In this document: one piece after another, positions 1 through 64,000 of the stretch
Position numbering within the stretch: the first letter of the stretch is position 1
Layout of the letters: the number at the start of each line of letters is the position of its first letter
NCBI GenBank assembly: GCA_964513845.1
Contig: CAZENT010000001.1
Span: 42,450-106,449, forward strand
Length of the DNA stretch: 64,000 nt
Source: an uncultured Pseudomonadales bacterium
GTDB lineage: Bacteria > Patescibacteriota > Microgenomatia > UBA1400 > MFAQ01
Direction: 5' to 3'
Translations under genes and position numbers: made by a program
Notes under the pieces: model-generated
Database searches by the model: none
Seen by the model: only the letters and a program-made list of their open reading frames with translations
Told to the model about the DNA's origin: nothing

Positions 1-1886
1 GAAGCGTCGCCTTCTGATCTAATAACAATCTTGTCACCAGGCAAAAGCTTAGTTGTTTCTTTGGGTGACCCTTTCAATACACCCCTTGGAGGGATATTTA
101 CTCTCTTAGCAAGAGGAACCACAGTTCCATCACTTTTCTCAACAAAGACAGTCAATTTTGCCCAACCTCGCCTAAATTTTTCTCCTTTTTTGTATTCTAT
201 ACCATGTAAGTCCTCAGTATCACCAATTGAAACTTCAATTCTTTCAAAAGAAATTTCTTCATCAATATCAATACTAAGATCTCCTGTGGAATTACCACTC
301 TTAGACAGAGTAAAACCTTCACCATCGGTCGTTACGGGAAAATCTAACTTGGATACATCAGGGTGATTAAGAGGAATGCTCATATCATAAAAACCCATTC
401 TGGGATGAATTCCACCACCGTATGTAGGAGATAAAATATTATTAGCTAAGTCGACGAATTCAGTATTAGGAGTAAACTTCATTTCGAGTTTTGTAGATAG
501 TTCCTTTGGAAAAGTTTCAATCTCTAATCCTTTAAAAGAGACAACCCCCTTCTCCCCCTTTCCTGCACCCACGATTAGGACTCTCTTCGCTCTAATTTCT
601 CCATGACTCTCTACCCAATCATGTAAGATTTCTGCCTCTGGGTTACTAAATGGTCTATGCTCAGCAAACTTTGAACTACCAGAATCAACCCATCGATCTG
701 TTGTTTCATCAAAGACGAATATATTTGTGTAGGCTCCTTCTTCATCCCATCCTTCTGAATCAAGAGAATCTCGGTATTTTTCAGCTTTTCTATGGTGAAG
801 AGTAACTGCGTCAAGTATCCGCGCGCTAATATGATCAGGAAGTTCGATTAATACAGCATCTCCATTTTTTAGATCAATCTCGGAAGCTCCGCGATCTAAA
901 TCAAATTTTACCGAATTCATAGTGCCGTCAGAAGGCGCCTCGATAGTCCTTACTATTCTAGGACTTCCTATAGATTCCAATCTAAGATCACTTATTGATA
1001 AATCAGCACCCTCAATATGTCTAACCGGAGCTGATTCCCTATAAATTAAGGGTTTGATCTTTGTTCTTATAAGATCTAACAGACCAGGTCTCTTCATTTC
1101 ATCTCTTCTTTCAACCACAGCATCTGCCTCCACAACGTCTTCAACTAAGCCAAATCTTTTAGCTATGAAGTTCTTCCTTCCAATCAGCGAATCTTTTAGC
1201 TCCTGCCTTAAATCACTGTCAGTCAAGCCAGACGAGTCGACTATTTGAATAATCCTCTCATCGGTTAGTTTCTCTACAAGCATTTTAGCTTGAGATTTCA
1301 TTTCATCGTCTGAAACATTTTCAAAGACCATACCGGCAGGGTACATTGGATTACGCATACTATCCAGTTCAATAATGCTATCAGAAGGAAAATCTTTTTT
1401 TTCACCCCTAGCGCGGAATATTAATGATCCACCGTTATCAACTCTCCAGCAGTGGCCATCTGGAGATTTCATTATGTTATCAAAGGCGCTTCCACCAACA
1501 TCCCTATTACCCAAAAAAGCATCAACTACAAAACCAGACAATACTTCTTGCTCATTTGACATTTCCGAAGGGCTTAATGTTTTTAATCCTTTAATTTCTT
1601 TTGAGACAAAAGCTACTTTTCCATCGACTTCGGTAACAACAGTCTCCGGTACATGTAAACCAACTTCACGGTAAATTTCATTTGCAATTGCTTCAATTCT
1701 CGATCTGTCAGTGTTCGGATAAAATTTTACATAAAACCTTTCATCTGATTCATTCGTAAACCATCCACCATCATTAGAACCCTCCCTGCCAGAAACCTGA
1801 GTGAGTAGTCCTGGTTCCAAAACCTTAGGTTTTTGCTCATTCCGTGCTCCATTATCAGCTGAAGCATCATAATAAATATTTTCCAT
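1..1886 (-). CDS. Large hypothetical protein, N-terminal 628 codons (gene runs off the window start); possible atypical kinase-like domain
   Basis: Manual translation of the minus strand from ATG at 1886 (MENIYYDASADNGARNEQKPKV...) stays open to position 1. It is absent from the ORF track because no stop lies in the window. Motifs FLGNRDVGGSAFDNIM and VDNGGSLIF loosely resemble kinase catalytic/DFG-like loops. Plus-strand ORFs 31-366, 1054-1248 and 1375-1674 are antisense to it. Confidence 0.6.
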   Translation of the reverse strand, partial: MENIYYDASADNGARNEQKPKVLEPGLLTQVSGREGSNDGGWFTNESDERFYVKFYPNTDRSRIEAIANEIYREVGLHVPETVVTEVDGKVAFVSKEIKGLKTLSPSEMSNEQEVLSGFVVDAFLGNRDVGGSAFDNIMKSPDGHCWRVDNGGSLIFRARGEKKDFPSDSIIELDSMRNPMYPAGMVFENVSDDEMKSQAKMLVEKLTDERIIQIVDSSGLTDSDLRQELKDSLIGRKNFIAKRFGLVEDVVEADAVVERRDEMKRPGLLDLIRTKIKPLIYRESAPVRHIEGADLSISDLRLESIGSPRIVRTIEAPSDGTMNSVKFDLDRGASEIDLKNGDAVLIELPDHISARILDAVTLHHRKAEKYRDSLDSEGWDEEGAYTNIFVFDETTDRWVDSGSSKFAEHRPFSNPEAEILHDWVESHGEIRAKRVLIVGAGKGEKGVVSFKGLEIETFPKELSTKLEMKFTPNTEFVDLANNILSPTYGGGIHPRMGFYDMSIPLNHPDVSKLDFPVTTDGEGFTLSKSGNSTGDLSIDIDEEISFERIEVSIGDTEDLHGIEYKKGEKFRRGWAKLTVFVEKSDGTVVPLAKRVNIPPRGVLKGSPKETTKLLPGDKIVIRSEGDA

Positions 1887-2064
1887 AACAATACTTTTGA
1901 AAACTAAAGAAACTAATAATTTTAAGTATACCCCCGCAACAACTTAACCACCATAATTTGTTAACTCTTAAGTATGTCTTTCTCGTTGGTAATTCAAATA
2001 TTCTCATTGAACAAAATTAGATACATTCTTCTTGATAGGATACAAGCAAACCAGGGGAATTATT

Positions 2065-2370
2065 TTACTGTTTGGACTCCAATAAATTCTCTGCCAACGG
2101 TTCGATTATTTTTTCTAAGAGTTCTTGGTCTGAAAAAGTGGAAGCCAATGATTGGAGAATTGCGGTTCTTTGTTCTTCGTTGGTTTCTTCCCAAGGATTA
2201 AATTTTAGATGCTTTTCCAGTTCTGTAATTGAACTAACCGCCTTATGTTTTAGATCTACGTTTACGCATTTTACATCAGCGGCTCTCTCCTTTCCGATGT
2301 AGAGTAGGTCTTCTTTGTTAACCACGAGCACTTCATCTCCTAATTTTGCTACCGGGTATAGTTCGTTCAT
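2065..2370 (-). CDS. Small (~101 aa) conserved partner protein, paralog of 4969..5274; candidate immunity/antidote-like partner
   Basis: ORF-track 2065..2382 with likely true ATG at 2370 (MNELYPVAKLGDEVLVVNK...). It lies 1 nt after the stop of the upstream 373-aa gene and is ~65% identical to the 4969..5274 product. Confidence 0.6.
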   Translation of the reverse strand: MNELYPVAKLGDEVLVVNKEDLLYIGKERAADVKCVNVDLKHKAVSSITELEKHLKFNPWEETNEEQRTAILQSLASTFSDQELLEKIIEPLAENLLESKQ

Positions 2371-2371
2371 T

Positions 2372-3493
2372 TTAATATTCAATTAATTTAATTAACGATT
2401 CGGGATGCGCTTCTTTAAATTTATTATATATTTTTTTAACCTCTTCTATTTCATCGTCATCGAGGTCATTATTTTTAGATATGTAAATGGCCTCTATATC
2501 CTCGAATTTAAGTTGTCCATGAAATTGGGCTTCGGTGTATGAAGCACCCCATGTCACTTTGCTTGATTTTTCTAGACTGGCAAGTATATTTTCAACATAC
2601 CCACTAATACGAAAGCTTGTGAAGTGTGGCTTTGAGGCTGGGGTTGGTGGCCATTCATCTTTGGGGCTAAGACTGTCTTGGAAAGCGATCGTTGTTTTTT
2701 GTAATGCGCGCTCCCTCTTTATCTTAACTGTAATTTTTCCGTATGCGTCTACTGAGTTTGGTGGGGGGATTTCACCATCGTAATTTATAACCCCATATTC
2801 ATTATTTGAAAAATAGCCGTATATTGGTCTGTTTTCTTTGTTCTCATCAACAACCTCATCGGGAATACCTTCTCCGCGATGTCCTGAAGAATAATCAACA
2901 CCCTTACGCCCATTAAATGCAAACATCAGCACCTCAGCTTGAGCTCTGTAACTCTGATTTAAACAACCATCACTATGATTTGTTTCAAATTGACTTTTGA
3001 ATCGACCATCTTCGTTCAACACTTTGTCGAGTACGAATACGCTTGTCGCTCTGAAAAAATTAGATTCACCTACAATCGCCTCAATCTTTTTTTGCAATTC
3101 TACTTTAAACTCTTCTACTGTCATTCTGGCATCCATAGCCGCTTCCTCATATAATTCAAGATGTTCCTTTTCTGCATTGATAATGTTTCTCCGCATTCTG
3201 TCCTTTATCTCTGGATTTGCTTCTAGGTTTATAGCTTCCCAGTCTTGAAAATATTTTTCAGTTACAGCGGAAGGAAATTCAGTTTTTTCGTGAATTGTTT
3301 CTTCTGAAACCAGTGATGTTTCGGGATCAGAAACTCTTGAAATCGCGGCACCCCCGAATCTAGATCGGAGTTTGGCGAGAATATCAGAACTCACATCCTT
3401 TATGGTTTTCTTTTTTGTTTCAAATGTTGGTGACATTTCCATGTATGCTTCTGCCATGCACTTTATTATTGCGGTTATATATATAAGAGTCAA
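2372..3493 (-). CDS. Hypothetical protein (373 aa) with conserved ~290-aa C-terminal domain shared with 3612..4964
   Basis: Long ORF. Its C-terminal region aligns by eye with the 450-aa paralog on shared motifs NFFRAT, GRFKSQFET, RPIYGYFS, YG.ITVK.KR.RAL.K, PPTPA.KPHFTS, YTEAQFHG and IKLIEY. Confidence 0.7.
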   Translation of the reverse strand: MTLIYITAIIKCMAEAYMEMSPTFETKKKTIKDVSSDILAKLRSRFGGAAISRVSDPETSLVSEETIHEKTEFPSAVTEKYFQDWEAINLEANPEIKDRMRRNIINAEKEHLELYEEAAMDARMTVEEFKVELQKKIEAIVGESNFFRATSVFVLDKVLNEDGRFKSQFETNHSDGCLNQSYRAQAEVLMFAFNGRKGVDYSSGHRGEGIPDEVVDENKENRPIYGYFSNNEYGVINYDGEIPPPNSVDAYGKITVKIKRERALQKTTIAFQDSLSPKDEWPPTPASKPHFTSFRISGYVENILASLEKSSKVTWGASYTEAQFHGQLKFEDIEAIYISKNNDLDDDEIEEVKKIYNKFKEAHPESLIKLIEY

Positions 3494-3611
3494 TAATCTG
3501 CATGATGGTGGAGTAGAAGATGCAATTAAGTAATTGATGAGAAAAAGATAAGAAATCTATTATCACTGATGTAAATTCCTCAATATTTTTAAAATAAATT
3601 ATATTGCTATA

Positions 3612-4964
3612 ATGACTTTTGTGACAGAAATATCAACGGAAGAACCGCCATTGTTTGAACTAGAAAAGGGAATGCCTTTGAAAGATTTTTCTGAAATAAT
3701 TGATAAAATCAAGCCAAAATTGGGACTTGAGAGTTCAACCAAATCTTCCAAACCCATATACCCTGAAATAAGGTTTGACGAAGAAGGATCTATGATAGAA
3801 CCGCCGTTGCTTGAACCAGAAAAAAGAACACGATTGAAAAAATTTTCTGATATTATCGAAAAAATCAAGCCAAAATTGAGACTTGAGAGTTCGGCTTCAC
3901 CTTTCGAAGAATCCATATACCCTGAAATAAAGTTTGACGAAGAAGGATCTATGATAGAACCGCCATTGTTTGAACTAGAAAAAAGAATACTATTGAAAGG
4001 ATTTTCTGCAATTTTAGAAAAAATCAAATCAAAATTGAGACTTGAAAGTTCACCTAAATCTGAGACAACTAGAAAATATTTCGAAGATTGGGATGCTCTA
4101 CACTTAGATGCTAACCCGGAAATAAAGGAAACAATGAGAAAAAATATTCTTATTGCTGAAAAACAACACCAAAAAATCTACGAACAAGCTGCTCGTGAGG
4201 CAGGCGTTAGCATTGAAGTATTTAAGAAAAAATTACAAGAAAAAGTTGAAAGGGCGGTTGAGAACTCTAATTTCTTTAGAGCAACAAAAATTAGTGTATT
4301 AGATAAAGTTCTCAATGGAGATGGTCGATTCAAAAGTCAATTTGAAACACATGATAGTGGTGGCTTTTTGAATCCATCTTTTAGAGCATTGGCAGAAATG
4401 AAAATGTTTGGTTTCAATATGCCACCAGGCGGTTTCAAATTTTCCACTGCGGGTTATCATGGGAGCAAAATTCCAGATAGCATTGTGCACGATAACTGTG
4501 AAAGAAGACCAATTTATGGATATTTTTCCGATAATGAACATGGAGAAATCAATGAACGTGGAACAAACCCCCCATCAAATAATTTAGTTCAATATGGCGA
4601 GATAACTGTAAAATTAAAAAGGGATCGGGCTTTAGAAAAAGCAACATTGAGTTTTCAAGACAGCCTTGATTATAAAGACTGTCCTCCAACACCAGCGATA
4701 AAACCACATTTTACGAGCCTAGAAATTGGTGATGCTTATTCTGATGTAATACTAGATAGAGTTGAAAATCCAGGTACAACGAAATGGGGGTCAGTATACA
4801 CCGAAGCTCAGTTTCATGGGGGGCTAACATTAGACGATATTGATGTAATTTATGTTTCTACCGGTAACAGACTATATGACGACCAGATCATAGAGGTCCG
4901 CGAGATATATAATAGATTTATTCAATCGCATCCCGATTCAGATATTAAATTAATTGAATATTAA
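3612..4964 (+). CDS. Hypothetical protein (450 aa): three N-terminal ~53-aa tandem repeats plus the conserved C-terminal domain shared with 2372..3493
   Basis: ATG at 3612 follows a TATAAT-like box at 3604-3609. Repeats EPPLFELEK...IYPEI(R/K)FDEEGSMI occur three times. The C-terminal domain is homologous to the 373-aa paralog. Confidence 0.7.
   Translation: MTFVTEISTEEPPLFELEKGMPLKDFSEIIDKIKPKLGLESSTKSSKPIYPEIRFDEEGSMIEPPLLEPEKRTRLKKFSDIIEKIKPKLRLESSASPFEESIYPEIKFDEEGSMIEPPLFELEKRILLKGFSAILEKIKSKLRLESSPKSETTRKYFEDWDALHLDANPEIKETMRKNILIAEKQHQKIYEQAAREAGVSIEVFKKKLQEKVERAVENSNFFRATKISVLDKVLNGDGRFKSQFETHDSGGFLNPSFRALAEMKMFGFNMPPGGFKFSTAGYHGSKIPDSIVHDNCERRPIYGYFSDNEHGEINERGTNPPSNNLVQYGEITVKLKRDRALEKATLSFQDSLDYKDCPPTPAIKPHFTSLEIGDAYSDVILDRVENPGTTKWGSVYTEAQFHGGLTLDDIDVIYVSTGNRLYDDQIIEVREIYNRFIQSHPDSDIKLIEY
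3642..4064 (+). repeat. Three tandem ~159-nt (53-codon) coding repeats within the 3612..4964 gene
   Basis: Near-identical DNA units begin gaaccgcc(a/g)ttg(t/c)ttgaac at 3642, 3801 and 3960. The third unit is truncated. The antisense ORF 3599..4027 is an artefact of this repeat. Confidence 0.85.
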
Positions 4965-4968
4965 AAAA

Positions 4969-5274
4969 ATGAACGAACTGTATCCAGTAGCAAAATTAGG
5001 AGATGAAGTGCTTGTGATAAACAAAGATGACATACCACTCATCGGAAAAGAGAACGCGGAAGACGTTAAATGTGTTAGTGTTGATTTAAAACATAAAAGA
5101 ATTGACCCTTTGGCGGCATTGGAAAATCATCTAAAATTTAATCCTTGGGAAGAAACAAGCGAGGAAGAAAGAAGCGCTATTCTTCAGTCTCTGGCAACGA
5201 TATTCCCTAATCAGGATATCTTAGAAAAAATTATTAAGCCCCTCGTCGGAAGCTTAGTTGATTCAAAAAAGTAA
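4969..5274 (+). CDS. Small (~101 aa) conserved partner protein, paralog of 2065..2370
   Basis: ORF-track 4954..5274 starts at TTG. The likely true ATG is at 4969 (MNELYPVAKLGDEVLVINK...), 4 nt after the stop of the 450-aa gene. Confidence 0.6.
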   Translation: MNELYPVAKLGDEVLVINKDDIPLIGKENAEDVKCVSVDLKHKRIDPLAALENHLKFNPWEETSEEERSAILQSLATIFPNQDILEKIIKPLVGSLVDSKK

Positions 5275-5339
5275 TTTCTTTTATTGCTTAAGTCAACAAT
5301 CTATCCACAGAACATATACAACCCAACTGGAAGAATATT

Positions 5340-5816
5340 CTAAAATAGACCTTTTTTCTTGAGTACTTGGATATCTTCTTGAAGATTGCTGAGTCTTTTT
5401 TCAATATCTTTTAAGGCATTGACGACATCGTCCTCTTCTGCGTCGTCCTCGACATAATCATCAGAAATGCCTTTGACGTTTAACTCAAGACTGTCCACGT
5501 CTTCTTGGATGTCACCAATATCCTCACCCAAGTCCTCAACGTCTTCTTGGATATTATCAATGTCTTTTTCTACTCCAGCAAGACTCTTTGTGGTGCGATT
5601 GACGGTCATCTGAATAAAGATGGAGAGATAAATGGCTTCAAGTGATACGGCGGTAGTAAGGATTAGAAGGACTTTATCGAGAGCCATCCCAAAAATTATC
5701 AAGATAAAAATACCCATAAATAGAGCTGTGTGAACCAAGATTGATTGTGGGGTACCAATCCAAAAAGTCAGTTTCTGCGACGCACGATCGAGGTTTGTAA
5801 TCTTTTTTTTGGGCAT
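5340..5816 (-). CDS. Small membrane protein with two TM helices and an acidic C-terminal coiled coil (DUF1003-like)
   Basis: ORF 5340..5864, with internal ATG at 5816 (MPKKKITNLD...). It has a hydrophobic hairpin followed by a D/E-rich repeat region. Confidence 0.5.
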   Translation of the reverse strand: MPKKKITNLDRASQKLTFWIGTPQSILVHTALFMGIFILIIFGMALDKVLLILTTAVSLEAIYLSIFIQMTVNRTTKSLAGVEKDIDNIQEDVEDLGEDIGDIQEDVDSLELNVKGISDDYVEDDAEEDDVVNALKDIEKRLSNLQEDIQVLKKKGLF

Positions 5817-5886
5817 CGTGTTATTTTCCCACAAATTGATGATAAAATACTGCCCATATCGCACACTAAAAAGAATTGGAGGAAGA

Positions 5887-6285
5887 ATGAGACCTGTATT
5901 GCAAGCTATTTTGATACCAACACGTGATTTTCAATTGAAAACTGATATTATGACTGGCTATAAAGATATCTTAATCTGGGAAGGTCATCGAGATTATCAT
6001 GTCGGAACAGTATTATTTTGTGATTGGGAAGAACCGTGGGTGGTAAGGGCATATATTTATGAAGTTCAACTCAAGATTCTGTCTCAAGTTACCCAAGAGG
6101 AATTGGAGCTGAATGATATTAACTCTATTGAAGAGCTGCTTAAGAAAATGCAAGAGCGCTACGGAGACATTACCATGGATTCACCTGTAACAGTTATTCG
6201 ATGGAAAAATGTTTGTGGTGCTTTGACCAGGAATGAAGAAATATATCATTATTCCAAGGTACACAAGACCAAACTCAATTTTTAG
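5887..6285 (+). CDS. Hypothetical protein (132 aa)
   Basis: ATG at 5887 is preceded by a GGAGG Shine-Dalgarno at 5878-5882. An intrinsic terminator follows immediately. Confidence 0.5.
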   Translation: MRPVLQAILIPTRDFQLKTDIMTGYKDILIWEGHRDYHVGTVLFCDWEEPWVVRAYIYEVQLKILSQVTQEELELNDINSIEELLKKMQERYGDITMDSPVTVIRWKNVCGALTRNEEIYHYSKVHKTKLNF

Positions 6286-6294
6286 ATTGAATTT

Positions 6295-6323
6295 AGCCAA
6301 CGAGAAATCGTTGGCTTTTTTAT
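6295..6323. terminator. Bidirectional rho-independent terminator between convergent genes
   Basis: Stem agccaacga / tcgttggct with loop gaaa, followed by TTTTTTATTT. Confidence 0.65.
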
Positions 6324-6854
6324 TTAAAAGATGTCTTCGGGAGGGAGGAATTCTTCACCATTGGCAGCTTGAGGTTTGAACTCGGTTTTGAGCCAGAGAA
6401 CATAGTCGCAACCAGTGGCTTTCTTTTCTTCTCTATCCCAGCCAGAAGTCGAACATTTTTTCATTTTTTTACCGGCCGCGGTGGTGTAGAGAACTAGAGG
6501 TTCGCCACATTTGGGACATTTTTCGTCAAGCTTTTCGGTGGTTCCGTTGATCCATTCAACGTAGTCGCAACCTGTGGCCTTTTTGGCTTCTTTATCCCAA
6601 CCACCGGCACTACATTTCTTCATTTTTTTACCAAAACGTGTCACCTGAAGAACTAAAGGTTCGCCACATTTGGGACATTTTTCATCAAGAGTTTGTGGCT
6701 CAACCTCTAACCATTTGACATAGTCACAGCCATCGGTTTTGTGAGTTTCGGTGTTCCAGACACCCGTTGAACAGCGTCTAAGCTTTCGGCCGGTTGGGGT
6801 TTCGGTAATTTCTGATAGTGGTGCGCCACATTTGGGACATTTTTCTTCTTCCAT
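6324..6854 (-). CDS. Stand-alone protein of three tandem C4 zinc-ribbon repeats resembling topoisomerase-I C-terminal zinc ribbons
   Basis: Three ~57-aa repeats, each CPKCG(A/E)PL...GKKMKKCS..GW.....GCDYV.W. Confidence 0.65.
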   Translation of the reverse strand: MEEEKCPKCGAPLSEITETPTGRKLRRCSTGVWNTETHKTDGCDYVKWLEVEPQTLDEKCPKCGEPLVLQVTRFGKKMKKCSAGGWDKEAKKATGCDYVEWINGTTEKLDEKCPKCGEPLVLYTTAAGKKMKKCSTSGWDREEKKATGCDYVLWLKTEFKPQAANGEEFLPPEDIF

Positions 6855-6896
6855 GCTTATTAGATTAACACATCTTGGACAAGAAGACGAGATGAA

Positions 6897-7214
6897 TTAG
6901 GAAAGGTCTTTGAGAATTTGCTTTACAATTTTGTTGGCGGCTGTTCGGATATCCTCTTCGATGTCTGGACCGACATTCTTTTTGAGGTAAGCAATAAGCT
7001 CCGGATCGTAAGGGCGTTCGTGAACTTGGGATAGAAAAGTACCGTGATTCTGAGGATTAAGCCTTTCCAAGATATGTGCCACAATCCCCTGGTATAAAAT
7101 ATCGTCTATCAATTGAAGAGCTTTTCCTTTTTGATTTTCAGGTTCTGCCTTTTGATTTATCAACTCAACAATCTGGGTTTTGATGATTAAATGGTCGAAA
7201 AAAAGTGGTGCCAT
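6897..7214 (-). CDS. Hypothetical protein (105 aa)
   Basis: ORF in an operon-like position between the RlpA-like gene and the zinc-ribbon gene. No recognisable motif. Confidence 0.4.
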   Translation of the reverse strand: MAPLFFDHLIIKTQIVELINQKAEPENQKGKALQLIDDILYQGIVAHILERLNPQNHGTFLSQVHERPYDPELIAYLKKNVGPDIEEDIRTAANKIVKQILKDLS

Positions 7215-7219
7215 ATTTT

Positions 7220-8089
7220 TTAGTAATTAATAGGTCCTAGGGGAATTTTATTTTCCGGATCGTCGATAAATAACATGAGAATTAAACCCTTTCGAGGCCC
7301 TTTGTTGAGATCGAGCGCCTGCATGGTTTCGGGTGAACCACCAAACTGCTTTCCTGTCCACTCTGCCGGACCGGCGTCTCCAATAACGCACACCACGGCT
7401 TGACCATTGACAGGATTGACGACGAGCATTTTTCTTAATGCGTAAAAATCTTTGAGATATTTAAAATCTCTGTTCCAGTTCTCAAGATAGAGTGTTTGAA
7501 CAACACAGTAATATTTTTCTTGAAGGTAAGTTTTGGTGGAGTAATCTCTTTGATCTTTGACAAAGTAACCAAAAGCACCAAGACCCGGAGCGATACCGGC
7601 CTCTTGAATTTCATCGTGTTCAGCTAGAGTATCTCCAGGATAGCGATATAGATGTTGTTCGAAGCCAATATAGCCAACATGGTGATTGAGTGACTGACCG
7701 TCTAAAACTGCTTTTACAGGAATACCGGTGTTATCGGTGAGGAGTTTCTCAATTTTGGACGCTTGATCCTCAGTAAGTTTGGCAGGCTGATGTGGAACAA
7801 TCTCCTGTAAATTACCTAAAACTTTTTGCTTGTTTGAAAGTATGGATTCGACGGGATTGGATATTTCTGTCGGAATCGAGGCAGTCTGGGGCATGGGCAT
7901 GGCCAACAAACTACCAACCAAGCCAGCTCCAGCCAATAAACGACCAGATTTTTGACGAAGTTCAAAGGCAAGGAGGGTAGTTTTGGAGAAGAATTTTTTG
8001 GCGGCAGGATTCTTGAGAATTTTTTTGCGTAAAATATTCGATCTCTTTTCGAGTTTGGCGATGGAGTTTTGCAGATTGCTATCAGGCAT
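7220..8089 (-). CDS. Membrane-anchored RlpA-like double-psi beta-barrel (DPBB) domain protein
   Basis: N-terminal TM segment (LLAGAGLVGSLLAM). The C-terminal VVNPVNGQAVVCVIGDAGPAEWTGKQFGGSPETMQALDL resembles the RlpA motif V.N..NGrsvvvrvnDrGP...iDLS. Confidence 0.5.
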   Translation of the reverse strand: MPDSNLQNSIAKLEKRSNILRKKILKNPAAKKFFSKTTLLAFELRQKSGRLLAGAGLVGSLLAMPMPQTASIPTEISNPVESILSNKQKVLGNLQEIVPHQPAKLTEDQASKIEKLLTDNTGIPVKAVLDGQSLNHHVGYIGFEQHLYRYPGDTLAEHDEIQEAGIAPGLGAFGYFVKDQRDYSTKTYLQEKYYCVVQTLYLENWNRDFKYLKDFYALRKMLVVNPVNGQAVVCVIGDAGPAEWTGKQFGGSPETMQALDLNKGPRKGLILMLFIDDPENKIPLGPINY

Positions 8090-8093
8090 TATT

Positions 8094-9521
8094 TTAGGCG
8101 AACACAGATCTTAATCGTTTTAGAGATTCTTCTTTCCCTAAGATTACGATACAGTCGAAAAGTGGAGGGGTGACGGTGCGTCCGGAAATGGCAACGCGCA
8201 AAGACATAAAAGCTTCGCGAGGCATTAGACCAGAGTCTTTTTGAATGGCAGCAAATTCCTCATGAAGATTTTCAGAAGTAAAATTGTTGGTATTTTCCAG
8301 TAAAGAAATCGCTTTTTTGAACCACTCCTTGGTTTCTTCTTCGGAGTGGGCTGATTGATCTAGAACTAATTGTTTGTCGACTTCGGGGGTGGAGAAAAAA
8401 TATTCAGCACTAGGCGTAAAGTCTTTGAGAGTGAACATTCTCTCTTTGGCAATATCAATAATGGAGATAACTTTGGTTTTTTCCTTTTGCCAATCTTCCG
8501 GCATAAAAGACTTTAGTCTATTGAAGAGCTCCTCGGAATCAAGCTTTTTGATCCATTGGCTGTTGAGGTAATTTAATTTTTGAATATCAAAGATAGCATT
8601 TTGTCTTTGAATCTTTTTTTCATCAAAAACCTCAATCATCTGATCTAAAGTAAGAAGTTCGGAGTTGTCTTTGTAGGAAAAACCAAGGTAAAAGAGAAAG
8701 TTGTCGATCGCTTCAGGAAGATAGCCATCGGCAGCATATTCCAAGACTGATTTGGCACCATGACGTTTGGAAAGTTTGCTTTTGTCCGGTCCTAACAACA
8801 AGGGAACGTGGGCGAGTATGGGAGGTTCCCAACCAAAAGATTCATAAAGAAAAAGATGAACGGGGGTAGACATCATCCACTCGACGCCTCGAAGAACATG
8901 GCTAATTTTCATCAAATAATCGTCGACGAGGGCAGCTAAGTGATAGGTGGGGATACCATTGGTTTTCATCAAAACTTTGTCGTCGCACTCGGTGTTGGGT
9001 AAGCTAAGCTTTCCCTGAACAAGATCGTGCCAGGTGGTAAAGCCTGTTTCCGGAAGCTTGACCCGAATAATGTAAGGGGTACCGGAGTCGAGCTTGGCTT
9101 TGACTTCTTCGGCAGATAAATTGCGGCAGTGACGATCGTATTTGGCAAATTGATTTCCCTCATGAAGCTCTTTGAGCCTTTCTTCGGAGCAAAAGCAATA
9201 ATAGGCGGCGCCCATGTTTACGAGCTCGAGAGCGTATTTTTGGTATAGATCTAGACGCTCTGTTTGAACATATGGACCGTACGGACCCCCAACAACTGGA
9301 TCTTCGTCTCGTTTTAAACCCAAAAAATCGTGAATCTGGTAGATCTTTTCTACAGCTTCGGGAACCAGCCTGTCTTGATCGGTGTCTTCGATACGAAGAA
9401 TAAACTCGCCATTGTATTTTTTGGCAAGCAAATAATCAAAAAGAGCAGTTCTGGTATTGCCAATATGAGGAACCCCCGTAGGAGAGGGAGCAATTCTAGT
9501 TCTAACGTGCGTAGTTGGCAT
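8094..9521 (-). CDS. gltX: Glutamyl-tRNA synthetase
   Basis: Class I aaRS HIGH motif (PHIGN) and KMSKS motif (KLSKR). Length is typical for GluRS. Confidence 0.85.
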   Translation of the reverse strand: MPTTHVRTRIAPSPTGVPHIGNTRTALFDYLLAKKYNGEFILRIEDTDQDRLVPEAVEKIYQIHDFLGLKRDEDPVVGGPYGPYVQTERLDLYQKYALELVNMGAAYYCFCSEERLKELHEGNQFAKYDRHCRNLSAEEVKAKLDSGTPYIIRVKLPETGFTTWHDLVQGKLSLPNTECDDKVLMKTNGIPTYHLAALVDDYLMKISHVLRGVEWMMSTPVHLFLYESFGWEPPILAHVPLLLGPDKSKLSKRHGAKSVLEYAADGYLPEAIDNFLFYLGFSYKDNSELLTLDQMIEVFDEKKIQRQNAIFDIQKLNYLNSQWIKKLDSEELFNRLKSFMPEDWQKEKTKVISIIDIAKERMFTLKDFTPSAEYFFSTPEVDKQLVLDQSAHSEEETKEWFKKAISLLENTNNFTSENLHEEFAAIQKDSGLMPREAFMSLRVAISGRTVTPPLFDCIVILGKEESLKRLRSVFA

Positions 9522-9546
9522 AGTGATAGTATACTTTATTTAGTCT

Positions 9547-10629
9547 ATGGCGACACTAACACAAGCATCAGTCACAGCAAGAAATGTAATCAAATACGGA
9601 GCGATAGCTTTCGTGGGAATTACAATTCTGTGGTATTTGGGAGGAGCACTGATTAAGTACTATCAGGCACTTAATCCAGCACCCTTGCCGGATCCAACAG
9701 CTGATTTTGGGGAACTTCCCAAAATCGTTTTTCCCGAAAGTGTAAACAGGCCCAAACTGATACTTGAACTGCCAACCGGTAGTATCCCCACCTTTGTAGA
9801 CAGAATGAGAGTTTATTCTCAACCAATCAAGAGAAGTACTTTTACCGATTCCGAGAAAGCAATTGAAACTGCGGCCGCTTTGGGGTTTTTGTTTAAACCA
9901 GAGCAAAAATCGGAAGCCAACTACGTCTGGACGAATCAAGATCAACTGAACTCGAAACTAGATATGAATATCATCAACGGTCACTTTATCCTGACTAGAC
10001 AGTGGCAAAACAACCCAGCACTGGCTTCGCTTGCCAGTTTTAATTCAGACAAAACCGTAATTATGGACACGGAAAATTACTTAAGCAGAGTTGGACTGCT
10101 TAGCGCTGATGTTTTGGGTGTAGAAAAAGTGAGCTATCTAAAAGATGATGGCGGAAGACTGTCCACAGCCCTGTCTTTGTCTGATGCCGATTTTGTTCAG
10201 CTAGATTTGTTTAGAAAAAATATGGATGAGATTGATTCTGAAAGTAAAACCAAAGAAATAGTTGCCAGCTATCCTTTTTATCGCAGTAACCCGAATAGGG
10301 GTTTAATCCGGGTGATGGTGTCTGGCTCTAAAAACTTGAGTGATCGAGTGATTAACTTGGATTATGGATATAACAAAATCGATTACACCAAGAACGGAAC
10401 ATATCCAATTAAAACCGGTGATGAAGCTTGGGCAGAGCTGGAAAAAGGAGGTGGGTTTGTTTTTCGAGGTGAGTCTAATTTAGCCGAGGTCAAAATTAGA
10501 AGAGTGTTTTTGGGATATTACGATGCCGACATGAGTACGGGCTACGCAATGCCGATATACATTTTCTTAGGAGACCAGGGTTTTACGGCTTATGTTTCGG
10601 CAGTGAAGGATGAATGGATCAAGAAATAA
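9547..10629 (+). CDS. Hypothetical membrane-anchored protein (360 aa)
   Basis: ATG at 9547 with an N-terminal TM helix. No recognisable catalytic motif. Confidence 0.5.
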   Translation: MATLTQASVTARNVIKYGAIAFVGITILWYLGGALIKYYQALNPAPLPDPTADFGELPKIVFPESVNRPKLILELPTGSIPTFVDRMRVYSQPIKRSTFTDSEKAIETAAALGFLFKPEQKSEANYVWTNQDQLNSKLDMNIINGHFILTRQWQNNPALASLASFNSDKTVIMDTENYLSRVGLLSADVLGVEKVSYLKDDGGRLSTALSLSDADFVQLDLFRKNMDEIDSESKTKEIVASYPFYRSNPNRGLIRVMVSGSKNLSDRVINLDYGYNKIDYTKNGTYPIKTGDEAWAELEKGGGFVFRGESNLAEVKIRRVFLGYYDADMSTGYAMPIYIFLGDQGFTAYVSAVKDEWIKK

Positions 10630-11553
10630 TTACTCCCAAGAGTAGTTTTTAAAAACCCAGCTAAATAAAGATTGAGCTTCTCCAAAACGATCTTTACTGT
10701 TCAGAATGCTAATGATTATCCAGTGATCGTCCTTTTCTGCAAGAATAACTAAACATTCTCCAGCTTCTGGTGTCCAACCAGTTTTGACTCCAAATATGCC
10801 TGGCTTGCCCAGAAGAATATTGGTGGTTTCAAGCGGATAGATGTTTCCTTTTAGGCTTTCCAGAGTTATTTTTTGAGTGGACACTATCGATGAAAACTGT
10901 GGGCGAGCGAGGGCAATTTTGGCAAGCATGGCAATATCATAAGCACTGGTGTAGTGATTTTGACCCTCAACCCCGGAAACGTTTGAAAAATGTGTATTTT
11001 GAAGTCCATATTCCGTGACTTTTGAGTTCATTCTGGAAATAAAAGCCTGATATCCTCCTGGGTAGTTTTCGGCAAGAGTAATGGCGGCATCGTTTCCCGA
11101 AGGGACAAGGAGGGCGTACAGAAGGTCGCTTGCGATAAGCTTGTCACCCTTACGAAGTTTAACTTTATTGCCATTGGCGTTTTGACCGTTTTTGACTTGA
11201 AGAATGGAGTCTTCATTAAAATAATCCATGGACACTAGAGCGGTCATGATTTTGGTGAGAGAGGCTGGTTTTAAACGTGTGTTGGCGTTTTTTTCATAGA
11301 GAACAATCCCTGTATCGAGATCGGTGATAAAAATACTAGTGGCAGTCATTTCTGGCACTGCAATATTATGCGAAACTGGCGTCTTTGGCTCACTGACATA
11401 AGCAGCTTGAACAGCGGGTTTAGGAATTATTGACGGAGATTTAATTATCGGAAAGAAAACAAAAAACGAGCCAAGTAAAATCAAGGAAAGAAAATTAAGA
11501 ACTGATCTTAATCTATTTTTTTTTAGATGCTTAATTATTTTCATTGAGGGCAC
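10630..11553 (-). CDS. Serine-type D-Ala-D-Ala carboxypeptidase (peptidase S11, PBP5/6-like)
   Basis: SxxK (ASLTK), SxN (PSGND) and KTG (KTGWT) motifs are present, with an N-terminal signal/TM. Confidence 0.75.
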   Translation of the reverse strand: MPSMKIIKHLKKNRLRSVLNFLSLILLGSFFVFFPIIKSPSIIPKPAVQAAYVSEPKTPVSHNIAVPEMTATSIFITDLDTGIVLYEKNANTRLKPASLTKIMTALVSMDYFNEDSILQVKNGQNANGNKVKLRKGDKLIASDLLYALLVPSGNDAAITLAENYPGGYQAFISRMNSKVTEYGLQNTHFSNVSGVEGQNHYTSAYDIAMLAKIALARPQFSSIVSTQKITLESLKGNIYPLETTNILLGKPGIFGVKTGWTPEAGECLVILAEKDDHWIIISILNSKDRFGEAQSLFSWVFKNYSWE

Positions 11554-11567
11554 CAGTACATTTTATA

Positions 11568-13055
11568 CTAGGAAAGTTGATCTTGAATGACTTTCCTAAT
11601 CTCAATCTTGGCCTTGTGAGTTTTGACAAATCTCAACCAGTTTTTGTTTGGCTTTTTTATGTTTTTTGATTTTTGAACTTCGACAATATCACCACTCTTT
11701 AAAGGCTGATCTAGCGACGCAATGCGACCGTTTACTTTAACGGTTTGAATGTAATGACCTAGATCTGAGTGAACATTAAAAGCAAAGTCGACAGGGGTAG
11801 CGTTTTCTGGCAAGTCATAAACATCTCCGTTCGGAGAAAAAACATATATATGCTGAGACAGAGCGTCAAGTTTGTAATCTTCCAGGCTGTCACCTACCGA
11901 GCTTACCTGAGTTTGCCAACCGGCCAGCTGTTTGACCCAAGACATTTTGTCGGTTATTTTGAAAGCGGTACCTTCAGCCAGCTTTTCTTCAGAGGCACCG
12001 TGCATTTTGGCATCTGAGTACGCAAAATGTGCAGCGGCGCCGTACTCGGCAGTGAGATGCATATCATCTGAACGAATCTGAATTTCTACAATATTGCCCT
12101 TGTTATCAAAGATCTTGGTGTGAATAGATTGATAGCCGTTTGGTTTTGGCTGAGCAATAAAGTCGGAAATTCCTGCGTTGGGAACAGGTTTCCAGTATTG
12201 ATGGATTACACCGAGAGCAGAGTAACAGCTTGACGTGTCTTCGGTAATAACACGAACTGCCATGAGATCGTAAACTTTGGAAATATCACGACTGATCCCA
12301 GGACGAAGTAGTTTTTTGTATAAACTGTATTTTCTTTTGGGACGACCTTCGACCTTGGCGTTGACTCCGTGTTTGACTAACTGAAAACGAAGTTTGTTCA
12401 TGATTTCGGAAACGTTTTTTTCTGAGTGTTTGAAATGAGGCTTGGCAATTTCCTGAAGCCAGAGATATTCATCCGGGTAAATATAGGGGAAGGCTAGATC
12501 TTCCAGATCCCCCTTCAGTCGACCCATACCTAAGCGTTCTGCAAGAGGAGCGTAAACTTCCATAGTTTCGATGGCGATACGTTTTTGTTTGGATAAAGGA
12601 ACAGCGTCGAGAGTGGAAATGTTGTGAAATCTGTCGGCAAGACGAATAAGAACGACGCGAATATCTTGAGCCATGGCCACAAACATTTTTCGGAGATTTT
12701 CCAGAAACTCAACATTTTGGCTTCCTCTTAGTTTTACTTTGCCGACACGATTGACACCCTCAACAAGCTTCGCCACCTCCTCGCCAAACTGTTTCTGGAT
12801 TTCTTCAATGGGAATTTCGGACATTTCTGGAAGATCGTGAAGAAGAGCTGCTTCAAGACTGGGCTGATCAAGACCCCAGTCAGCGAGAATTGAGGATACC
12901 GAAATCGGATGAGTAATGTAATCCTCCCCTGTTTGACGAACTTGACCATCGTGTTTTTGGGCGGCAAAATCATAGACTTTTTGCAGTCTTTCTTCGTCGA
13001 TATCAGATCTTTTGGTTTTGGCTTGGATCAGTAGATCCTTGAAGCTTGTTGCCAT
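11568..13055 (-). CDS. rel: Short RelA/SpoT homolog (HD hydrolase + (p)ppGpp synthetase + TGS domain; no ACT)
   Basis: It has an HD motif (ALLHD), a synthetase region (RVKxxxSIxxK-like, YQSIHT) and a TGS-like C-terminus. Confidence 0.8.
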   Translation of the reverse strand: MATSFKDLLIQAKTKRSDIDEERLQKVYDFAAQKHDGQVRQTGEDYITHPISVSSILADWGLDQPSLEAALLHDLPEMSEIPIEEIQKQFGEEVAKLVEGVNRVGKVKLRGSQNVEFLENLRKMFVAMAQDIRVVLIRLADRFHNISTLDAVPLSKQKRIAIETMEVYAPLAERLGMGRLKGDLEDLAFPYIYPDEYLWLQEIAKPHFKHSEKNVSEIMNKLRFQLVKHGVNAKVEGRPKRKYSLYKKLLRPGISRDISKVYDLMAVRVITEDTSSCYSALGVIHQYWKPVPNAGISDFIAQPKPNGYQSIHTKIFDNKGNIVEIQIRSDDMHLTAEYGAAAHFAYSDAKMHGASEEKLAEGTAFKITDKMSWVKQLAGWQTQVSSVGDSLEDYKLDALSQHIYVFSPNGDVYDLPENATPVDFAFNVHSDLGHYIQTVKVNGRIASLDQPLKSGDIVEVQKSKNIKKPNKNWLRFVKTHKAKIEIRKVIQDQLS

Positions 13056-13094
13056 ATGGCTATTTTACCTTGTTTGCCATGATAAGATTGGTCG

Positions 13095-14558
13095 GTGTAT
13101 AGAAGGTTTTTATTACCAGACGAGGTTGCATTGCTCCCTAGTGAGCTGAAGCAAGTGATGAGCCTGTATATTGCTCGCGGTTTTGAGATCTATTTGGTGG
13201 GAGGAGGTGTACGAAATATCCTGATGGAGAAAGTCCCGGAGAACTGTGATTTAACGACAAATGCAACACCGGAAGAAAGTTTAGAAATTTTGAAAGAGCT
13301 TGATCCTTTTTATAACAATGATTTTGGAACTGTTTCTTATGAAATTGAAATAGATGGGAAGAAAGAACTATACGAAATCACAACCTATCGTTCGGAAAAA
13401 GAATACTCAGATTATCGCCGTCCCGACAATGTAAGCTGGGGAAAAACTTTGGAAGAAGATGTTACGCGTAGAGACTTCACCGTGGGCGCAATGGTAATCG
13501 GCCAAAAAGATGGAAAATATGAAATTATTGATCTGGTTGGCGGACTAGAAGACTTTGAAAAGGGTTTGATTAGAGCTGTCGGTAACCCCGAAAAACGTTT
13601 TGGAGAAGATGCTCTGAGAATGATGAGAGCCATAAGAATTGCAGCCAAACTTGGTTTTTCGATCGAAGAAGAAACTTTGAAAGCAATTTCAGTCAAGGCA
13701 CCATTGCTTGCCAATATCAGTAAAGAAAGAGTGCGCGATGAGCTAATGAAAATTATTGGGTCTGATTATCCAGCAGACGGAGTATCTCTATTGATATCGA
13801 CTGGTTTGATGGAACAAATAATTCCAGAAGTTTTGGAAGGCAGAGGTGTAATGCAGGGAGGACACCACACTCTGACTGTATTAGATCACATGTTGGAGTG
13901 TTTACGAAATAGTTCTTCACCCGATCCTGTTGTGCGTTTTGCCACTTTTATTCATGATGTGGGTAAACCAAGAAGTCAGAGATATAAGTGCCGAAAATGC
14001 GGAAAAATGTTCAGAGATCTGGCTGAAGAAATGACCACATGCGCCGATTGCGGATTTAATCAGCCGACCAGAGGAATGATTACTTTTTACGGACATGAAG
14101 TTATTGGAGCAAGACTAGCTAAAGAAATATGCGAAAGACTTCGGTTTACAAATAAACAGACTGAAAAAGTTGTGACCCTGGTGCGAATGCACATGTTTGC
14201 TTATCAGCCAGAAATGACAGATGCTGCTATTAGAAGAATCATAAGAAAAGTAGGCAAGGAAAATATCGCCGATATGGTTCTCTTGCGAATTGCCGATCGA
14301 AAAGGAAGCGGAAGTAACACGACAAGTTGGAGATTTATGGAGCTGCAAAAAAGAATTGGCGAACAATTGTTTGAACCAATGGAAATTAATGACATGGCAG
14401 TTGATGGACGAGATGTGATGGAGGTTTTAAATATTCAACCCGGACCTATCGTAGGAAAGGTTTTGAAAGAGTTGTTTGACGAAGTACTGGAGGATACGAG
14501 CAAAAATAACAAAGAATATCTACTTTCACGAATTAAAGAGGTTGAAAAATCCATATAG
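13095..14558 (+). CDS. cca: CCA-adding tRNA nucleotidyltransferase with HD domain and an inserted zinc ribbon
   Basis: GGGVRN...DCDLTTNATPEE is a polymerase-beta head motif. HDVGKP...FYGHE is the HD domain, interrupted by CRKCGKMFRDLAEEMTTCADCG. The true start may be an internal ATG near 13161. Confidence 0.8.
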   Translation: MYRRFLLPDEVALLPSELKQVMSLYIARGFEIYLVGGGVRNILMEKVPENCDLTTNATPEESLEILKELDPFYNNDFGTVSYEIEIDGKKELYEITTYRSEKEYSDYRRPDNVSWGKTLEEDVTRRDFTVGAMVIGQKDGKYEIIDLVGGLEDFEKGLIRAVGNPEKRFGEDALRMMRAIRIAAKLGFSIEEETLKAISVKAPLLANISKERVRDELMKIIGSDYPADGVSLLISTGLMEQIIPEVLEGRGVMQGGHHTLTVLDHMLECLRNSSSPDPVVRFATFIHDVGKPRSQRYKCRKCGKMFRDLAEEMTTCADCGFNQPTRGMITFYGHEVIGARLAKEICERLRFTNKQTEKVVTLVRMHMFAYQPEMTDAAIRRIIRKVGKENIADMVLLRIADRKGSGSNTTSWRFMELQKRIGEQLFEPMEINDMAVDGRDVMEVLNIQPGPIVGKVLKELFDEVLEDTSKNNKEYLLSRIKEVEKSI

Positions 14559-14583
14559 ATTCCGGGTCAGGCCCGGAATGACA
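14554..14583 (+). repeat. Short palindromic repeat element, family A, copy 1 (TATAGATTCCGGGTCAGGCCCGGAATGACA)
   Basis: The same ~30-bp hairpin element recurs at 22371, 22950, 49456 and 57045. Its TAG supplies the stop codon of cca. Confidence 0.8.
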
Positions 14584-14651
14584 AATGGGATAACAATTAC
14601 CTGCGAGGAGACTCCTTGCAGGGGGAATGCTTGGGATGGTTAAAGAATAGT

Positions 14652-15506
14652 TTATTTCTTGTTGAAAAGTTTTTCCCAGACGATGAGAAGAGGGGCAGCG
14701 GTGAAGGTACTGGAGTAAGTGCCGGTGACAGTACCAATGAGAAGAGCGAGAGAGAAGAACTTGGTCGTTTCTCCGCCAATGAGGAACAGAGCAATCAACA
14801 TAAAAATAATGGTGAGCGAGTTGTTGAGCGATCTGACCATGGTTTCGGTGACTGCTTGATTCACCGTACTTAAATAGGTAATCCCCTTGTTTTTGTGTGA
14901 GAGTTCTCGAATGCGATCATAAACAACAATGGTGTCGTGAACGGAAAAGGAAAGAATGGTGAGAACCGCGGTGACAATAAGAAGATCAATCTCGACACCG
15001 TAAAAGTGACCTAGAAGTGAAAAGCTTCCAAGAAGAATGATAGTGTCATGAAGCATGGCAATTACAGCACAAACACCATATTTGAGCTGTTTGAAAGCAA
15101 AGCTAATATAAAGAAGCAACATAATACTAGAGATAGAAAGAGCAAAAAGAGTTTTTTTGATGGTTTCTTTTCCTAGAGCAGCACCGATCGATTCGAAACT
15201 GGTTATTTTTATTTCCGGATTGTCTTTTTTAATCGTATCAATCGCCTTTTGAGCGGTTTCTTGCGAAATATTTTTGGTTTTTAGGATGACGGAATTTTTG
15301 GTGGAGTCCTCGAGAGATGGGGTAAAATCCTTGAAAGCCATCATGACTGTTTCGGCTGAAGCTGAGGCGTTGACGACAGTAAGGCGCGTGCCGCCAGTGA
15401 ATTCAATGGACGGCTTGAAACCGAATCGCACAAGAGAATAGATTCCAGGAACAATAATAAGAGCGGAAATTAAAAAGTAGATCCAAACATGTTTCATCCA
15501 GTTCAT
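14652..15506 (-). CDS. secF: Protein translocase subunit SecF
   Basis: Multi-TM protein with SecF-like sequence, immediately downstream of secD. Confidence 0.85.
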   Translation of the reverse strand: MNWMKHVWIYFLISALIIVPGIYSLVRFGFKPSIEFTGGTRLTVVNASASAETVMMAFKDFTPSLEDSTKNSVILKTKNISQETAQKAIDTIKKDNPEIKITSFESIGAALGKETIKKTLFALSISSIMLLLYISFAFKQLKYGVCAVIAMLHDTIILLGSFSLLGHFYGVEIDLLIVTAVLTILSFSVHDTIVVYDRIRELSHKNKGITYLSTVNQAVTETMVRSLNNSLTIIFMLIALFLIGGETTKFFSLALLIGTVTGTYSSTFTAAPLLIVWEKLFNKK

Positions 15507-15507
15507 A

Positions 15508-16899
15508 TTATTTCGTGTTTATTTTTTTGATAGATTGCCGCGTCGGAGTACCTCCTCGCAATGACGCGGACGCGAGTGTTTTGCCTTTGTAAAAAAGACG
15601 AAGAAGGTTTCGAGTGACAACTAACCCGGTAAATAAAGAGATTAAAATACCGAGAATTAGAGTTAAGGCAAAACCGCGAACTGCCCCTGAAGTGTTGAGA
15701 AAGTTCCAATCAAGGGGATTGAAAAGAATAAAACCAGTAATAATGGTGGCTGTGTTGGCGTCTTTGATACTGTCCCAGGCTCTGCCAAAAGCTAGTTCGA
15801 GAGCCACTCGCCAATCCCTGCCCGCCCTTATTTCTTCTTTGTAGCGCTCAAAAACTAAAATGTTGGAGTCAACCGCCATGCCAACAGAAAGTAGGAAACC
15901 GGCAATTCCTGGCAGACTGAGAACGACAGGAATTAGCTTGTAAAGAACTAGGGTAAATAATCCATAAAGAACTAAGCCAACAGAAGCGATTACCCCCATC
16001 CATCCGTAGTTACCAATCATGAAAAGAATAACCATGGAGAGCCCAATGGCACCGGCGGTAACGCTTTTTTGAATTGAGTCGGCGCCTAGTGTAGCTGGTA
16101 TATTTTTCTGACTTAAAACACTTACCGGAACGGGAAGCGCACCGGCGTTTAGCTGAACCGCAAGAGCTTTGGCTTCGTCTGTAGTGAAACTGCCCGTGAT
16201 TTGGGCATTTCCATCAAGAATTTCGACTTGAACTGTGGGCATAGTGACTGGATAGTTGTCCAACAAAATGGCGATGGGTTTGCCGATATTCTCTTTGGTG
16301 AGTTTGGCGAACTTGGTTTTTCCGGCATCTTTGAAAGAGATTGAAACTGCGGGCTGACGATCTTCGGTTTCAAAAGTAACCTGGGCTCTAGCTAGATCAG
16401 CACCGGTGAGATCTGTGGGAGAAAAACCCGACAAGGTGGCTGCGTCCGTGGCAGTTTTGCCTTCGGTGTAAATAGGAAGAGCGAACTCCATTTTGGCTGT
16501 TTGACCAATAAGGTCAAGTGCTTGCTGGGGATCGGTGACTCCAGGAAGTTCAAGAATCAAGCGATAGTCGTTGCCAGAGACTGCTGTTTTGATTCCTGAT
16601 TCTGACACACCAAACAGATCAATACGTCTGGAAATAACTGTTTTAACCGATTCTAAGGCTGTTGCACGGTCTTCGGCCTTGATCTCTTGCATGTCGGCAG
16701 TAAGGGTAACTTGAAGGCCGCCCTTGATGTCGAGACCTTGCTTGAGCTCTATTTCTTTTGAGAGATCGAGATTGCCAATCTTGAAATTGATTCTGGGAAC
16801 TTGAAAATTAAATATCTTTGTTGGGAGTACAAGATATAGCGACATCAGAGTGATAATCGCGATAAAAATAAAAACTTTCTGTGGTTTTTTGAGAGTCAT
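15508..16899 (-). CDS. secD: Protein translocase subunit SecD (C-terminus extended by an in-frame repeat element)
   Basis: SecD periplasmic domain and TM segments are present. The last ~20 codons (ASASLRGGTPTRQSIKKINTK) are encoded by family B element copy 1. Confidence 0.85.
   Translation of the reverse strand: MTLKKPQKVFIFIAIITLMSLYLVLPTKIFNFQVPRINFKIGNLDLSKEIELKQGLDIKGGLQVTLTADMQEIKAEDRATALESVKTVISRRIDLFGVSESGIKTAVSGNDYRLILELPGVTDPQQALDLIGQTAKMEFALPIYTEGKTATDAATLSGFSPTDLTGADLARAQVTFETEDRQPAVSISFKDAGKTKFAKLTKENIGKPIAILLDNYPVTMPTVQVEILDGNAQITGSFTTDEAKALAVQLNAGALPVPVSVLSQKNIPATLGADSIQKSVTAGAIGLSMVILFMIGNYGWMGVIASVGLVLYGLFTLVLYKLIPVVLSLPGIAGFLLSVGMAVDSNILVFERYKEEIRAGRDWRVALELAFGRAWDSIKDANTATIITGFILFNPLDWNFLNTSGAVRGFALTLILGILISLFTGLVVTRNLLRLFYKGKTLASASLRGGTPTRQSIKKINTK
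15529..15576 (+). repeat. Short palindromic repeat element, family B, copy 1 (GATAGATTGCCGCGTCGGAGTACCTCCTCGCAATGACGCGGACGCGAG)
   Basis: It shares its AGATTGCC...CCTCGCAATGAC core with copies at 30552 and 42026. Confidence 0.75.
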
Positions 16900-16908
16900 T
16901 CTTAAGAA

Positions 16909-17112
16909 TTATATATGTTTTTGTGATCTTCTTTGGGGAGAAAGCCCAAGACTGAGCTGATGGCTGTCAACGAAGCTCACAATTAGCGAGTTGTTGAGCT
17001 CTCTTTCAACATCAATTTGGTCGCCCGGCTTCAGAGATAAGTCTTTGACTAAATTTGATGGCAGGGTTATCCCAAGAGAGTTGCCAACTTTGAGAATTTT
17101 CTGAGTAGCCAT
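16909..17112 (-). CDS. AbrB/SpoVT/MazE-type swapped-hairpin DNA-binding protein
   Basis: KVGNSLGITLPSNLVKDLSLKPGDQIDV is a SpoVT-AbrB domain signature. Confidence 0.5.
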   Translation of the reverse strand: MATQKILKVGNSLGITLPSNLVKDLSLKPGDQIDVERELNNSLIVSFVDSHQLSLGLSPQRRSQKHI

Positions 17113-17693
17113 TAGCCAAGTAGCTGAATTTCGTCTCCAATTAGAGTGACTCGTGGCTGGAGGAGAACTTTGATAATAAAGGGATCCTGATGATTCATGC
17201 GATATTTGAACTCGTCTTCAGTCATACACGAGTAGTTTATTTCGGTGTTAAGAAGTTTTTCGGCGGTTTTTACAATAATTGCAACCTGAGGCATGATGAT
17301 TTTGCCAATAAGCATAAGATCGACTTCTTCCGCATCTCTTTTGATTCCTCGAGTGAGCTTTTGGGAAACAAAAGCGAATTTAACAAAACCCAGTTTACTT
17401 CTGTTTTTGAGAATTAATCTTCCAAGACCGGTAGATTTGGAAACAAGATTAGAAAGCTCAGGATAGATTGAGAAGGAAGTTTTGACAGAGTAATACAGGC
17501 GATTGCCGCGCTTTTCACTTTTGAGGAGCCCAGCTTTTTGGAGATGATCCAACTCGCGCCTGACTGCATTGATTTCTTCTTTGGTGGCACGAGTCAGCTC
17601 ACGAACATAAAACATGTTCTTGGAGTCCGAAAGAAAAATCTTTAGGAGCTTTACTCTAACTTTTGAAATGATTAAATCAGATAATTTGGCCAT
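17112..17693 (-). CDS. Winged-helix DNA-binding protein (193 aa)
   Basis: N-terminal wHTH-like region (FYVRELTRATKEEINAVRRELDHLQKAGLL). Overlaps the downstream AbrB-like gene by 1 nt. Confidence 0.45.
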   Translation of the reverse strand: MAKLSDLIISKVRVKLLKIFLSDSKNMFYVRELTRATKEEINAVRRELDHLQKAGLLKSEKRGNRLYYSVKTSFSIYPELSNLVSKSTGLGRLILKNRSKLGFVKFAFVSQKLTRGIKRDAEEVDLMLIGKIIMPQVAIIVKTAEKLLNTEINYSCMTEDEFKYRMNHQDPFIIKVLLQPRVTLIGDEIQLLG

Positions 17694-17717
17694 ATATTTG
17701 GGGCAGGCCTAATATCC

Positions 17718-18935
17718 TCAATTGTATACGACTTTGTTGCCAATGGGTAATATTTCTACCCAGATATTTCCCGGGACAAAAACCATTTCTTTTCCGGCTT
17801 TGTCGGTAAAAATGGTGCGACTAAGCTGTTTAGCTTTTTTCCAGGTAACTTCTGTAGCAACTCCGTTTTGAAATACAATTCCAGTTCCGGAACCAATAAC
17901 GTCGTAGTACATGTGCTTGCCGTAGTCATTAAGACTGGTTTCTTTGGCAAACTGGACGATAACATTGGCCGCGGATAACTGCTGATTGGTGTCGAGATCC
18001 AGGTGAGCGGCGCCGCCGTTGAAGCGAAGATATGATTTGGTAGCTTGATCGTATTTCCACTCAACATTAAAGTCGGTGTAGTTGGACCAGAAATCAAATT
18101 TGATGTCGGTTGCAGGAGAACCCGCTGGAGCAATGTCGGCATTTGTTTTCCAAGCGGTGAAGCCAGATAACCAAGGCATGTCGTTTGGCATCTTGCCGGT
18201 GTAACCACGCTTCTCGGCTTCTTTCCAAGCGTAGGATAAATAGCCTACGTAGGTGTGCTCTGTGGCAATTGTGGCGGCAGTACCAAGTCGGTCGTAATCT
18301 CTTTTCATAACAGGAATGCCAATATCGCCAATGGTGTCAAAATCATTACCACCGGGTTTTCTCCAACCAAGTTTGGCCAGCTCTTCGATGGCGAAGGCTT
18401 TGGGATTGGAAACACATTGGCCACTTGCTTGATCACGTCCACAGTTGGCACCTCCGACGTGCATATACACTGGAGTGTTGTATTCGGCGGCAATATTGAC
18501 GAAGTAAATGCGAGCTGATCTGACCGGGGCAACTCTCATGGTGTCGGCTTGAGCACCACAGTAAAAGACTCCCATAAAGCGAGTGATGCCTCCTTCGGCA
18601 ACTGCTTCATAAACGATATCGGCCGAAGAAAGTCCTGACTGGGGTCTCACGGATTTGTCGTTTTCGATCATGGCTAGTATAGGCCTGCGTGTTTCCCAAA
18701 GTTTTTTTTCTGATTTGCTATATAGCTTGCCGTTTAGGGGGCAGATTTCTGTTTTTGGCTCATTAGCAAACTGACCGAAACCAGTTGATTTTACAGACTC
18801 TTCTGTAGATACTTTGGGTGAAATTAACAGCCCGCCAGACTCTGGGACAACCGCGAAAGCAATTCCCCCGGAGACGAGAAAGGTGGCAACTAGACCAATA
18901 ATAGTTTTTAGGGAAAATAATTTGACAGAAGACAT
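17718..18935 (-). CDS. DUF3048-like (YerB-type) secreted/membrane-anchored protein
   Basis: N-terminal TM. RPILAMIENDKSVRPQSGLSSADIVYEAVAEGGITRFMGVF matches the conserved DUF3048 core. Confidence 0.5.
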   Translation of the reverse strand: MSSVKLFSLKTIIGLVATFLVSGGIAFAVVPESGGLLISPKVSTEESVKSTGFGQFANEPKTEICPLNGKLYSKSEKKLWETRRPILAMIENDKSVRPQSGLSSADIVYEAVAEGGITRFMGVFYCGAQADTMRVAPVRSARIYFVNIAAEYNTPVYMHVGGANCGRDQASGQCVSNPKAFAIEELAKLGWRKPGGNDFDTIGDIGIPVMKRDYDRLGTAATIATEHTYVGYLSYAWKEAEKRGYTGKMPNDMPWLSGFTAWKTNADIAPAGSPATDIKFDFWSNYTDFNVEWKYDQATKSYLRFNGGAAHLDLDTNQQLSAANVIVQFAKETSLNDYGKHMYYDVIGSGTGIVFQNGVATEVTWKKAKQLSRTIFTDKAGKEMVFVPGNIWVEILPIGNKVVYN

Positions 18936-18938
18936 GAA

Positions 18939-19397
18939 TTATTTTAGAGCTTGTTTGATAACTTCTTGTTCTTCGCTACTTAAAGTTTGAGCACTTACCT
19001 TACCACCTTCGACTTTTTTGGCGTAGAGGCGCGTATTTTCGCGACTATGTAATGAGCTTATCATAATACCGTCCCCCAAGTCATCTAAAAGAGCGGCAGT
19101 AAAACTCTGATCTCCACCAGTATCGGTGAACGGATTGTAACGTTTGAACCCGAGTTTTTGAAGATGTTTTTTGTTTTCGTTGATTTCGTGATTCAGCTTT
19201 TCGGTAAGAGTCTCGATATCTTTGGAGTTTCTTTCTGAAAGGGAGATTAGATGGTTAAGAGATGAAATGAGATCCTTCTTGGAAACATCGGCGGTAAGGT
19301 TGCGATAGTGAAGAAGCATTTTGATCAAAAGAAAAGTAATGACAATTAGCCATAAAGCGATAGCTCCGAAGAGATAATTTGTTGGTATCATAGACAT
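18939..19397 (-). CDS. DUF4446-like membrane-anchored protein
   Basis: N-terminal TM helix followed by a coiled-coil region, adjacent to the DUF3048 gene. That pairing is common in Firmicutes and CPR. Confidence 0.4.
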   Translation of the reverse strand: MSMIPTNYLFGAIALWLIVITFLLIKMLLHYRNLTADVSKKDLISSLNHLISLSERNSKDIETLTEKLNHEINENKKHLQKLGFKRYNPFTDTGGDQSFTAALLDDLGDGIMISSLHSRENTRLYAKKVEGGKVSAQTLSSEEQEVIKQALK

Positions 19398-19420
19398 ATT
19401 AAGTTTACTATATTAGAAGC

Positions 19421-19663
19421 ATGACTAAACAGCGAAAAACCAGAAAAGAAAAAATTAGAAGTGAGATTAGACAGAAAGAACGCGAAACGTTTGCGATTAA
19501 GGCTGAATGGCTTCAAACAGGCTCAAAAACCGCAAATAAAACTGTCGTTCTTGGTGAACCTGAGAAAAAATTCCTGAGATTGGACTTGACAAAGACTTTT
19601 CTTCTATCTATGCTTGTCCTAGCCTTGGAGTTAGCTTTGTGGCAGTATTTATCAAGGCACTAA
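19421..19663 (+). CDS. Small basic protein with C-terminal TM helix (80 aa)
   Basis: ORF only. K/R-rich N-terminus and hydrophobic C-terminus. Confidence 0.35.
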   Translation: MTKQRKTRKEKIRSEIRQKERETFAIKAEWLQTGSKTANKTVVLGEPEKKFLRLDLTKTFLLSMLVLALELALWQYLSRH

Positions 19664-19690
19664 CAAAAAGAAAGGGGGTGAACCAAGAAA

Positions 19691-19831
19691 ATGCAGATCT
19701 ATTGTGTAAAATGTAGAGCCAAAAAAGAGGTGTCAGAATTCGAAAGAGTTACGATGAAAAATGGTAAACCAGCCGTTAAAGCTGTTTGCCCAACATGCGG
19801 CACCAAAATGTTTAAAATCGGCGCCAAGTAA
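19691..19831 (+). CDS. 46-aa zinc-ribbon protein (DUF5679-like), absent from the ORF track
   Basis: ATG at 19691 is preceded by AGGGGGTG SD at 19673-19680. The product MQIYCVKCRAKKEVSEFERVTMKNGKPAVKAVCPTCGTKMFKIGAK has CxxC...CxxC, and a terminator follows. Confidence 0.55.
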   Translation: MQIYCVKCRAKKEVSEFERVTMKNGKPAVKAVCPTCGTKMFKIGAK

Positions 19832-19845
19832 ACAAACTTAAAAAC

Positions 19846-19876
19846 CCAAGCTAGAGTAATCGACCTTGGGTTTTTT
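19846..19876 (+). terminator. Rho-independent terminator
   Basis: Stem cccaag / cttggg with a 13-nt loop, followed by TTTTTT. Confidence 0.6.
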
Positions 19877-19902
19877 GTGATTCGAATTGATTTTTGCTAT
19901 CG

Positions 19903-20598
19903 CTACTTCTTCTTGCTGAGATTTTTGTACCAACCTTCAAGAAGAGTTTTTACCAAGTCTTTTGATCCAAGTCCAAGACTAATTCCAATACCGAGTGCCA
20001 GGGCAGCTATAAAGCCTGTAAAGGTGGTTTCAATAAAGAATCGAGCAATGCCAAGCTGAGAGAGGGCGACCAGAATGAAGAGGGTTAGCGTGGCGTAACT
20101 GACAACCTTTCCAACCAAGCGAGAGAAGGCCGGATCACCTGAGCCTAGAGAACCTTTAACCATTTTTTCTAAGAAGCCGGCGATAAAAACACCAACTATT
20201 AGAATAATTATGGCGGCGACAAGGGTGGGAATACCTAAGATGATACTGTTGAGGAACTCGCTGACAGAAGTTAAACCCAGAACGTTGATACTAGCAATAA
20301 AGAACAAAATGATAATGATCCAGTGAATAATTTCGCCAATCACGACCTCAATTTTCTGAGTCATTTGAGCGTTTTTTAGAAACTCGTTAAAGGCAGTGTT
20401 TTTGATGATGCCACCAAGCTTGGTTAAGTTGACGAGTTTGATGGTGAGAGTTTTAAGCCAGCCAGCAAGAATGAGGCCAAATAAAAACAAGACAATAGCA
20501 CCCAATAGACTGGGAATAAAACTAACGATGCCAACGAGCATTTGATTAAAAGCAAAAGTGAGAGAGTTTTCGAAGGAATAAAAAACATTTGTGTTCAT
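19903..20598 (-). CDS. Polytopic membrane protein with repeated conserved TM-helix modules
   Basis: Four or more hydrophobic helices, resembling the N-terminal TM_helix repeats of small mechanosensitive-channel-like proteins. Confidence 0.45.
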   Translation of the reverse strand: MNTNVFYSFENSLTFAFNQMLVGIVSFIPSLLGAIVLFLFGLILAGWLKTLTIKLVNLTKLGGIIKNTAFNEFLKNAQMTQKIEVVIGEIIHWIIIILFFIASINVLGLTSVSEFLNSIILGIPTLVAAIIILIVGVFIAGFLEKMVKGSLGSGDPAFSRLVGKVVSYATLTLFILVALSQLGIARFFIETTFTGFIAALALGIGISLGLGSKDLVKTLLEGWYKNLSKKK

Positions 20599-20641
20599 GG
20601 GTCTATCTTATAGATAGTTTGGGTTTTAGTCAACAAACGAT

Positions 20642-20671
20642 TCGACAATACTATGGGTTTTACTATATAAT
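20642..20671 (+). promoter_or_regulatory. Putative sigma70-type promoter of rnpB
   Basis: -35-like TCGACA at 20642-20647, an 18-nt spacer, then TATAAT at 20666-20671 about 6 nt before the RNA start. Confidence 0.4.
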
Positions 20672-20675
20672 ATAG

Positions 20676-20990
20676 ACACTCCCGGGTGCTGGTGAGGAAC
20701 GCCCTGCCGCAAGGCAGGGAGGAAAGTCCGGACAGCTAAAAGATAGGGTGACCAGGGAAACCTGGTTCTTCTCGAGGTGACTCGAGAGGCGCGATAGGGC
20801 CACAGAGACGAATAAAGGTGAAACGCTCTTGGTTACAAGAGATGGTTTAGAAGTAACTCTAAACTAGTGGTAACCCGCCCTGCTGCAATCGACGAATTGG
20901 GATTAAGGTATCTTTTCCGTCCCAGAAGTCTCGAGCATTAGATAGATGTTCCTCCTAGACAGAATCCGGCTTACTATGACCCGGGGGTCC
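20676..20990 (+). ncRNA. rnpB: RNase P RNA (bacterial type A, reduced length)
   Basis: Universally conserved P4 strands GGGAGGAAAGTCCGGAC (20717-20733) and ACAGAATCCGGCTTAC (20959-20974). P1 pairs cccgggt (20681-20687) with acccggg (20979-20985). An AGGTGAAACG...GGTTACAAGAG region resembles the J11/12-P12 region. Confidence 0.8.
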
Positions 20991-20998
20991 CGAAAGGG

Positions 20999-21994
20999 TT
21001 AATGAATTTCGGGGATGTTGGTAGTTTTGTTTACTCTAATGTGAGCGAGAATCACTCTGGCCGAAAGTACTAATGGGAGTGAAAGAACTGCCAGTAATGG
21101 TCCACCCAGTTTCAAACCAATCATGATGGCGAGAAGAGTAATTATCGGATTAAGACCGGTGGTTTTTTGCATTATCTTCGGAACGATTAGATTGTTTTCA
21201 AGTTGCTGAACGATAATTGAGACAGCTAGAGCACCTATACCGTGGGCAGGAGAAATGGAAAAGCCGACAATGACAGCTGGAATGGTGGCGATGGTTGGCC
21301 CAACATTGGGTACTAGTTCTAACAAACCCGCAATCACACCCAAGGCAATGGCATACGGTAAACCGACTATAACATAGCCAAGATAACTGAGAACACCGAC
21401 AATGAGCATGAGTAGAACTTCTCCCCGAATCCAGTGTCCTATCTCAACTTCCAGTTTTTCTGCAATTGAGTTGTATCTTTCACCTTTTTCCGGAGACCAA
21501 AAAAGGAAATAATTTTTCAGATTATGCATTTCCAAAATCATGTAGTAACTTAGGACAATTACGGCGAAGAATGTGATGAAACCTGAGAAAGTTCCTGCGG
21601 CAATTTTGAATACTTGATTTGGGACTTGAAAAATTTGAGTTGAAAAGGAGTTGACGTCAAACTTGATGGGACTTACGGTCTCGACAAGAGCCGGCAGCCT
21701 TTCAATAAACTGTTGAGTTTGACTGAATAAAGGTGAGGCGACAGATACGGCTAAAACGATAATTAAACTGAAGAAAGATAACAAAATAACAATAGCAGAC
21801 AAACCTCTTTTGATTTTACGTTTTTCAAACCAATCAACTAGTGGGCAAATGGCAAGAGTGATCAAAATGGCAGTAAAAATTAAGGCAATAATGTCCAGCA
21901 ATCGAATAACGGCAAAAACGATTGCAAGCGAGAAAAGAACCCAAAAAATACTGGCGATAGAGAGATCGAACGTTATGCGTCGTTTTTTTATCAT
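20999..21994 (-). CDS. AI-2E family (PerM/YhhT-like) transporter
   Basis: 331 aa, 7-8 TM segments, with the typical AI-2E N-terminal KRRITFDL...IFW region. Confidence 0.6.
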   Translation of the reverse strand: MIKKRRITFDLSIASIFWVLFSLAIVFAVIRLLDIIALIFTAILITLAICPLVDWFEKRKIKRGLSAIVILLSFFSLIIVLAVSVASPLFSQTQQFIERLPALVETVSPIKFDVNSFSTQIFQVPNQVFKIAAGTFSGFITFFAVIVLSYYMILEMHNLKNYFLFWSPEKGERYNSIAEKLEVEIGHWIRGEVLLMLIVGVLSYLGYVIVGLPYAIALGVIAGLLELVPNVGPTIATIPAVIVGFSISPAHGIGALAVSIIVQQLENNLIVPKIMQKTTGLNPIITLLAIMIGLKLGGPLLAVLSLPLVLSARVILAHIRVNKTTNIPEIH

Positions 21995-21995
21995 T

Positions 21996-22991
21996 TTATT
22001 GGTATATTTTTTTCAATTGACTGATGAGGTTTGCTCTATCGGTACTTTTATCATACCAAACTATACCTGATTGTTTTTTAAACCAGACAGTTTGTCTTCG
22101 GGCGTAATCGACTTCAGAACGAGTCCAGGTTTCCACCAGCTCCTCATTGGAAACTTGACCTTCCAAGAAAGCAATTATTTGGGACACCCCCAGGCTAGTG
22201 TAAATGGGAAGGTTTCTGTTGGGATATTTGGTTAATAAATTTTTTACTTCGTCGATGGCACCATCGGCGATTCTATCCAAAACTCTTTTGTGGATTTGAT
22301 TTTTTATACTCTCTTTGTTGGGCATTATGCCAATCCAGTGAAATTGAGATTCTATTAGTGGGTTAATTTGAATAGATTCCCGATCAGGTCGGGAATGACA
22401 AGATTTTGTTATCGATGATGAGTTATTTAATGAGATTTCAATGGCGCGAATTAGCCGGCGAGGATTCATAAAATCCGAGTGATTAAGTGCTGCGAGTTTT
22501 TCTGGATTTTCTTTTTGAAGATAATCTTGAAGCTCTTTGGTGGTGAGCTTCTCTAGTTCTTTTCGCAATTCTTCGTTTGGTGGTACTAAAACATCCGAAA
22601 GATTTTGAGTAATGGCTTTTAAATACAAGCCTGTTCCCCCGACAATTATCAAGGGTGTTTTTGTGGCAATCGAGTCGTTGATTACTTTTTGAGAGTAACG
22701 ACAAAAATCTGCAAGATTTGCTCTTTCATCTGATCGAAAAATATCATGCCCAAATATTTTTATATTTTCGGGAAGGTTGAGCGGAATATCTTTCCCGGTG
22801 ATGATATCCAAATCTTGGTAAACTTGCCGTGAGTCAACCGATAAAATATTTGCTTTGGGCAGCTCTTTAGCTAAGTGAAGAGCAAGGCTAGTTTTGCCCG
22901 ATGCGGTTGGACCACAGATGACGACGATGTGATGATTGGAGTTAATTTGTATAGATTCCGGGTCAAGCCCGGAATGACATAGATATTTCAT
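21996..22991 (-). CDS. miaA: tRNA dimethylallyltransferase carrying two in-frame repeat-element insertions
   Basis: P-loop ICGPTASGKTSLAL and LSVDSRQVYQDLDIITGK match MiaA. Two ~13-aa insertions (CHSGLDPESIQIN at the N-terminus, CHSRPDRESIQIN mid-protein) coincide exactly with family A elements at 22950 and 22371. Confidence 0.8.
   Translation of the reverse strand: MKYLCHSGLDPESIQINSNHHIVVICGPTASGKTSLALHLAKELPKANILSVDSRQVYQDLDIITGKDIPLNLPENIKIFGHDIFRSDERANLADFCRYSQKVINDSIATKTPLIIVGGTGLYLKAITQNLSDVLVPPNEELRKELEKLTTKELQDYLQKENPEKLAALNHSDFMNPRRLIRAIEISLNNSSSITKSCHSRPDRESIQINPLIESQFHWIGIMPNKESIKNQIHKRVLDRIADGAIDEVKNLLTKYPNRNLPIYTSLGVSQIIAFLEGQVSNEELVETWTRSEVDYARRQTVWFKKQSGIVWYDKSTDRANLISQLKKIYQ
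22371..22400 (+). repeat. Short palindromic repeat element, family A, copy 2 (inside miaA, in frame)
   Basis: AATAGATTCCCGATCAGGTCGGGAATGACA. Confidence 0.8.
22950..22979 (+). repeat. Short palindromic repeat element, family A, copy 3 (inside the miaA 5' end, in frame)
   Basis: TATAGATTCCGGGTCAAGCCCGGAATGACA. Confidence 0.8.
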
Positions 22992-22993
22992 TT

Positions 22994-24145
22994 TTAGGGG
23001 ATTAGGGGTCTGTCTTTTAGGTTATCTTTGTTGGCAATTTGATCAAGAATTTCCCATCTTTGTTTTTTTACTTTGGCAGAAACGTCGTCAGGATAGAGCT
23101 TGAAGGAAGCAGTACCTGGACGAGGCGAGTATCTGGCAACAAAAGCAACTTTAAAGCCTACTTTTTTAATCAAGTCTAGTGTGTCCTCAAAATCTTCATC
23201 GGTTTCGCTGGGAAAACCAACAATAATATCAGTACCAAAAACGGCGTCCGGAACTTTGGCCTTGATCCTTTCTATCAAAGATAGATAAGACTCCCTGGTG
23301 TATCCTCGGTTCATAAGTTTAAGAATCCGATTACTTCCAGACTGAACTGGCAAGTGAATGAATCGGTCAATCTTGGGATTTCTTGCTATCTCATCGATTA
23401 ACTCATCCCAAAAATCCCAGGGGTTACTGGTAAAGAAAGTGATCTTCTCGATACCATGGATTTTGCTAATTTTTTGAAGAAGCAATACAAAAGGGGGGGT
23501 GTCTGTCGGTTTTTGATACTGAGATTCGTTTGAAGGAATGGAACTGGCGGTAAAGTTTTCTTTGTCCATGTAGAGCTTTCGCAGATTTATCCCTGATTTT
23601 TCCAAGCCGTATGAATTAACATTTTGACCAAGAAGATTGATGGTTTTGTAACCTTCTTTAGCGAGACTTTCAACTTCTTTGACAATGTCTTCCATTGAAC
23701 GCGATCTTTCTCTTCCCCGAGAAAATGGAACGATACAGTAAGTGCAAAATGAGTTACATCCAGTGGAGATGGGAACCCAAGCGTTGTCTTTATCTTTTCG
23801 AATAGATTTTTGATTGAAACCGACTTCGGCGATAGGAAGAATTTCATCAACATCAGGAAGCAATTCTTTTATCTCTTTTTCGTTGAAGTGAAGCATACAC
23901 CCAGTAAGGATTACCTTGGGCTTATGCTTGCCACTTTCTGCAAGAAATTTATTTAGATTTACGATAAACCCCTGAACTCTATCTTCGGCCGATTGACGAA
24001 CAGAGCAAGTATTGAGAACTATCTCATCCGCCTTTCTCCACTCTTGGGTTTCAGTGTAACCTCTGGCTGAGTAATCACCAAGAATTCTTTCGGAGTCTGA
24101 CTTATTTGCCTGACAACCGAATGTTTTGATGAATACTTTGGGCAT
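22994..24145 (-). CDS. miaB: tRNA-i6A37 methylthiotransferase (radical-SAM MTTase)
   Basis: N-terminal UPF0004 cysteines (FGCQAN, NTCSVR) and radical-SAM CxxxCxxC (CNSFCTYC). ATG at 24145 overlaps the hup stop (TAATG). Confidence 0.8.
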   Translation of the reverse strand: MPKVFIKTFGCQANKSDSERILGDYSARGYTETQEWRKADEIVLNTCSVRQSAEDRVQGFIVNLNKFLAESGKHKPKVILTGCMLHFNEKEIKELLPDVDEILPIAEVGFNQKSIRKDKDNAWVPISTGCNSFCTYCIVPFSRGRERSRSMEDIVKEVESLAKEGYKTINLLGQNVNSYGLEKSGINLRKLYMDKENFTASSIPSNESQYQKPTDTPPFVLLLQKISKIHGIEKITFFTSNPWDFWDELIDEIARNPKIDRFIHLPVQSGSNRILKLMNRGYTRESYLSLIERIKAKVPDAVFGTDIIVGFPSETDEDFEDTLDLIKKVGFKVAFVARYSPRPGTASFKLYPDDVSAKVKKQRWEILDQIANKDNLKDRPLIP

Positions 24146-24420
24146 TACCAAACCTTTTTCTTTAACGGTTTGCCTACATGAAAATTGATGACCTTGTGTC
24201 CTTTGACTACTTGTCTTTTGCCTTCGTTGCCAAAAGGAACAACTTGTTTGTCATCAACTTTGCCAACATAAAATGTACCAAAACCAGAAATAACTACCTT
24301 TTCGCCCTTACCCAGAGCAGCTATCGACTCTTCAAAAAATGTGTCGACTGTTTCTTTGACTGCCTTTTTGGTCAAGTGTACCTTTTTGGACACTATGCCG
24401 ATGAGTGTTTGTTTGGTCAT
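24145..24420 (-). CDS. hup: DNA-binding protein HU/IHF family
   Basis: MTKQTLIG...GFGTFYVGK...VPFGNEGKR is an HU-arm signature. GGGGTGA SD lies before the ATG at 24420. Confidence 0.8.
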   Translation of the reverse strand: MTKQTLIGIVSKKVHLTKKAVKETVDTFFEESIAALGKGEKVVISGFGTFYVGKVDDKQVVPFGNEGKRQVVKGHKVINFHVGKPLKKKVW

Positions 24421-24510
24421 ATATTTTTTCACCCCCTTAAGGTGATTGGGCAGTAATAATGTTAATTAATTTAGCTGATGTTACCATCAAAAGAGTGATT
24501 ATTGCAAGTC

Positions 24511-26067
24511 TTAACTGGCAATTTCTGCTGCACGAGTTTCACGAATGACATTTACCTTGACTGTTCCAGGGAAAGTCATGGTGGATCTAATCTCATCGCG
24601 AATGGCTTGAGCGAGTATGGGTAGCTGATCATCGCCGGCCTTGCCAGGATTGACGATGACACGAATTTCACGACCGGCAGAAATAGCATAAGCATCTTCA
24701 ACTTCTGGATGTTTTCTGGCGATTTCTTCCAGCTGTCTAATTCTCTTGCCATATTCTTCGGTGTTTTCGTGACGAGCTCCTGGACGTGAGCCTGAGATGG
24801 CGTCGGAAATATAAACTAGCATAGACTCAGAAGAGCTGAACTCTTCATCTTCGTGATGCTGAGCAACACAGTCGATGACGGCTTGAGGCAGATTGTATTT
24901 CTTCAAAAAGTTAACACCAAGCTCAACATGGTTTCCTTCTCCCTCAATAACCTTGCCGATATCGTGTAAAAGACAACCTAGACGGATAGTGTCGATGTTG
25001 GCACCAACTTCGTTGCCGAGTTTAATACCAATTCTGGTTTCCTCAAGAGTGTGACTGATCATGTTTTGTCCATAGGAGGTGCGGAATTTGAAACGACCAA
25101 GGACATTGATGACATCCCTAGGCATGTTGTAAACACCAACAGCGTGACAAAGTTTTTGACCCTCTTGGAACATTAGCTGTTCAACGTCTCTTCTGGCTCT
25201 ATCGAAGTATTCTTCGATACGAGCTGGGTGAATACGACCGTCTTTAATTAATCGAATTAAGGTAACACGGGCAATTTCACGTCTGACTGGATCAAAACTA
25301 CTAAGCTTTACCTCATCTGGTGAGTCATCCATAGAAACATCACAACCGGAAACTTTTTCAAAAATACGAATGTTTCGTCCGTCTTTGCCAATGATTCTAC
25401 CTTTGGTTTCTTCGTCTGGGATTGGAACTGTAGAGATAGTGTACTCAGCAACGTAGTCTGTGGCACCGGCGCGCATTGAGTCGACCAGTATTTCTCGAGC
25501 AACATCTTCAGCTTCTATTTTGGCTTTTTCTTCAGTTTCTTTTATGATTCTAGCTATTTCCTGAGAAGAACCCTTTTCTACTTGAGCGAGAAGTTCTTTT
25601 TTGGCTTGCTCTGTGGTTAAGGAAGCTATTTTTTCAAGCTTTTTACCCATTGCCGTTTCTTGATCGGCTAGTTTTGCCTTGACTTCATCGGCGCCTTTTT
25701 GCTGGGCATCAAGCATAAGTTTTTGTTTTCTGGCTTGATCTTCAAGAGTTTGCAGTCCACGTTGTTTTTCGGCTAAAGCTTTTACTCTGACCTCAATGTC
25801 TTCAAGCTGGATACGAGTATCTTTGAGAGCCTGATCTTTTAGTTTGAAGGCTTCATCTTTGGCGGCAAGAATAATTTCTCTAGCCTGATTTTGAGCTTGG
25901 GCGGTGGCTTGAGCAATGATGGCTGAGGTATCTACGGAAGGAGCGGCAACGACTTTGGGTTCTTCTTTTTTGGCAACAACAGGTTCGACGGAAACTTTTT
26001 TGACAGCGGGAGCAGAGGCAGAAGAAGCCTTGAAAAGATTTGTTTTGAAAATTGATAGTAATGACAT
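24511..26067 (-). CDS. rny: Ribonuclease Y
   Basis: N-terminal TM/coiled coil, a KH domain, and an HD domain (LLHDIGK) in RNase Y order. Confidence 0.85.
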   Translation of the reverse strand: MSLLSIFKTNLFKASSASAPAVKKVSVEPVVAKKEEPKVVAAPSVDTSAIIAQATAQAQNQAREIILAAKDEAFKLKDQALKDTRIQLEDIEVRVKALAEKQRGLQTLEDQARKQKLMLDAQQKGADEVKAKLADQETAMGKKLEKIASLTTEQAKKELLAQVEKGSSQEIARIIKETEEKAKIEAEDVAREILVDSMRAGATDYVAEYTISTVPIPDEETKGRIIGKDGRNIRIFEKVSGCDVSMDDSPDEVKLSSFDPVRREIARVTLIRLIKDGRIHPARIEEYFDRARRDVEQLMFQEGQKLCHAVGVYNMPRDVINVLGRFKFRTSYGQNMISHTLEETRIGIKLGNEVGANIDTIRLGCLLHDIGKVIEGEGNHVELGVNFLKKYNLPQAVIDCVAQHHEDEEFSSSESMLVYISDAISGSRPGARHENTEEYGKRIRQLEEIARKHPEVEDAYAISAGREIRVIVNPGKAGDDQLPILAQAIRDEIRSTMTFPGTVKVNVIRETRAAEIAS

Positions 26068-26214
26068 CGGTTTATAAAAATATTAAACCTAGTCTAAGAA
26101 CAATCCGGAAACCACGCAAACTCAGCCGCAGAGCGACTGAAGTATTTTTATGTTTGTATAGCTTGTTTCGAACATTGCGTAATTTAGATTTACTCTTAGA
26201 TTAGTAACCATATT

Positions 26215-26691
26215 TTAGTCTTCAAGACACTCCACGTCAAATAGTTTATTGATAACTTGTGACCCAAACCCTCTTCCGTATAACTTTGAGGTGAGTTTAT
26301 ATTTGTCTAATTTCCGATATTTAAGGCTGTATTTTTTGACCGCTTCAACTTGTTTTTTGGTGTCTGCTTCCTCCAAGGCTAGACTAATTGTGTCTTTATC
26401 TAGCCTCATTTGACCTAATTTGAGACTTATGATTTTGGGGCCATAACACTTGTCAATTTGACGCCGAACGAAAGCTTGAGCAAGATAGAGATCATCCAAG
26501 TAACCACTCTTTTTTAGATCTATTAGAATGTCTGAGATTACACTGTTTGCTTGGTTAAAATTAAGCTTTTTGGCTCTTAAAAGAAGTTTTTGGCGAATTT
26601 TTTCTTCAAAATAGGGCCTTCGGCTTAGACAAAAGGCAGCATATTTGATCAGACTTGCCCGGACATCACTTGGTGATGGTTGCTCCGGCAT
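26215..26691 (-). CDS. recX: RecA regulator RecX
   Basis: RecX-like helical repeats immediately downstream of recA, overlapping it by 26 nt. Confidence 0.65.
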
Positions 26692-27721
26692 TTACTTTGG
26701 CAACGACTTCTTTTTTGATCTTTTCGATGAGCTCTGGCTTTTCGACTAGAACCGCTTTAGCAGCTTCTCTTCCTTGAGCAATAGTTTCTCCACCATATTT
26801 GAGGAAGGCGCCGGCTTTTTGGACAATCTCATAAGCAATGGCGGTATCCAAAAGATCTCCAATCTTACTAATTCCACCAACATTTAAGATATCGAACTCG
26901 GCCGTTCTAAAAGGAGAGGCAACTTTGTTTTTGACAATTTTGGCACGATGACGTGAGCCAATAATTTCTTCACCTTCTTGAATGTTGCCAATCTTGCGCA
27001 TATCGATACGAATAGAGGCATAGAATTTAAGTGCTTTTCCACCCGTGGTGACTTCCGGATTACCAAACATAACGCCGATTTTGTCGCGAAGCTGATTGGT
27101 GAAAATAACGATACATTTACTCTTAGAGATGGCGCCGGTAATCTTTCTGAGTGCCTGGCTCATGAGCCTAGCTTGCATACCCATGGAGGCATCACCCATT
27201 TCGCCTTCAATCTCGGCTTTGGGAACGAGAGCCGCGACTGAATCTATAACAACGACATCGACTCCGCCGGAACGAATAAGAGTTTCGGCGATTTCAAGAG
27301 CTTGTTCGCCATTGTCGGGCTGGGAAAGAAGAAGACTGTCGAGGTCGACACCGATGGACTTGGCTCTGGTAGGATCGACGGCGTGTTCGGCATCGATAAA
27401 AGCAGCAACACCGCCGGCTTTTTGGGCTTCGGAGATGACGTGAAGAGCAAGGGTTGTTTTTCCTGATGCTTCTGGGCCGTAGATTTCGATGATTCTACCT
27501 TTGGGAAAACCACCAACACCAAGAGCGAGATCAAGACTAATCGAACCGGAGGAAATTACCTGGATTTTCTCATTAATTTTGTCGGAGCCCATGCGCATAA
27601 TTGCACCCTCACCAAATTGTTTGGTGATTTGTTGCATGGCGATTTTGACAGCAGTTAAACGATCGTTGTTGTCACTAACTTGGACAACTTTTGCTTTTTC
27701 TTCTTTTGCTTTTTTAGGCAT
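26666..27721 (-). CDS. recA: Recombinase RecA
   Basis: Walker [14 protein letters not shown] and the conserved RecA core. Likely start is the internal ATG at 27721 (MPKKAKEE...). Confidence 0.9.
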
Positions 27722-27803
27722 GTTCAATAGTATTTTGCTAACACTAAAAGTCATTATATCCTTTCGGGTTATTTTTGCAATATTGATTGTTATAATAATT
27801 TTT

Positions 27804-28082
27804 ATGAAAGAATGTCAAAGCTGTACTCTTCCCTTGGGAAAAGATGATAACGGTCCAGTTGAAAATTTTGGTACGAATGCCGACGGATCGAAAAACGAAG
27901 AATATTGTATGTATTGTTTTCAAAATGGTAAGTTTGTGGATCCTGACACGACAAAAGAAATGATGACTGACAAGTTAACTGATTTTTATACTGATTCTGT
28001 GGGCATGCCTCTCGAAATGGCCAGAGAGCTTTCGATAACGAGAATTTCAAATTTAAATAGGTGGAGTAAAACAAGAAACTAA
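27804..28082 (+). CDS. Small zinc-ribbon domain protein (92 aa)
   Basis: [11 protein letters not shown]...[23 protein letters not shown] matches the CQSCGMP...FGTN.DGS...YC.YC family. The 5' part of ORF-track 27489..28082 is antisense to recA and is discarded. Confidence 0.55.
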
Positions 28083-28087
28083 AGGAT

Positions 28088-29383
28088 ATGGGCGAAGAAA
28101 ATAGTTTGGAAAAAGGTATAGAACAAAACAATCATGAAATTGTTGAGAATAAAGAGAAACTGGAAATAGAGCGAGCTATTGAACTGACAACTAAGCTTGT
28201 CGAAATACTTTATGATGGTGAAGTTCCCGATACTGTACGTAAAAGATTGGATTCTGTAAAGAGTAAGATTTCGGTTTCTTCGACTGAACTTGAAGAATAT
28301 TATGTAGAACAGGGTGGTTCTGCTTTATCCGCGGGAAGTGTGAATGGCGTCTATTCTAGAAGTTTAGATCAGATAATATTACGAGAAAATACAACGCTTA
28401 ATACAAAAATTCATGAAATTTGTCATTTAATTTCTGCCGATCCTGTGACAAATGAAGCGGGGTTAAGAACAGCGAAGGGTGAGGTTAATCAGATAGGGAT
28501 CAATCTGGATGAAGCGATTACTCTTTTTGTCTCTACCTATGCGGAAAAGGGACTTAACCCAAACGATTCTCGTCATTTTCTAATAGTTAACGATGAAATT
28601 TCGAAGATGAAAAATCTTGCAGGAAGTTATTCCGGATCGGCTGAAACTTTTGGATATATTGTGAGTGGTCATACCAGATGGGGAAGGGTTGATCTTAAAG
28701 ACGGTAGATTAATAAACATATTGCCGGAAATTTTTAAAAATTATTTCGACGGTCACCAATCTGGATTAAGGAATTGCTTTGATTCTAGTTTTGAAAAGGG
28801 TTACTTTGATGATTTTGTAAAAAAAGTGGGAGAAACAAGCGAAATTGATTCTGCAAAAGTAATTTCAATTATTGAGATATATTCACATGATATATTTTCT
28901 GGAAATTTTATCGATAAGGAAACAAAGGACGCTGTTACAAAATTTATTGAGGCTATTAAGAATAAAGCGGTTACTAATTATGTGTATCCGGAAAATAGTC
29001 CAGCGTTGTGTAGAATTACTCGAAAACTTGAAATTAACGATAAAACTATCGAGCCCGAAATAGAGCTTAATATTGGCTTGAGAAGTCTCTATGATTCTTT
29101 CGAGAAAAGAAAAAACTATTTAGGTATAAAACAATTTGAGGCGTGGATAATTTGGCAAAGTATTGTTTATGCTGAAGCCATGAGGGGTGTAACTTTATCG
29201 AATAATGAATTTATTGCCAACGAGCGAATGAAAGAAATATTGATAAATAATTATTCAAGTCAAATGACGGCAATTTCTGACATGGCGAGAGGATTATTGG
29301 GAGTAAAAATTCCTCAGGGCGTGAGTGATGATATCGTTTCAGAAAGTAGTAAGAGGAAGTTAATCAAAGGCGTGGTAAAATAG
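28088..29383 (+). CDS. Hypothetical protein (431 aa) with HExxH motif; AT-rich
   Basis: HEICH at residues ~109-113. No TM. Markedly lower GC than its surroundings. Confidence 0.5.
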   Translation: MGEENSLEKGIEQNNHEIVENKEKLEIERAIELTTKLVEILYDGEVPDTVRKRLDSVKSKISVSSTELEEYYVEQGGSALSAGSVNGVYSRSLDQIILRENTTLNTKIHEICHLISADPVTNEAGLRTAKGEVNQIGINLDEAITLFVSTYAEKGLNPNDSRHFLIVNDEISKMKNLAGSYSGSAETFGYIVSGHTRWGRVDLKDGRLINILPEIFKNYFDGHQSGLRNCFDSSFEKGYFDDFVKKVGETSEIDSAKVISIIEIYSHDIFSGNFIDKETKDAVTKFIEAIKNKAVTNYVYPENSPALCRITRKLEINDKTIEPEIELNIGLRSLYDSFEKRKNYLGIKQFEAWIIWQSIVYAEAMRGVTLSNNEFIANERMKEILINNYSSQMTAISDMARGLLGVKIPQGVSDDIVSESSKRKLIKGVVK

Positions 29384-29504
29384 GCATGTTCGTTTCGGGG
29401 TATAAGGGCTTGCTCGTCCTTCCTTCGATAATATTCATTATCGTCTGGTTATAGTACCTCTATCCCGAAATACGATTTGTACTTTTTAAAATTTGAAAGT
29501 ATTT

Positions 29505-29575
29505 CGGGGTATAGTATAACGGCAGTATGCGCGCATGGGGTGCGCGCGATCTCAGTTCAATTCTGAGTACCCCGA
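29505..29575 (+). tRNA. tRNA-Pro (anticodon GGG)
   Basis: Acceptor stem cggggta/taccccg, discriminator A. Anticodon stem cgcgc/gcgcg with loop aTGGGgt. T-arm ctcag-ttcaatt-ctgag. D-stem is weak (GTAT/GTAT with two G-U pairs). 71 nt, no encoded CCA. Confidence 0.6.
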
Positions 29576-29579
29576 CTAA

Positions 29580-30908
29580 GTGGATAAATTACGAAAGTAT
29601 GTTTTTTTTGTTTTGTTTTTTTTGGCAGTAGTAATTTTTTTGATTCATTATTCGGTTTCCGGACAAGCTGTCTATGGGGATGGCATTGGCTATTATTCTC
29701 ACCTGCATAGCTGGGTGATTGACGGCGACTGGAACTATACCAATGAGTACAAACATATTTATGATTGGGAACATAATAATTTCGATACCGGAGTTGAGTC
29801 ATCTGCAATACAAATAGTTTCGACAACCAAAGAGGGGGAAGCGGAAAACTTTTATGGTACTGGAGTGGCGGTGTTACTTTTGCCTTTTTATTTGATGGCT
29901 CATTTTATTTCTATCTTGGCCAATCTTTTTGGGGCGGGAATTTCCGTACAGGGATATGGAGACGCGTATCAAATACTGACAGGAATTGGGGCTGTTTTTT
30001 ACGCAGTCTGGGGAGTGTATTTTCTGAATAAAATGATTGATATTGTTATCCGAGATAACAAAATTAGCTTAATAAGTAGTGTGACGATTTTCTTGTCAAC
30101 CAGCTTGCTTTATTATGGTAGTTTTGACGTAATTAATTCTCACTTTGCTTCTTTCTTTTTGACCGTGGTTTTCTTTTATTTATTTTTTTCGAGAAAAAAC
30201 AATCTGCTTTTGGGGTTGGTGGCCGGACTTATCACATTAAATAGAGTTCAAGACTCTGTAGTGATATTGATTTGGCTTATCGATTTTTTACGAAATAAAA
30301 GGCCATTAATTACTGCAAAAAACTTCTTGATCGGATATGTTTTTGCTTTAATTCCGCTTTTCTTTCATTGGGGTAGTGTGATTGGAAATCCACTCAATCA
30401 TCCATATTTGCGAGGGCTTACTGAGAAAATTCAAGGTGGACAAAGCACTGACATTTTTGGAAGTCTGTTTAATCCAGTTACCGGATTGTTTTTTCGGACT
30501 CCCCTACTTTTGGTTTTGTTCTTGTATTTTTTGTGTTTAATTGTTAATTATTATAGATTGCCACGTCACTTCGCTCCTCGCAATGACAAGATTTATTTTG
30601 TATATCCATTTATATTCTTTTTAATGCAGTTTGTGATTATTACTCTTCAAGGCGGATGGGCGGCAGCTGCTTATGGAGGAAGAATGTATATTTCTTCTTT
30701 GGTGTTTTTTGGATTAGTGTTGGGAAAAATGCTCACCTGGATGAGTAAAAAAAATCATAGATTGGTCTATGTTTTTGTGATGACATTTATAGTAATAAAC
30801 TTTGTTTCTATGGCGATATTTATTTTGAGAGATAAGGGGGCAGAGGGTGGATCTCATGGCACTGAACAGAGAACAATCCAAAGACTTAATAAAATATTCC
30901 GAAAATAA
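29580..30908 (+). CDS. Polytopic membrane protein, GT-C (ArnT/PMT-like) glycosyltransferase-like, with an in-frame family B repeat insertion
   Basis: About 12 TM helices. The first periplasmic loop contains YGDGIGYY, DE/DG-x-YY-like. The peptide YRLPRHFAPRNDK is encoded by the element at 30552. Confidence 0.45.
   Translation: MDKLRKYVFFVLFFLAVVIFLIHYSVSGQAVYGDGIGYYSHLHSWVIDGDWNYTNEYKHIYDWEHNNFDTGVESSAIQIVSTTKEGEAENFYGTGVAVLLLPFYLMAHFISILANLFGAGISVQGYGDAYQILTGIGAVFYAVWGVYFLNKMIDIVIRDNKISLISSVTIFLSTSLLYYGSFDVINSHFASFFLTVVFFYLFFSRKNNLLLGLVAGLITLNRVQDSVVILIWLIDFLRNKRPLITAKNFLIGYVFALIPLFFHWGSVIGNPLNHPYLRGLTEKIQGGQSTDIFGSLFNPVTGLFFRTPLLLVLFLYFLCLIVNYYRLPRHFAPRNDKIYFVYPFIFFLMQFVIITLQGGWAAAAYGGRMYISSLVFFGLVLGKMLTWMSKKNHRLVYVFVMTFIVINFVSMAIFILRDKGAEGGSHGTEQRTIQRLNKIFRK
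30552..30588 (+). repeat. Short palindromic repeat element, family B, copy 2 (in frame within 29580..30908)
   Basis: TATAGATTGCCACGTCACTTCGCTCCTCGCAATGACA. Confidence 0.75.
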
Positions 30909-30931
30909 ATATAACTGTTTCCGGTGTTTGA

Positions 30932-31648
30932 TTATTTGAAGACGACTGATTCTTTTTCGGGAAGCGTACCTTCAAATACAATACTGCCATTTTCGACAAC
31001 TAGTTTTTTGGCAGAAAATCCTTTTTGCTTATTAACTAGATCCTGAACAAAAGACTCGATCCTGGGCTTGTTTGAAGATAGTATTTTTGAGGAAACAGGG
31101 AGTCTTCCAACCTCAAGCGAAGTGACATCGAAAGAAACTTTGTTATCGATAATGCTAGCTGTGCCTTTGGCGTAAAAGGGCATTTTAACTTTGGGAATTT
31201 GATATTCCAAAAGAGCCTTTTCAATATCTCCCGTTGAGTACCCAAGGGCTTTGGCATAATCAGTGACAAGCGACATATCAACCATACCAGTAATCTCCAT
31301 AGTGTCATTGAGATTAATCAATAGCTGAAGGTTGGAAAATGGATAATATTTCCAAGGACGATTGTTGATGATGGCGGTTGCTTCGGTACTGTCGAAGGAT
31401 AACTTGAGCTCTCTTCGTCCTTCCAAGACGTAACTTTCGGTGACTGAAGTATATTGAGGAAGCTCAACAATGACGACTCTAGATTTTTCTTGGGCCTTGA
31501 TAGAGTCTTCCGGTGTAATCTTGACACCCAGATCTTTTGGTTTGTTAGTACCCAAAATAGTTGAAAGACCCGGAACGAAACCAGCCAGTCCGGCAAAGAA
31601 AACAGCAATTACAATGAGAAACAAAATAATCCTGAGTATTCCTTTCAT
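30932..31648 (-). CDS. Hypothetical membrane-anchored protein (238 aa)
   Basis: N-terminal TM helix. No known motif. Confidence 0.45.
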   Translation of the reverse strand: MKGILRIILFLIVIAVFFAGLAGFVPGLSTILGTNKPKDLGVKITPEDSIKAQEKSRVVIVELPQYTSVTESYVLEGRRELKLSFDSTEATAIINNRPWKYYPFSNLQLLINLNDTMEITGMVDMSLVTDYAKALGYSTGDIEKALLEYQIPKVKMPFYAKGTASIIDNKVSFDVTSLEVGRLPVSSKILSSNKPRIESFVQDLVNKQKGFSAKKLVVENGSIVFEGTLPEKESVVFK

Positions 31649-31681
31649 AATATGGAAAACTAGTAATAAAGAATCTTACAC

Positions 31682-32839
31682 TTAATTCTTTTCCGGGAAA
31701 AGAGAACTAAGAAATGCTCCAAGGCCAAGACAGAATGAGGCGAAAGCAATTATCCAGCCAATGACAGGGATAATTGAAACGATTCCGAGGAGTAGAACAC
31801 CTAGGGCGACTTGCCCATATAGTGAAGTGTCTTTTTTCTGAATTACCTTTTCCATAAATAATTTTCCGTACAAAGCTGATGGATAAAGCGAGGCAATGAT
31901 CAAAGCAATAATATAAACAAACATGGCCACGAACGCAAAAGGCATGCCGATAACGGTAATTAAGAGAATGAAAAAGGCTACAGGGGCGACAATTAATGTC
32001 GCAAAACCGATAAGCCCAGTAATGAGAGGTTTTCGGACAATTTGCGCGATCCTTTTTTCGGTGTTTTTGCGATCAAAATAGATCAGAGCTGAACCAAGAA
32101 GAATGAAAGATAAAATACTGACTAGGGTTTTTACAAATATGGCTTTTCCGGTAGCTTTGATCGTTTGATTTTGCATTTCTGATTTCGAAGGAGTTTCAAT
32201 ATCATGTCTGACTACGCTTCCTTTGATATTTTTTTCATCGATTGAGGGAGTGGCGGTTTTTTCCACGTAGTAGTCAAGATTGCCACCGATTTTGCCGGTT
32301 TCGATAATGGATAAATTGGTACCGGAGACTGTGGCGTTTCTTAGGAGAGAGCCGGTGATATTGACGGTTTCACCTGCTCCAAGCAGGTCTCTACCCATTG
32401 AGCCCCCAAGATTAACATTCTGAACTCCAAAGAAGACATCACCCTTAACTTGAGATTTTGGACCCAGAACCAACGTTTGAGAAGCAACGGTAATGTTTCG
32501 AGTGACTTGACCGTTGATTTCGATATTCATAGCCGCGGCTCGAATGTCGCCATCAACATTGCCGGTAACCTTGATACTTTGACCAACACAAGCAATGTCT
32601 CCTTTGATGTTGCCGTTGATGACGATATCTCGGCCGGCGCAGTAAAGATCGCCGTTGATATCGGAGTTTATGGTGAGGGTTGAACCGGAAACGAAAGCTG
32701 CTTCATCGATTTTCTTTTCTTCGGGAAGAACTAGGGTGTCCCCTGACTGAAAATAAACGGCTCTTGCAGGAGAAAGACTAAGAAAAACAAATAAAAATGC
32801 AGGTAGAATCCAAGCAAAAAGCTTTGTTATTATTTTCAT
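31682..32839 (-). CDS. Bactofilin-like (polymer-forming cytoskeletal, beta-helix) protein with signal peptide and C-terminal TM region
   Basis: Repeated ...ING.IKGDI..VG.SIKVTGNV.GDI... units are typical of the bactofilin/DUF583 beta-helix. The C-terminus has ~3 TM helices. Confidence 0.55.
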   Translation of the reverse strand: MKIITKLFAWILPAFLFVFLSLSPARAVYFQSGDTLVLPEEKKIDEAAFVSGSTLTINSDINGDLYCAGRDIVINGNIKGDIACVGQSIKVTGNVDGDIRAAAMNIEINGQVTRNITVASQTLVLGPKSQVKGDVFFGVQNVNLGGSMGRDLLGAGETVNITGSLLRNATVSGTNLSIIETGKIGGNLDYYVEKTATPSIDEKNIKGSVVRHDIETPSKSEMQNQTIKATGKAIFVKTLVSILSFILLGSALIYFDRKNTEKRIAQIVRKPLITGLIGFATLIVAPVAFFILLITVIGMPFAFVAMFVYIIALIIASLYPSALYGKLFMEKVIQKKDTSLYGQVALGVLLLGIVSIIPVIGWIIAFASFCLGLGAFLSSLFPEKN

Positions 32840-32957
32840 ACTGATTAAGGTATAGCAGAAAAATGGTAACTTGCCAAATTAAATAGATTGAAAAGGACCC
32901 GTTCGTGAACTATCATCTACTAAGATTGAGAGTAATTAATAATTGAAATCAAAATAG

Positions 32958-33899
32958 ATGAAAATATTAGTGACTGGCGGTGCAGGATTTTTGGGTTCGC
33001 ACTTGTGCAAAAGACTTGTGGATGAAGGAAATGAAGTAATTTGTGTAGATAATTTTTACACCGGAAGGAAAAAGAACATCGAAAAATTGATGGATTCGGG
33101 AAAGTTTTCAATTATCGAGCATGACATCGTTGAACCATTGAAAATTACCGGATTGGATAGAATATATAACTTGGCATGCCCGGCATCTCCACCTGCCTAT
33201 CAGAAAGACCCTATCTATACCTGGAGAACCTCTTTGATTGGGACGATGAATATGTTGGAGTTAGCCGTGAAAAACAATAATTGTAGAATGTTGCAGTCAT
33301 CGACCTCAGAAGTGTATGGCGACCCATTAGAACACCCTCAAAAAGAAAGTTACTGGGGTAATGTGAACCCAATTGGTATCCGATCGTGTTATGACGAGGG
33401 GAAAAGAGCGGCGGAAACTTTGATTATGGATTACCATCGAAAATACAACCTGCCGGTGAGAGTTGTGCGAATTTTTAATACTTACGGACCAAACATGGAT
33501 CCAAAAGATGGCAGGGTGGTTTCTAACTTCATTGTTCAGGCACTGACCAATCAAGACATCACTATATATGGTGATGGTTCTCAAACAAGAAGCTTCCAGT
33601 ATGTTGATGATCTTATTAACGCAATGATTTTGATGATGGAGAATCAAATTGATTTCGTGGGACCAGTGAACACAGGTAATCCTGGCGAGTTTACCGTAAA
33701 AGAACTGGCCGAGATGATACTGAAAATGATTCCAGAGTCTACAAGTAAAATCGTGTATCGAAATATGCCGGCAGATGATCCGAAAATTCGAAAACCGGAT
33801 GGGTCTTTGGCCAAGGAAAAATTAAACTGGGAGCCAAAAATTAACTTGGAGGATGGTTTGGTGCCGACGATAGCTTATTTCAGATCTGAAGTTGGATAA
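32958..33899 (+). CDS. NAD-dependent UDP-glucuronate decarboxylase-like (UDP-xylose synthase family SDR)
   Basis: [20 protein letters not shown] Rossmann motif, the YxxxK region, and strong overall similarity to UXS/ArnA-decarboxylase-type enzymes. Confidence 0.8.
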
Positions 33900-34816
33900 A
33901 AATTTGGCTGACCATAGTCGAATATTTTGATTGGGAAAATTTCTTTTTTAATTAATTGAGTATCTTGATAAGTGAGTCTTAAGATCTCTCCCAAACGAGT
34001 TTCTTCTGACCACATTTGATCAAAAACCAGATTGCCGAGAGAGTAGTAAATCGGTTTGCCCTGATAAATTTCTTCGGTTTGGACCCAGTGAGGATGATGT
34101 CCAACAACCAAATCAGCACCGGAGTCAATCGCAAGATGAGCCAAGTACACTTGTCGAGAGGTTGGGTTTTGCTGATACTCAGCACCCCAGTGAAAATTGA
34201 TAAGAACCAAGTCGGCTGATTGAGTACTTTCGGAGATTTGTTCTATCATTTCTTTTTCGTCTAATTCGGGTAGATCGGTAAAGGCAAGCAGGGCAATTTT
34301 GGTATTCTTTAATATATTAAATTCGGGTTTTCCGAGACCAAGGGGTGTAATGCTGTTCGATTTTAGAAGATCAATGGTTTCATCGACGCCTTTTTTCCCC
34401 TGATTGTTGATGTGATTGTTGGCTAGTGAAGCATAATCAACACCAGCATATACCAAGCCAAAAATATTTTTTGGATCAGCACAAAAAATCATACCGCTAT
34501 CTGTGGGGCGACAATCGGAAATAAAGGGTGATTCTAAATTGATTACCGCCAGGTCAGCTTCGGATAACAAAGAGGCAATGTTTTTGAATGGCCAAGTAGG
34601 GTCAGCAAATTTTTGAATTCTGGTATTAACTGAGCGACCAAGCATGACATCACCGGTAAAAACAATGGTAAAAGTACTCCCTTGATCAAGTGTAACTAGA
34701 TCCGGAAGATGACTGGAAATTGGAAGAACTTTGCGATTTGTATTTGGTGAAACGAGAAAAATTCCTGCCAAAAGACCAATCTCAAAAAGAATTAGGATTT
34801 TTATTGGTCGAATCAT
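33875..34816 (-). CDS. CapA-family metallophosphoesterase (poly-gamma-glutamate capsule biosynthesis CapA-like)
   Basis: N-terminal TM, then FTGDVMLGR and NLESPF motifs typical of CapA/YwtB. Confidence 0.6.
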
Positions 34817-34843
34817 TTAGTCATATTTTACTCCATATAGAAA

Positions 34844-34862
34844 CCTCCCCATTACGGGGAGG
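34844..34862 (-). terminator. Rho-independent terminator hairpin
   Basis: cctcccc-attac-ggggagg. On the minus strand it is followed by TTTCTAT. Confidence 0.45.
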
Positions 34863-34868
34863 CGTGCA

Positions 34869-35222
34869 CTAGACTGAGAAAATAATACTTGGAACACAAA
34901 TGATGTCATGGTCAATATATGTATCGAAGAACGACCATGTGTGGAGAACATCGACGATTTTGAGAAGTGTTTCTCGATTGATGTACTGAGGATCATAATA
35001 GACATAAATGGTGGAGTGCGGGTTGGTTAGGGTTCCGCCACTATTGACGTCCATTTCTGATGGAGAAGAAACAGTCTTGTTTCCTGAAAAGATGACGGAA
35101 AGTTTAAAACTTGATTGATGCAAGTCTGTTGAAGGTATTACCTTCTTAATCTGTTCGAAAAAATTATTTAGAGGTTTTTCCCCAATATTTGGGATATAAG
35201 GTAAGGCAATCTTGAGATCCAT
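34869..35222 (-). CDS. Hypothetical protein (117 aa)
   Basis: ATG at 35222 (MDLKIALPYIP...) is preceded by AAGGAGGAAAA SD. The upstream part of the ORF-track entry is discarded. Confidence 0.45.
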   Translation of the reverse strand: MDLKIALPYIPNIGEKPLNNFFEQIKKVIPSTDLHQSSFKLSVIFSGNKTVSSPSEMDVNSGGTLTNPHSTIYVYYDPQYINRETLLKIVDVLHTWSFFDTYIDHDIICVPSIIFSV

Positions 35223-35261
35223 TTTTCCTCCTTGGGAAAGTGCGAATGGCATATTATAACA

Positions 35262-35286
35262 AAAACCCCGGAACACCGGGGTTTTT
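35262..35286. terminator. Bidirectional rho-independent terminator
   Basis: aaaaa-ccccgg-aaca-ccgggg-ttttt. Confidence 0.55.
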
Positions 35287-35351
35287 GAATAGATTGCTTT
35301 GGTTCGAGTACATATCGCGCAATGTCGGGAGGTAGGCAGAAAGAGAGAATG

Positions 35352-36386
35352 TTAAAATTGCCAGACCTTTTTGAAAGGGTTTTTGCAGGGGTTACCTGAG
35401 GCAAGCTCGACAATTCCTTCATCCAAATCAACTGCGAAACCAAAAGTAGTTTCGGAGTCTTTACCATGACGACAGACACTATTATCGTCCGGTAAATTAT
35501 CAGGACCGTGATCTTTGAGAAACGACTGGGCTATTTTGAAAGTGATGGGGGTATTGATGTTTGAGATAAGTTTGTTTATCGATGCCAGTCTTTGGATAGA
35601 GCTCGTGTAATGCGGATGGCCTTCAAAGGGAAGCATTTTGGCCGAACAGTAGTGATTGCTGTGAGTGAGAATCCCTTTTGTGGGAAAAATATAATCGAAA
35701 CTGGTCGCCGAGCCTTCGATACTGACAGATTGATTTGGGGAAGTAATAATATTGTTGTAGGATGAGGCCCTTTCCGGGTGAGTGGCTGTCTTAACAGCTT
35801 CATCAAAGGTTTTTGCTAACAAGATAGCTCGAGCAATAATCGCTCTGGGAATGCCAACTCGTGTGTCTGTTGGAGTAACGGCATTTCCGGACAGAACAAT
35901 TTTGGAGTTGTTTACACCGACGCTGGCCATGAAACCGGCGATACCAACAGTATACATTTGACTGCCATCGTCGAAATTCCATTCGACCGCTGTAAGGACG
36001 TCGTAGAAACAGTGAGGCAAATCGTTATTGTGGGCGACAAGGGTATGGACACTAGCTGGCGAAAGTGTAATGATATCAGTGCAAGCTTTTGGATTGAAGC
36101 TGTCGGAATAAAATTCTTCGATGGCGAGAGCGAAAAGTTCAGTGAAGTCGATACCAGAGCCTTGGGCAACACCTTTTATCTCTTCAATAATTTCAGGAAA
36201 GTGTTTTTCAGTTGGCTCGATGAAGAGCTTTGTCTGATCAAGACAGTCCTGCCAGGAGAGCTTTGCTGGTGGATCATTTTTACAAAGATCGCGATACTTA
36301 AAAATCAATTCTTTAAAAGCCAGGCCGATTTGTTCACCACACTCAAAATGAGTACCGGAAACTTTGATAAATGGCATTTGTTTCAT
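35352..36386 (-). CDS. Peptidase C45 family (acyl-CoA:6-APA acyltransferase-like) hydrolase
   Basis: N-terminal SGTHFECGEQIG resembles the C45 autoproteolytic N-terminus (G-[ST]-x-[FY]-E-x-G). Length ~340 aa. Confidence 0.5.
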   Translation of the reverse strand: MKQMPFIKVSGTHFECGEQIGLAFKELIFKYRDLCKNDPPAKLSWQDCLDQTKLFIEPTEKHFPEIIEEIKGVAQGSGIDFTELFALAIEEFYSDSFNPKACTDIITLSPASVHTLVAHNNDLPHCFYDVLTAVEWNFDDGSQMYTVGIAGFMASVGVNNSKIVLSGNAVTPTDTRVGIPRAIIARAILLAKTFDEAVKTATHPERASSYNNIITSPNQSVSIEGSATSFDYIFPTKGILTHSNHYCSAKMLPFEGHPHYTSSIQRLASINKLISNINTPITFKIAQSFLKDHGPDNLPDDNSVCRHGKDSETTFGFAVDLDEGIVELASGNPCKNPFKKVWQF

Positions 36387-36421
36387 AGACGACTATTTCA
36401 GTTCCAGAAACAGGTCAAATC

Positions 36422-36901
36422 TTAACGTTTTGGAGATTGTTTCTTGGCACGAGCACGACCACCTTGGCCTGATTTTCTGGTTTCTTTCATACGAGAGTCA
36501 CGAGTAAGAAAACCGCCATCACGCATAAGCTTTTTGAATTTCTCAGGATCGGCTTTCATGAGAGCACGACCAATACCGTTCATAATTGCTTCAGCTTGGC
36601 CCATGATACCGCTCCCGGCAACCTTGATACTGCCAGTGTATTGACCTAAGACATCTGCGACAACAAAAGGAGAGTGGATCATCTTTTTGATGGTTTCACC
36701 TTTGAAATAGACAGATAAGGGTTTGCCATTGATGACGAGTTCTTGTTTGCCTGGCCAGATACGAACGCGGGCGATGGCAGTCTTGCGACGGCCAACAGCG
36801 GCGAAGTATTCTTTGGGCATAGCGAGAGTACCCTTTTTGACAGGAGTTGTTTTGACTGGCTTAACAGCAACTTTGGATTTTTTGGTTAGTTTTTGTGCCA
36901 T
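36422..36901 (-). CDS. rpsI: 30S ribosomal protein S9 (N-terminally extended)
   Basis: Conserved C-terminus ...GGGFLTRDSRMKERKSGQGGRARAKKQSPKR, downstream of rplM. Confidence 0.9.
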   Translation of the reverse strand: MAQKLTKKSKVAVKPVKTTPVKKGTLAMPKEYFAAVGRRKTAIARVRIWPGKQELVINGKPLSVYFKGETIKKMIHSPFVVADVLGQYTGSIKVAGSGIMGQAEAIMNGIGRALMKADPEKFKKLMRDGGFLTRDSRMKETRKSGQGGRARAKKQSPKR

Positions 36902-36903
36902 AT

Positions 36904-37338
36904 TTATTTATCGATTTTTTTGTTAAGTCCAAGCTCGGTGGCGTATGGATGTTTGTCACCAGCAAAGATTTTAAGACGACGTTGTCTGTCTTGTTGATGC
37001 TTGTTTTTGGGAAGCATGCCTTTGACAGATTTTTCAATGACCTTACGAGAGTCTTTGGCTAGAAGCTGAGCGAGAGAGATATCTTTTAGACCACCTGGGA
37101 AACCAGAGTGAGAGTAATAGATTTTGTCGGTGAGCTTTTTGCCGGTAACTTTGATTTTGTCGGAGTTTATAGCAACAACGTAGTCACCGTTATCAAGATG
37201 GGCACCGGTAAGTGCTTTTCCTTTTCCCATAAGAAGCTTGGCTATCTCAGAAGAAACTCTGCCGAGAACCTGACCATCAAGATCGATTAAATGCCAGTTT
37301 CTTTTGACGTCTGCTGGTTTAAGTGTAGTTGTTTTCAT
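36904..37338 (-). CDS. rplM: 50S ribosomal protein L13
   Basis: KPADVKRNWHLIDLDGQVLGR is the L13 N-terminal signature. Confidence 0.9.
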   Translation of the reverse strand: MKTTTLKPADVKRNWHLIDLDGQVLGRVSSEIAKLLMGKGKALTGAHLDNGDYVVAINSDKIKVTGKKLTDKIYYSHSGFPGGLKDISLAQLLAKDSRKVIEKSVKGMLPKNKHQQDRQRRLKIFAGDKHPYATELGLNKKIDK

Positions 37339-37343
37339 AGGAT

Positions 37344-37781
37344 TTACTTGGCTTTTTTAGTTTCTTTAACTGGAGCAACTTTAGCTTTTTTCTCAACCAC
37401 TTTCTTCTCAACTACCGGGGGCATAGCCATAAGGCTAAGAGTGGCAATTGAAGTAGCATCACCTTTTTGAACGGAGACTTTTTGAATAGTGGTGAAACCA
37501 CTTTTGCGTCCTCCCATGACTGGAATAATGGCGTCGATTAGGCGATTGGCGGATTTGGGTGAGCCAAGGGTGGCAGCAACATTTCTGCGAGAAGCAAGAG
37601 TGCCATCGGTGGCTTTGGCAGCAAGTTTATCAAACAAACGCTTGATGACTTTGGCTTTTGTGACTGTGGTAGTTAGCTTGCCGTACTCGATAAGTGAGCG
37701 GAGCTGAACCCTAAAAAGGGATTTGCGTGAGTTTGAGTCACGATTAAGCTTTGGAAGTTTTGATTGATGTCTGCGTCCCAT
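37344..37781 (-). CDS. rplQ: 50S ribosomal protein L17
   Basis: MGRRHQSKLPKLNRDSNSRKSLFR is the L17 signature, downstream of rpoA. Confidence 0.9.
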   Translation of the reverse strand: MGRRHQSKLPKLNRDSNSRKSLFRVQLRSLIEYGKLTTTVTKAKVIKRLFDKLAAKATDGTLASRRNVAATLGSPKSANRLIDAIIPVMGGRKSGFTTIQKVSVQKGDATSIATLSLMAMPPVVEKKVVEKKAKVAPVKETKKAK

Positions 37782-37783
37782 AT

Positions 37784-38686
37784 TTATTCAATGGTAATGC
37801 CCTTCTCACTAGCCTTTTCGATTACCTGCATGGCAGATTTTTCTCCAAGGTTTTTGACTTTTTTAAGGTCAGCGAGAGAGAGAGCTTTAAGGTCTGATAA
37901 CTTGTTTATGTCGGCTTTTTTTAGAGCGTTAAGAACGCGTGTGGGAAGATCTAAGTCATCAACGAAACCGGCGGTTTCGATTACGGACTTGGATTTTACT
38001 TCCTGAATGTAGGCTTCGGATGAGTTGACGTAGTCAAAGAATCCAGTGACGATACGAGCGGCACTTTTAACGGCCTCTTCGGGAGAAATAGTGCCATTGG
38101 TAACGACAACTAAACGAACCTTGTCATAGTTACTGGAACGTCCGACACGAGCGGCTTCGATAGTGTAGTTGGCTTTGACTACAGGAGAGAAAGATGAGTC
38201 TAGAGGAATAACTCCAATTTCGTCGGTGGCGTTTTCTTCAGCAGAAACATAACCCATACCTTTGGCGACAGTAACAGTAGCCGAAAGCTTGGCTTTGGCT
38301 GAAGTAAGGTGACAAAGAATGGTGTCTGGATTGGCGAGAGTGACGTTTGAAGGAAGATCTAGGTCAGAAGCTTTGACAACTGAGGATCCAGAGGCTTTGA
38401 GCTTGATTTCAACTGGCTCATCAGAGTCTACAGCGAAGTTTAAGGTTTTTAGATTAAGAATTAACTCAAGAACATCTTCTTTCATACCAGCAATGGTAGA
38501 AAATTGATGAGTAACACCATCAATCTTGACACGAGTGGCGGCTCCACCCTCAAGAGAGGTTAAGAGAACACGACGAAGTGCATTACCAAGGGTGTGACCA
38601 AAGTTCTGTGGAAGTGGTTCGATAATTACTTCGGCGGAATTAACAGCGACGTCTTTGACGGAAACTTTGAAATTAGGTTCTAACAT
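37784..38686 (-). CDS. rpoA: DNA-directed RNA polymerase subunit alpha
   Basis: 300 aa. The N-terminal domain has EPL..GFGHTLGNALRR. Position between rpsD and rplQ. Confidence 0.9.
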   Translation of the reverse strand: MLEPNFKVSVKDVAVNSAEVIIEPLPQNFGHTLGNALRRVLLTSLEGGAATRVKIDGVTHQFSTIAGMKEDVLELILNLKTLNFAVDSDEPVEIKLKASGSSVVKASDLDLPSNVTLANPDTILCHLTSAKAKLSATVTVAKGMGYVSAEENATDEIGVIPLDSSFSPVVKANYTIEAARVGRSSNYDKVRLVVVTNGTISPEEAVKSAARIVTGFFDYVNSSEAYIQEVKSKSVIETAGFVDDLDLPTRVLNALKKADINKLSDLKALSLADLKKVKNLGEKSAMQVIEKASEKGITIE

Positions 38687-38713
38687 TTTCTTTTGTTTTA
38701 ATTGCTAAAATAA

Positions 38714-39337
38714 TTACCTTGAGTAGTACTCGATAATAAGATTTTCCTTGATATCACTGCCGATTTCTTCACGGGTTGGATAACGATCGATTTTTCCCTC
38801 AGCGCCTTTTTTGGATAACCATTTGGCGGGAACACTCTTCTCGGTAAGATTTGGAGAAACGAAAGTGAACTTGGTGGCTTTTTCGGAAAGCTTGATGGTT
38901 TGACCAGGTTTGGTGATAAAGGAGGCAATATCGACTTTTTTGCCGTCTACTGAAACGTTGCCGTGGGTCACTAATTGGCGAGCTAAAGATCTGGAAGTGA
39001 CAAAGTTTAGTCGGAAAACGATGTTGTCTAAACGAGATTCAAGTTGCTGCATTAGAACTTCACCGGTGTTTTGAGAGGATTTGAGGGCGGTTTCGTAGTA
39101 ACCATGGAATTGACTCTCAAGAACGCCGTATGAACGCTTGGCTTTTTGCTTCTCACGAAGTTGAATGCCGTAACCAGAAATGCGACCATGAGATCTTTTT
39201 TTACCATGTTGGCCTGGGATCTGGGCGCCTGTTTTTTCAATAGGACATTTGGGTGAGAAACAGCGTTCTCCTTTGAGATAAAGCTTAACGCCTTCGCGGC
39301 GGCAGAGTCTGCATTTGGGGTCGATATATTTAGCCAT
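38714..39337 (-). CDS. rpsD: 30S ribosomal protein S4
   Basis: MAKYIDPKCRLCRREGVKLYLKGERCFSPKC zinc-type S4 N-terminus. Confidence 0.9.
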   Translation of the reverse strand: MAKYIDPKCRLCRREGVKLYLKGERCFSPKCPIEKTGAQIPGQHGKKRSHGRISGYGIQLREKQKAKRSYGVLESQFHGYYETALKSSQNTGEVLMQQLESRLDNIVFRLNFVTSRSLARQLVTHGNVSVDGKKVDIASFITKPGQTIKLSEKATKFTFVSPNLTEKSVPAKWLSKKGAEGKIDRYPTREEIGSDIKENLIIEYYSR

Positions 39338-39358
39338 GTTTTGTTTTTTATTTATTTA

Positions 39359-39802
39359 TTAGACTCTTCTAGTTTTCTTGGGGCGACAGCCGTTGTGGGG
39401 AATGGGAGTGGTGTCGGCAAGTACATTAATTTCAATTCCAGAGGTCTTGAGAACACGAAGGGCGGCATCTTTGCCCGGACCAGGTCCTTTTAGAAAAACA
39501 TCGACTGAGGTTAAACCTAAGGATTTGGCTTTTCTGGTGCCTTCTTCAATAATGGTGGTGGCGGCGAAGGGGGTAGATCGTTTGGCACCTTTGAAACCAC
39601 AAGTTCCGGCGGCACTCCAACAAATGACATCACCGTTCATGTTGGTGAAGGAAACGTAAGTAGTGTTGAAGGTAGACTTAACGTACATCTTTCCCTGACC
39701 ACTTTTGAAGTGAACAGCTTGAGCCTTTTTACCTTTGACAGCCACCTTGGCGACTGGTTCTGTAACGACTGTTTCGATGGATTTTATTTCTTTTTCTGGC
39801 AT
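39359..39802 (-). CDS. rpsK: 30S ribosomal protein S11
   Basis: S11 core (...GTCGFKG.KRSTPFAA...), with an N-terminal extension. Confidence 0.9.
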   Translation of the reverse strand: MPEKEIKSIETVVTEPVAKVAVKGKKAQAVHFKSGQGKMYVKSTFNTTYVSFTNMNGDVICWSAAGTCGFKGAKRSTPFAATTIIEEGTRKAKSLGLTSVDVFLKGPGPGKDAALRVLKTSGIEINVLADTTPIPHNGCRPKKTRRV

Positions 39803-39811
39803 TTTATTAGA

Positions 39812-40219
39812 TTATTTTTTGGCGGCAGCTGATGTTTCTACTTTGGTGGCAGCTTCTTTGGAGATGGCACCGATGGTCTTTCTCTTTCCTTTACGGGTAC
39901 GAGCGTTGGTTTTGGTTCTTTGACCACGAACGGGAAGTCCCATGGAGTGTCGGGAACCGCGATAGGATTGAATACGTTTGAGAGTTTCGATGTTGTCGCG
40001 ATTGATTTTTCTGAGCTCACCCTCTGTAGGGATGGTTTCAATGGCCGCTTGAATACTTTTAAACTCGTCTGAGGTTAAATTTTTGGTACGAATACTAGGA
40101 TCTACTTTAGCAATCTTAAGAATATCTTTGGCGACTTTGTCACCGATGCCGAAGATATGTGTTAAGGCTATGTCAATTCTTTTTTCGTTTGGGATGTCGA
40201 TACCGGCTATTCTAGGCAT
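39812..40219 (-). CDS. rpsM: 30S ribosomal protein S13
   Basis: MPRIAGIDIPNEKRIDIALTHIFGIG is the S13 N-terminus. Confidence 0.9.
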   Translation of the reverse strand: MPRIAGIDIPNEKRIDIALTHIFGIGDKVAKDILKIAKVDPSIRTKNLTSDEFKSIQAAIETIPTEGELRKINRDNIETLKRIQSYRGSRHSMGLPVRGQRTKTNARTRKGKRKTIGAISKEAATKVETSAAAKK

Positions 40220-40235
40220 GTTTTTATATGTTTAA

Positions 40236-40349
40236 TTAACCCTGGCGTTGTTTATGGCGAGGGGTGGTGCAAATAATGAACACCTTACCGTGGCGTTTAA
40301 TAATTTTGCAGTTTTTGCATCTGGGTCGGACTGACGATTGAACGCGCAT
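40236..40349 (-). CDS. rpmJ: 50S ribosomal protein L36 (absent from the ORF track)
   Basis: Manual translation gives [37 protein letters not shown] (C4 zinc type), between infA and rpsM. Confidence 0.85.
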
Positions 40350-40415
40350 GCGTGTTTAAGTTTAAATTTAGTAATAAGTTTACGTATTATAAAGCAAACA
40401 GAAAGAAAATGAAGG

Positions 40416-40634
40416 TCAACCTTGCCTGTAGGTGATTCTGCCTTTGTCGGTGTCGTATGGGCTCATTTCGAGCTTAACTTTGTCACCGGGCATAACACGA
40501 ATGCGATATAGACGCATTTTACCTGCAAGATGAGCCAAGATTTCTCTGCCGTCTTCGAGAGTCACCCGAAATTGTGTGTTGGGTAAAGCCTCGGAAACGA
40601 CTCCGTTTACCTCAGTCATCTGGTTTTTAGCCAT
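40416..40634 (-). CDS. infA: Translation initiation factor IF-1
   Basis: 72 aa S1-like OB fold ([31 protein letters not shown]). Confidence 0.9.
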
Positions 40635-40679
40635 ATTTTGTTGTACGAGCGTTATTTTAACAGATAATAATAAAAAGCG

Positions 40680-41426
40680 CTAGTCAAGATCGTGCTTGAT
40701 TGCCGTGAGAATGAGGGGGCCGTCTTTGGTGATGTATACAGTTTCTTCAAAATAGCCGGTAATGGATTTGTCTTGAGTGGATAAAGTCCAGCCATCTCTG
40801 TCTTCGACCAAGTGCCAGTCGCCCATAGTGTACATCGCTTCGACAGCAATAGTTTGATCTTCCGAAAGAATGTCCCTTTTGTTGTGTTTGTCCGCAAAGC
40901 AAGGAATCCAAGGGTCCATGTGGAGTTTACGGCCAATTCCATGGCCTGTGAGGTCACGAACCACATTAAATCCGTCTCCTTCGATGTTTTGTTGCATAGT
41001 CTGGCCAATATCGAAAACGGAGTTTCCAGGGAGGGCTACGGCAATGGCAGCCTTGAGAGCTTTTTGGCCGGTTTCCAGGAATTTGGAGATCTTTTCGTCT
41101 ATGGGAGGAATTTGAACCGTAACGGCAGTGTCGAGATGATAACCGTTGTGGAAAAGACCCATGTCAATTTTGACAACATCTCCTGACTTAAAAGGTATCG
41201 AGTTAGGAATACCATGAACCATGCCTTCATTGATATTGATACAAGTGGCATGATGATAGCCGGGCTCCATCTTGAAACTGGCTTTGTCGCCACCCTCTTT
41301 GATGAGTCGGTCTGCAAGATTTTCAATATCAAGAGGAGTAACACCAGCCTTGACAGCAGCAACCAGCTGGCCTTTGATCCAGCCAAGTCGGGCACCGCCT
41401 TCGGTCATTGCTTGAAGTTTTGTCAT
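40680..41426 (-). CDS. map: Methionine aminopeptidase type I
   Basis: Metal ligands are in context (D..D...H...E...E). HGIP and HGIGRKLH motifs are present. Confidence 0.85.
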   Translation of the reverse strand: MTKLQAMTEGGARLGWIKGQLVAAVKAGVTPLDIENLADRLIKEGGDKASFKMEPGYHHATCININEGMVHGIPNSIPFKSGDVVKIDMGLFHNGYHLDTAVTVQIPPIDEKISKFLETGQKALKAAIAVALPGNSVFDIGQTMQQNIEGDGFNVVRDLTGHGIGRKLHMDPWIPCFADKHNKRDILSEDQTIAVEAMYTMGDWHLVEDRDGWTLSTQDKSITGYFEETVYITKDGPLILTAIKHDLD

Positions 41427-41432
41427 ACTGGG

Positions 41433-41999
41433 CTATTTTACGCCTGAATTGAGCCGAGTGCAGATTTCTTGAAAAATGGTGTCGATGTCGGGACGGCCAT
41501 CAATTTCAAGAAGCTTGCCCTGAGAACGGTAATGTTCTATAATCGGAATCGTTTTTTGGGTGTATGTATCGAGCCTTTCTTTGATTGCTTCGGGTGTGTC
41601 GTCGGTGCGACCTTCGAGAACTGCACGTTTAGCCAGCCTCTCTAAACTAACTTCTCGAGGAATATCCAAGAGAATTACTTTATCTATGTTCGTTTTTAAT
41701 TCCTTAAGAAAGTAGTCAAGATACTCTGCTTGACTGATTTCCCTGGGGGTGCCGTCTATTATGAAACCGGTTCGGGAATTTCTAAGGGCTGGCTCAAGTA
41801 CATCGAGAACTGTCTCGAAAGGCATAAGTTCACCCGATTGGAGAATTTTAGCGATGATTTTGCCCTTGGGAGATCCACTCTCAGCTTCCGCACGAAGCAA
41901 AGCCCCGCTAGATATATGAGTGAGATTATATTTTTCTGCCAATAATTTGGCTTGAGTACCTTTTCCAGATCCTTGGGGACCTAAAATAATTAAATTCAT
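41433..41999 (-). CDS. adk: Adenylate kinase
   Basis: P-loop ILGPQGSGKGTQA and LID region. Confidence 0.9.
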   Translation of the reverse strand: MNLIILGPQGSGKGTQAKLLAEKYNLTHISSGALLRAEAESGSPKGKIIAKILQSGELMPFETVLDVLEPALRNSRTGFIIDGTPREISQAEYLDYFLKELKTNIDKVILLDIPREVSLERLAKRAVLEGRTDDTPEAIKERLDTYTQKTIPIIEHYRSQGKLLEIDGRPDIDTIFQEICTRLNSGVK

Positions 42000-42025
42000 A
42001 GCTTTATTCTATATCAGTATTGTGT

Positions 42026-42059
42026 GAGATTGCCGCGTCACTTCGTTCCTCGCAATGAC
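42026..42059 (+). repeat. Short palindromic repeat element, family B, copy 3 (adk-secY intergenic)
   Basis: GAGATTGCCGCGTCACTTCGTTCCTCGCAATGAC. Confidence 0.75.
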
Positions 42060-42064
42060 GATAT

Positions 42065-43351
42065 TTAATCCAAGAACTTGTCGTAACTATACATGTAGAG
42101 CTGAGAGTTGATGGTTTTGAGAATTTCCAGAACTACGGAAACGACGATCAACACACTGGTTCCACCGATGGCTAGAGAAGCAATGCCGGTGAAGCCGGAC
42201 ATAATCGAGGGAAGAATGGCAACTAGCCCTAAGAAACTGGCACCAACGAGGGTAATACGACCCAAGACAAAGTTTAGATAGTTGACCGTATCGGGACCCG
42301 GCCTAATACCGGGGATAAACGATCCAGATGAGCGAAGATCTTTAGCAATTTTTTCGGGATTAAAAACGACGGCGGTGTAAAAGTAAGAGAAAGCCACAAC
42401 CAAAACAAAGTAGAGGACATTATAAAGAACTGAGCTGGGAGCGAGCCAAGTACTTAACGTGGTGGCAAAACCGGCAAGAGTAGGCTGATTAACGCCAGCC
42501 AGAACTCGACTCAGCATACTAGGAATGAGCATAAAAGAAACAGCAAAGATGATTGGGATGACACCGGCCTGATTTAAACGAAGAGGTAGATGACTGCTGG
42601 CAACCGCACTGTAGGAGGCTCCCCCGCCACGTCTGGCTGACTGGATGGGAATTTCGCGAATAGCCTCACCAACTCTGACAATGGCATAAATGGCGGCGAC
42701 GACAAAAAATAAGAAGATTAAGTAGGTAAATATCTTGGATTGATCCATGGTGGTAATGGTTTGGATGATGTTGATAGGAATACGAGTGACGATACCAACA
42801 AAAATGATAAGACTAATGCCGTTGCCTAAACCATAATCGTTTAGCTGCTCACCAAGCCAGATAAGAAGTGAGGTACCGGCGGCGAGAGTAAAGACGATGG
42901 AAGCTAGCTGTAAGGGATCGGCCGTGGTAGTGAGGCCTTGTTTTTGAAGAAGGAAAATAAGGGCAATGCCTTGTAGGAAACAAAGAGGAATGGTAAGAAG
43001 GCGGGTGTATTGATTGATCTTTTGGCGACCATAATCCCCTTCTTTTTGGAGAGCTTCGAGCTTGGGAATAACCATACCGAGCATTTGGAAAATAATGGAG
43101 GCGTTGATGTAGGGGTTTAAACCAAGAGCCATAATGGAAAAGTTTCCCAAGGTACCGCCGGAAAAAACATCGAGAAGAGAAAGAAAGGCTGAGGAATTGA
43201 ACATTTCCTTAAGAGCGGAAAGGTTGATACCCGGAGCCGGGACATGAGCAACTAGACGGAAAATGGCAATAACAACAGCAGTAAAAATCAAACGCTTGCG
43301 AAGTTCTTTGATTTTCAACAAGGCGCGCAGAGGGGCTAATAAATTATTCAT
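42065..43351 (-). CDS. secY: Preprotein translocase subunit SecY
   Basis: 428 aa, 10 TM helices, with conserved SecY motifs (GGTSVLI, RPG...YL). Confidence 0.9.
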   Translation of the reverse strand: MNNLLAPLRALLKIKELRKRLIFTAVVIAIFRLVAHVPAPGINLSALKEMFNSSAFLSLLDVFSGGTLGNFSIMALGLNPYINASIIFQMLGMVIPKLEALQKEGDYGRQKINQYTRLLTIPLCFLQGIALIFLLQKQGLTTTADPLQLASIVFTLAAGTSLLIWLGEQLNDYGLGNGISLIIFVGIVTRIPINIIQTITTMDQSKIFTYLIFLFFVVAAIYAIVRVGEAIREIPIQSARRGGGASYSAVASSHLPLRLNQAGVIPIIFAVSFMLIPSMLSRVLAGVNQPTLAGFATTLSTWLAPSSVLYNVLYFVLVVAFSYFYTAVVFNPEKIAKDLRSSGSFIPGIRPGPDTVNYLNFVLGRITLVGASFLGLVAILPSIMSGFTGIASLAIGGTSVLIVVSVVLEILKTINSQLYMYSYDKFLD

Positions 43352-43356
43352 TGGTT

Positions 43357-43869
43357 TTATTTTAGCAGGTTAGGAGAAGCGATTAAGGCTATATTGTAAA
43401 CGAAAAATGTTGGAGTTTGTTCAAGAATAATGCCGGCTTTCCGACAGGTGGCAAAAAGATTCACACCCATAGCCTCTGGGTTAAATATCACTTCGCCTAA
43501 AATATCTTGGCGATTGGGTAACTCCTCCTCAAGAAAATGGTGGAGCTCGCTTCTGGTGTGACCCTGCCAGTGACGAGGATTTCTAAGTGCTCTGTCTGTC
43601 CAGTCGGGGTGCTTTTCTCTTTTTTGGGCAAGATATTCGGCAAAATTGAAACGTACTGCAGCAATGTAGACCTCTTGGGAATATACATCAGGAAAATAGG
43701 GAATGTGGGGAGGGCAACCCTCTTTGTAGTTCCAGTTTGGACAGCCTTTGGGATGGGCGGGGTAAGGGTCAAGACAGTGAGCTTTGATGCGAGGATCACA
43801 GACGACCTCGACCGGACCTGAGAAAAACTTTTCTCGCTCAATGAATTTTATTTCGCCTTCGACAGTCAT
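43357..43869 (-). CDS. Hypothetical Cys/His-rich protein (170 aa) immediately upstream of secY
   Basis: ATG at 43869 (MTVEGEIKF...) just after a terminator. Contains HCLDPYPAHPKGCPNWNYKEGCPPH. Lies 5 nt from the secY start. Confidence 0.5.
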   Translation of the reverse strand: MTVEGEIKFIEREKFFSGPVEVVCDPRIKAHCLDPYPAHPKGCPNWNYKEGCPPHIPYFPDVYSQEVYIAAVRFNFAEYLAQKREKHPDWTDRALRNPRHWQGHTRSELHHFLEEELPNRQDILGEVIFNPEAMGVNLFATCRKAGIILEQTPTFFVYNIALIASPNLLK

Positions 43870-43895
43870 AGTTAAGGATTTTACACCAAGAAAAA

Positions 43896-43919
43896 ACCCA
43901 CCCGGTGAGGGGTGGGTTG
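43896..43919 (-). terminator. Rho-independent terminator (minus strand) ending the rplO-side two-gene unit
   Basis: Minus strand reads aacccaccc-ctcacc-gggtgggtt followed by TTTTTT. Confidence 0.6.
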
Positions 43920-43931
43920 TTAACAAAGAAA

Positions 43932-44405
43932 TTATTCTTCGCGTTTGAAACCAGTAACTTCGCCGACAGCATCGGTTATTACTTGAAATGGAGGAAGTGG
44001 CTCTCCACCTGGGACCATGATCATTTCGCCAAATGCTTCTATAAAGAAAGATGTGGCGGGCATGTCCAGAAAAGTCAGATCAAAATCTTTTCCCAAGCTA
44101 TGCATCATAAGAAAATGATGGATGGCCTTGGCAATGGCCTCTTTGGTTGTGGCATCACGTTCTTCTTTGCCAAACCAGCTTACTGTCCCGTGGATATTAG
44201 GACACGAGGCTGTATATCCATTATCTTGAAGAAGATAATATCTCTCTGTAGAGAGATGTACTTCCACATCAGAGTCACGGCAGTTTGCAGCTTTCGCAAC
44301 TGCTTGCTTGAGTTTTACAACCAGTTTGGGGTTGAAAAACTGAATTCTTCCTTCATGAAAAACCTTAAATGACTCCGGGAAATTTACTAAGAAAATGCAG
44401 GGCAT
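43932..44405 (-). CDS. Hypothetical protein (157 aa) beginning Met-Pro; possible tautomerase-superfamily-like fold
   Basis: MPCIFLVNF...VEVHL, with a second beta-alpha-beta-like half. Pro1 directly after Met is a tautomerase hallmark, but the assignment is weak. Confidence 0.45.
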   Translation of the reverse strand: MPCIFLVNFPESFKVFHEGRIQFFNPKLVVKLKQAVAKAANCRDSDVEVHLSTERYYLLQDNGYTASCPNIHGTVSWFGKEERDATTKEAIAKAIHHFLMMHSLGKDFDLTFLDMPATSFFIEAFGEMIMVPGGEPLPPFQVITDAVGEVTGFKREE

Positions 44406-44437
44406 TTTTACTCCTTTGTGAATGAATTAAGAAATAT

Positions 44438-44788
44438 CTAGTTCTCAATCTCGTCGAGTAGCGACAATATCCTTTTGGCATTTGAGGTGTCGATGAGAAC
44501 AACCAAGAACCCACTGATTTCATCGATCCGGATATTTCCATTACCCCATGAAACAACATAGCGATTAGCTATGGTAGTAATGATCAAGCTTTCACGACCA
44601 ACTTCCTTGTCGATCAGTAAGTTTAAATGAGTTCTTAACGCTGCAATTTCTTCGCCTGGAAACTTGAAAAGGAGATTCCCCTTTAAATCATAAAAATACA
44701 AATCGGGAAACCAAAAATCATATTTTGAAGTATCCTTCACTACCAGGGCAAACCCCCTGGCTAACCCAACACGTTTTGAAATAATCAT
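44438..44788 (-). CDS. Hypothetical protein (116 aa)
   Basis: ATG at 44788 is preceded by AAGGAGTGA SD and a TATACT -10-like box. No known motif; possibly roadblock/LC7-like. Confidence 0.45.
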   Translation of the reverse strand: MIISKRVGLARGFALVVKDTSKYDFWFPDLYFYDLKGNLLFKFPGEEIAALRTHLNLLIDKEVGRESLIITTIANRYVVSWGNGNIRIDEISGFLVVLIDTSNAKRILSLLDEIEN

Positions 44789-44844
44789 TTCACTCCTTAT
44801 ATTTTTGAAAGTTCGAGATGCCTATAGTATACCATAACAAGTCT

Positions 44845-44870
44845 AAAAAGCCCCAAATAGGGGCCTTTTT
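44845..44870 (-). terminator. Rho-independent terminator immediately downstream of rplO
   Basis: Minus strand reads aggcccc-tattt-ggggct followed by TTTTTAG. Confidence 0.6.
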
Positions 44871-44890
44871 GCGTAGGATGTAATAAATGT

Positions 44891-45343
44891 TTACTTGTTG
44901 ATGAAGGAGTATTTACCGCCGGCTTTTTCGATGGCTTTAATGGCTCCAGCTGAGGCTAAAACATTGATGTCTAGAGCTTTTTCAAGTTTACCTGTGGCAA
45001 TGATCTTGAATCCTCGTTTGGCTTCTTTGTCACTAATTTTGAGAGTTTTTACAAGAGCGGCAGTATCGACGACAGCTTTGTCTTCGAAGTAGCTCGTGAG
45101 AATATCAAAGTTAACGGTGATTGGCTGAAGATTGATTACTTGGAATCTGTGCTTACCTTTTATGAAAGGGGTACGACGAACAATTGGAAGCTGACCACCT
45201 TCGAACCACAATGGGATGACTCCGCGGGTCTTTTGACCTTTTTGTCCACGACCGACGGTGTGACCACCAACTCCGGAACCGAAGCCACGACCTAGGCGTT
45301 TTTTACCTGTTTTGACTGATTTGGGTAGATTAGATAAGTTCAT
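44891..45343 (-). CDS. rplO: 50S ribosomal protein L15
   Basis: GRGFGSGVGGHTVGRGQKGQKTR is the L15 signature. Confidence 0.9.
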   Translation of the reverse strand: MNLSNLPKSVKTGKKRLGRGFGSGVGGHTVGRGQKGQKTRGVIPLWFEGGQLPIVRRTPFIKGKHRFQVINLQPITVNFDILTSYFEDKAVVDTAALVKTLKISDKEAKRGFKIIATGKLEKALDINVLASAGAIKAIEKAGGKYSFINK

Positions 45344-45348
45344 AGGAT

Positions 45349-45882
45349 TTAGGCTTTTACTTTAATCTCTTTTAAGAGTTTGTATTTTTTGGCGAGAGCT
45401 TCGACCTGCTTGAGGGCTTTGAAAGTAGCTCTGGCATTGGTGGTTTTATTGTTTGAGCCAAGAGCTTTACAGACAATGTCGGTAACACCAGCAGCTTCAA
45501 CAACGGCTCGAATGGAAGAACCAGCAATAATACCAGTACCCTTGGGAGCTGGGCGGAAAAGAACCTTGGAGGCGCCGAACTTGGAAATGGTTTCGTAAGG
45601 GATGGTGCCATTGACCAAGGGAACCTGAACGAGGTCACGATTACTAAGACGAATAGCTTTTTTGATAGCGTCGGCAACGTTTGGGGCTTTGGCGAGGCCA
45701 AGACCAACTTTTCCCTTTTTGTCACCGGTAACGACTAGAGCAGAGAAAGAAACGTTGGAGCCACCTTGTGTCTTTTTACTAACACGGCGAATTTGAAGAA
45801 CTTGTTCGAAACCATCGGATTGAGGACGATCATCACGACGAGGGCCACGATTGGAGTTGTTTTGATTATTTTGAGGATTCAT
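45349..45882 (-). CDS. rpsE: 30S ribosomal protein S5
   Basis: S5 dsRBD plus C-terminal domain. Directly abuts rplO, with no rpmD between them. Confidence 0.9.
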   Translation of the reverse strand: MNPQNNQNNSNRGPRRDDRPQSDGFEQVLQIRRVSKKTQGGSNVSFSALVVTGDKKGKVGLGLAKAPNVADAIKKAIRLSNRDLVQVPLVNGTIPYETISKFGASKVLFRPAPKGTGIIAGSSIRAVVEAAGVTDIVCKALGSNNKTTNARATFKALKQVEALAKKYKLLKEIKVKA

Positions 45883-45887
45883 ATGAT

Positions 45888-46235
45888 TTAGAATTTTATT
45901 CCTGATTCTCTAACTGCTTCGGCTAAAGCCTTGACACGACCATGGAAACGGTAGGAACCGCGATCAAAAACGACATTTTCGATTTTGGCCTCTTTGGCGG
46001 CTTTGCCTAAGAGTGTACCAACTTCTTGAGCTTGGGCTAGCTTGGTTCCCTTGAAGGATTTGAGGGTTTGGGAGCTGACAGCGGCCAAGACATGACCATC
46101 TTGTCTAATAATTTGAGCCCCGATGTGCTGGTTCGATCTGAGCACGGTGAGTCTGGGGCTAGTGGTTCCGGCTAAAAGCTTGGCACGTACGCGGTGCTGT
46201 CTTCTGGCCTTAGAGGTTAAGGTGTTTTGAATCAT
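45888..46235 (-). CDS. rplR: 50S ribosomal protein L18
   Basis: L18 signature (RLTVLRSNQHIGAQII). Confidence 0.9.
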   Translation of the reverse strand: MIQNTLTSKARRQHRVRAKLLAGTTSPRLTVLRSNQHIGAQIIRQDGHVLAAVSSQTLKSFKGTKLAQAQEVGTLLGKAAKEAKIENVVFDRGSYRFHGRVKALAEAVRESGIKF

Positions 46236-46252
46236 TTTTATTAATAAATTAA

Positions 46253-46801
46253 TTAAGCGGCTGTTTTGGTTGCGGTCTTGCCTTGTTTTTTGATGACTAC
46301 TTCGTCGACATAACGAATGCCCTTGCCCTTGTAAGGTTCAGGTTTCTTGAGCTCGCGAATGTTTGCGGCAACTTGACCAACTAATTGTTTGTCAATTCCG
46401 GTGATGTGAATTTTGTCTTGACCTTCGACGACAATGTTGACACCAGGAACTTTTTTGAAAATAACAGGATGAGAGAAGCCGAGTGAAAGAGAAAGTCCTT
46501 CACCTGTGGCAGCAACGCGATAACCGGTACCAAGAAGCTGAAGATGTTTTTCGAATCCTTCGGTAACTCCGGCGACGCAGTTTTGGGCTAAGCGGCGAGC
46601 AAGACCATGAAGGGCGCGAACTGCAGGAATGTCATTCTCGCGAGTAAAGTTTAAAACATTGTCTTTTTGATCTACCATGATGCCTTTTGGCACAACTGAT
46701 TCAAGGATTCCCTTGGGGCCAGTGAATCTAAGTAGGCCGTCTAGTTTTTCAACTTTGACAGTTTCAGGGAGATATAGTGGTTTTCTTCCAATGCGGCTCA
46801 T
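46253..46801 (-). CDS. rplF: 50S ribosomal protein L6
   Basis: MSRIGRKPLYLPETVKVE is the L6 N-terminus. Confidence 0.9.
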   Translation of the reverse strand: MSRIGRKPLYLPETVKVEKLDGLLRFTGPKGILESVVPKGIMVDQKDNVLNFTRENDIPAVRALHGLARRLAQNCVAGVTEGFEKHLQLLGTGYRVAATGEGLSLSLGFSHPVIFKKVPGVNIVVEGQDKIHITGIDKQLVGQVAANIRELKKPEPYKGKGIRYVDEVVIKKQGKTATKTAA

Positions 46802-46807
46802 ATATTT

Positions 46808-47197
46808 TTACCAAACTTGACAGATAACTTCACCGCCGAGATGTTTTTCTCGAGCAGTTTTTCCAGTCATAAGACCAGATGATGTAGAAACAATAGTGGT
46901 GCCGGCGCCAGAGAGGGCTTGAGGGATTTTGTCGAAACCGGAGTAGATGCGGACACTGCCTTTACTGATACGCTTGATACCGGTAACAGCAGGGAGATCT
47001 TTTTCAAAATAACGAAGAGTGATAATGATTTTCTTTGATGACTTAGTGTTTTCAACTGAGTAGTCAGCAATATATCCATCAGCTTTAAGAAGTTTGGCTA
47101 TTTCTTCACTGATAATAGTGTGCTTGGCAACGACAGTATCTCTTTTGGCGAGATAGCCGTTTCTGATAATGGTGATGAAGTCTGCGATTGTATCCAT
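46808..47197 (-). CDS. rpsH: 30S ribosomal protein S8
   Basis: MDTIADFITIIRNG matches S8 (M.DPIADMLTRIRNA). Start trimmed from the ORF track to the ATG at 47197. Confidence 0.9.
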   Translation of the reverse strand: MDTIADFITIIRNGYLAKRDTVVAKHTIISEEIAKLLKADGYIADYSVENTKSSKKIIITLRYFEKDLPAVTGIKRISKGSVRIYSGFDKIPQALSGAGTTIVSTSSGLMTGKTAREKHLGGEVICQVW

Positions 47198-47198
47198 A

Positions 47199-47384
47199 TT
47201 ATTTTGACATTTTGTAAACGCCGGGAAGTTCACCTTTGTGAGCTAACTCTCTAAAGCACAAGCGACATAGTCCGAAGATACGGATAACGCCACGTGGTCT
47301 GCCACAGAGCTGGCAACGATTATGATCTCTGGTCGAGTGACCGACGAGTCTTTTTGATTTTTCTATTTTGCTTGTTTTAGCCAT
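47199..47384 (-). CDS. rpsZ: 30S ribosomal protein S14 type Z (zinc-binding, 61 aa)
   Basis: [26 protein letters not shown]4 type. Confidence 0.9.
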
Positions 47385-47396
47385 GTTTTTAGCGTT

Positions 47397-47945
47397 TTAG
47401 CTTTCTTTGGTAAAAGGCATGCCGAGAGCGGTGAGAAGCATTAAGGAAGAGTTTGCGTCTTTGGCACTAGTTGAAATAGTAATTTCCAAGCCTTGAATCC
47501 TGCCTATTTTATCATATTCGACCTCAGGAAACACGATCTGTTCGGAAAGACCTAGGGTGTAGTTGCCATTGCGATCAATAGTTCTCTTGGAAACGCCTTG
47601 GAAGTCTTTGATACGAGGAAGAACGATGGAGGTAAGTTTTTGGAAAAAGTCATACATACGATTGCCTCTGAGGGTGACTTTGACACCAACAACTTCGCCT
47701 TCACGAAGGTTGAAAGCGGCGATACTGTGTTTGGCTTTAGTTTCGACTGGGGTTTGGCCAGTGATCATTGCAATCCAGGCTTTGGTCTTGGTTAAAAGCT
47801 CTTTGTCTGTTTTGAAGTCTTTGGAAGAAGTGTTGAGGGTAATCTTCTCTAGTTTTGGAGCGGCTTCAACTGAGGAAAGACCTAGCTCTTTTTGGAGAGC
47901 CGGACGGATTGTTTTTAAATAGTTTTCTTTAAGAGTTTGTGTCAT
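47397..47945 (-). CDS. rplE: 50S ribosomal protein L5
   Basis: L5 signature, between rplX and rpsZ. Confidence 0.9.
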   Translation of the reverse strand: MTQTLKENYLKTIRPALQKELGLSSVEAAPKLEKITLNTSSKDFKTDKELLTKTKAWIAMITGQTPVETKAKHSIAAFNLREGEVVGVKVTLRGNRMYDFFQKLTSIVLPRIKDFQGVSKRTIDRNGNYTLGLSEQIVFPEVEYDKIGRIQGLEITISTSAKDANSSLMLLTALGMPFTKES

Positions 47946-48268
47946 TTTTTCTTGGTTTCACTGGTGATAACTTGACGACAAAGGTGACAAACTCTAACTT
48001 TGGGAGTTTGAGAAGCATCGAAGCCAACTCTGGTAGCTTTGCCACAACTGGGACAGACGAGAGCGACTGAGGCGGTGGAGATAGCTCTTGGGAGTGTGAC
48101 AATGGAACCCGCTTCGTTACCTTTGGGTTTGAGATGTTTTTTATAGACATTAAGACCTTCGACGAGGACGCTTTGATCTTGAGGAAGAACTTTGAGGATC
48201 TTGCCTGTACGACCTTTGTCTTTGCCGGCGGTGATTTTTACTGTGTCGTTGGTTTTAAATTTAAACAT
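47942..48268 (-). CDS. rplX: 50S ribosomal protein L24 with C-terminal C4 zinc-ribbon extension
   Basis: KOW-domain N-terminus (VKITAGKDKGRTGKILKV), plus CPSCG...CHLC in the C-terminal ~35 aa. Confidence 0.9.
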   Translation of the reverse strand: MFKFKTNDTVKITAGKDKGRTGKILKVLPQDQSVLVEGLNVYKKHLKPKGNEAGSIVTLPRAISTASVALVCPSCGKATRVGFDASQTPKVRVCHLCRQVITSETKKK

Positions 48269-48274
48269 ATACTT

Positions 48275-48649
48275 TTAGACGACTTCGGGTGCTAATGAAG
48301 CAATCTTGGCGAATCCGGCGTCTTTGACTTCTCTGGCAATGGGTCCAAAGATACGGGTGCCGAGAGGCTGCTTGCCAGCAATCGAGTCAATAATAACAAC
48401 GGCATTGTCATCAAAACGAACGTAGGTACCGTCTGCGCGACCTGTTTCCTTGTGGCAACGAACAACGACAGCTTTGACTACTTGTTTGTCTTTGACGGTC
48501 CCGTTTGTGTCTGCGCCTTCGACAGCGGCGGTAATAATGTCACCTACAAAACCAAAACGGCGATGAGAACCCCCGTGAACGAGGATGACTTTGACGAGTT
48601 TGGCGCCGGAGTTGTCAGCGACATTTAATACAGATCTTAGTTGAATCAT
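48275..48649 (-). CDS. rplN: 50S ribosomal protein L14
   Basis: [17 protein letters not shown] is the L14 signature. Confidence 0.9.
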
Positions 48650-48873
48650 ATAACTTTAGTTATTTGCCAATGTTTATTTTTACTCATAGGTCTGATTTCT
48701 TTCATTTGAACACGGTCGCCTTCTTTGGCTTCAACTTCGTTGTGAACTGTATATGACTTGTTGACCTTGATACGTTTGAGGTATTTAGGATGTACTTGAA
48801 AATGAACCACATCAACGACGGCAGTTTTCATCATCTTGGCGCTTTTGACTGTTCCGATTAATTGTTTTTTCAT
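48646..48873 (-). CDS. rpsQ: 30S ribosomal protein S17
   Basis: [22 protein letters not shown] fold. Start trimmed to the ATG at 48873. Confidence 0.9.
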
Positions 48874-48874
48874 A

Positions 48875-49036
48875 TTATTTTGATTTTGATAGCAATTGAG
48901 CAATCTGAACCTTGGTCTTTTTGTGAGCGTTGGTGTTTTTTTCTTGACCGGCTTTGATTTTTAATCTGATGTCGGAGAGCTTAATTTTCAACTCATCTAA
49001 GGTTTCTAGTGGTGTTTCGATCTTGGTTTTAGGCAT
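48875..49036 (-). CDS. rpmC: 50S ribosomal protein L29 (absent from the ORF track)
   Basis: Manual translation gives MPKTKIETPLETLDELKIKLSDIRLKIKAGQEKNTNAHKKTKVQIAQLLSKSK. Its ATG overlaps the rplP stop. Confidence 0.85.
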   Translation of the reverse strand: MPKTKIETPLETLDELKIKLSDIRLKIKAGQEKNTNAHKKTKVQIAQLLSKSK

Positions 49037-49442
49037 TGTCTTTTTCTATAAATTTGGTTTTAACAGAGATTTTGTGACTGGCAAGACGAATGGCCTCAGC
49101 AGCAACTTCGCGAGAAACACCGGAGAGTTCCATAAGGATCTGACCAGGCTTGACGACAGCTACGTAAGCTGAGACGTCGGATTTTCCGGAACCCATGCGG
49201 GCACCAGGAGTTTTCCAACCAACTGGCTTGTGAGGGAAAACACGAAGGAAGAACTTACCGACACGTTTGGTGTGGTGAGTAATGGTACGACGAGCAGACT
49301 CGATCTCAGCAGCTGTTAACCAACCGCAGCATTCAGCTTTTATCCCGAATTCGCCGTAAGCTAAGAAGTTGCTTCTGGTGGCAACGCCGCCCATGGAGCC
49401 TCTAAATTCTTTTCTGTATTTTCGTCTTGATGGTTGTAGCAT
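49029..49442 (-). CDS. rplP: 50S ribosomal protein L16
   Basis: MLQPSRRKYRKEFRGSMGG is the L16 signature. Confidence 0.9.
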   Translation of the reverse strand: MLQPSRRKYRKEFRGSMGGVATRSNFLAYGEFGIKAECCGWLTAAEIESARRTITHHTKRVGKFFLRVFPHKPVGWKTPGARMGSGKSDVSAYVAVVKPGQILMELSGVSREVAAEAIRLASHKISVKTKFIEKDNA

Positions 49443-49455
49443 ATGTTTTTATTTG

Positions 49456-49485
49456 TATAGGTTCCCGATCAGGTCGGGAATGACA
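49456..49485 (+). repeat. Short palindromic repeat element, family A, copy 4 (rpsC-rplP intergenic)
   Basis: TATAGGTTCCCGATCAGGTCGGGAATGACA. Confidence 0.8.
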
Positions 49486-49488
49486 TCT

Positions 49489-50142
49489 TTAGATAACGAT
49501 GTCACCGGTATAAATCCAGACTTTAATTCCAACGTAGCCTGAGCGGGTTAAGGCTGGCTTCTCGACATAGTCAATGTTGGCACGAAGAGTTTGGGTAGGG
49601 ATACGACCCTGTTTGAATTTTTCGGTACGGGCAATCTCGGCTCCATCGATACGGCCTGAGAAGACGATTTTGACACCTTTGGCACCAGCAGCCATAACTT
49701 TCTCGATGGCTTGATTGGCAGCACGACGGAAAGGATAGCGGTGTTCAAGCTGATTTGAAAGACGATCGACGATAATGCCGGCAGATAGTTCAGGATTTTT
49801 GATCTCTAAAGGATGAAGATTGACTTTGATAGCGTTTTTGGCTTTGAGGTCGATCTTGAGAAGTTTTTCGACATCTTTTTTGAGCTGTTCAAGGGAAGAA
49901 CCGCCGCGACCGATGACGACACCAGGGCGAGAAACATACATAAAAATATCGATGGTGTTGATACTGCGCTTGATCTCAATGGTGGTGATGCCGGCAAGTT
50001 TTAATTTTTCTTCTAAAAAGCGACGGATACTGTTATCTTCAAGAACAAACCTTGCGTAGTTTTTGAAGTTGCTGTACCAAACGGATTTTGTAGGGAAGAT
50101 GTATCCGGTTCTAAAAATGGTTGGATTGACTTTTTTACCCAT
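49489..50142 (-). CDS. rpsC: 30S ribosomal protein S3
   Basis: KH domain plus S3 C-terminal domain (GKKVNPTIFR...). Confidence 0.9.
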   Translation of the reverse strand: MGKKVNPTIFRTGYIFPTKSVWYSNFKNYARFVLEDNSIRRFLEEKLKLAGITTIEIKRSINTIDIFMYVSRPGVVIGRGGSSLEQLKKDVEKLLKIDLKAKNAIKVNLHPLEIKNPELSAGIIVDRLSNQLEHRYPFRRAANQAIEKVMAAGAKGVKIVFSGRIDGAEIARTEKFKQGRIPTQTLRANIDYVEKPALTRSGYVGIKVWIYTGDIVI

Positions 50143-50145
50143 GTT

Positions 50146-50586
50146 TTATTTTGTTTTTTTAGTGGTGGCTACTTTTTTGATGACTTCTTTTTTAACTTCT
50201 GTTTTTGGAGCAACAACCTTGGGGGTGTTGATTCTCAAACTGAGAGTTAAGTGAGAAGAGATTCTCTCATAAGGCTTGGTTTTACCACGACCGCCAATAT
50301 GTGCACGTTTGATCGTGCGACCTTTGGTGGCGAAGGCAGAGTCAATAATAAGAGAGTCTGGAGAAGCTTGTTTGAGAGAAACAGCATTACCAATGGCTTG
50401 TTTGATGAGCTTGGCGATAGGATCTGAAGCTCTTTTTTGAATTTCAGCAAGCTGTTTGATGGCGAGAAGAGCGGGTCTGCCAACCATGGCCTTAAGGATA
50501 AGGTTTGTTTTGCGTGGAGAGGACAGCACGTGGCTGGCTCTGGCGGTAATAATGTTTGGTTTTTCTGTGTTATTAAGAGTAGCCAT
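50146..50586 (-). CDS. rplV: 50S ribosomal protein L22 (with C-terminal K-rich extension)
   Basis: L22 core (ARASHVLSSPRKTNLILKAMVGRPALLAIKQL). Confidence 0.85.
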   Translation of the reverse strand: MATLNNTEKPNIITARASHVLSSPRKTNLILKAMVGRPALLAIKQLAEIQKRASDPIAKLIKQAIGNAVSLKQASPDSLIIDSAFATKGRTIKRAHIGGRGKTKPYERISSHLTLSLRINTPKVVAPKTEVKKEVIKKVATTKKTK

Positions 50587-50592
50587 ATATTT

Positions 50593-50877
50593 TTAGGTTT
50601 TGGTTAAGAGTCTCTTGACGATACGTCCATGACCACGGAAAGTTCTGGATAAAGAAAACTCTCCCAAACGATGTCCGACCATGTCTTCGGTGATGAAAAC
50701 ATCTTTAAAGACTTTACCGTTGTGGACTAAAAAAGTGTAGCCAACAAACTCTGGAGGGATCTGTGAAGATCTGGCCCAAGTTTTGATTGGTTCTTTTTTG
50801 CCCGTGTTTTTGAGCTTCTCGACTTTTGCAACGAGCTTCTCATCAACGTATGGTCCTTTGATTGTACTTCTGGACAT
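50593..50877 (-). CDS. rpsS: 30S ribosomal protein S19
   Basis: [15 protein letters not shown]...HNGK.F...I...MVGHRLGEF is the S19 signature. Confidence 0.9.
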
Positions 50878-50879
50878 AA

Positions 50880-51638
50880 TTAATGGTTATAGCGGTGTTT
50901 AATAATTGACTTATTACTGTATTTCTTTTTGTCTCGGGTTCTCTTTCCCATTGTTCTCTTACCCCATGGGGACTTAGGAGATTTCATACCGACACCAGAA
51001 CGACCTTCTCCACCACCGTGTGGGTGAGAACGAGGGTCTTGAGCAACACCACGAACGGAAGGGCGAAGACCCATGTGGCGGGCACGTCCGGCGGAACCGA
51101 TGATTTCTTCTTTGTGATGTTCGTTGGTGACGACGCCAATGGTGGCTTTGCATTCACCCTTGAAAACACGGATCTCACCCGAAGGAAGCTTAACAGCAAC
51201 TGTGTCACCTTCTTTAGACTGAACTGTGGCGGCGTTTCCGGCACTGCGAACCATTTGAGCGCCTTTTCCGGGAGTGATTTCCAAGTTGTGAATCTGAATA
51301 CCGATAGGAATATTTTTAAGAGGTAAACAGTTTCCGATCTTGATTTCGGCGGTTTCGGATGAGACGATGACATCCCCTACTTTAAGGCCCGAAGGGGCGA
51401 TAATGTAGTCTTTGACACCGTTTCCATAGACTAAAAGAGCAATATCGGCGGTACGATTTGGATCGTATTCGATAGAAGCCACTTTAGCGGTCAATGCAAC
51501 ATTACGCTTCCAGTCTATATGACGGAGGAAACGAGTTTCACGACCACCTTGATGGCGAACTGTTATTTTACCAGAAAAGTTGCGTCCTGACGACTTCGGA
51601 TTTAGTTTTCTGAGTTTTTTGGGTGCGATTGCTTTCAT
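50880..51638 (-). CDS. rplB: 50S ribosomal protein L2
   Basis: L2 signature (..GRNAAT.. [18 protein letters not shown]). Confidence 0.9.
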
Positions 51639-51643
51639 AATCT

Positions 51644-51952
51644 TTATGAGTTAACAGTGTTAAAAAGCTCAATCTTTTGACCGGCTTTAATTTTAACGAT
51701 GGCTTTTTTGTTTACTGGTAGAGTGATGTGACGACCTGTTTTTCTGGATTTCATTGGTCTGGAACTATGCTTCACAGTATTGATACTGAGAACGTTAACC
51801 TTGTACAGATCTTCAACGGCTTTTTTAATTTGATATTTACTGGCTGAAGGCGCAACATTAAAGACGTATTTATCGAGAGCAGATAAAGCGTAACTTTTCT
51901 CAGTGACGACAGGACTAATAATGGTGTTTTGGTGAATAAGTGGTGTAGACAT
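51644..51952 (-). CDS. rplW: 50S ribosomal protein L23
   Basis: L23 fold, positioned between rplD and rplB. Confidence 0.85.
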   Translation of the reverse strand: MSTPLIHQNTIISPVVTEKSYALSALDKYVFNVAPSASKYQIKKAVEDLYKVNVLSINTVKHSSRPMKSRKTGRHITLPVNKKAIVKIKAGQKIELFNTVNS

Positions 51953-51954
51953 AG

Positions 51955-52572
51955 TTATTTAGATTTAGCCAATAAAACTGATTTCAATCTATCGACTAAG
52001 TGAGTGTAGGCACTAGGAGTGATGACAAGTTTGGGGTTGGTGACTACTTTGTAGACATTTAAGCGATTGGCAGAGAGAAGAACCACGTTATCGAGATTCC
52101 CAATGGCTTTAAGAGTTTTGGGGTCTTCCTGAAAATGCACCAGGCCGAGCTTTTCTGAACCAAGAACCTTGAGAGCAGACTTGGTGGATGAGTCTTTGAC
52201 AGCTGAAGTGTCGAGAATTGAGAGACGTTCTTCTTTATTGTAAAGAGATAGTGCACCGAGAAGGGCTTTTATCTTCATTTTTTTGTTTAGAGCTTTGGAA
52301 GTAAGTTTTAGTCCGAGTGGGCCAAACACGACACCTCCACCGACAAAGATAGGAGATGACTTAGCACCGTGACGGGCACCACCAGTACCTTTTTGTTTGT
52401 AGATTTTCTTTTTGGATGCAACGATTTCTCCACGAGTTTTAACTTTGGAAGTACCTACATGTGAGTTTTCTTGATAGATGTAGATTGCCTGAGCAAGAAG
52501 TGCGGGAGAAACTTCCTTGTTGAAAACCGAAAGATCCGGTTGGCTTTGTGTTTGAACTTTTTTAGTAGCCAT
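51955..52572 (-). CDS. rplD: 50S ribosomal protein L4
   Basis: L4 signature (KQKGTGGARHGAKSSPIFVGGGVVFGP). Confidence 0.9.
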   Translation of the reverse strand: MATKKVQTQSQPDLSVFNKEVSPALLAQAIYIYQENSHVGTSKVKTRGEIVASKKKIYKQKGTGGARHGAKSSPIFVGGGVVFGPLGLKLTSKALNKKMKIKALLGALSLYNKEERLSILDTSAVKDSSTKSALKVLGSEKLGLVHFQEDPKTLKAIGNLDNVVLLSANRLNVYKVVTNPKLVITPSAYTHLVDRLKSVLLAKSK

Positions 52573-52577
52573 ATGTT

Positions 52578-53192
52578 TTATTTATTTGAACTTCCGGTAA
52601 TAGTAATCTTCGTCACAGCACCGCGGCAACCAGGAATGGCGCCAGTGATTTGAAGAATGCCTGTTTCGGCATCAAAAGAATGGATTTTCAAGTTTTCGAC
52701 AGTGACATTGACGTCACCCATGTGACCAGCCATGTGTTTACCCTTGACGACTCTACCTGGAGTAGTACCTCGGCCAATGGAACCTGGAGCACGGCCTCTG
52801 TCTGATTGACCGTGAGTACGTGGACCACCATGCATACCCCAACGTTTCATAACACCAGATGTTCCCTTACCTTTTGAGGAAGCGGTAACATTGACGATGG
52901 AACCGGGAGTTAAGATTTCGGCTAGATTAATTTCAGATGTAATTTCGTCGACTTCTCTAATTAGTTTTGGGGTGGCACCAATTCCAACTTTTTTGAGGAA
53001 ACCGGCCATAGGTTTGTTGGCTATCTTTTTGTTGCCAATACCCAGAACGGTTGCTTCATATCCGTCTTTTTCGATTGTTTTTGAAGAGATAACCATGTGA
53101 GGATCAACCGTGAGGACGGTCAAGGGGATCCGCTTACCTTCGACGAAGGTCTGAGTCATACTCTGTTTGGTTGCGTATACTTGTTTGTTCAT
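52578..53192 (-). CDS. rplC: 50S ribosomal protein L3
   Basis: L3 signature (GKGTSGVMKRWGMHGGPRTHGQSDRGRAPGSIG). Confidence 0.9.
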   Translation of the reverse strand: MNKQVYATKQSMTQTFVEGKRIPLTVLTVDPHMVISSKTIEKDGYEATVLGIGNKKIANKPMAGFLKKVGIGATPKLIREVDEITSEINLAEILTPGSIVNVTASSKGKGTSGVMKRWGMHGGPRTHGQSDRGRAPGSIGRGTTPGRVVKGKHMAGHMGDVNVTVENLKIHSFDAETGILQITGAIPGCRGAVTKITITGSSNK

Positions 53193-53300
53193 TTTTTATT
53201 AATATATTGTTTTCACCAATTAAATCCGTCCCCGAGTTTCGGGGAAACCGAAAAACGGAAGGGGAAGTTTATTAGTTAGTTAAAGATAGCGACATTAAAG

Positions 53301-53618
53301 TTACATCTTGATTTCAATGCCAACACCGGCGGGAAGATCAAGGTGCTGAAGTGAATCAATAGTCTTGTTAGTTGGGTTCACGATATCGATGAGCCTCTTG
53401 TGGGTGAGGATGGCGAACTGTTCGCGAGCATCTTTATCGGTGTGAGGAGAAGAGGTGACAACAATAACTTTCTTCTTGGTGGGCAATGGAACCGGACCAA
53501 CCACCTGAGCGCCAGAGACTAAGGCGGCCTGAATTATCTTTTTGGCGGCCTCATCGATAACACGATGATCGAAGGATTTTAGTTTGACGCGAATACGTGG
53601 TTGGTCTGTCATGTTCAA
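53301..53618 (-). CDS. rpsJ: 30S ribosomal protein S10
   Basis: [23 protein letters not shown] is the S10 signature. Confidence 0.9.
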
Positions 53619-53653
53619 GAAGTTTAAATGTACTGATTAATTGGTATCGTTAA

Positions 53654-54829
53654 TTAAGCGATAACCTTGGTAATAACTCCAGCGCCGACAGTTAGTCCAC
53701 CTTCACGAATTGCGAAGTTTTGTCCATCTGACATGGCGATTGGTTGAATGAGTTCGACGGACATCTTGGCATTGTCACCAGGCATGATCATCTCGACACC
53801 TTCTGGGAGTTTGACTTCACCAGTAACATCGGTGGTGCGGATAAAGAATTGAGGTTTGTAGCCAGTGAACATAGGAGTGTGGCGACCACCTTCATCTTTG
53901 CCTAGGATATAAGCCTCGGCTTCGAACTTGGTGTGAGGAGTGATGGAACCAGGTTTGGCCAAAACTTGACCTCTTTGGACATCTTCTTTTTCAATACCAC
54001 GGAGAAGTAGACCGACGTTGTCGCCTGCTTGACCCTGTTCGAGCTGTTGGTGGAACATTTCGACTCCAGTAACAACTGATTTGGTAGTGTCTTTGATACC
54101 GACGATCTCGACTTCATCACCGATCTTGACGATACCTGTTCCGATACGACCGGTAACAACGGTACCACGACCCTTGATGGAGAAAACGTCTTCAACGGGC
54201 ATAAGGAAAGGCTTGTCGAGCTCACGAACTGGATCTGGAATCCATTCATCAATGGTATCCATGAGTTTCATGATGCCGGCTTGAGCTTCTTTGTCGCCTT
54301 CGAGAGCTTTAAGAGCAGAAACGCGAACGATTGGGGTGTCTTCTTCGAAGTGATTTTTGACCAAGAGTTCTTTGATTTCCATCTCGACTAACTCGAGAAG
54401 TTCTGGATCTGTAACAGCATCACATTTGTTTAGAGCAACGACCAAACGAGGAACGTTGACCTGATGAGCCAAGAGTAAGTGCTCTTTGGTTTGAGGCATA
54501 GGACCGTCTGTAGCAGCGACGACCAAGATAGCACCGTCCATCTGAGCGGCACCAGTGATCATGTTTTTGATGTAGTCACGGTGACCAGGACAGTCGATGT
54601 GGGCATAGTGACGTTTGGATGTTTCGTAAGGGACGTGGGAAATGTTGATAGTAACTCCACGCTCTCTCTCTTCAGGAGATTTATCAATCTGATCAAAAGG
54701 AAGAGCTTCAGCTAGTCCTTGAGCAGCTAAGGTTGTGGTAATAGCGGCAGTTAATGTGGTCTTGCCGTGGTCAACGTGACCGATGGTTCCGATATTAACG
54801 TGGGGTTTGGTTCTTTGGTATGTAGCCAT
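53654..54829 (-). CDS. tuf: Elongation factor Tu
   Basis: [15 protein letters not shown] and NKCD G-motifs. 391 aa. Confidence 0.95.
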
Positions 54830-54898
54830 GTTTGTTAATTTTTTTTAATTATTTATAATATTTGCGTTTTAAGCCTATTTATTTTAGCAGATTTTACC

Positions 54899-57022
54899 TT
54901 ATTGTGCCGGATTTTTCAATAACTTTGCGGCAATACTGTTTGGAAGTTCCTGATAATGACTTGGTTCCATGTAGTAACTTGCACGTCCAGCAGTGAGTGA
55001 ACGGATAGCTGTAGCATAAGCGGAGAGCTCGGAAAGTGGAACTGTAGCTGTAATAACACGAGCATTTCCACGCTGAGCAGTGCCACCAATTTGTGCGCGT
55101 CTGGCAGAAAGATCGCCGATGATGTCACCCATGTTACCTTCTGGGGTGGTGACTTCGACTTTCATAATTGGCTCGAGAATAACAGCTCCGGCTTGCTTGA
55201 CAGCGTCCTGAAGAGCCATTGATCCGGCAATTTTGAAGGACATTTCGGAAGAGTCAACTTCGTGAAAACTACCATCAACGACGGCAACATCAAGGTCGAC
55301 CATGGGGAAACCGGCTATAAGACCGTTGTCGAGAGCTTCACGAACACCTTTTTCGATAGGATTAATGAATTCGCGTGGGATGGTACCTCCAACAATTTTG
55401 TTGGTGAAAGTAAAGCCTTCACCGCGAGGTTTAGGTGTAATAACGAGAATGGCGTGTCCGTATTGACCACGTCCACCTGATTGACGAATATATTTTCCTT
55501 CTCCGCGGGCTTCTTTGGTGATGGTTTCGCGATAGGCAACTTGAGGAGCACCTGTGGTTGCATCGACTTTGAACTCACGACGAAGACGGTCAACGAGAAT
55601 TTCCAAGTGAAGCTCTCCCATACCAGCGATAACGGTTTGGCCGGTTTCGTGGTTGGTTTTGATTTTAAAGGTAGGATCTTCTTCAGCGAGACGGCCTAGA
55701 GCGATATCAAGCTTTTCTTGATCAGCTTTGGTTTTTGGTTCAATGGCTAGAGAGATAACCGGATCTGGGAAGTCGATTGATTCAAGAACGATGGGTTTGT
55801 TTTCATCACAAAGGGTATCTCCTGTTTTGGTAGCTTTGAGTCCAACAACACCGACAATTTCGCCCGCTTTGGCTTCCTGAATTTCTTCTCTGGTATTGGC
55901 ATGCATAAGCATCAAACGACCAAGACGTTCACGCTCAGACTTACTGGCATTAAAAACGTAGGAACCGGCTTGAATTTTGCCAGAGTAAAGACGAACGTAA
56001 GTGACTTTTCCAACATGAGGATCGGCTTGAATTTTGAAGGCTAGTCCCACAAAAGCTTCGTTGATATCGGGTTTTCTAGTTTCAACTTCGCCAGTTTTGA
56101 GATTGGTTCCGGCAGTGTCGGCAATGTCTAAGGGAGAAGGAAGGAAGTCGACGACAGCATCGAGAAGAGGCTGAACACCTTTGTTGCGAAGACAAGAGCC
56201 AGGGAAAACAGGAACGATTTCATTAGCAATGGTGGCTTTTCTGAGAGCGGTTTTGAGATCAGACATGGATGGTTCTTCACCGTTCAAATATTTTTCCATG
56301 AGGGCCTCGTCTGTTTCGACAATTGATTCGATCAGTTTGCCTCTTTCGCTTTCGCAATCAGCTTCCATATCGGCAGGAAAACCGGCGGTAATATCGTATT
56401 TGGCACCGGTTTCATCACCTTGCCAAATAATGGTTTTTTTCTCGAGGAGCATGGCAATTCCCTTGAAAGTATTTTCGACTCCAATGGGAAGAGCTAGAAT
56501 AGCGGTTTTAGCACCGAGTTTTTCATGAACATCTTTGATTGTTCCCATAAAGTCTGCACCAAGAACGTCCATTTTATTTACCAAGGCAATACGAGGAACT
56601 TTGTATTTGTCAGCTTGGCGCCAGACAGTTTCGGTTTGGGACTGAACGCCGGAACCGGCATCAAGAACAATAATACCGCCGTCGAGAACGCGAAGAGAGC
56701 GTTCGACTTCGGCCGTAAAGTCTACGTGACCGGGAGTATCGATAACATTAAAACGACATTCGTCTTTGATGTTGGCATCTTCGAGAACTGGGGTCCAAAA
56801 AGTGGTGGTAGCCGCGGAAACAATAGTTATACCGCGTTCGCGCTCTTGATCCATCCAGTCCATCTGGGTGTCGCCTTCATCAATATCACCGATTTTATAA
56901 GTTTTACCGGTGTAAAAAAGGATACGTTCGGTGGTGGTGGTTTTACCGGCATCAATATGAGCGATAATGCCAATGTTTCTAACACGTTCTAGTGGTATTT
57001 GTTTTGAGACGCCTGCGGCCAT
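54899..57022 (-). CDS. fusA: Elongation factor G
   Basis: AHIDAGKTTTTE, DTPGHVDF and NKMD motifs. 707 aa. Confidence 0.95.
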   Translation of the reverse strand: MAAGVSKQIPLERVRNIGIIAHIDAGKTTTTERILFYTGKTYKIGDIDEGDTQMDWMDQERERGITIVSAATTTFWTPVLEDANIKDECRFNVIDTPGHVDFTAEVERSLRVLDGGIIVLDAGSGVQSQTETVWRQADKYKVPRIALVNKMDVLGADFMGTIKDVHEKLGAKTAILALPIGVENTFKGIAMLLEKKTIIWQGDETGAKYDITAGFPADMEADCESERGKLIESIVETDEALMEKYLNGEEPSMSDLKTALRKATIANEIVPVFPGSCLRNKGVQPLLDAVVDFLPSPLDIADTAGTNLKTGEVETRKPDINEAFVGLAFKIQADPHVGKVTYVRLYSGKIQAGSYVFNASKSERERLGRLMLMHANTREEIQEAKAGEIVGVVGLKATKTGDTLCDENKPIVLESIDFPDPVISLAIEPKTKADQEKLDIALGRLAEEDPTFKIKTNHETGQTVIAGMGELHLEILVDRLRREFKVDATTGAPQVAYRETITKEARGEGKYIRQSGGRGQYGHAILVITPKPRGEGFTFTNKIVGGTIPREFINPIEKGVREALDNGLIAGFPMVDLDVAVVDGSFHEVDSSEMSFKIAGSMALQDAVKQAGAVILEPIMKVEVTTPEGNMGDIIGDLSARRAQIGGTAQRGNARVITATVPLSELSAYATAIRSLTAGRASYYMEPSHYQELPNSIAAKLLKNPAQ

Positions 57023-57044
57023 ACTGGTTGTATTTAGTTATTTA

Positions 57045-57073
57045 TATAGTTTCCCGCTTTCGCGGGAATGACA
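57045..57073 (+). repeat. Short palindromic repeat element, family A, copy 5 (helicase-fusA intergenic)
   Basis: TATAGTTTCCCGCTTTCGCGGGAATGACA. Confidence 0.8.
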
Positions 57074-57146
57074 TCATTTAATTGACGAAATAAATTAGTC
57101 CACAAAGGACCATAATTTCACGAGCTTAATTTTACCACAACTCTTA

Positions 57147-59210
57147 TTATGGGTGGGTGTGGTGTCGGTGATTGCGACGGTCGTTTTTGTTAAGATTTTT
57201 TCGATGTTCTTTGTGATCTTTTGGTTTCGCTGCAAAAAGCTCTGGAGCATATTCTTTGAGCCACTCGATTTTAGCCTCAAAACAGTTACAGGCGTAGGCA
57301 TTTCCTTGAGGATTGACAAAAATTTCATTGGCAATAATGTAAGAACCTTTTGGGGGAATGTCTGAGGCTAGTACGGAGCCAGGATGAATCGAGATATCCC
57401 CTTTGGTGCCATCTACTTTGTGAAAATTATTTCTGCCTGTGTTTTTCAACAAATTGCCAATTAATCCGGAGGTGATAGCCTTGCCAATAGCGGTTTTATT
57501 GATCTTAGGTATTGTTTCCGGATCGATAAAGATATCGTGACTGTCAAGAACATCTAAGAGATCGAGGCGAACATTTTTGGCCTCTTCGAGGGCTTTTTCG
57601 TTGAGAAAATTATTTTTGGCCCAATCTGGGTTGTAGCCGCTGGCCGCATACGCTTTCCAAACATTTAAATAGACGAAAAAATCTGATTCTGCACCCTGAA
57701 CAAACGAAGCATGTGCGTTTTCAGCAACATACTCGAACTCTCTTTCTTGCGGTTTTACAAAGATGTTTTTGCCATCAAGGAAAGAGGCAATGATAGTAAT
57801 TTCATTTAAGCAGTCAATTTCCGGCCTCATGGCCTCAAGAAGCATTCGACCTAGGCGAGGCTCAATCCCCAACTCAACAAGCCACTCCCCAATTTCGGTA
57901 ATGTTTCCTTCGTCATCAATGGCGCCAAGAGTGGTAAGGGTTTTGATGGCTTGAGCGATGGCCTTTTCGCCGGGATGATCTAAGAAATCGAAATCCAATA
58001 TATTCTGAATGCCGAATTTCTTCATGGTCAACACAACTTGGGACAGGTCGGAACGCTGGATTTCCGGAGTTTGGAACTGAGGACGTCTTCTGAGACTGCT
58101 TTCGGTGAAAAGTCGGTAACAGTACCCTGGGGCGGTTCGCCCTGATCTTCCCTTGCGCTGATCGATACCGCTGATGGCGTGTTCGGTAAGGACAAGCTGT
58201 TCGATACCACTTCTGGGATCAAATTGGGTTTGTTTGATGTATCCAGAGTCTATGACGTGAATAATACCGTCGATCGTAATTGAGGTTTCAGCGATATTGG
58301 TAGCAACGATAATTTTTCTTTTTTTGGAGGGCAAGAAAATCTTGTCTTGTTCGTCTGGGGCCATTTCGGCGTGTAATGGGAAAATATCAACTGTTTGAGG
58401 ATTAATTCGGGCTTCGATTTTGGCAATGGTGTTTGATATTTCCTTTTTTCCAGGCATAAAAATGAGAATGTCACCATCAAGATCATTGTCGATAATGGCT
58501 TTGACTTTTTCGGCGGCACCCTGAGTAAAATCGTAGTAAACAGGCGTTTCCTTTTCATAAAAAACCTCTACGGGAAACATTTTCCCCGGTATTTCGACCA
58601 AGTTTTCTTTGTCTCCCTCGCCAATGTACTCGGCAAATCGATTCCTCTCGATGGTGGCTGAGGTAACAACAATGCGAATTGTTTCAATCCCGGCTTGAAT
58701 ACGAGCCTGATTGGCACTCTTTAGAAGTCCCAGACAAAGGTCGATGTTTAAACTTCGCTCGTGGGCTTCATCGATCATAACAATGGAGTACTCGGACAAA
58801 AGAGGGTCAAACTGGATTTTTCTCAGTAAAATGCCGTCCGTCATAAAAGTAATGTCTGTCTTTTTGGAGGTGATGTCTTCGAAACGAATGTGATAACCAA
58901 CCCTTTCCCCCACCTCACACTGCATCATGTCTGAGACACGACTAGTCATGCTTTTGGTGACAATTCTTCTTGGTTGAGTTACAGCGATGCCACCCTTGAG
59001 ATGAAGCTCATTTCTTAGCTCAAGCAAGAGAGGTGGCAAGCAGGATGTTTTTCCAGATCCGGTTTCGCCAACCAGAACAAAGTATGGGTGAAGCCTAATT
59101 TCATCGCGCAAAAACTCTCTCAAATATGCCACAGGAATCTGATCCAGATTTTCTAGAGCATACTCAGAAGAACGATTGTACCGACTGCTTTCAATTGATT
59201 TTGAGGCCAT
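57147..59210 (-). CDS. DEAH-box ATP-dependent RNA helicase (HrpA/HrpB-like) inserted in the str operon
   Basis: Motifs I GETGSGKT, II DEAH, III SAT, V TNIAETSITI and VI QRKGRSGR are present. 687 aa. Confidence 0.8.
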   Translation of the reverse strand: MASKSIESSRYNRSSEYALENLDQIPVAYLREFLRDEIRLHPYFVLVGETGSGKTSCLPPLLLELRNELHLKGGIAVTQPRRIVTKSMTSRVSDMMQCEVGERVGYHIRFEDITSKKTDITFMTDGILLRKIQFDPLLSEYSIVMIDEAHERSLNIDLCLGLLKSANQARIQAGIETIRIVVTSATIERNRFAEYIGEGDKENLVEIPGKMFPVEVFYEKETPVYYDFTQGAAEKVKAIIDNDLDGDILIFMPGKKEISNTIAKIEARINPQTVDIFPLHAEMAPDEQDKIFLPSKKRKIIVATNIAETSITIDGIIHVIDSGYIKQTQFDPRSGIEQLVLTEHAISGIDQRKGRSGRTAPGYCYRLFTESSLRRRPQFQTPEIQRSDLSQVVLTMKKFGIQNILDFDFLDHPGEKAIAQAIKTLTTLGAIDDEGNITEIGEWLVELGIEPRLGRMLLEAMRPEIDCLNEITIIASFLDGKNIFVKPQEREFEYVAENAHASFVQGAESDFFVYLNVWKAYAASGYNPDWAKNNFLNEKALEEAKNVRLDLLDVLDSHDIFIDPETIPKINKTAIGKAITSGLIGNLLKNTGRNNFHKVDGTKGDISIHPGSVLASDIPPKGSYIIANEIFVNPQGNAYACNCFEAKIEWLKEYAPELFAAKPKDHKEHRKNLNKNDRRNHRHHTHP

Positions 59211-59270
59211 TGATAGAGCTAATAATGATGTGCTAGGTTAACACAAGTAAGATAAAGCCACAAGCAACAA

Positions 59271-59296
59271 AAAGACCCGCCAAGGCGAGTCTTTTT
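59271..59296. terminator. Terminator-like hairpin with flanking A- and T-tracts between rpsG and the helicase gene
   Basis: aaa-gacccgc-caag-gcgagtc-ttttt, with one mismatch in the stem. Confidence 0.4.
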
Positions 59297-59343
59297 GAAA
59301 TATTCTATATAGATTATTCCCAATCAAACTGGAAACGACAGGA

Positions 59344-59820
59344 CTACCATCTAAAGTGACTGAAAGCCTTGTTTGCCTCAGCCATTTTGTGAGTATCAAG
59401 CTTTTTCTTGATAGCGGCACCAGCGTTTTCATGAGCCTCAAGAATCTCGGCGGCAATCTTGTCAGCTAGAGTACGAGTTGGGTTGTTGGATCTAGCCTTG
59501 GCGGCGTTTAGTACCCAACGGATAGCGAGAGAGTCACGACGTTCGGGGCGAATGGGAGTTGGAACCTGGTAAGAAGCTCCACCAACACGACGGGAACGAA
59601 CCTCGATGGTTGGTTTGACGTTTTCCATAGCTTCAACAAGATACTCAAGACCATCTCTACCTGTCTGCTCGGCGATGAGGTCGATGGCAGCGTAGATTTG
59701 TTTGGCGGCGATGGATTTTTTACCTTCGATCATGCATCCATTGATGATTTTGGAAACCAACTCACTTCCATAGATTGGATCGAGCTGGATTTTTTTGGCG
59801 TGTGTTTTCTTGGATCTCAT
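59344..59820 (-). CDS. rpsG: 30S ribosomal protein S7
   Basis: S7 signature (PIYGSELVSKIINGCMIEGKKSIAAKQIY...). Confidence 0.9.
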   Translation of the reverse strand: MRSKKTHAKKIQLDPIYGSELVSKIINGCMIEGKKSIAAKQIYAAIDLIAEQTGRDGLEYLVEAMENVKPTIEVRSRRVGGASYQVPTPIRPERRDSLAIRWVLNAAKARSNNPTRTLADKIAAEILEAHENAGAAIKKKLDTHKMAEANKAFSHFRW

Positions 59821-59825
59821 ATATT

Positions 59826-60245
59826 TTATTTAGCTGGTGAAGGTCGTTTGGTGCCGTACTTACTACGACTAGTGCGACGTTTTTCAATACCACCAGTATC
59901 TAATTTGCCACGAACAATGTGATATTTGACACCGGGTAAGTCACGAACACGACCACCGCGGATCATAACGATACTGTGTTCAGCCAAGTTGTGCCCTTCA
60001 CCCATGATGTAGGCAGTAACTTCTTGTTTGTTTGATAGTCTGACACGAGCAATCTTACGAAGAGCGGAGTTTGGTTTCTTAGGAGTCATGGTTTTGACCT
60101 GAAGACAAACACCGGCTTTTTGTGGAGACTGGGTCTCGACCATGTGTCGTTTGATAGAGTTGAAACTCTTACGGAGAGCCGTAGTTTTCACTTTGGTGGC
60201 TGCACTGTGGCGGCCACGTTTGATTAGTTGATTAGTTGTAGGCAT
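59826..60245 (-). CDS. rpsL: 30S ribosomal protein S12
   Basis: [12 protein letters not shown]...[10 protein letters not shown] is the S12 signature. Confidence 0.95.
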
Positions 60246-60265
60246 AATTTCAGATGTGTATTTTA

Positions 60266-63200
60266 TCAGATATTCTCTATTTTTGCTCTGAGCTTGCTTG
60301 TAGGTACCAAGCGACCAATGATGACATTTTCTTTCATGCCGATTAGGTGATCGATCTTGCCTTGAACCGCAGCGTCTGTTAGAACGGAAGTGGTGTCTTG
60401 GAAGGAAGCGGCGGATAGCCAGGAATCGGTGTGTAGAGCAGCTCTAATAGCGCCAAGAATTAAGTTGGTAGCTGTGGCTGGTTCTCCACCTTGAGCAATA
60501 ACAGCTTCGTTGGCCATTTCATAAGCTCCACGGCTGATTACATCGCCAGCAACAAGGGCGGTGTCACCAACAGCGTCGATGCGGACATAGTCACACATCT
60601 TGCGGAGGATAACTTCGAAATGCTTGTCATGAATACTGATACCCTGGGACTCGTAGATTGACTGAATTTCGCCGATAAGGTAGTTTTGTGTAGCTCTGAG
60701 ACCTTTGATCTTGAGAAGTTGTTTGATATCTACTCCTCCGGAAGCTAGTTGAGTGCCAACCGAGATCAAATCTCCATCTGCGACCTTGAGAGACATAGCT
60801 AAAGGAATCAAGTACTCTTTGCGATCTTCTTTGGCCTTACTGCCAGGAGTGACGGTAACAAGATTACCATTTTCGGTTTCAACTACTTTGACCTTGCCAG
60901 AAATTTCGGAAATTGGAGCAACAAGTTTGGGCATACGAACTTCCAAAAGCTCTGTAACACGAGGAAGGCCTTGGGTAACGTCAACACCAGCAGCACCTCC
61001 AGAGTGTTTGGTACGCATAGTTAGCTGTGTTCCAGGCTCACCAATGGACTGGGCGGCGATGATGCCAACCGGGTCACCAACGATAGCCAGCTTGTTGGTT
61101 GCGGTGTTGTGCCCATAACATTTGGCACAAAGACCAAATCGGAGCTTACAGGTGATCGGGGATCTGACCTCGACCTCTTTAACTCCAACAGCCTCAATGA
61201 CAGCAGCAAGTTCTTCTGTAATGAGTTCACCAGCATCGACAATTACTTTCTTGGTATCAGGATTGACGATCTTGTGAACGGCGAAACGGTGAACAATACG
61301 TTTGGCGAAGATCTTGCCACCTCTTTCTTCAGCAACGATGGTGATAAATTCATCAGTACCACAGTCTTCAGCACGAACAACAGCGTCGTGACTGACGTCA
61401 ACTAGACGACGAGTTAGGTAACCAGCGTCTGCGGTACGAAGAGCAGTGTCGGTAAGACCTTTTCGGGAACCTCTAATGGAAGTAACATACTCGAAGATAG
61501 AAAGACCTTCACGGAAGTTTCCTTTGATAGGAAGCTCAATGAGATTACCCAGAGGATCAGCGATAAGTCCACGCATGGCGGAGAGCTGTTCGATGGAGTT
61601 CTTGGTAACACGTCCTGAAGCTGAGTCGATAACCAAACGAATTGGGTTGGTCTTGGAGAAAGTGGTCCAGGTCTTTTCGGCGAGGTCGGCAGCTGTTTCT
61701 CTCCACATATTGATGGTGAGTTTGCTTCTTTCACTATTGGTAATTAAACCTAGCCTGTAGTTTTCTTCAATTTCTTCAGCTTTCTTGTTTCCAATGGCAA
61801 TGAGCTCAGCTTTTTGTGGATAGATTTCGTTATCGGAGATGGCGAAACTAAAACTACTGATGGTCGCATACTCAAAACCGATACTCTTGACTGCGTCGAT
61901 CAATTTAACGACACGTTTGGTGTCGACTGTTTTGATAGCGCGAGTAAAGAAAGCAGAGATTTCTTTTCCAGTAAGACTCTTGTTTTGGAATTCCCATTCT
62001 TTAGGAAGAATCTGGTTGAAGATAATACGACCAACCGTGGTCGTGGTCATTTCCATGGTTTCAGGATTGAGACGAACATCAATTGGCTGGCGAACTTCAA
62101 TAACCTTGTTTTGGTAGGCTGTGATAGCCTCAGCGGAACTACCAAAAGGATATTTGTAAGGAGTAAGAGTTTCGTCGATACTGGTTAAGTAGTAAACACC
62201 GACGGCCATCTCTTTACGAGAAGGAATGTTGACACTTTGTCCGGAAGAGGGCTTAAGAAGGTTGAACTGAGGCAACATGAACTTCTTGGCCTCACGAATA
62301 GCTTTTTTGGTCAAAGGAACGTGAACAGCCATCTGGTCACCATCGAAGTCAGCGTTAAAACCTTCACAGACAACAGGGTGAAGACGAATAGCAGAACCAT
62401 CAACTAAAACCGGTAAGAAGGCAAGAATAGAAAGCTTGTGAAGTGTGGGAGCACGGTTTAGAAGGATAGGATGCTTTTTGGTAATTCTTTCCAAGATATC
62501 GAAAACTTCAGGCTGGCGTTTTTCAATTAAAGCTTTGGCCGCTTTAACGTTTGGAGCTAGATCCTGTTTGATGATCTCGTGAAGTACGAATGGTTTGAAC
62601 ATTTCAAGAGCCATGTCTTTGGGAAGACCACACTGGTTAAGTTTGAGCTCTGGGCCAACGATAATAACGGAACGGCCGGAGTAGTCAACGCGTTTTCCAA
62701 GAAGGTTCTGGCGGAAACGACCCTGTTTTCCACGAAGCATGTCGGAAAGAGATTTGAGGGTTTTGCCGGTTCTGGATCTTCTGGTTGATCTAGCTTGAGA
62801 AGAGTCGATTAAAGAATCAACCGCTTCCTGAAGCATGCGTTTTTCGTTTCTTAAAATAATCTCAGGAGCACCGAGATCGATGAGATGCTTTAAACGATTG
62901 TTACGGTTGATGACGCGACGATAAAGATCGTTTAAATCAGATGCAGCGAAACGGCCACCAGAAAGCTGAACCATAGGACGAAGATCTGGAGGGATAACAG
63001 GAAGAACTTCGAGAACCATCCACTCGGGTTTGACCTTGGAATCAAGAAGTCCACGAACGACTTGAAGTCGTTTGGTGGCTCTAAGACGTTTGGCCTCGGA
63101 GTTTGAAAGAGACTCTTCTTTGAGCTTAACAACCAGTTCTTCAAGATTAACTTTCTTTAAGGCGTCAAGAATGGCTTCAGAACCCATACCGGCAGTCAAC

Positions 63201-63976
63201 CAATCTACAAGATTGTATTCGGCCAGTTTGGCGTATTCAGAGTCTGACAAAAGAGAGTTGACTTGAATTCTTTCAATAATAACAGCAAGTTTAGAGTAGA
63301 TTTCTTCGGTAAAAGCAAGCTCGACAACCATCTGCTCTCTAAGACAGGCAATTTTTTGTTTGGCTTCAGTCTTAAGATCGTCGGACTTAAGCTCGACTTC
63401 GTCTTTGGCCTTGGATTTTTTCTTAACTTCAGCAAGTTCTTTCTGACCGGTTTTTTTGACCTCTTCGATTTGAGTATCAAAATTGACACGCACCTCTTCA
63501 AGTTTGGCCTCTTTTTGAAGATTAATATTTTTTAGGGCTTCTTCTCTCTTTTCTTCATCAATAGACATGATGAGGAATTTACTGAAATAGATAACGGAAG
63601 TTAAAGCTTTGGGAGAGATATCGAGAAGCAAGGAAAGCTTTGAGGGCGCACCTTTGAAGAACCAAACATGAGCAACAGGAGCAGCAAGATTGATGTGGCC
63701 CATACGCTCACGACGAACGCGACTGAGGGTAACTTCAACACCACACTTGTCACAGATAATACCCTTGAATCGGACACGTTTGTACTTACCACAGTAACAC
63801 TCCCAGTCTTTGACAGGTCCAAAAATTCTTTCACAAAAAAGGCCATCCTTTTCTGGTTTTTGAGTACGATAGTTGATGGTTTCTGGCTTTGTTACCAAGC
63901 CGTGGGACCATTTTTTTACGTCGTCTGGACTGGCGAGCCTTATTTGTAAACCGGAGAAATCGACAATGTTGTTCAT
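60266..63976 (-). CDS. rpoC: DNA-directed RNA polymerase subunit beta' (complete, 1236 aa)
   Basis: Zinc-binding CxxC...CxxC N-terminus, the NADFDGD catalytic motif, and trigger-loop/bridge-helix regions. Confidence 0.95.
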
Positions 63977-64000
63977 ATATTTTACTGTTCTACATCTTCA

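Follow-up and report, generated by a model that had tools for sequence, protein, structure and literature searches.

The miaA gene in the 64-kb stretch of DNA analysed here (the window) carries two copies of a short hairpin repeat that fits the CGTC-tagged REP type, one inserted in frame into a linker of the encoded protein and the other at the miaB-miaA junction, where it now lies within the open reading frame. We place a probability of roughly 0.8 on the whole explanation, in which CGTC-type REP copies account for both segments, the linker tolerates insertion, the junction copy has joined the ORF and the occupancy of the two sites turns over fast. What is new here is the host lineage (CPR/Microgenomates) and the insertion hot spot; the element class and its in-frame copies are already known.

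Hairpin repeats in the window

The 331-aa product of the miaA ORF matches the Pfam IPPT family (E = 2.7e-47), and its AlphaFold (AF2) model resembles the MiaA structures 3exa, 2zm5 and 3foz. The best homologs of this protein belong to CPR bacteria of the Microgenomates group, which the sources name Woesebacteria, Collierbacteria or Microgenomates. Judged by these homologs, the host of the window is a Microgenomates (CPR) bacterium.

The first-pass annotation had described two in-frame copies of a 30-bp palindromic element within miaA. Their coordinates, strand, frame and peptides all hold, and the repeat itself extends to 38 nt, in which a TGTC tag precedes an 8-bp stem closed by a CTTGA or CCTGA loop and followed by a tail (CTATWCAAATTAA). 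The stem arms of this repeat, which we call family A, are ATTCCNNN/NNNGGAAT and start with AT. To locate further copies we scanned the window with the pattern TGTCATTCC-N5-TGA-N3-GGAATCTAT, allowing up to 3 mismatches, and obtained four matches, all on the minus strand, against 0.00 expected from 100 shuffles (Table 1). The TGTC tag is present in all four. Each miaA copy forms a hairpin of 8 bp with 5 nt in the loop, the DNA folding energies of the two being -7.6 and -8.5 kcal/mol with z-scores of -3.5 and -4.9, and no shuffled sequence folded equally well. Compensatory changes separate the two miaA stems (GGG/CCC versus CGA/TCG). No flanking direct repeat common to the four family A copies was seen. 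Mimicry of a tRNA anticodon arm or T-arm was considered and rejected by inspection, the 5-nt loop and the loop sequence being unfitting.

Two of the four family A copies are extragenic, those at the secF/CCA and rpsC-rplP sites. The window also holds at least three copies of a second repeat, family B, for which we found no simple hairpin fold (z -0.5) and which is grouped with family A solely on the common termini (C/T)GTCATTGC...GGCAATC. All nine elements in the window have the same orientation, and nearly all genes likewise. The GC skew of the 64 kb is positive on the + strand, with the genes on the - strand. No transposase domain was detected among the 13 window ORFs scanned.

Elements of the B type also reach into proteins. 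One is read through into the C-terminal tail of SecD, a tail that is missing from the SecD of the syntenic locus L128. Another encodes part of a 442-aa membrane protein, where it adds 11 aa that 28 of 30 orthologs lack and falls in a short inter-helix loop. Beyond the window, a 611-aa membrane protein of Collierbacteria (L056) contains two head-to-head pairs, reading VIPAKAGIY and then LNRFRVKHGMT.

Table 1. Positions of miaA and of the repeat copies in the window, counted from its first nucleotide
Feature	Location	Strand	Details
miaA (tRNA dimethylallyltransferase)	21996..22991	-	331 aa if the start is ATG 22989-22991
Family A, miaA linker	22363..22400	-	hairpin 22376-22397; pattern match 22372-22400; encodes C198-N210, CHSRPDRESIQIN, in frame
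Family A, miaB-miaA junction	22942..22979	-	hairpin 22955-22976; pattern match 22951-22979; CHSGLDPESIQIN, residues 5-17, if the start is 22991
Family A, between convergent secF and CCA-adding-enzyme genes	14546..14583	-	pattern match 14555-14583; overlaps the stop / last 4 nt of the CCA-adding-enzyme ORF 13095..14558 (+)
Family A, fills the 46-nt rpsC-rplP intergenic spacer	49448..49485	-	pattern match 49457-49485
Family B' (CGTCATTGC...GGCAATCT), SecD C-terminal tail	15532..15566	-	in frame; reads ASLRGGTPTRQSI
Family B, within + strand ORF 29580..30908	30555..30588	-	antisense, in frame: LPRHFAPRND
Family B, intergenic between ORFs 41433..41999 and 42065..43351	42027..42060	-	

The linker copy and its counterparts in orthologs

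To place the two segments we aligned the window MiaA with its best 120 matches (121 proteins). The lengths of the orthologs are mostly 301-312 aa, in keeping with the roughly 305 aa that had been expected, versus 331 aa in the window. The segment before the ICGPT motif comprises 9-10 aa in 78 of the 121 proteins and 24 aa in the window, and the linker between RAIEI and FHWIG comprises 16-18 aa in 60 of the 121 and 30 aa in the window. The mid-gene copy is missing from those 60 proteins and from the nearest ortholog, P0001 (91% aa identity). This comparison shows that a REP has truly been inserted in frame at the mid-gene site, as first proposed.

The AlphaFold model (mean pLDDT 78) falls below a pLDDT of 50 only at residues 1-17 and 194-212, and these two stretches are the two element-encoded segments. 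Aligned to solved MiaA structures, residues 194-212 lie between the last helix of what we take to be the insertion domain, named as in the E. coli MiaA-tRNA structures, and the next core strand. From its unbroken frame, the comparison with orthologs and the low pLDDT, we conclude that the mid-gene copy is translated within a predicted disordered loop; the predicted peptide spanning it is SCHSRPDRESIQINPLIESQ.

In place of family A, the linker of P0001 holds CHCEERSDVAIS, which is encoded by a family B repeat, TGTCATTGCGAGGAGCGAAGCGATGTGGCAATCT, of the kind found at two further places in the window (Table 1). The contig that carries P0001 (L001) is about 98% identical to the window across 4.1 kb, and within this alignment the two differ structurally only at the two element sites, at both of which L001 carries family B where the window has family A. 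The parts of the linker outside the elements also differ between the two, despite near-identical flanks.

The same linker is occupied in many other orthologs. REP-derived peptides, from several families and in several frames, are present in the lengthened linkers of about 35 of the 121 proteins (~30%). Family A reads SHSRPDRESI in P0017 and SHSGLDPESI in P0018, the latter protein being carried on at least 17 contigs, and in its second sense frame it reads VIPGLTRNP (P0068, P0062). Other linkers contain HSRESGNLYR (P0004, P0013, P0015), VIPAKAGIH (P0069, P0078) or SLRGAKRRGNL (P0070, P0074). Nested forms are seen when P0009 is compared with P0012 and P0015 with P0013, and also in P0017, and P0105 and P0068 carry an element at a third MiaA site, which follows the first helix. 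On the strength of these aligned sequences, the miaA linker is a clear insertion hot spot for REPs.

The first-pass annotation had further taken the strand and frame common to the two miaA copies as a possible sign of constraint. This does not stand. Stop-free frames of the element in use within ORFs are CHS..D.ES, VIP.L.RN and the antisense NRFR.K.GMT, the three remaining frames being blocked by TGA in the loop, TGA in the tag and TAG in the tail. Each of these open frames is also used elsewhere, by other genes as well as by MiaA orthologs (as CHSGLDPES, VIPGLTRN and antisense NRFRVKPGMT), so that agreement between two copies, with a chance of about 1/3, has no particular significance.

These comparisons also bear on whether the segments might be native, conserved MiaA sequence or an artefact of repeat-driven assembly, either of which we consider very improbable. 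Most orthologs lack the segments, contrary to what conserved native sequence would predict, and the reading frame and the flanking conserved motifs are intact. We found no independent assembly with exactly this MiaA protein, and repeats of this sort break contigs, L001 itself ending inside one, as an artefact might lead one to expect. Independent metagenomes nevertheless place the same element family in the same loop (P0017, P0018), and the rpsC-rplP copy is identical in three other, independent assemblies (L125-L127). A look-up of L16 returned identical strains only, with no empty rpsC-rplP site among them.

The miaB-miaA junction and the start codon

The upstream copy had been described as a second, N-terminal insertion into the protein. 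It does lie within the ORF; compared with related loci, however, it is a REP at the miaB-miaA junction that is now within the ORF, and its translation is probable rather than given. A metagenome scan for MiaA relatives yielded four loci, too few for an occupancy census at the DNA level, and the loci compared present several states of the junction. It is empty in L130, with a 5-nt spacer, and the linker site of this locus is empty too. L001 and L129 have family B, then AGTAAAATATAT, then ATG. In L128, B and A follow one another in tandem, both extragenic, with an in-frame TAA ahead of the ATG. L002 has an ATG, a family A copy with a 42-nt nested hairpin, and then the canonical ATG (MNTNQH...), and the window has an ATG, family A, and ATT at the position of the canonical ATG.

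The junction copy thus lies inside the window ORF only because ATT has replaced the canonical ATG and another ATG is available in frame upstream. This ATG (22989-22991) begins 2 nt past the miaB stop (TAA 22994-22996), and a homologous ATGAAWWAT follows the miaB stop in L002. The ATT (22944-22946) occupies the ancestral miaA start position, where L002 has ATG, and INSNHHIVV of the window aligns with MKNDHHIVV of L001. Between the element and the P-loop the window miaA has no ATG, GTG or TTG in frame.

Translation probably starts at the upstream ATG, in which case the hairpin would add a 15-residue extension and the expected peptide would begin MKYLCHSGLDPESIQ... We hold with less conviction, as a tentative alternative, that the junction copy is untranslated, that the start is ATT 22944-22946 and that the hairpin is a common intergenic REP of the miaB-miaA spacer. 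In relatives this very position is an ATG, and initiation at it would restore the canonical 9-residue N-terminus. The orthologous junction copy of L128 is extragenic, with its in-frame TAA before the ATG, and the internal canonical Met is retained in the extended orthologs P0004, P0054, P0057, P0060 and P0081. Most orthologs with N-terminal extensions keep this canonical internal ATG/Met, so predicted N-terminal extensions are often over-calls, and many N-terminal REPs are considered probably extragenic by Di Nocera et al. (PMC3733652). An ATT start is opposed by the canonical in-frame ATG 45 nt upstream, with no stop between, and by L002, which keeps the upstream ATG and an open frame through a frame-preserving nested insertion of 42 nt (14 codons). 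ATT is, moreover, a very rare start codon in bacteria. On balance we favour initiation at the upstream ATG.

Spread, turnover and comparison with known repeats

To evaluate how widely family A is distributed we scanned representative genomes with the pattern GTCATTCC-N5-TGA-N3-GGAATCTAT (20 fixed bases), which gave at least 120 loci, with 126 copies listed; since this pattern prescribes the tag, outer stem, TGA and tail, their conservation is by construction. The motif is present in many phyla, and the element cannot be regarded as specific to the lineage of the window. The matches listed include cultured Flavobacteriaceae (Flagellimonas, Hanstruepera, Winogradskyella), Ignavibacteria, Alpha- and Gammaproteobacteria, a Rickettsia, Elusimicrobia, Melainabacteria, Spirochaetes, Clostridia and Dehalococcoidia, together with about 25 CPR contigs.

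The positions left free by the pattern are informative. Among the 126 copies listed, the inner 3-bp stems are of 30 different types and are fully Watson-Crick in 109 (chance ~1.6%), the loop, with its two free bases, is CTTGA in 106 and CCTGA in 18, and the base preceding GTC is T in 92 and C in 30. Stem mismatches in the matches listed, counted by hand, comprise about 9 G·T versus about 4 A·C, too few to decide on a role at the RNA level. The window copies have the tail CTA and the L128 copies CCA, and on this point the census is uninformative because its pattern demanded CTAT. About 88% of the copies in the matches listed are extragenic, that is, outside long ORFs, with 19 in gaps between convergent genes versus 7 between divergent genes. 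Copies inside long ORFs number 14 in a first count and 16 in a second; their share, ~6/28 in CPR versus ~10/98 in other taxa when the matches listed are classed by title, is only suggestive, and counting the window in would bias it.

Part of this evidence could be expected if the hairpins were selected cis-acting RNA or DNA structures (stabilising, processing or coupling) kept at fixed sites such as the miaB-miaA junction, the miaA linker and the secF 3' end, rather than selfish mobile repeats. Family A is found at orthologous sites in the window, L002, L128 and L129, where elements are 28/29 identical in miaA genes of only ~65% nucleotide identity, and in the matches listed the stems covary strongly and the copies prefer 3' ends and convergent gaps. 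The 28/29 identity fits recent re-insertion, homogenisation or selection equally well. We nevertheless judge such a cis-acting role unlikely, given that the closest relative, L001, lacks family A at both sites and L130 is empty at both, that copies in the matches listed are as often sense (31) as antisense (30) between co-directional genes, that copies lie inside unrelated genes in both orientations, and that no Rfam family matched at any element. Among the loci compared we found no pair of empty and filled sites with alignable flanks.

These data allow us to propose a model in which both segments represent a small hairpin repeat, non-autonomous and of the CGTC-tagged REP type. Such REPs lie mostly just outside genes, and an intragenic copy would survive only where about 13 additional residues are tolerated and a stop-free frame falls in register, selection presumably filtering insertions to tolerated loops, termini and open frames. 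The mid-gene copy has such a place in the flexible linker by which the chain re-enters the core sheet after the insertion domain. At the junction, loss of the canonical ATG (now ATT) and an upstream ATG that opens the frame would have turned the hairpin into the extension. Turnover at these sites is quick, the ~98% identical strain L001 having family B at both. Spread would most likely occur via trans-mobilisation, or else a host-encoded or widely shared enzyme would copy the hairpin in single-stranded form. Loss may be frequent, through slippage between the common termini GTCATT... and ...AATCT of adjacent A and B copies, since L128 and L129 carry A+B tandems, the window only A, and L001 only B.

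We entertain, as a long shot, the further idea that CGTC hairpins are long-lived and site-maintained in CPR, including in coding loops. Their one architecture (tag, ATTCC, free 3-bp stem, CTTGA, GGAAT, tail) over well above a dozen phyla might then reflect a widely distributed factor that recognises, copies or homogenises them. If this were true, hairpin turnover would regularly supply essential proteins of the streamlined Microgenomates with new disordered linkers and termini.

The findings extend tiny hairpin repeats written into proteins to CPR, whose genomes are usually deemed streamlined and repeat-poor. The MiaA alleles form a natural series (empty, A, B and both, including a pair ~98% identical) in which gain and loss of repeats can be studied, no transposase being known for CGTC REPs. 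Annotation is affected too: CPR gene calls have N-termini and loops lengthened by REP-derived peptides of the kind CHSGLDPES, VIPAKAGI, SLRGAKRRGNL and HCEERSDVAI, and metagenomic contigs are broken at the repeats. The first-pass annotation knew of no earlier description for this lineage, in agreement with the literature searched: we found no mention of such repeats in CPR/Patescibacteria in PMC3733652, in PMC10969869 (a 2024 review of prokaryotic MITEs) or in full-text searches, and searches with the peptide strings of the element returned nothing relevant.

Several classes of short repeat resemble these elements in part. Like GTAG REPs and REPINs, they are short tagged hairpins, mostly extragenic and variable in occupancy between strains; unlike them, the tag is (C/T)GTC (TGTC in the window copies), and no flanking Y1 transposase (RAYT) was seen among the 13 window ORFs scanned, which sets them apart from a REPIN-RAYT system. 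A MITE would have IS-derived terminal inverted repeats and a target-site duplication; the element here is a single hairpin, and its four copies have no flanking direct repeat in common. Work by Elhai and colleagues in 2008 reportedly described small dispersed repeats of Nostoc as hairpins of <40 nt that genes tolerate and that nest in each other. Nesting is likewise seen here (P0004, P0009, P0015, P0017), although the sequence family and the hosts are others. The outer stem is the same as in Neisseria dRS3 (ATTCCC-N8-GGGAAT), the mid-gene copy being ATTCCC-N9-GGGAAT. dRS3 repeats border intergenic mosaic elements and are sites of phage integration; the window, by contrast, offers no mosaic-element or phage-integration context.

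The closest match is to the CGTC-tagged REPs. As set out by Di Nocera 2013 (PMC3733652), these have an unpaired CGTC tag, often TGTC or CCTC, a stem of 8-9 bp in which complementary A and T occupy the first two positions, a loop of a few major types that spans 4-5 nt, and a short unpaired tail of consensus CCA. That paper reports them for five phyla, in a list from which CPR/Microgenomates is absent, found no dedicated transposase, and treats Neisseria dRS3 and Rickettsia RPE-6 as CGTC-1 and RPE-4 as CGTC-4. Its Additional file 3 tabulates the in-frame intragenic peptides CHSRESGNP, VIPAKAGI, SFPRKRES, DSRLRGND, RHPGLDPGS and VIPGLDPGIH, and several of the intragenic copies listed are in tRNA-/rRNA-modification and repair genes (PMC3733652). 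Family A is likewise a short repeated stem-loop with the tag, an 8-bp stem and a 5-nt loop, and by sequence it fits the CGTC-tagged REP superfamily as an 8-bp-stem/5-nt-loop type, with CGTC-2, CGTC-3 and CGTC-4 as candidate numbered families. As is reported for CGTC REPs, the copies listed from other genomes are mostly extragenic, at 3' ends and in convergent or co-directional gaps, with a minority in frame within genes, and the published peptides CHSRESGNP, VIPAKAGI, RHPGLDPGS and VIPGLDPGIH match those in the MiaA orthologs. It departs from them in the tail of its window copies, which is CTA, extended to CTATWCAAATWAA, in place of the CCA that the L128 copies have; in its window copies, which are singletons and not head-to-head dimers; and in its host, a CPR/Microgenomates bacterium.

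The likeness to Rickettsia RPEs that was pointed out at first is closer than an analogy, RPE-4 and RPE-6 belonging to the same CGTC superfamily (PMC3733652). Like RPEs, these are palindromic repeats in frame in housekeeping genes, at sites that the fold tolerates, with two copies per gene possible. The mid-gene copy is such an in-frame insertion at a tolerated site, and the junction copy is one only if ATG 22991 is used. RPE-1 measures ~100-150 bp (RPEs following Ogata et al. 2000, as given in PMC10969869), and with 38 nt and a Microgenomates host family A does not belong to a Rickettsia RPE sequence family. Unlike the RPE case, one of the miaA copies would be a junction REP drawn into the ORF after a start shift, and the hosts are free-living or episymbiotic CPR bacteria rather than Rickettsia. 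The sole link to RPEs is therefore the CGTC superfamily that holds RPE-4 and RPE-6; the comparison was right, and the relationship is one of family, because family A has the tag, stem and loop by which that superfamily is recognised.

Repeats within coding sequences

Beyond miaA, two further window genes carry B-type repeats (grouped with the 38-nt CGTC-type family A hairpin on shared termini) within their reading frames. One lies in the C-terminal tail of SecD; the syntenic SecD of L128 ends without such a tail. The other is read within a gene for a multi-pass membrane protein of 442 aa, where it accounts for 11 inserted residues when compared with 28 of 30 orthologs; distant relatives carry PF13231.

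A third REP insertion site was observed in MiaA, between the first helix and NILSVDSRQ, in the orthologs P0068 and P0105 (the latter encoded at L052 2097-3020). In P0105 this site holds a tandem B then A arrangement, SSSLRAKRGNPASCHSRPDRESI. Separately, a 611-aa membrane protein from a Collierbacteria MAG (L056 1648-3483) contains two in-frame head-to-head REP pairs, VPAQAGTY+LNRFRIKSGMT and VIPAKAGIY+LNRFRVKHGMT.

Repeats and RNA features located in the window
Feature	Position	Strand	Context
Tandem set 1	3595-4051		in 450-aa ORF 3612..4964 (+)
Tandem set 2	6388-6856		in 176-aa ORF 6324..6854 (-), composed of repeated zinc-ribbon units
Strong hairpin CCTGCAAGGAG-TCT-CCTCGCAGG, separate from family A	14595-14625	-	directly past secF stop
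B-type hairpin repeat in SecD tail	15532-15566	-	ORF 15508..16899; read as ASLRGGTPTRQSI
RNase P RNA, bacterial class A	20681-20989	+	Rfam RF00010, 105 bits
Family B repeat encoding LPRHFAPRND	30555-30588	antisense, in frame	inside ORF 29580..30908 (+)

Other features of the window

The hairpin at the secF 3' end lies directly 5' of a family A copy, and could be either a terminator or a member of another repeat family. The two tandem-repeat sets each comprise three copies of a unit of ~156-162 nt; the 450-aa product of the ORF holding the first gave no Pfam match.

The RNase P RNA gene occupies a gap of ~400 nt between the AI-2E transporter and MS-channel genes, and is oriented against the majority of the genes. 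Alignment over 4.1 kb with the related contig L001, elsewhere ~98-99% identical, revealed a dense cluster of substitutions within the MS-channel gene, at 20170-20240, which may represent a short recombination tract.

Across the whole window, GC skew on the plus strand is negative in the bin 1-4000 and positive in all 4-kb bins from 4001 on. This contrasts with the location of nearly all genes on the minus strand, and indicates that the coding strand is C-rich.

The miaB-miaA junction spacer

In three relatives a conserved spacer, AGTAAAATATAT, lies 3' of the B element at the miaB-miaA junction (L001 1-40, L128 9907-10000 and L129 47-111). It is located between the B and A elements in L128, and ends 0-5 nt upstream of the miaA ATG in L001 and L129. 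The spacer resembles a -10 box, positioned such that it would suit a miaA transcript with no leader or a very short one.

Follow-up and report, generated by a model that had tools for sequence, protein, structure and literature searches.

Islands integrated at tRNA genes by tyrosine integrases combine lineage-specific genes of atypical composition beside a tRNA, an empty site in relatives and partial copies of the tRNA nearby, and the locus described here shares these features. Bacteria also carry non-autonomous intergenic repeats, among them ERIC/IRU, Correia-type MITEs, REP/BIME and the IS200/IS605-derived PATEs. A tRNA, AT-rich genes and tRNA fragments can come from two independent processes, and reading such a combination as an integrated element may lead the prediction of islands astray where genomes are reduced and poorly annotated. 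We consider it probable that two processes met here, namely the gain of an operon and a separate, older rearrangement of the spacer with insertion of a repeat element. Islet and spacer features would then be two unrelated things lying side by side in a variable recA-tRNA-Pro(GGG) spot.

The window, a stretch of 64,000 nucleotides, belongs to an uncultivated, groundwater-type bacterium that is Microgenomates-like (CPR). The islet and its surroundings are made up as follows:

26666 to 27721, minus strand: recA (PF00154, E 7.5e-131), the conserved left neighbour, divergent from islet transcription
27787 to 29366, plus strand: islet-specific DNA of about 1.58 kb without counterpart in related species, its ends approximate by a few bases
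27804 to 28082, plus strand: gene of a 92-aa zinc-ribbon protein (PF12674, Zn_ribbon_2; CQSC…CMYC), operon gene 1
28088 to 29383, plus strand: operon gene 2, whose 431-aa product is a predicted gluzincin-type zinc metallopeptidase from a family without annotation
28200 to 29340, plus strand: divergent-allele block with about 72-75% nucleotide identity to strain L001, between flanks of mostly 92-100% (sliding identity)
29505 to 29576, plus strand: functional tRNA-Pro(GGG) (ARAGORN; RF00005, 51.6 bits)
29580 to 30908, plus strand: 442-aa membrane protein, PMT_2-type glycosyltransferase-related, the conserved right neighbour, start codon uncertain

An earlier note on this DNA had drawn the zinc-ribbon and the 431-aa HEICH reading frames at these positions, and both were confirmed; indeed, all sequence features that it listed are present in the window. 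The 92-aa protein matches PF12674 with 75.3 bits (cut-off 22.5) over profile positions 2-80 of 81, and AGGA stands 4 nt ahead of the ATG of the second gene. Compared with the recA-tRNA spacers of L178, L088 and L089, homology stops past GCAATATTGA (27777-27786) on the left and restarts at about AGGCGTGGTAAAAT (29367 onward) on the right. Neither a target duplication nor another insertion hallmark that would name a mechanism was found at these boundaries. The windowed GC comparison agreed with the suspected AT-richness: the islet has 35.1% GC versus 41.9% for the window and falls in the lowest 1.6% of equal-sized windows, and the 431-aa gene has the lowest GC among 51 long ORFs (GC3 0.275). An equally AT-rich patch lies elsewhere in the window (about 2.3-5 kb) and the gene downstream of the islet is also low in GC. 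The composition of the islet is unusual, yet not unique in the window.

Housekeeping genes occupy about 7-10 kb on each side, comprising miaA, miaB, HU, RNase Y, recX and recA as well as genes for a glycosyltransferase, a bactofilin, an epimerase and ribosomal proteins. The recX-recA order is syntenic across all relatives. Likewise syntenic is the 442-aa membrane protein, which has 117 homologues, part of them with PF13231, and its nearest named homologue (62% identity) in Candidatus Collierbacteria. ARAGORN calls the tRNA that had been proposed, and its unusual D-stem with two G-U pairs is real, reading G-U, U-A, A-U, U-G. L001, L088 and L089 share all 72 nt of it. RF00005 missed the tRNA within longer query stretches, which we read as a filter artefact. 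A candidate promoter in the new leader (a 9-of-12 match at 29486-29515) was discarded, as it does not exceed the shuffled expectation.

The HEICH motif of the 431-aa protein corresponds to H109-E110-x-x-H113 (28412-28426) and is followed by E142 (28511-28513); H109, E110, H113 and E142 are invariant in 17 homologues. E142 lies in a helix (residues 135-154), 29 residues past H113, and in gluzincins the third ligand is a helix Glu about 20-35 residues after the motif, in some families up to about 70. Going only by this position, E142 would be the third zinc ligand. The predicted fold contains a thermolysin-like catalytic domain (thermolysin/M1-like), and we predict an enzyme in which H109, H113 and E142 bind zinc and E110 serves as catalytic base. 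The earlier idea of a metalloprotease-like cargo protein thus gains from the conserved motif and the modelled fold. No named-family match was obtained in Pfam, NCBIfam, PADLOC, PHROGs, PDB sequences or BFVD, tblastn against phages and plasmids gave no homologue, and the distant homologues have no conserved neighbours. The protein is a member of a small, sparse, unannotated family, which the model suggests to be gluzincin-like and which this protein may serve to define.

Two allele classes of the 431-aa gene, A and B, occur across five samples and share 71% amino-acid identity, while the zinc-ribbon gene is 100% identical between both allele backgrounds. With a dN/dS of 0.22 and a dS of 0.86, both alleles are, judging from their substitutions, under purifying selection. 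They are probably two old alleles that the population exchanges by recombination within identical flanks. A diversity-generating retroelement was rejected as source of the divergence, since the changes are gene-wide (dS 0.86) and the annotated neighbours include no reverse transcriptase. A single population thus retains the protein in two allelic forms that are deeply diverged; such divergence is often tied to conflict or recognition functions.

The 121-nt spacer between the operon and the tRNA has a different composition of parts:

29372 to 29404, plus strand: ancestral tRNA leader (29372-29395) and a copy of tRNA positions 1-9 (29396-29404), holding the first copy of a 12-nt repeat
29403 to 29453, plus strand: decayed copy of a structured repeat of about 105-113 nt, TA followed by AGGGCTTGCTCG…CTGGTTATA, in which a 58-nt internal deletion fuses two hairpins
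29454 to 29473, plus strand: remainder of the disrupted tRNA-start copy, with GTA (tRNA positions 10-12), CCTC and the inverted leader/tRNA start (TATCCCGAAATAC)
29474 to 29504, plus strand: loop of the hairpin and the leader that the functional tRNA has now, the 3' arm beginning at 29499

The 12-nt repeat, TTTCGGGGTATA, is exact at 29393-29404 and 29502-29513 and occurs nowhere else in the 64 kb. A chance match, which the earlier note had named as a possible refutation, is a poor account of it, given an expectation of 0.28 matches even with one mismatch permitted. The second copy overlaps the first 9 nt of tRNA-Pro, and the stretch holding the first copy has its homologue in the empty-site leader and tRNA start of L089 (cgtggtaaaattatcaggttcgTTTCGGGGTATAG), as well as in those of L178. 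The second tRNA-like stretch that had been pointed out at 29449-29461 is real as well, but it is explained as the 3' end of the repeat element (GGTTATA) joined to tRNA positions 10-12 (GTA).

The arms of the hairpin proposed earlier (29464-29473 and 29499-29508) are exactly complementary. Its 5' arm is the stretch 29454-29473, and the full inverted repeat, I5 (29458-29473 versus 29499-29514), extends to 16 nt with 88% complementarity (dG -18 kcal/mol, z -3.7). In L001 the loop has only 5 nt, with a 14-bp stem (dG -21.6 kcal/mol, z -7.0). The distal pairs vary but stay complementary, with UAC/GUA in the window, AAUG/CAUU in L001, AAAG/CUUU in L088, ACG/CGU in L178 and AAC/GUU in L201. To judge from these alignments, the hairpin is kept through compensatory changes in several lineages. 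Gene conversion between the palindrome arms is an alternative source of such compensation, in place of selection. A role as intrinsic terminator was dismissed: no T-run follows the hairpin and a terminator scan found none there.

The layout of direct copy, element and inverted copy is common to L001, L088, L178, L182 and L201. We suggest that the tRNA leader and about the first 12 nt of the tRNA were duplicated as a direct plus an inverted copy before the islet arrived, that the repeat element (about 110 nt) then inserted at a TA in the redundant tRNA-start copy, and that the element in the window strain later shed 58 nt through recombination between 9-nt repeats. The 10-bp hairpin would be the inverted copy pairing with the real tRNA leader and 5' end, and the second tRNA-like stretch as well as a cloverleaf-like fold of the spacer would be by-products of these events. 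The same arrangement of direct copy, element, inverted copy and tRNA recurs at a tRNA-Arg (L124) and a tRNA-Pro(CGG) (L201). Insertion of the element itself could therefore generate the duplications; the order of duplication before insertion is our inference.

In L001 a full-length copy of the element occupies the same place (4210-4318, by alignment), and the 58-nt deletion of the window copy lies between two TCATTATCG repeats. A covariance model (R1) scores the L001 copy at 102 bits and the window copy at 22 bits (E 0.019). The consensus reads TA followed by AGAGCTTGCTCG, a hairpin, CTGCGCTTCCTCTTATA, a second hairpin and TATA. A pattern scan gave at least 120 metagenome contigs, of which three GC-rich chance matches were excluded, leaving the element on at least 117. 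Across the alignment of copies, paired cells make up 93.5%, compared with at most 51% when the partners are slid; double changes occur in 13 of 21 pairs, and none of 500 shuffles reaches the observed values. The stems of the element show strong covariation. An alternative pairing, TAAGAG/CUCUUA, was rejected because it is broken in CUCAUA copies without compensation.

Rfam gave no match at the gathering score for 14 element loci, and a canonical copy searched at E up to 10 returned only a 12-bit chance match. Text searches of the literature for the element motifs and for CPR repeats gave nothing relevant, and no copy was found in viral contigs. A widespread, strongly covarying element that is absent from Rfam is probably the most useful result of this work. 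Cataloguing it would help to annotate the intergenic DNA of CPR bacteria and would account for recurring partial tRNA duplications; it may also bring to light either a novel small RNA or a non-autonomous mobile element of a new kind.

Several observations concern mobility. Besides the copy at the tRNA site, L088 has another one (copy 1) in CGTGGTA/AAAT, between CGTGG-TAA and TAA-AATAGG, where the window, L089 and L178 have the site without interruption (CGTGGTAAAAT). This is an insertion polymorphism with TA(A) duplicated; the copy at the tRNA site is flanked by TA(TA), and the comparison for target-site duplication and insertion polymorphism covered two sites. The terminal inverted repeats of a MITE were not found, the ends TAAGAGCTTGCTCG… and …CTGGWTATA not being inverted copies of each other, and an 8-nt pair, TATAAGAG/CTCTTATA, bounds just the first ~80 nt. 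Within 2.5 kb of the element there is neither a recurrent neighbouring gene nor a linked transposase/RAYT. Its flanks are, a few cases apart, no more complementary than controls, and a general insertion into palindromes was not found. Among the copies listed, 24 of 101 are close to a tRNA; these tRNAs are diverse, both orientations occur, and the number is about what scarce intergenic space would give, and we rejected the idea of a tRNA-specific element.

Instead of being mobile DNA, the element could be a small RNA gene present in multiple copies, or an RNA- or protein-binding module needed by each copy, with the copy at tRNA-Pro being a present or past part of tRNA expression or processing. 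We regard this as a real possibility, albeit not the probable one. Its loops and junctions are invariant while the stems covary, although the search pattern itself accounts for part of the constancy of the two motifs. Copies within one locus are only 37-79% identical in variable columns and still keep their hairpins, from which it follows that the copies are old and constrained and not a recent burst. The pairs G-U (46) outnumber A-C (22), favouring one strand, the identity of the element at the orthologous tRNA-Pro site is 84-96% between species, against 74-83% for their recA regions, and the failure to find a linked transposase fits as well. Against this stand the insertion polymorphisms at orthologous sites with TA(A) duplicated, the tolerance of the window strain for a 58-nt deletion and the occurrence of L089 without the element at this site. 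Moreover, the element shows no orientation bias relative to genes, which leaves the idea of a 5'-UTR regulator unsupported, and it has no specific gene or tRNA partner.

A broader proposal, which we put forward only tentatively and think rather unlikely, is a new structured-element class of CPR bacteria, being either a multi-copy small RNA or mobile with a target-duplicating mechanism, and with a functional hairpin. Hairpin loops or TA sites would be the preferred targets of such a mechanism, and insertion at a tRNA start would leave a direct-plus-inverted target duplication with the tRNA intact. The hairpin over the tRNA 5' end would serve, for example, pre-tRNA processing or insulation.

As to the operon, both genes are absent in four related species (L089/L090/L091, L088, L178 and L182) with recA-region nucleotide identities to the window of 83%, 79%, ~77% and ~75%, and are present only in the window species. 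In L089, L090 and L091, recA is followed by 108 nt and the same tRNA-Pro(GGG), which represents an empty site; L088, L178 and L182 likewise lack both genes between recA and tRNA-Pro. The earlier note had described the two genes as lineage-specific DNA of atypical composition adjoining a tRNA, and the empty sites bear this out. Its caveat that relatives might carry the same genes at the same place applies to conspecific strains only (L001, L002, L003, L216 and L219), in which the operon is kept. A RecA search of GTDB species genomes for close relatives gave a best match of just 68% identity, and its sole informative locus was that of the distant Daviesbacteria L020, where recA neighbours tRNA-Pro(GGG) with a different 344-aa ORF in between.

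We infer that the two-gene operon (~27787-29366) was gained in the lineage of the window species, probably through horizontal transfer and recombination rather than through an integrase. The alternative to such a gain would be four deletions, or one in a common ancestor of the relatives. That the operon is ancestral at the locus and the related species have deleted it, with weak constraint or codon usage of its own, and not a foreign origin, behind its low GC, seems unlikely to us. Deletion is common in reduced genomes, and the ORF of L020 between recA and tRNA-Pro(GGG) shows that the slot is able to hold genes over long times. However, the operon is absent from all four sampled related lineages, each with a continuous spacer of about 100-150 nt, and the gene family is extremely sparse, with its other members in unrelated contexts, a better fit to transfer than to vertical descent.

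Less likely still is the earlier reading of the two genes as cargo of an integrase-type element, or its remnant, in tRNA-Pro, with the 12-nt copy of the tRNA 5' end as surviving att repeat. The adjacent tRNA, the low GC of the islet, the empty sites in relatives and an exact 12-nt direct repeat that is improbable by chance would all suit it. The 12-mers (29393 and 29502), however, do not bracket the genes but lie both downstream of them on the tRNA side, with no match at the recA-side boundary (~27787), and they copy the 5' end of the tRNA and not the usual 3' end. The search for an integrase or recombinase, which had been proposed as a check, found none among the annotated neighbours in ~7-10 kb on either side, and there are no phage or plasmid homologues. 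Furthermore, L088, L178 and L182 carry the 5' duplication, the hairpin and the inserted repeat element without the islet, so the tRNA fragments belong to a separate, older event. As far as these sequences can tell, the att reading is already contradicted. We also rejected as att sites an 11-nt repeat, TAGGCATGTTC (27715-27725 and 29381-29391), which lies outside both islet boundaries; its right copy is ancestral leader shared with L088, which has no islet, and chance would suffice to explain the repeat, as 11-mers are expected by chance in 2 kb.

Hardly credible, finally, is a functional tRNA-like RNA in the spacer, e.g. a decoy or processing signal, since the 73-nt cloverleaf (29396-29468; a four-way junction with a 7-bp acceptor-like stem in the MFE fold, dG -22 kcal/mol, z -3.0) gives no RF00005 match even at E 10 over 231 nt, where RF00005 and ARAGORN find only 29505-29576, its fold is not conserved (L003 differs and L001 has 58 nt more in the 'anticodon arm') and its sequence is accounted for as a deletion derivative of the repeat element.

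Among known systems, the gluzincins (clan MA(E): M4 thermolysin, M1 aminopeptidases/LTA4H, M9 and M30) are the reference for the 431-aa protein, which differs in having no Pfam, NCBIfam or PDB sequence match, a long helix at the N-terminus and a distinctive C-terminal half of helical/beta structure, and no signal peptide or propeptide; it is predicted to be a soluble enzyme. Its gene is paired with a zinc-ribbon gene in this species only. From tRNA-linked islands the locus differs in lacking an integrase among its neighbours and in repeats that do not bracket the genes. Here the 5' end and leader of the tRNA are duplicated, together with an inverted copy, instead of the 3' end, and this duplication is older than the islet and is also found where the islet is absent.

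With tandem or partial tRNA duplicates the spacer shares a direct copy of the tRNA start with the original leader, and L182 and L132 have larger tRNA-Pro copies split by the same element. In contrast to those, the copy here covers positions 1-12 only and is followed by the inverted leader and start, which pairs and covaries with the 5' end of the functional gene.

The element, compared with the general features of the bacterial intergenic repeats, is similar in being about 110 nt long, non-coding, multi-copy, intergenic and found in either orientation. Like them it has TA on its flanks, is found at a given orthologous site in some genomes only and folds into hairpins, which share (A/G)TAAY…RTTAY tops, like paired binding sites, and it sits at times in the loop of a pre-existing hairpin. 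It differs from them in having neither terminal inverted repeats nor a linked transposase/RAYT, and the copies of one genome have diverged strongly, their stems changing in compensation while AGAGCTTGCTCG and CTGCGCTTCCTCTTATA stay fixed. Diverged copies with compensatory stems and fixed junction motifs are more typical of structured RNAs.

The islet between recA and tRNA-Pro(GGG) is real and species-specific and carries a protease-like gene; in itself it is ordinary. It comprises two genes in front of the tRNA:

27804-28082, zinc-ribbon gene, 92 aa, with CQSC and CMYC pairs; PF12674 Zn_ribbon_2
28088-29383, gene of 431 aa, with HEICH at 28412-28426
29505-29576, tRNA-Pro(GGG), ARAGORN; 51.6 bits with the Rfam tRNA model on a short (231-nt) input

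Both zinc-motif genes of the earlier note, the CxxC ribbon and the HEICH protein, were confirmed as ORFs in the sequence, and ARAGORN called the tRNA that it had described. The 92-aa ORF matches Zn_ribbon_2 with 75 bits (cut-off 22.5) and ends 5 nt before the 431-aa ORF, which is preceded by AGGA. Their AT-richness was borne out by windowed GC (35.1% for the two genes vs. 41.9% for the window, the lowest 1.6% of equal-sized windows), and none of the 51 long ORFs of the window is lower in GC than the 431-aa gene; the DNA at 2.3-5 kb is just as AT-rich. With Rfam cmscan, the tRNA went unreported for inputs of at least 3.5 kb (window, the conspecific contig L001 and the related locus L088), which we take to be a filter artefact, and Rfam negatives on long inputs call for caution. 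To the left of the islet lie recX and recA, to the right a PMT_2-like membrane glycosyltransferase, whose closest named homologue is from Candidatus Collierbacteria (62% identity). Since no RecA in the 185,000 species genomes searched exceeds 68% identity and this neighbour is Collierbacteria-like, the host is an unsampled Microgenomates-like CPR bacterium. Near-identical contigs were recovered from five sequencing runs.

Word-indexed searches of 5.8 billion proteins returned, besides the 431-aa query, just an allele at 71% identity and a single distant homologue. When 1.84 billion representatives were scanned exhaustively with HMMER, 18 proteins were found, mostly of 400-480 aa and with 19-30% identity. 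P47, H109, E110, H113, E142, T145 and Y219 are invariant across the homologue alignment and P301-E302 and W356 nearly so; these residues make up an HExxH…E (NEAxT) gluzincin signature. Given this signature, a confident AlphaFold model from the homologue alignment (pLDDT 83, pTM 0.78) and no match in profile libraries, PDB sequences, phages, plasmids or viral structures, the 431-aa protein is predicted to be a zinc metallopeptidase, one of a small family that is new. The distant homologues have no neighbour genes in common.

Both islet genes are found at the same locus in five contigs of conspecific strains (L001, L002, L003, L216 and L219) and are missing from the nearest related species, whose recA regions are 83%, 79%, ~77% and ~75% identical to the window at the nucleotide level. 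Empty sites were found in the related loci L089, L090 and L091, where recA is followed by 108 nt and then by tRNA-Pro(GGG), 72/72 identical; L088, L178 and L182 also lack the islet, with a recA-to-tRNA distance of ~100-450 nt. Spacer comparison among relatives places the islet-specific DNA at ~27787-29366, and the final codons and stop of the 431-aa gene derive from the old tRNA leader (cgtggtaaaat…). A distant Daviesbacteria genome also has recA next to tRNA-Pro(GGG), with an unrelated 344-aa ORF in between, so the slot is old and variable.

Window and L001 are mostly 92-100% identical in the flanks and identical in the zinc-ribbon gene and in codons 1-36 of the 431-aa gene; 28200-29340 is just 72-75% identical. 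For the 431-aa gene, dS of 0.86 and dN/dS of 0.22 argue that both alleles are functional and old. Four runs contain allele A and two contain allele B; the divergent block is a cassette that was recombined in or is balanced, rather than a sign of decay. Across 25200-34700 the comparison with L001 is a mosaic, blocks of 100% identity alternating with blocks of 83-95%, as expected of a recombining population.

The 12-nt copy of the tRNA 5' end proved real: the 64 kb contain just two exact copies of TTTCGGGGTATA (29393 and 29502), and a chance origin is unlikely (0.28 matches expected, one mismatch permitted). The leader upstream of the first copy is that of the empty site, so this copy is the original leader and tRNA start. 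Apart from a repeat element, the spacer consists of the leader, CGGGGTATAGTA (tRNA positions 1-12), CCTC and TA(Y)CCCGAAAUAC. This final segment matches, in reverse complement, the present leader and tRNA start and not the tRNA trailer, which makes it an inverted 5'-region copy. What had been read as a second tRNA-like stretch is present, composed of the element end (GGTTATA) and tRNA positions 10-12. The long hairpin over the tRNA 5' end also held, its 10-nt arms (29464-29473 and 29499-29508) being exactly complementary. Its distal pairs vary by lineage with complementarity kept (UAC/GUA, AAUG/CAUU, AAAG/CUUU, ACG/CGU, AAC/GUU), which could reflect selection or gene conversion between the arms; L001, with 58 additional nt mid-spacer, has a 14-bp stem (z -7).

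First copy, element, inverted copy and hairpin all recur in L088, L178 and L182, which have no islet. The rearrangement is hence independent of the islet, and the tRNA fragments belong to an event other than its gain. The clean tRNA site of L089 could be ancestral, or the two direct copies could have recombined to produce it. An att-bounded integrase-type element was rejected on this shared layout and because no target duplication was present at either islet boundary and no recombinase, including the integrase sought nearby, was found among the neighbours on either side. Of the integrated element or remnant with metalloprotease-like cargo, the species-specific AT-rich islet beside a tRNA and the gluzincin signature stand; the carrier and the link to the tRNA fragments do not.

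Further small changes were seen around the tRNA. The motif TTTGTAC(A/T)TTTTAA lies within the functional tRNA's leader in the window (29476-29491) and within that of the upstream pseudo-copy in L001 (4171-4193), a switch that suggests exchange between the two direct copies. L088 has further copies of the tRNA 3' end: GAGTACCCCGAC closes each of two ~87-nt units downstream of tRNA-Pro (4266-4440), so small duplications also build up on the 3' side. L003, otherwise 99% identical, has a 57-nt insertion immediately 3' of the tRNA (2525-2590 vs. window 29577-29585) with a terminator-like hairpin (ATTGCCC…GGGCAAT, then TTTTT), which alters the predicted glycosyltransferase N-terminus (456 aa vs. 442).

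Elsewhere in the window, the following features were found:

2372-3493, minus strand, ORF of 373 aa in the AT-rich patch
3612-4964, plus strand, ORF of 450 aa (GC3 0.255) in the AT-rich patch
20681-20989, RNase P RNA, bacterial class A (105 bits, gathering score 100)
35352-36386, minus strand, 344-aa ORF, PF03417 AAT (Ntn-hydrolase-like acyltransferase), E 4.6e-13

The AT-rich patch (2300-5000) has a GC of 0.34-0.355; both its ORFs have sub-threshold DUF3626 matches only, and the 450-aa ORF repeats TTTCAGGGTATA (minus strand) at 3757 and 3916. The ~1.7 kb at 34733-36422, between a PGA_cap-like gene and rpsI, is missing from L001 and also holds a 135-aa ORF with no match; it is a second strain-variable islet.

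What merits follow-up is the structured repeat, an undescribed element that tends to lie among partial tRNA duplications. A pattern from the L001 version (AGAGCTTGCTCG, 30-45 nt, CTGCGCTTCC) matched at least 120 metagenome contigs, with three GC-rich chance matches among the matches listed. The element spans ~105-113 nt: TA|AGAGCTTGCTCG, a long hairpin, CTGCGCTTCCTCTTATA and a second hairpin, which ends in …TATA; the flanks beyond it are unrelated. A covariance model gave 102 bits for the L001 copy, 105 and 96 for those of L088 and just 22 for the window copy (29403-29453), a deletion derivative, and found no further copies in the 64-kb window. Recombination between two TCATTATCG repeats fused its two hairpins; its cloverleaf-like fold is an accident of this deletion and was dismissed as a meaningful structure.

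Both element hairpins have strong support: 93.5% of cells in the alignment of copies are paired, vs. at most 51% with partners slid, and double changes occur in 13 of 21 pairs, values reached by none of 500 shuffles; G-U pairs outnumber A-C pairs (46 vs. 22). The element is intergenic, in both orientations, and about a quarter of the copies among the matches listed lie near tRNAs, of many kinds. Partial tRNA copies flank it beside an intact gene in L124 (tRNA-Arg), L201 (tRNA-Pro(CGG)), L126, L132 and L182, and in a few cases (L163, L155) it lies in a hairpin loop. The L124 element stands between direct and inverted copies of the tRNA-Arg leader and initial ~21 nt, and that of L132 comes before a copy of the 3' two-thirds of tRNA-Pro(CGG). 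In L182 (6230-6500, minus strand) the element interrupts a second tRNA-Pro copy at the TA of the D-loop, and the final 59 nt of that copy have stayed identical. No gene linked to the element was found among the neighbours of its copies; it is absent from viral contigs and from Rfam, and no paper that describes it turned up in text searches of the literature, whether on its motifs or on CPR repeat elements.

One L088 copy, with a duplicated TA(A), splits a stretch that runs unbroken through the window, L089 and L178; therefore the element has moved. Yet terminal inverted repeats are lacking, and same-locus copies have diverged to 37-79% identity outside the fixed motifs. With stems kept despite this divergence, the element resembles an RNA under constraint more than a MITE family that has recently burst.

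Follow-up and report, generated by a model that had tools for sequence, protein, structure and literature searches.

Adjacency of rplO and secY is close to universal, and the S10-spc-alpha cluster to which they belong serves as a textbook case of gene order conservation. In the 64-kb stretch of DNA analysed here (the window), three other genes lie between the two. What are these genes, and how did they come to occupy this junction? SecY relatives at 74-93% identity are found in Collierbacteria MAGs, and the window organism is a member of Candidatus Collierbacteria (Microgenomates/CPR). We consider it probable that its spc operon is cut after rplO and that the resulting boundary is a flexible islet of exchanged small genes, occupied here by a g116-g157 unit and g170.

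A sequence-only reading of the locus had described a terminator-flanked two-gene module between rplO and secY. The open reading frame (ORF) listing and a direct reading of the sequence recover every feature that it named, all on the minus strand. In 5' to 3' order these are rplO (ribosomal protein L15; 44891..45343; Pfam Ribosomal_L27A, 3.2e-10), a putative terminator, an extended -10 box, g116 (44438..44788), g157 (43932..44405), a second putative terminator, g170 (43357..43869) and secY (42065..43351; Pfam SecY, 5.6e-101). The intervening ORFs encode an orphan protein of 116 aa, a predicted tautomerase-superfamily protein of 157 aa with a Met-Pro-Cys N-terminus, and a Cys/His protein of 170 aa. 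Although g116 and g157 are present as described, the interval holds three genes rather than two: g170 lies there as well and is likewise missing from the canonical operon. The SD sequence of g116 is AAGGAG at 44798-44793, 6 nt 5' of its ATG; the same SD sequence stands upstream of the g157 start, and the g157 ORF has no alternative upstream start.

Independent assemblies yield this arrangement in at least 8 public contigs, which derive from at least 7 runs. The GC and GC3 of the module are native and match the genome, and a foreign origin was rejected on this compositional evidence. A repeat search around the module returned no target-site duplications and no terminal inverted repeats, with only the terminator stems repeating, and no transposase or integrase was found between rpsJ and rpsI in the window strain. 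An Rfam scan of positions 43000-45500 gave one sub-threshold HTH-XRE match, which we take to be chance.

Variation of the rplO-secY interval among Collierbacteria

The comparative loci come mostly from MAG or metagenome contigs with only ~6 kb of flank. In 24 Collierbacteria loci the gap between rplO and secY measures 559-5058 bp, versus 48 bp or less in eight of nine outgroup loci (the ninth, L044, has 224 bp). The 121 ORFs from 34 intervals group into ~15 recurrent families of small genes, which are combined differently from locus to locus and are nearly all co-oriented. Outside the interval, neither the rest of the 64-kb window nor the ~6-kb flanks yielded members of these cassette families. 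Both g116 and g157 are confined to a minority of Collierbacteria intervals. Because their distribution is patchy within the lineage and the outgroup gaps are short, we regard the two genes as an insertion rather than a universal component of the operon, as had been proposed. The idea of one insertion event in an operon that is collinear elsewhere does not hold, since the window instead displays one configuration of a lineage-wide hypervariable region built from those ~15 families. A literature search for a hot spot between rplO and secY returned nothing relevant.

Nor are g116 and g157 an obligate pair, as their description as one unit had implied. The g157 gene occurs without g116 in six loci (L020, L027, L031, L054, L050 and L087), and g116 occurs without g157 in L014, L030, L038/L052 and L107. 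Where both are present they may still be separated: in L004 a putative terminator with a TTGACA-17-TATAGT promoter behind it stands between them, and in L010 a putative terminator and additional genes do so. The L010 interval also holds an IS200-type Y1 transposase gene (Pfam Y1_Tnp, 6.5e-26).

Exchange at the level of single genes is evident from a co-occurring strain (L001-L003), whose g157 allele has 69.4% nucleotide identity to that of the window between flanks that are 95-100% identical. For this allele pair pS is 0.71 and dS is ~2.2 (saturated), versus pS values of 0-0.22 for neighbouring genes. The divergence begins and ends abruptly, at the start codon on one side and, on the 3' side, at hairpin 2. 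The replaced g157 protein is 66% identical, and g116 alongside it differs by only 2 residues. That the g157 swap leaves g116 nearly unchanged argues against a co-evolving pair, and g116 is an independent cassette rather than an obligate partner. The dN/dS ratios are 0.10 for g157 (against the divergent allele) and 0.11 for g116, and homologues of the module genes at 30-66% identity are present at the same locus in other species; this purifying selection and these homologues indicate that both are real genes. Three of the four g157/g170 haplotype combinations recur, with no fewer than 2 assemblies for each. Metagenome assembly can produce strain-switch chimeras that would look like such mosaicism, although each haplotype recurs in at least 2 assemblies.

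Predicted terminators and promoter-like boxes at the junction

Two hairpins bracket the g116-g157 unit. Hairpin 1, which follows rplO (44845..44870, minus strand; AAAAAGGCCCC-TATTT-GGGGCTTTTT), has a 10-bp stem with a dG of -15.6 kcal/mol and a z-score of -3.2, and none of 200 shuffled sequences folds as well. Its layout of A-tract, GC stem and T-tract is of the bidirectional type. Hairpin 2, which follows g157 (43891..43918, minus strand; AACCCACCC-CTCACC-GGGTGGGTT plus T6), is of the CCACCC-N6-GGGTGG type and has 9 pairs, 6 of them GC, with a dG of -16.4. Both consist of a GC-rich stem-loop and then a U-run located 3' of a stop codon, as is characteristic of intrinsic terminators. Sites with at least 9 pairs, at least 5 GC pairs and a T-run number just four in the 64-kb window; hairpin 2 is among them, and it is the only one within a ~24-kb co-directional stretch between sites at 59.3 and 34.8 kb.

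The position of the rplO-proximal hairpin is kept in at least 10 other species-level loci, and different, compensating stem sequences are seen in L009, L010, L012, L014, L015, L030 and L033-L036. Hairpins of the second type are found at 29 distinct sites, every one within a Collierbacteria rplO-secY interval, and only once in the window. Similar hairpins (CCACCC-N3-9-GGGTGG plus a T-run) recur at cassette borders in many loci, and in Collierbacteria intervals -10 boxes come after the hairpins. We considered the 18-mer of the hairpin as a lineage-specific recombination site. Over 120 unrelated metagenome contigs, spanning all GC contents, carry the exact 18-mer, often with a T-run after it, and Collierbacteria-like contigs account for only 7 of 120 among the matches listed. 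Because the exact 18-mer is so common in unrelated contigs, we reject the hairpin as a sequence-specific recombination element.

Promoter-like boxes accompany these hairpins. A putative extended -10 box read from the sequence, TGgTATACT, lies 5' of g116 (44826..44834, minus strand). It is without a good -35 element, and a generic two-hexamer promoter scan found nothing at this position. Equivalent boxes follow the rplO stop codon in relatives, as TGGTATGCT in L050, TGATATAAT in L010 and TGGTACAAT in L030. A -10-like box, TAAAAT (43878..43883, minus strand), forms part of a conserved TTGGTGTAAAAT and lies 8 nt 5' of the g170 start codon. The 12-mer that holds it is kept in the window-type strains and in L009, L010 and L050, whereas GGTGTAAAAT is located 8-12 nt before the g170 ATG in L014, L015, L034 and L038, and AGTGTAAAAT takes this place in L013. 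The g170 transcript may have a leaderless start.

Finally, an extended -10 promoter-like box, TGCTAAAAT (43359..43367, minus strand), overlaps the g170 stop codon and ends 7 nt before the secY ATG. Of 33 Collierbacteria loci, 32 have the consensus TGnTA(A/G)AAT at a distance of 7-14 nt 5' of the secY ATG, as against none of eight outgroups. The sequence-only reading had anticipated that secY would require its own promoter or readthrough, and this conserved element is a candidate for such a promoter. Its suggestion that the g116-g157 unit carries its own promoter-like box and terminators is also borne out at the level of motifs, whose positions are conserved in relatives. Given the recurrent rplO-proximal terminator and the near-constant secY box (32 of 33 loci), the spc operon seems to be split after rplO, such that rplO appears to be the last gene of an upstream transcription unit and secY the first conserved gene of a downstream unit. 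The secY mRNA is probably leaderless, because the extended -10 box is so near to the ATG.

Proteins encoded by g157, g170 and g116

The g157 protein, with the N-terminus MPCIFLV, had been proposed to belong to the tautomerase superfamily on account of its N-terminal Pro and duplicated beta-alpha-beta halves. An AF2 monomer model built with 47 sequences (pLDDT 92.7, pTM 0.84), which replaces one built with 3 sequences (pLDDT 52.8), shows two fused beta-alpha-beta units per chain and a C-terminal extension, and Foldseek results are consistent with a tautomerase fold. The 47 relatives give Pfam matches to DUF1904 (15 relatives, best 2.5e-7), Tautomerase_2 (5), Tautomerase (3) and CHMI (2), while the window protein itself has no match to the Pfam tautomerase clan even at E<=1, and none in NCBIfam, PHROG or PADLOC. 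A profile search against PDB sequences places MSAD, VC0714, 4-OT and MIF at the top, with weak E-values (0.031 for MSAD, 0.14 for VC0714). Taken together, the model, Foldseek and the relatives' Pfam matches support the proposal, and we place g157, with its two fused beta-alpha-beta units, in the tautomerase superfamily.

Long members of this superfamily (MIF/D-DT, cis-CaaD/Cg10062, MSAD, fused 4-OT and DUF1904, the last being PF08921 with PDB entries 1u9d and 4m1a) share with g157 a Pro after Met1. Its sequence identity to any solved member is, however, just 8-20%. The MIF active-site set comprises Pro1, Lys32, Ile64, Tyr95 and Asn97. Membership in the MIF family (PF01187) was rejected, as neither the window protein nor any of the 47 relatives has a MIF Pfam match; MIF PDB sequences score at E 1.4-2.3, and the likeness is in fold only.

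Pro directly follows Met in 38 of the 47 relatives, plus 2 whose starts are probably mis-called. It is absent from 7-9 of the 47, so Pro-1 catalysis is not guaranteed. A conserved Cys occupies position 3 in 33 of 47, making the MPC(I/L)F N-terminus distinctive. The second helix opens with an R83...K88 motif (81-EERDATTK-88), presumably reminiscent of the 'GRxxxxK' motif of 4-OT-type units. The C-terminal extension of ~35 residues (a strand and a helix at 140-151) is common only to the closest relatives. Removal of Met would expose the putative catalytic Pro at the N-terminus, and the modelled fold suggests that g157 is most likely an oligomeric, Pro-1-dependent small-molecule enzyme, with tautomerase, isomerase, hydratase or decarboxylase activity among the candidates. 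Enzymes of the superfamily form trimers or hexamers whose active sites lie where subunits meet. The family is tiny, with 49 representatives among 1.84e9 clusters, and a word-indexed homology search returned 3 clusters. Its more distant relatives reside in unrelated genomic contexts. No substrate-related genes were found near g157, no relatives were found in a viral-contig scan, and a literature search on DUF1904 gave nothing relevant.

The g170 protein approaches PF10050 (DUF2284) at 23.3 bits against a cut-off of 25, a borderline match that covers residues 41-86 only. All 11 members of its family match PF10050 at E<=0.1 (best E 5.5e-6) and share invariant C32, C43, C52, C142, H39, H87 and H104, and we predict g170 to be a distant DUF2284-like metal-binding protein. 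Searches of NCBIfam, PHROGs and PADLOC returned nothing for g170, a viral-contig scan found no relatives, and a literature search on DUF2284 found nothing relevant. The gene is present in 14 of 34 intervals, often directly 5' of secY, and belongs to the same variable pool as g116 and g157. In the window the gap to secY is 5 nt, and the 3' end of g170 contains the secY promoter-like box.

The g116 family is seen only in Collierbacteria rplO-secY intervals, with 8 members from 7 loci and further ones in L004 and L107, and has invariant W26, P28 and G37. A profile search of 5.8e9 proteins found only 3 clusters, and a word-indexed search found 1. The protein has no match in Pfam, PDB sequences, NCBIfam, PHROG or PADLOC; its profile retrieved only designed proteins from the PDB, at chance level. 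An earlier suggestion of a roadblock/LC7-like protein finds no support, as g116 and 5 relatives have no match in Pfam, Robl_LC7 included, at E<=1. An hhalign comparison of g116 with g157 gave a probability of 1.2%, and the cassette families show no credible remote relationships.

Origin and exchange of the interval genes

We favor an explanation in which the spc operon of Collierbacteria is cut past rplO by an intrinsic terminator, with secY driven by its own extended -10 promoter. The transcription boundary so created would tolerate insertions, and would house an islet of small, co-oriented accessory genes subject to gain, loss and exchange within Collierbacteria, many equipped with a -10 box and a hairpin terminator of their own. 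Exchange probably proceeds via homologous recombination, for which the conserved flanks and cassette borders would provide the anchors. In the window, g116 and g157 appear to form one bicistronic, terminator-insulated unit, with g170 next, just 5' of secY.

Flexible genomic islets are known from pangenome studies as replacement or additive islands flanked by core genes. The Collierbacteria locus is alike in its fixed position between two highly conserved core genes, its content that varies among close relatives, its divergent alleles swapped within near-identical flanks, and its native composition. It differs in that the site is inside the S10-spc-alpha super-operon rather than beside a tRNA or at an operon periphery, and in that the units are single small genes, many with their own -10 box and hairpin, with no recombinase associated.

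A more specialized, and in our judgment unlikely, alternative is that the junction is a dedicated cassette-exchange site independent of any recombinase, at which promoter-ORF-hairpin units, g157 and g116 among them, would be shuffled between lineages through recombination at their borders (the CCACCC...GGGTGG hairpin and a conserved leader). The site would maintain a private, fast-turnover gene pool for conflict with hosts or episymbionts or with phages, and its place between two essential, highly expressed units would guard it against loss.

It is quite unlikely that the islet is a miniature defence island with g116-g157 as a toxin-antitoxin, immunity or anti-phage pair. Such a role might be expected of genes that are small, fast-diverging, lineage-restricted and patchy, that reside at a gain/loss hot spot among cassette families mostly without known function, and that include an allele swapped between co-occurring strains. 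However, searches of PADLOC, Pfam, NCBIfam and PHROG matched neither g116 nor g157 to a known defence or toxin-antitoxin family, no viral relatives were found in the viral-contig scans, and the g157 product, under purifying selection, has the fold of an enzyme. Moreover, each gene occurs independently of the other, and g157 has been replaced by a 66%-identical protein beside a g116 with 2 changes.

Very unlikely, we believe, is a lineage-specific housekeeping role in which the genes encode new ribosome-, translation- or Sec-associated factors positioned for co-expression. The co-orientation of the genes within the ribosomal protein super-operon is suggestive, as is the frequent placement of g170 against secY with the secY box in its 3' end. 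Most Collierbacteria intervals lack g116 and g157, however, and the unit is bracketed by terminators with its own promoter-like box. A highly divergent g157 allele in a near-identical background also speaks against this role, and to our knowledge the tautomerase fold has no ribosomal or Sec function.

Still more improbable is arrival on an insertion sequence, transposon, integron cassette or prophage fragment through site-specific insertion. The Y1 transposase gene in the L010 interval and the hairpin plus T-run repeated at cassette borders recall mobile elements, and the predicted order of terminator, promoter-like box, one or two small accessory genes and terminator is that of phage morons, which are likewise placed co-oriented between genes that are adjacent elsewhere. 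In contrast to morons, the rplO-secY unit is chromosomal, located in a ribosomal operon rather than a prophage, and the viral-contig scans found no relatives. In the window strain the segment from rpsJ to rpsI is free of transposase and integrase genes, the terminator stems are the only direct or inverted repeats that flank the module, and GC is native; and the hairpin 18-mer, common in unrelated contigs, is by sequence alone no dedicated recombination site. Integron arrays also carry tandem, co-oriented, unrelated small ORFs of variable content with short inverted repeats at cassette 3' ends. Unlike those, the cassettes here have their own putative promoters, no IntI integrase or attI is seen, and the recurring repeat, a GC hairpin of 18-24 nt with a T-run, is of the kind usual in terminators and unlike a 57-141 nt attC. 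An integron cassette array was rejected given the lack of a recombinase between rpsJ and rpsI and the widespread occurrence of this short terminator-type hairpin in unrelated contigs.

Spurious ORFs or mis-assembly, conceivable for an uncultured organism whose assembly could contain strain-switch chimeras, are already effectively refuted by the identical arrangement in independent assemblies from several runs, the purifying selection on both genes, their homologues at the same locus in other species and the confident fold prediction for g157.

The flexible islet we propose would mean that, throughout a CPR lineage, the rplO-secY junction has apparently turned into a transcription boundary, as judged from motifs, and was then colonised by small accessory genes. 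Thus, even the most constrained operons can gain a flexible islet. The locus is easily amplified, bracketed as it is by two universal marker genes, and so samples strain-level accessory diversity in uncultured Collierbacteria. Among its contents, g157 represents a small, previously unannotated branch of the tautomerase superfamily distinguished by its MPC(I/L)F N-terminus, and a putative Pro-1 enzyme under allele replacement is unexpected in organisms of minimal metabolism.

Gene content of the rplO-secY interval

On the minus strand of the window, the gene order is rpsE, rplO (45343..44891; Pfam L15), g116 (44788..44438), g157 (44405..43932), g170 (43869..43357), secY (43351..42065; Pfam SecY), adk, map and infA, where g116, g157 and g170 are open reading frames (ORFs) of 116, 157 and 170 amino acids. 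A Shine-Dalgarno (SD) sequence, AAGGAG, precedes g116 and follows a hairpin located after rplO, and the 32-nt spacer between g116 and g157 carries an SD sequence and no hairpin. On re-examination, the coordinates and description of a terminator-flanked, two-gene module offered by the sequence-only reading are correct. g116 and g157 are indeed inserted genes; what that reading left out is that g170 is likewise foreign to the canonical rplO-secY junction. Both ORFs are genuine genes in a genuine arrangement: the order recurs in public contigs L001-L008, assembled independently from several sequencing runs, diverged homologues of g116 and g157 occupy the same locus in other species, and between-strain dN/dS is 0.11 for g116 and 0.10 for g157. 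A 155-aa ORF antisense to g157 (43905-44372, plus strand) is probably spurious, because substitutions between alleles fit the minus-strand frame (dN/dS 0.10). A sub-threshold match to the HTH-XRE RNA of Rfam within g116 on the opposite strand (44612-44685, plus strand; E 0.086, 24.4 bits where the gathering score is 49.8) is taken as chance.

The nearest SecY relatives, among contigs representing one genome per species, belong to metagenome-assembled genomes of Candidatus Collierbacteria (Microgenomates, CPR) at 74-93% identity. The distance between rplO and secY is 559-5058 bp in the 24 Collierbacteria loci that hold both genes, versus 48 bp or less in eight of nine outgroup loci (Caldisericum, Dormibacteria, other Microgenomates and others) and 224 bp in the ninth (L044). 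Iterated profile searches with 121 ORFs from 34 intervals yielded about 15 recurrent families that occur in varying combinations and orders, almost all co-oriented with the operon. These include a family 'X' whose function is not known (21 members, 14 loci), g170 (14 loci), g116 (eight members, seven loci), an M28-peptidase-like family matched in Pfam (eight loci), g157 (seven loci), a Rieske-domain protein, methyltransferases, and several families without any Pfam match. Extra copies of interval families are found neither elsewhere in the 64-kb window nor in the ~6-kb flanks of the loci. Across the Collierbacteria loci examined, g116 and g157 are not universal between rplO and secY, as they would be if they were a lineage-conserved operon component. 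Nor is the module the isolated insertion originally read; it represents one of many states that this variable islet takes across the lineage.

Furthermore, g116 and g157 are cassettes independent of each other. They co-occur in the window species, L010 and L004, whereas g157 occurs without g116 in L020, L027, L031, L050, L054 and L087, and g116 occurs without g157 in L014, L030 (two copies), L038/L052 and L107. Even when both are present they can be separated, in L004 by a hairpin terminator and, downstream of it, a TTGACA-17-TATAGT promoter close to consensus, and in L010 by a terminator, another gene and an IS200 gene. Therefore, the apparently bicistronic g116-g157 arrangement of the window is a local configuration.

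For an origin of the module from a mobile element, the window genome offers no recombinase between rpsJ and rpsI, no target duplication around the module and no viral relative. The IS200 gene in L010 shows that this site is open to mobile DNA. The L010 gene (4602-5249, plus strand; related Microgenomates genome) encodes an IS200/IS605-type Y1 transposase (Pfam Y1_Tnp, 6.5e-26) and sits between the g116-like and g157-like genes, beside cassette-border hairpins at 4719-4738 and 4756-4782.

Several other observations concern these loci. A cassette family of ~170 aa with the motif SFGGGLxNGGL...FDYMGSSEFEWG and no Pfam match is present at L009:211-723 and 843-1385 (in tandem), L010:4202-4711, L012:5392-5901 and L016:2960-3664. 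In one non-canonical cluster a hemerythrin gene lies between secY and adk (L054:8030-8452), and in another locus a 1462-aa fibronectin-type-III/DUF2341 protein is encoded right after map, in the place expected for infA (L053:5438-5634).

Predicted transcription boundaries

Hairpin 1, AAAAAGGCCCC-TATTT-GGGGCTTTTT (44870-44845), lies directly 3' of rplO and has a 10-bp stem and a dG of -15.6 kcal/mol that was equalled in 0 of 200 shuffles. Hairpin 2, AACCCACCC-CTCACC-GGGTGGGTT followed by T6 (43918-43891), lies 3' of g157 and has a dG of -16.4. Only four sites in the window, at 6295, 34863, 43918 and 59297, have at least nine stem pairs, at least five GC pairs and a T-run. Across ~24 kb of co-directional genes (59.3 to 34.8 kb), there is no strong terminator-like site other than the pair bracketing g116-g157, in agreement with the proposal of a terminator-insulated unit. 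An extended -10 box, TGgTATACT (44834-44826), is located between hairpin 1 and g116. A hairpin with an A-tract, GC stem and T-tract also follows rplO in L009, L010, L012, L014, L015, L030 and L033-L036, with stem sequences that differ between loci through compensating changes, and a TGnTAnnnT box lies downstream of it in several of these loci.

We located 29 distinct sites with the hairpin 2 type (CCACCC-N3-9-GGGTGG plus a T-run), each inside an rplO-secY interval and usually followed by a -10-like box; there is one in the window and none in ~314 kb of flanking DNA. The idea that this hairpin is a dedicated recombination site is weakened by the abundance of its exact 18-mer, CCACCCCTCACCGGGTGG, in metagenome contigs with no relation to these loci (more than 120, L059-L178, with GC contents of 38 to 78%), where it often precedes a T-run, as a terminator would. 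One sub-group of these contigs shares the tail GGTATTTTTT. CCACCCCTCACCGGGTGG is apparently a terminator sequence that recurs widely.

Most telling for the transcription architecture, as read from conserved motifs, is a putative extended -10 box, TGnTA(A/G)AAT, whose last base lies 7-14 nt upstream of the secY ATG. Of 33 Collierbacteria loci (L002-L054), 32 have it, as does the window (43367-43359), where it overlaps the last codons and stop of g170; none of eight outgroups does. This conservation fits the expectation that secY needs a separate promoter, and the position of the box would imply a leaderless secY mRNA. Where g170 adjoins secY, GGTGTAAAAT (AGTGTAAAAT in L013) is found 8-12 nt before the g170 ATG; in the window, a conserved TAAAAT box (43883-43878) lies 8 nt before the g170 start, with no SD sequence. 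We hypothesize that the spc operon was cut after rplO in the Collierbacteria lineage, that secY, or g170-secY, is transcribed from its own promoter as a leaderless or nearly leaderless mRNA, and that it is this boundary that allows the site to tolerate insertions. If g116 and g157 were instead housekeeping components of the operon, one would expect neither their patchy presence nor their apparent transcriptional insulation, and this reading is disfavoured.

Proteins encoded by the islet

An exhaustive profile search of 1.84 billion clusters recovered only 49 representatives of the g157 family, most of which are 110-135 aa long and start with MPC(I/L)F. Distant relatives reside in unrelated contexts, beside glycosyltransferase/cellulase genes or a peptidase M3 gene. 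Among 47 aligned members, Pfam matches are to DUF1904 (15, best 2.5e-7), Tautomerase_2 (five), Tautomerase (three) and CHMI (two), and a profile search of PDB ranks MSAD, VC0714, 4-OT and MIF highest, albeit with weak E-values. In 38 of 47 relatives Met1 is followed by Pro, and Cys3, H50, G63, H72, W77, R83, K88, F98, H102, D109, F112, D114 and F120 are at least 70% conserved. The suggestion of a Pro-1 tautomerase-fold protein is well founded, with a confidently predicted superfamily fold and a Pro in the N-terminal position. Because none of the curated Pfam families is a match for the window protein, we file g157 as a divergent superfamily member, nearest DUF1904 by sequence; assignment to the MIF family was rejected. 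Its oligomeric state, Met removal, chemistry and substrate would be those suggested by superfamily knowledge.

Relatives of the g116 protein were detected only within Collierbacteria intervals, and it has no match to any family or PDB sequence and no relation to other cassette families in profile-profile comparisons, which leaves its proposed identity as an LC7/roadblock protein unsupported. By sequence, g170 appears to be a distant DUF2284-like protein with invariant residues C32, C43, C52, C142, H39, H87 and H104, and in the window's clade it is the gene that most often sits immediately 5' of secY.

Allele replacement of g157 among strains

In L001-L003, which represent three sequencing runs, rpsE, rplO and g116 are 95-100% identical to the window and g170 and secY are 100% identical, yet g157 is only 69.4% identical (66% at the protein level). 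Divergence starts one base ahead of the ATG and stops at the first base of hairpin 2. The g157 alleles show saturation at synonymous sites (pS 0.71, versus 0-0.22 in neighbouring genes; dS ~2.2) and a dN/dS of 0.10, and therefore both are old and under purifying selection. This pattern indicates import by recombination or long-lived polymorphism rather than fast adaptive change. Because the GC and GC3 of the cassettes match the genome, exchange within the Collierbacteria gene pool seems likely.

L005/L006 match the window at 100% from rplF through g157, save for a handful of single-base changes in rplR, in g116 and in the spacer separating rplO from g116, and carry its g157 allele, but g170 and secY (window 42065-43931) are only 91.8% and 95.6% identical, with the switch at the g157 hairpin. 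This mosaic could reflect either population recombination or a strain-switch assembly chimera. Three of the four possible g157/g170 haplotype combinations are seen, each in at least two assemblies. That g116 and g157 form a defence or toxin-antitoxin pair is disfavoured, since the two genes are distributed independently, do not co-vary when the g157 allele is swapped, and have no family match.

The finding is real, and the main interpretation of the sequence-only reading holds. The larger result is a lineage-wide flexible islet, at what conserved motifs suggest is a newly created transcription boundary in the ribosomal super-operon, that comes with strain-level allele replacement of g157.

Follow-up and report, generated by a model that had tools for sequence, protein, structure and literature searches.

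The rpsL, rpsG, fusA and tufA genes make up the classical str operon of the E. coli type, which is a single transcription unit. Two groups of DEAH helicases are the closest described systems for the additional gene that we found in this cluster. One is represented by E. coli HrpA, a helicase of the DEAH/RHA type by which collided ribosomes are split (PMC11419001, PMC8325345) and whose residues 784-1300 (DUF3418-like) bind the disome interface and are needed for splitting (PMC11419001). The other comprises the spliceosomal and ribosome-biogenesis enzymes DHX8/Prp22, DHX15/Prp43, Prp16 and Prp2, which gave our protein its best sequence matches among solved structures and its best fold matches, and are of a similar, core-only size.

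The window, i.e. the whole stretch of 64,000 nucleotides that was analysed, carries the genes of the classical operon in the same order and on the same strand, and continues into the S10 cluster; however, it differs in having a 2-kb helicase gene between rpsG and fusA, where relatives harbor further cassettes. On the minus strand, on which all the features described below lie, the ORFs were ordered as rpoC (60266-63976), rpsL (59826-60245), rpsG (59344-59820; ribosomal protein S7, 158 aa), which is the final gene of the rpsL-rpsG unit, a spacer of 133 nt, a gene for a 687-aa DEAH/RHA RNA helicase (57147-59210), a spacer of 124 nt, fusA (54899-57022; EF-G, 707 aa), tuf (53654-54829) and rpsJ (53301-53618). 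The contiguity of rpsL-rpsG-fusA-tuf is interrupted here by a helicase-bearing interval of 2321 nt (57023-59343), exactly the gap from the rpsG stop to the fusA start. The position of a DEAH helicase between rpsG and fusA, reported in the initial annotation, was borne out by the ORF order and by the Pfam domains and motifs of the protein.

The helicase gene has a G+C content of 0.41-0.48, similar to that of its flanks, and encodes a complete RecA1-RecA2-winged-helix-ratchet-OB core followed by a disordered basic C-terminal tail (residues 663-687). Its Pfam matches were DEAD, Helicase_C, HA2_N, HA2_C and OB_NTP_bind, the last three each exceeding the Pfam cut-offs. All motifs I-VI were intact in the translation (I, GETGSGKT; Ia, TQPRR; Ib, TDG; II, DEAH; III, SAT; IV, LIFMPG; V, TNIAETSIT; VI, QRKGRSGR), the majority of their residues being invariant over 24 homologues and the remainder varying conservatively. 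These motifs, together with the winged-helix, ratchet (HA2) and OB-fold domains after the RecA pair, place the protein among the DEAH/RHA (DExH) helicases of superfamily 2. In public data the genes involved already bear the annotation HrpA-like or ATP-dependent RNA helicase. No relevant publication emerged from literature searches on HrpA or DEAH helicases of Microgenomates, Patescibacteria or the candidate phyla radiation, or on str operons that contain a helicase.

The best PDB matches were DHX8 and DHX15 (397-405 bits over residues 16-664), as compared with 332 bits for the HrpA chains, a difference that may reflect the divergent OB region of HrpA and not a closer ancestry with the eukaryotic enzymes. 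An AlphaFold model of the protein (pLDDT 81.9) matched the RNA-bound cores of DHX8, DHX15 and Prp22 with TM values of 0.8-0.9; about 650 columns were aligned, at 33-35% identity. In contrast to the eukaryotic DEAH helicases, this enzyme belongs to a bacterial host and so has no spliceosome to act upon; neither a G-patch activator nor an N-terminal targeting extension was identified for it. With HrpA it shares the same cassette of RecA1, RecA2, winged-helix, ratchet and OB domains, but E. coli HrpA is 1300 aa long, and the curated NCBIfam HrpA models TIGR01967/NF008348 scored below both of their cut-offs (458 bits versus 722.75, and 398.7 versus 1400). HrpB was also considered and rejected, as both curated models remained below their cut-offs (350 bits versus 546, and 328 versus 1053) and the alignment ended at residue 483, with no HrpB-type C-terminal domain. 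The protein is a minimal, core-only DEAH/RHA enzyme that is uncharacterised. Its homology to cores of known structure (Prp43, Prp22/DHX8 and HrpA) implies that it would thread single-stranded RNA between the RecA domains and the ratchet/OB domains, and would translocate in the 3' to 5' direction on NTP hydrolysis. We infer that its cellular target most likely belongs to ribosome or RNA metabolism, because in two distinct gene orders the gene adjoins genes for ribosomal proteins.

The placement of the helicase gene was shared by relatives. It lay directly after rpsG in seven other related Microgenomates (Woesebacteria-like) genomes, six of them with fusA directly downstream; the order rpoC-rpsL-rpsG-helicase-fusA-tuf-rpsJ was present in the L081/L082, L083/L084, L087, L091 and L092 loci and in the P0014 contig, and in L095 the rpsG-helicase pair was followed by other genes. 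Where measured, the rpoC of these relatives was 89-95% identical to that of the window, and the orthologues of S7 (annotated PF00177) and those of EF-G showed protein identities of 85-95% and 89-96%, respectively. Overall, in the related loci the flanking proteins were 85-100% identical to those of the window and the helicase only 60-75%. L087 has the flanks nearest to those of the window, yet its helicase was just 60-63% identical to every other, which could indicate an in-place allele replacement instead of simple vertical descent. Between rpsG and the helicase gene the relatives carry variable cassettes of small ORFs, apparently with promoters and terminators of their own and including a DUF559 endonuclease-like gene, as well as whole genes. 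The window contained no counterpart of these small ORFs, nor of a protein of about 190 aa found immediately beside the helicase in candidate-phyla-radiation loci that are more distantly related.

In a neighbour-joining tree, which was not bootstrapped, all eight members sampled from two subclades of the helicase were located after rpsG, as compared with none of the six sampled from other branches, in a small synteny sample of 14 genomes. Six more distant homologues lie elsewhere, one of them directly after rplS (the Collierbacteria helicase gene begins 2 nt after rplS), and the non-syntenic homologues were mostly without translation-related neighbours. Among the matches listed, the nearest homologues all came from Microgenomates-type sources (51-78% identity), other homologues of the candidate phyla radiation reached about 45%, and those of spirochaetes and others were at or below 37%. 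An alignment-based genome scan settled on the universal DEAH motifs; its listed matches were mostly spirochaete, proteobacterial and other HrpA genes, and neither S7 nor EF-G was found near the 80 loci that it listed; a metagenome scan with the single helicase protein returned one locus. The survey of rpsG-fusA intervals proposed in the initial annotation upheld the placement in seven relatives but not in homologues from other branches, and a vertical pattern is supported by nearest homologues of the same lineage and by the G+C content, with L087 as an outlier in helicase identity. The initial annotation had reasoned that a position found throughout the phylum with no flanking repeats would make the helicase a stable lineage feature; the outcome comes close to this, since seven relatives share the placement without the repeat, but within one Woesebacteria-like clade and not across the whole phylum. 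We propose, with a probability of about 80%, that in one clade of Woesebacteria-like Microgenomates, which belong to the candidate phyla radiation, the helicase has been passed on vertically in its place between rpsG and fusA, that it is not a recent insertion in this genome, and that the str cluster is split there into separate transcription units.

Several predicted signals bear on this split. A hairpin with the form of a canonical intrinsic terminator (59268-59297; an A-tract, an 8-bp G+C stem and a U-tract) lies 47 nt after the rpsG stop. Read from 59297 to 59268, it forms 13 pairs followed by TTTTTGTTG, it was the top terminator-like site in a 12-kb scan, and its fold had an energy of -17.9 kcal/mol (z = -5.4). 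A G+C-rich stem-loop and a U-tract after a stop codon, the features that define intrinsic terminators, are both present here, confirming the hairpin that the initial annotation had placed 3' of rpsG. It occurs at the same place in L081, L083, L087, L091 and L095, with stems that differ but remain complementary, i.e. in six of seven genomes including the window (five of the six relatives with DNA), and the stems show compensatory changes; it was absent after rpsG in L092. Sites found by a generic terminator/promoter-type scan of the locus were not in excess over shuffles.

Upstream of the helicase gene, TGTGTTAACCT is a putative extended -10 box by its match to the consensus (59235-59245; 24 nt upstream of the ATG). 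CTGTGTTAAYCT is identical in the window, L081, L083, L087 and L091; the corresponding position in L095 reads TATGTTATCCT, and in L092 TGTGGTATTCT occurs further upstream. A second putative extended -10 box, TGGTAAAAT (57129-57137), which would serve fusA-tuf, starts 10 nt after the helicase stop, and TGGTA(A/C/G)AAT was kept in all six aligned helicase-fusA spacers. It is followed by a conserved two-tier hairpin (57087-57119), at the predicted 5' end of the fusA leader, and then by a U-rich tract. The six homologous leaders, each folded separately, all fold alike, with covariation in the inner stem (CUGUCC/GGACAG versus CUGCCC/GGGCAG). A consensus fold of the MAFFT-aligned leaders (RNAalifold) was uninformative, the loops being misaligned. 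When 52500-60600 was searched against Rfam at E <= 1, two matches at chance level were obtained and none for the leader hairpin. This hairpin was weakly terminator-like in the scan, and it may serve as a 5' stabiliser or an attenuator.

The rpsG terminator and the conserved extended -10 boxes before the helicase gene and before fusA suggest that the str cluster of this clade is cut into separate transcription units, at least three, in contrast to the single unit of the classical operon. According to these consensus matches, the rpsL-rpsG unit would end at the conserved terminator; in relatives, though not in the window, a variable cassette of small ORFs would come next; the helicase would be read from its own extended -10 promoter; and fusA-tuf would be read from a further conserved extended -10 promoter with a conserved 5' hairpin leader. 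The idea that the rpsG hairpin uncouples the helicase from rpsL-rpsG, raised as an alternative in the initial annotation, is in this way supported at the sequence level. Since no terminator was found in the stretch from the end of the helicase gene to the fusA promoter, read-through from the helicase gene into fusA is possible.

The fusA leader of the window also contains a palindromic element, TGTCATTCC-CGC-GAAA-GCG-GGAAACTATA (57045-57073), of the family called A in the initial annotation. The initial annotation had reported this copy between the helicase and fusA, and it proved to be one of four in the window. The other three, recognised by their flank pattern, lie between convergent ORF ends (14555-14583), in frame inside the miaA-like ORF (22372-22400) and at the 5' end of the miaA-like ORF (22951-22979). 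The family is defined by its flanks, as a search with the inner stem finds a single copy only; the pattern TGTCATTCC-N(8-18)-GGAAWCTAT had four matches in the window as compared with none expected (0 in 100 shuffles), and the inner stems differ among copies yet remain complementary. With several copies, conserved flanks and a frequency above chance, family A qualifies as a dispersed palindromic repeat family. REP/BIME and the Rickettsia palindromic elements are dispersed repeats of this kind. Like them, the family A copies are short imperfect palindromes, dispersed and mostly at gene boundaries, also with conserved flanks, covarying inner stems and one in-frame coding copy, a resemblance drawn from form, but family A amounts to four copies in 64 kb. 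The element was absent from the helicase-fusA spacers of L081, L083, L087, L091 and L092, and from all 95 loci; in the window genome alone, this small repeat would have landed in the fusA leader.

A recent arrival of the helicase, through horizontal transfer or on a mobile element, with the palindrome and the hairpin marking the insertion boundaries, would agree with the dispersed nature of the four-copy family, with the frequent occurrence of variable genes in the rpsG-fusA interval of relatives and with a helicase that diverges much faster than its flanks. The description of the helicase as inserted and bracketed by a repeat is not supported, however: seven related genomes share the position without the repeat, the element is missing from the homologous spacer of five relatives and the terminator and the palindrome are unrelated sequences. 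Moreover, the G+C content is not anomalous, no integrase, transposase or direct repeats were found at the locus, and the nearest homologues are all of the same lineage. Shared synteny largely refutes this origin, to which we give almost no credence. The contrast between a helicase 60-75% identical and flanks 89-100% identical, with variable cassettes next to it, might alternatively reflect a fast-evolving variable island that has come to lie between rpsG and fusA by chance and that would play a part in conflicts, for example in defence. A defence role was rejected, as the PADLOC models gave no match to the helicase (0 families at E <= 0.001). The catalytic motifs are strictly conserved and the orthologues across the candidate phyla radiation are single genes in unrelated contexts; rpoC, EF-G and EF-Tu belong to the slowest-evolving of all proteins, which makes the difference in rate unexceptional. 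An island of this kind is very improbable.

Regarding function, the helicase could be the equivalent of E. coli HrpA, a splitter of collided ribosomes that pulls on the mRNA and for this reason is found among translation genes. HrpA is its best bacterial family match (the 458-bit alignment joins profile positions 59-693 to residues 18-665), HrpA itself rescues collided ribosomes (PMC11419001), and the gene adjoins rpsG/fusA in the window and rplS in Collierbacteria. Nevertheless, the helicase ends at residue 687, without the entire C-terminal region (HrpA 784-1300), and HrpA truncated to residues 1-783 can neither split ribosomes nor complement the deletion (PMC11419001). Because this region is absent, the ribosome-splitting function is not transferable to the helicase, and with scores below both HrpA cut-offs and higher for DHX8 and DHX15 than for HrpA, we regard the equivalence as quite unlikely. 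Less easily dismissed, but still doubtful, is a genuine membership of the helicase in the str operon: it would be transcribed together with rpsL-rpsG and with fusA-tuf, and its dosage would thereby be coupled to translation-factor expression. Terminators are seldom 100% efficient, and some read-through past the one after rpsG is expected; the genes share a strand with short spacers (133 and 124 nt), the helicase stop and fusA are not separated by a terminator, and L092 does without the rpsG terminator. The strong A-tract/stem/U-tract terminator of the other six genomes, with its compensatory changes, argues against this, as do the conserved extended -10 boxes that precede both the helicase gene and fusA, and relatives tolerate terminated cassettes with their own promoters, and whole genes, between rpsG and the helicase.

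The finding shows that a gene cluster which ranks with the most conserved in bacteria has been broken up in one lineage; the gene arrangement by itself is a stable clade feature. The fusA leader hairpin, conserved but unannotated, could contribute to a control of EF-G and EF-Tu expression that is specific to the lineage. The rRNA genes of the candidate phyla radiation often carry insertions and introns. We tentatively suggest, as a speculative reading, that this minimal helicase of the candidate phyla radiation associates with ribosomes and remodels RNA, as the bacterial counterpart to Prp43/DHX15, acting in rRNA maturation or in the clearing of stalled ribosomes without the collision-sensing tail of HrpA; if so, this function would be reflected in two independent linkages of the gene, to rpsG/fusA in the Woesebacteria-like genomes and, in Collierbacteria, to rplS. 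In summary, our work describes an uncharacterised, core-only DEAH/RHA helicase retained by genome-reduced bacteria of the candidate phyla radiation which, if it acts on ribosomes, would show how a DEAH core can be targeted without the C-terminal sensor of HrpA and would provide a simple bacterial model for Prp43-like enzymes.

Every large ORF between 52 kb and 64 kb lies on the minus strand, in the order rpoC (60266-63976), rpsL (59826-60245), rpsG (59344-59820), the 687-aa helicase (57147-59210), fusA (54899-57022), tuf (53654-54829) and rpsJ (53301-53618), followed by rplC and rplD. This order confirmed the initial annotation, which had placed a DEAH helicase gene between rpsG and fusA, and the rpsG-to-fusA interval, 57023-59343, matched its coordinates exactly. 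The rpsJ-rplC spacer (53193-53300, minus strand) is unusually long at 108 nt, with relatives showing 90-140 nt too; within it, a G+C hairpin, TCCCCGAAACTCGGGGA (53229-53245, minus strand), had no Rfam match.

Homologues of the helicase number in the thousands. The closest ~85 (51-78% identity, 670-810 aa) all came from Microgenomates-type sources (Woesebacteria, Collierbacteria and "Microgenomates group"), the next tier comprised other candidate-phyla-radiation bacteria at ~45% identity, and spirochaetes and other phyla showed 37% or less among the matches listed. We inspected the gene neighbourhoods of 12 homologues, plus one locus obtained via a metagenome scan. The order rpoC-rpsL-rpsG-helicase-fusA-tuf-rpsJ was found in L081/L082 (74% helicase identity to the window), the Woesebacteria assembly L083/L084 (64%), L087 (60%), and L091, L092 and the P0014 contig (68% each); L095 (65%) likewise has the helicase after rpsG, with different genes downstream. 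In the six rpsG-linked genomes with DNA, rpoC was 89-95% identical to that of the window, and, where the gene was present, EF-G and EF-Tu were 89-96% and 95-98% identical. The six other homologues, which belong to different branches of the helicase tree, are encoded away from rpsG; a neighbour-joining tree without bootstrap assigned 8/8 rpsG-linked helicases to two subclades and left 6/6 of the others outside. The initial annotation had regarded the helicase as inserted in this genome, an idea that does not hold given the same placement in seven related genomes; a mobile insertion was rejected on the shared synteny, the tree grouping and a G+C content like that of the flanking genes. Together, these data suggest that the placement is a shared, inherited trait of one Woesebacteria-like clade. 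A position stable throughout the phylum had been expected to lower its novelty; stable it was, but clade-wide and not throughout the phylum. The observation itself was right: the str cluster has a variant form at the level of this clade, and we found no paper describing a helicase within this cluster.

Outside this clade, another ribosomal protein gene is linked to the helicase: in Collierbacteria the ortholog (L085/L086, 5468-8010; 62% identity) begins 2 nt past the end of rplS, which encodes ribosomal protein L19, and lies downstream of dnaE. In L088, L089, L090, L093 and L094 the helicase occupies unrelated contexts. In more distant candidate-phyla-radiation loci the helicase gene begins where the gene of a 187-223-aa protein ends (L089, 4409-4999; L090, 4406-4999; L001, 5334-5897; L002, 5049-5720). 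These four proteins matched no Pfam family, share weak mutual homology (E 1e-4 to 1e-21) and have no homologue in the window; they may represent a conserved partner gene.

Among the syntenic genomes the helicase was 60-75% identical, versus 89-100% for neighbouring proteins, a contrast that is not exceptional because these neighbours are among the slowest-evolving proteins. The flanks of L087 were the closest to those of the window (rpoC, S7, EF-G, EF-Tu and S10 at 95-100%; EF-G 96%, S7 95%), yet its helicase (5001-7079) was the most divergent, with 60-63% identity to every other syntenic helicase, and fell in another subclade of the tree. Strong acceleration or in-place allele replacement are possible explanations.

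The hairpin with A- and T-tracts reported after rpsG was corroborated. It is located 47 nt past the rpsG stop codon (59297-59268, minus strand), where an A-tract leads into an 8-bp G+C stem with a short loop, trailed by TTTTTGTTG. Its folding energy was -17.9 kcal/mol (z = -5.4 versus shuffles), and it was the top terminator-like site of a 12-kb scan, in which the overall count of promoter and terminator sites did not exceed that of shuffles. A terminator lies directly 3' of rpsG in the window, L081, L083, L087, L091 and L095, with stems that vary yet remain complementary (GACTCGCC/GGCGGGTC, GCCTCC/GGAGG, GTCCCC/GGGGAC, GCCCCC/GGGGGC and GCCCCGCC/GGCGGGGC); only L092 lacked it. In the relatives a variable, self-contained cassette comes next, in which a TGGTAGAAT-type box of its own and a Shine-Dalgarno sequence precede a small ORF and another terminator. 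The spacers of L081 (5521-6000) and L091 (3370-3973) encode Cys-containing ORFs of 86-106 aa; those of L083 (5631-6000) and L087 (4632-5000), Pro/Glu-rich ORFs of 49-57 aa with QPE or EPE C-termini; that of L095 (3795-5000), a similar Pro/Glu-type frame ending in PPSEPE and a 188-aa DUF1361-like ORF; and that of the P0014 contig, a DUF559/MTES_1575 endonuclease-like gene. The window's spacer, the shortest at 133 nt, has none of the cassette components, which this genome either lost or never had. The rpsG-fusA interval as a whole behaves as a small hot spot where genes are gained and lost, the helicase being its constant resident. In all spacer versions a CTGTGTTAAYCT box is conserved 12-26 nt upstream of the ATG start codon of the helicase (window, 59235-59245), a putative extended -10 promoter (TGnTAnnnT). 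The same box, TGTGTTAATCT, also occurs at 6862-6872 (minus strand), its end 7 nt upstream of the start codon (ATG) of ORF 6324-6854, which would fit a leaderless transcript.

Downstream of the helicase, an extended -10 box, TGGTAAAAT (57129-57137, minus strand), starts 10 nt past the stop codon and was kept in the six genomes aligned (window, L081, L083, L087, L091 and L092). It precedes a two-tier hairpin (57087-57119, minus strand) that folds alike in all six, its inner stem covarying and its tail rich in U; it had no Rfam match and could act as a 5' stabiliser or attenuator controlling EF-G and EF-Tu expression. 3' of this hairpin, in the window only among the six spacers, lies the palindrome TGTCATTCCCGCGAAAGCGGGAAACTATA (57045-57073, minus strand), a copy of the repeat family A; at this site L083 and L091 carry other hairpins, and L081, L087 and L092 none. 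Searches with its inner stem retrieved no second copy, and a hairpin census defined the family by its flanks: TGTCATTCC, a variable self-complementary core and GGAA(T/A)CTAT. The pattern TGTCATTCC-N(8-18)-GGAAWCTAT gave four matches in the window (14555-14583, 22372-22400, 22951-22979 and 57045-57073; all minus strand, with unlike, still complementary inner stems) against none in 100 shuffles, substantiating the element reported before fusA. Two copies resemble the in-frame insertions of Rickettsia palindromic elements: within the miaA (IPPT) ORF 21996-22991, one lies in frame (22372-22400, encoding CHSRPDRESIQIN) and the other at its 5' end (22951-22979, encoding CHSGLDPESIQIN). The family was absent from all 95 related loci. 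The proposed "bracketing" of the helicase was not upheld: the rpsG terminator and the palindrome are unrelated, and family A occurs in the window's spacer only.

Most simply, rpsL-rpsG, the helicase and fusA-tuf would each be transcribed from a promoter of their own. The conservation of the terminator and of the -10 box favours the earlier suggestion that the hairpin uncouples the helicase from rpsG, which it would insulate. As for the co-transcription with fusA-tuf also put forward, helicase transcripts may continue into fusA; the signals conserved in the sequence argue against obligatory co-transcription.

The protein itself contains the Pfam domains DEAD, Helicase_C, HA2_N, HA2_C and OB_NTP_bind, and the claim of complete canonical motifs stood: eight of eight, DEAH included, with residues mostly invariant across 24 homologues. 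An AlphaFold model made from this alignment (mean pLDDT 81.9) confined disorder to the first 12 residues and the basic tail (663-687), and superposed on the cores of DHX8, DHX15, Prp22, Prp2, Prp16 and Prp43 with TM 0.8-0.9 over ~650 columns. Therefore, domains, motifs and superposition identify an intact, complete DEAH/RHA core with essentially no additions. The RNA-bound structures of its homologues Prp43, Prp22 and HrpA predict that single-stranded RNA binds between the RecA pair and the ratchet/OB domains of the enzyme, which would translocate along it in the 3' to 5' direction. Public annotations call these homologues "ATP-dependent RNA helicase" or "HrpA-like RNA helicase". Functionally, this protein is probably no orthologue of HrpA, because it scored below both curated HrpA cut-offs (458 versus 722.75 bits for one), aligned only to HrpA 59-693 and lacks the C-terminal region 784-1300 of E. 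coli HrpA. That region touches both ribosomes of a disome, and HrpA 1-783 neither splits ribosomes nor complements (PMC11419001). Scores for DHX8 (405 bits) and DHX15 (397) exceeded that for E. coli HrpA (332), a difference that carries no phylogenetic conclusion since the HrpA OB region aligns poorly.

Literature searches gave no paper about DEAH/HrpA-type helicases of Patescibacteria, and this one is an uncharacterised, core-only member of a well-known family. It matched no PADLOC defence model. That one clade links it to rpsG and fusA and another clade to rplS gives a mild hint of a translation-related role; most other contexts offer no such hint. With low confidence, we rate a role in ribosome or RNA metabolism as the likeliest; such a minimal helicase may be a ribosome-associated remodeller in candidate-phyla-radiation bacteria.
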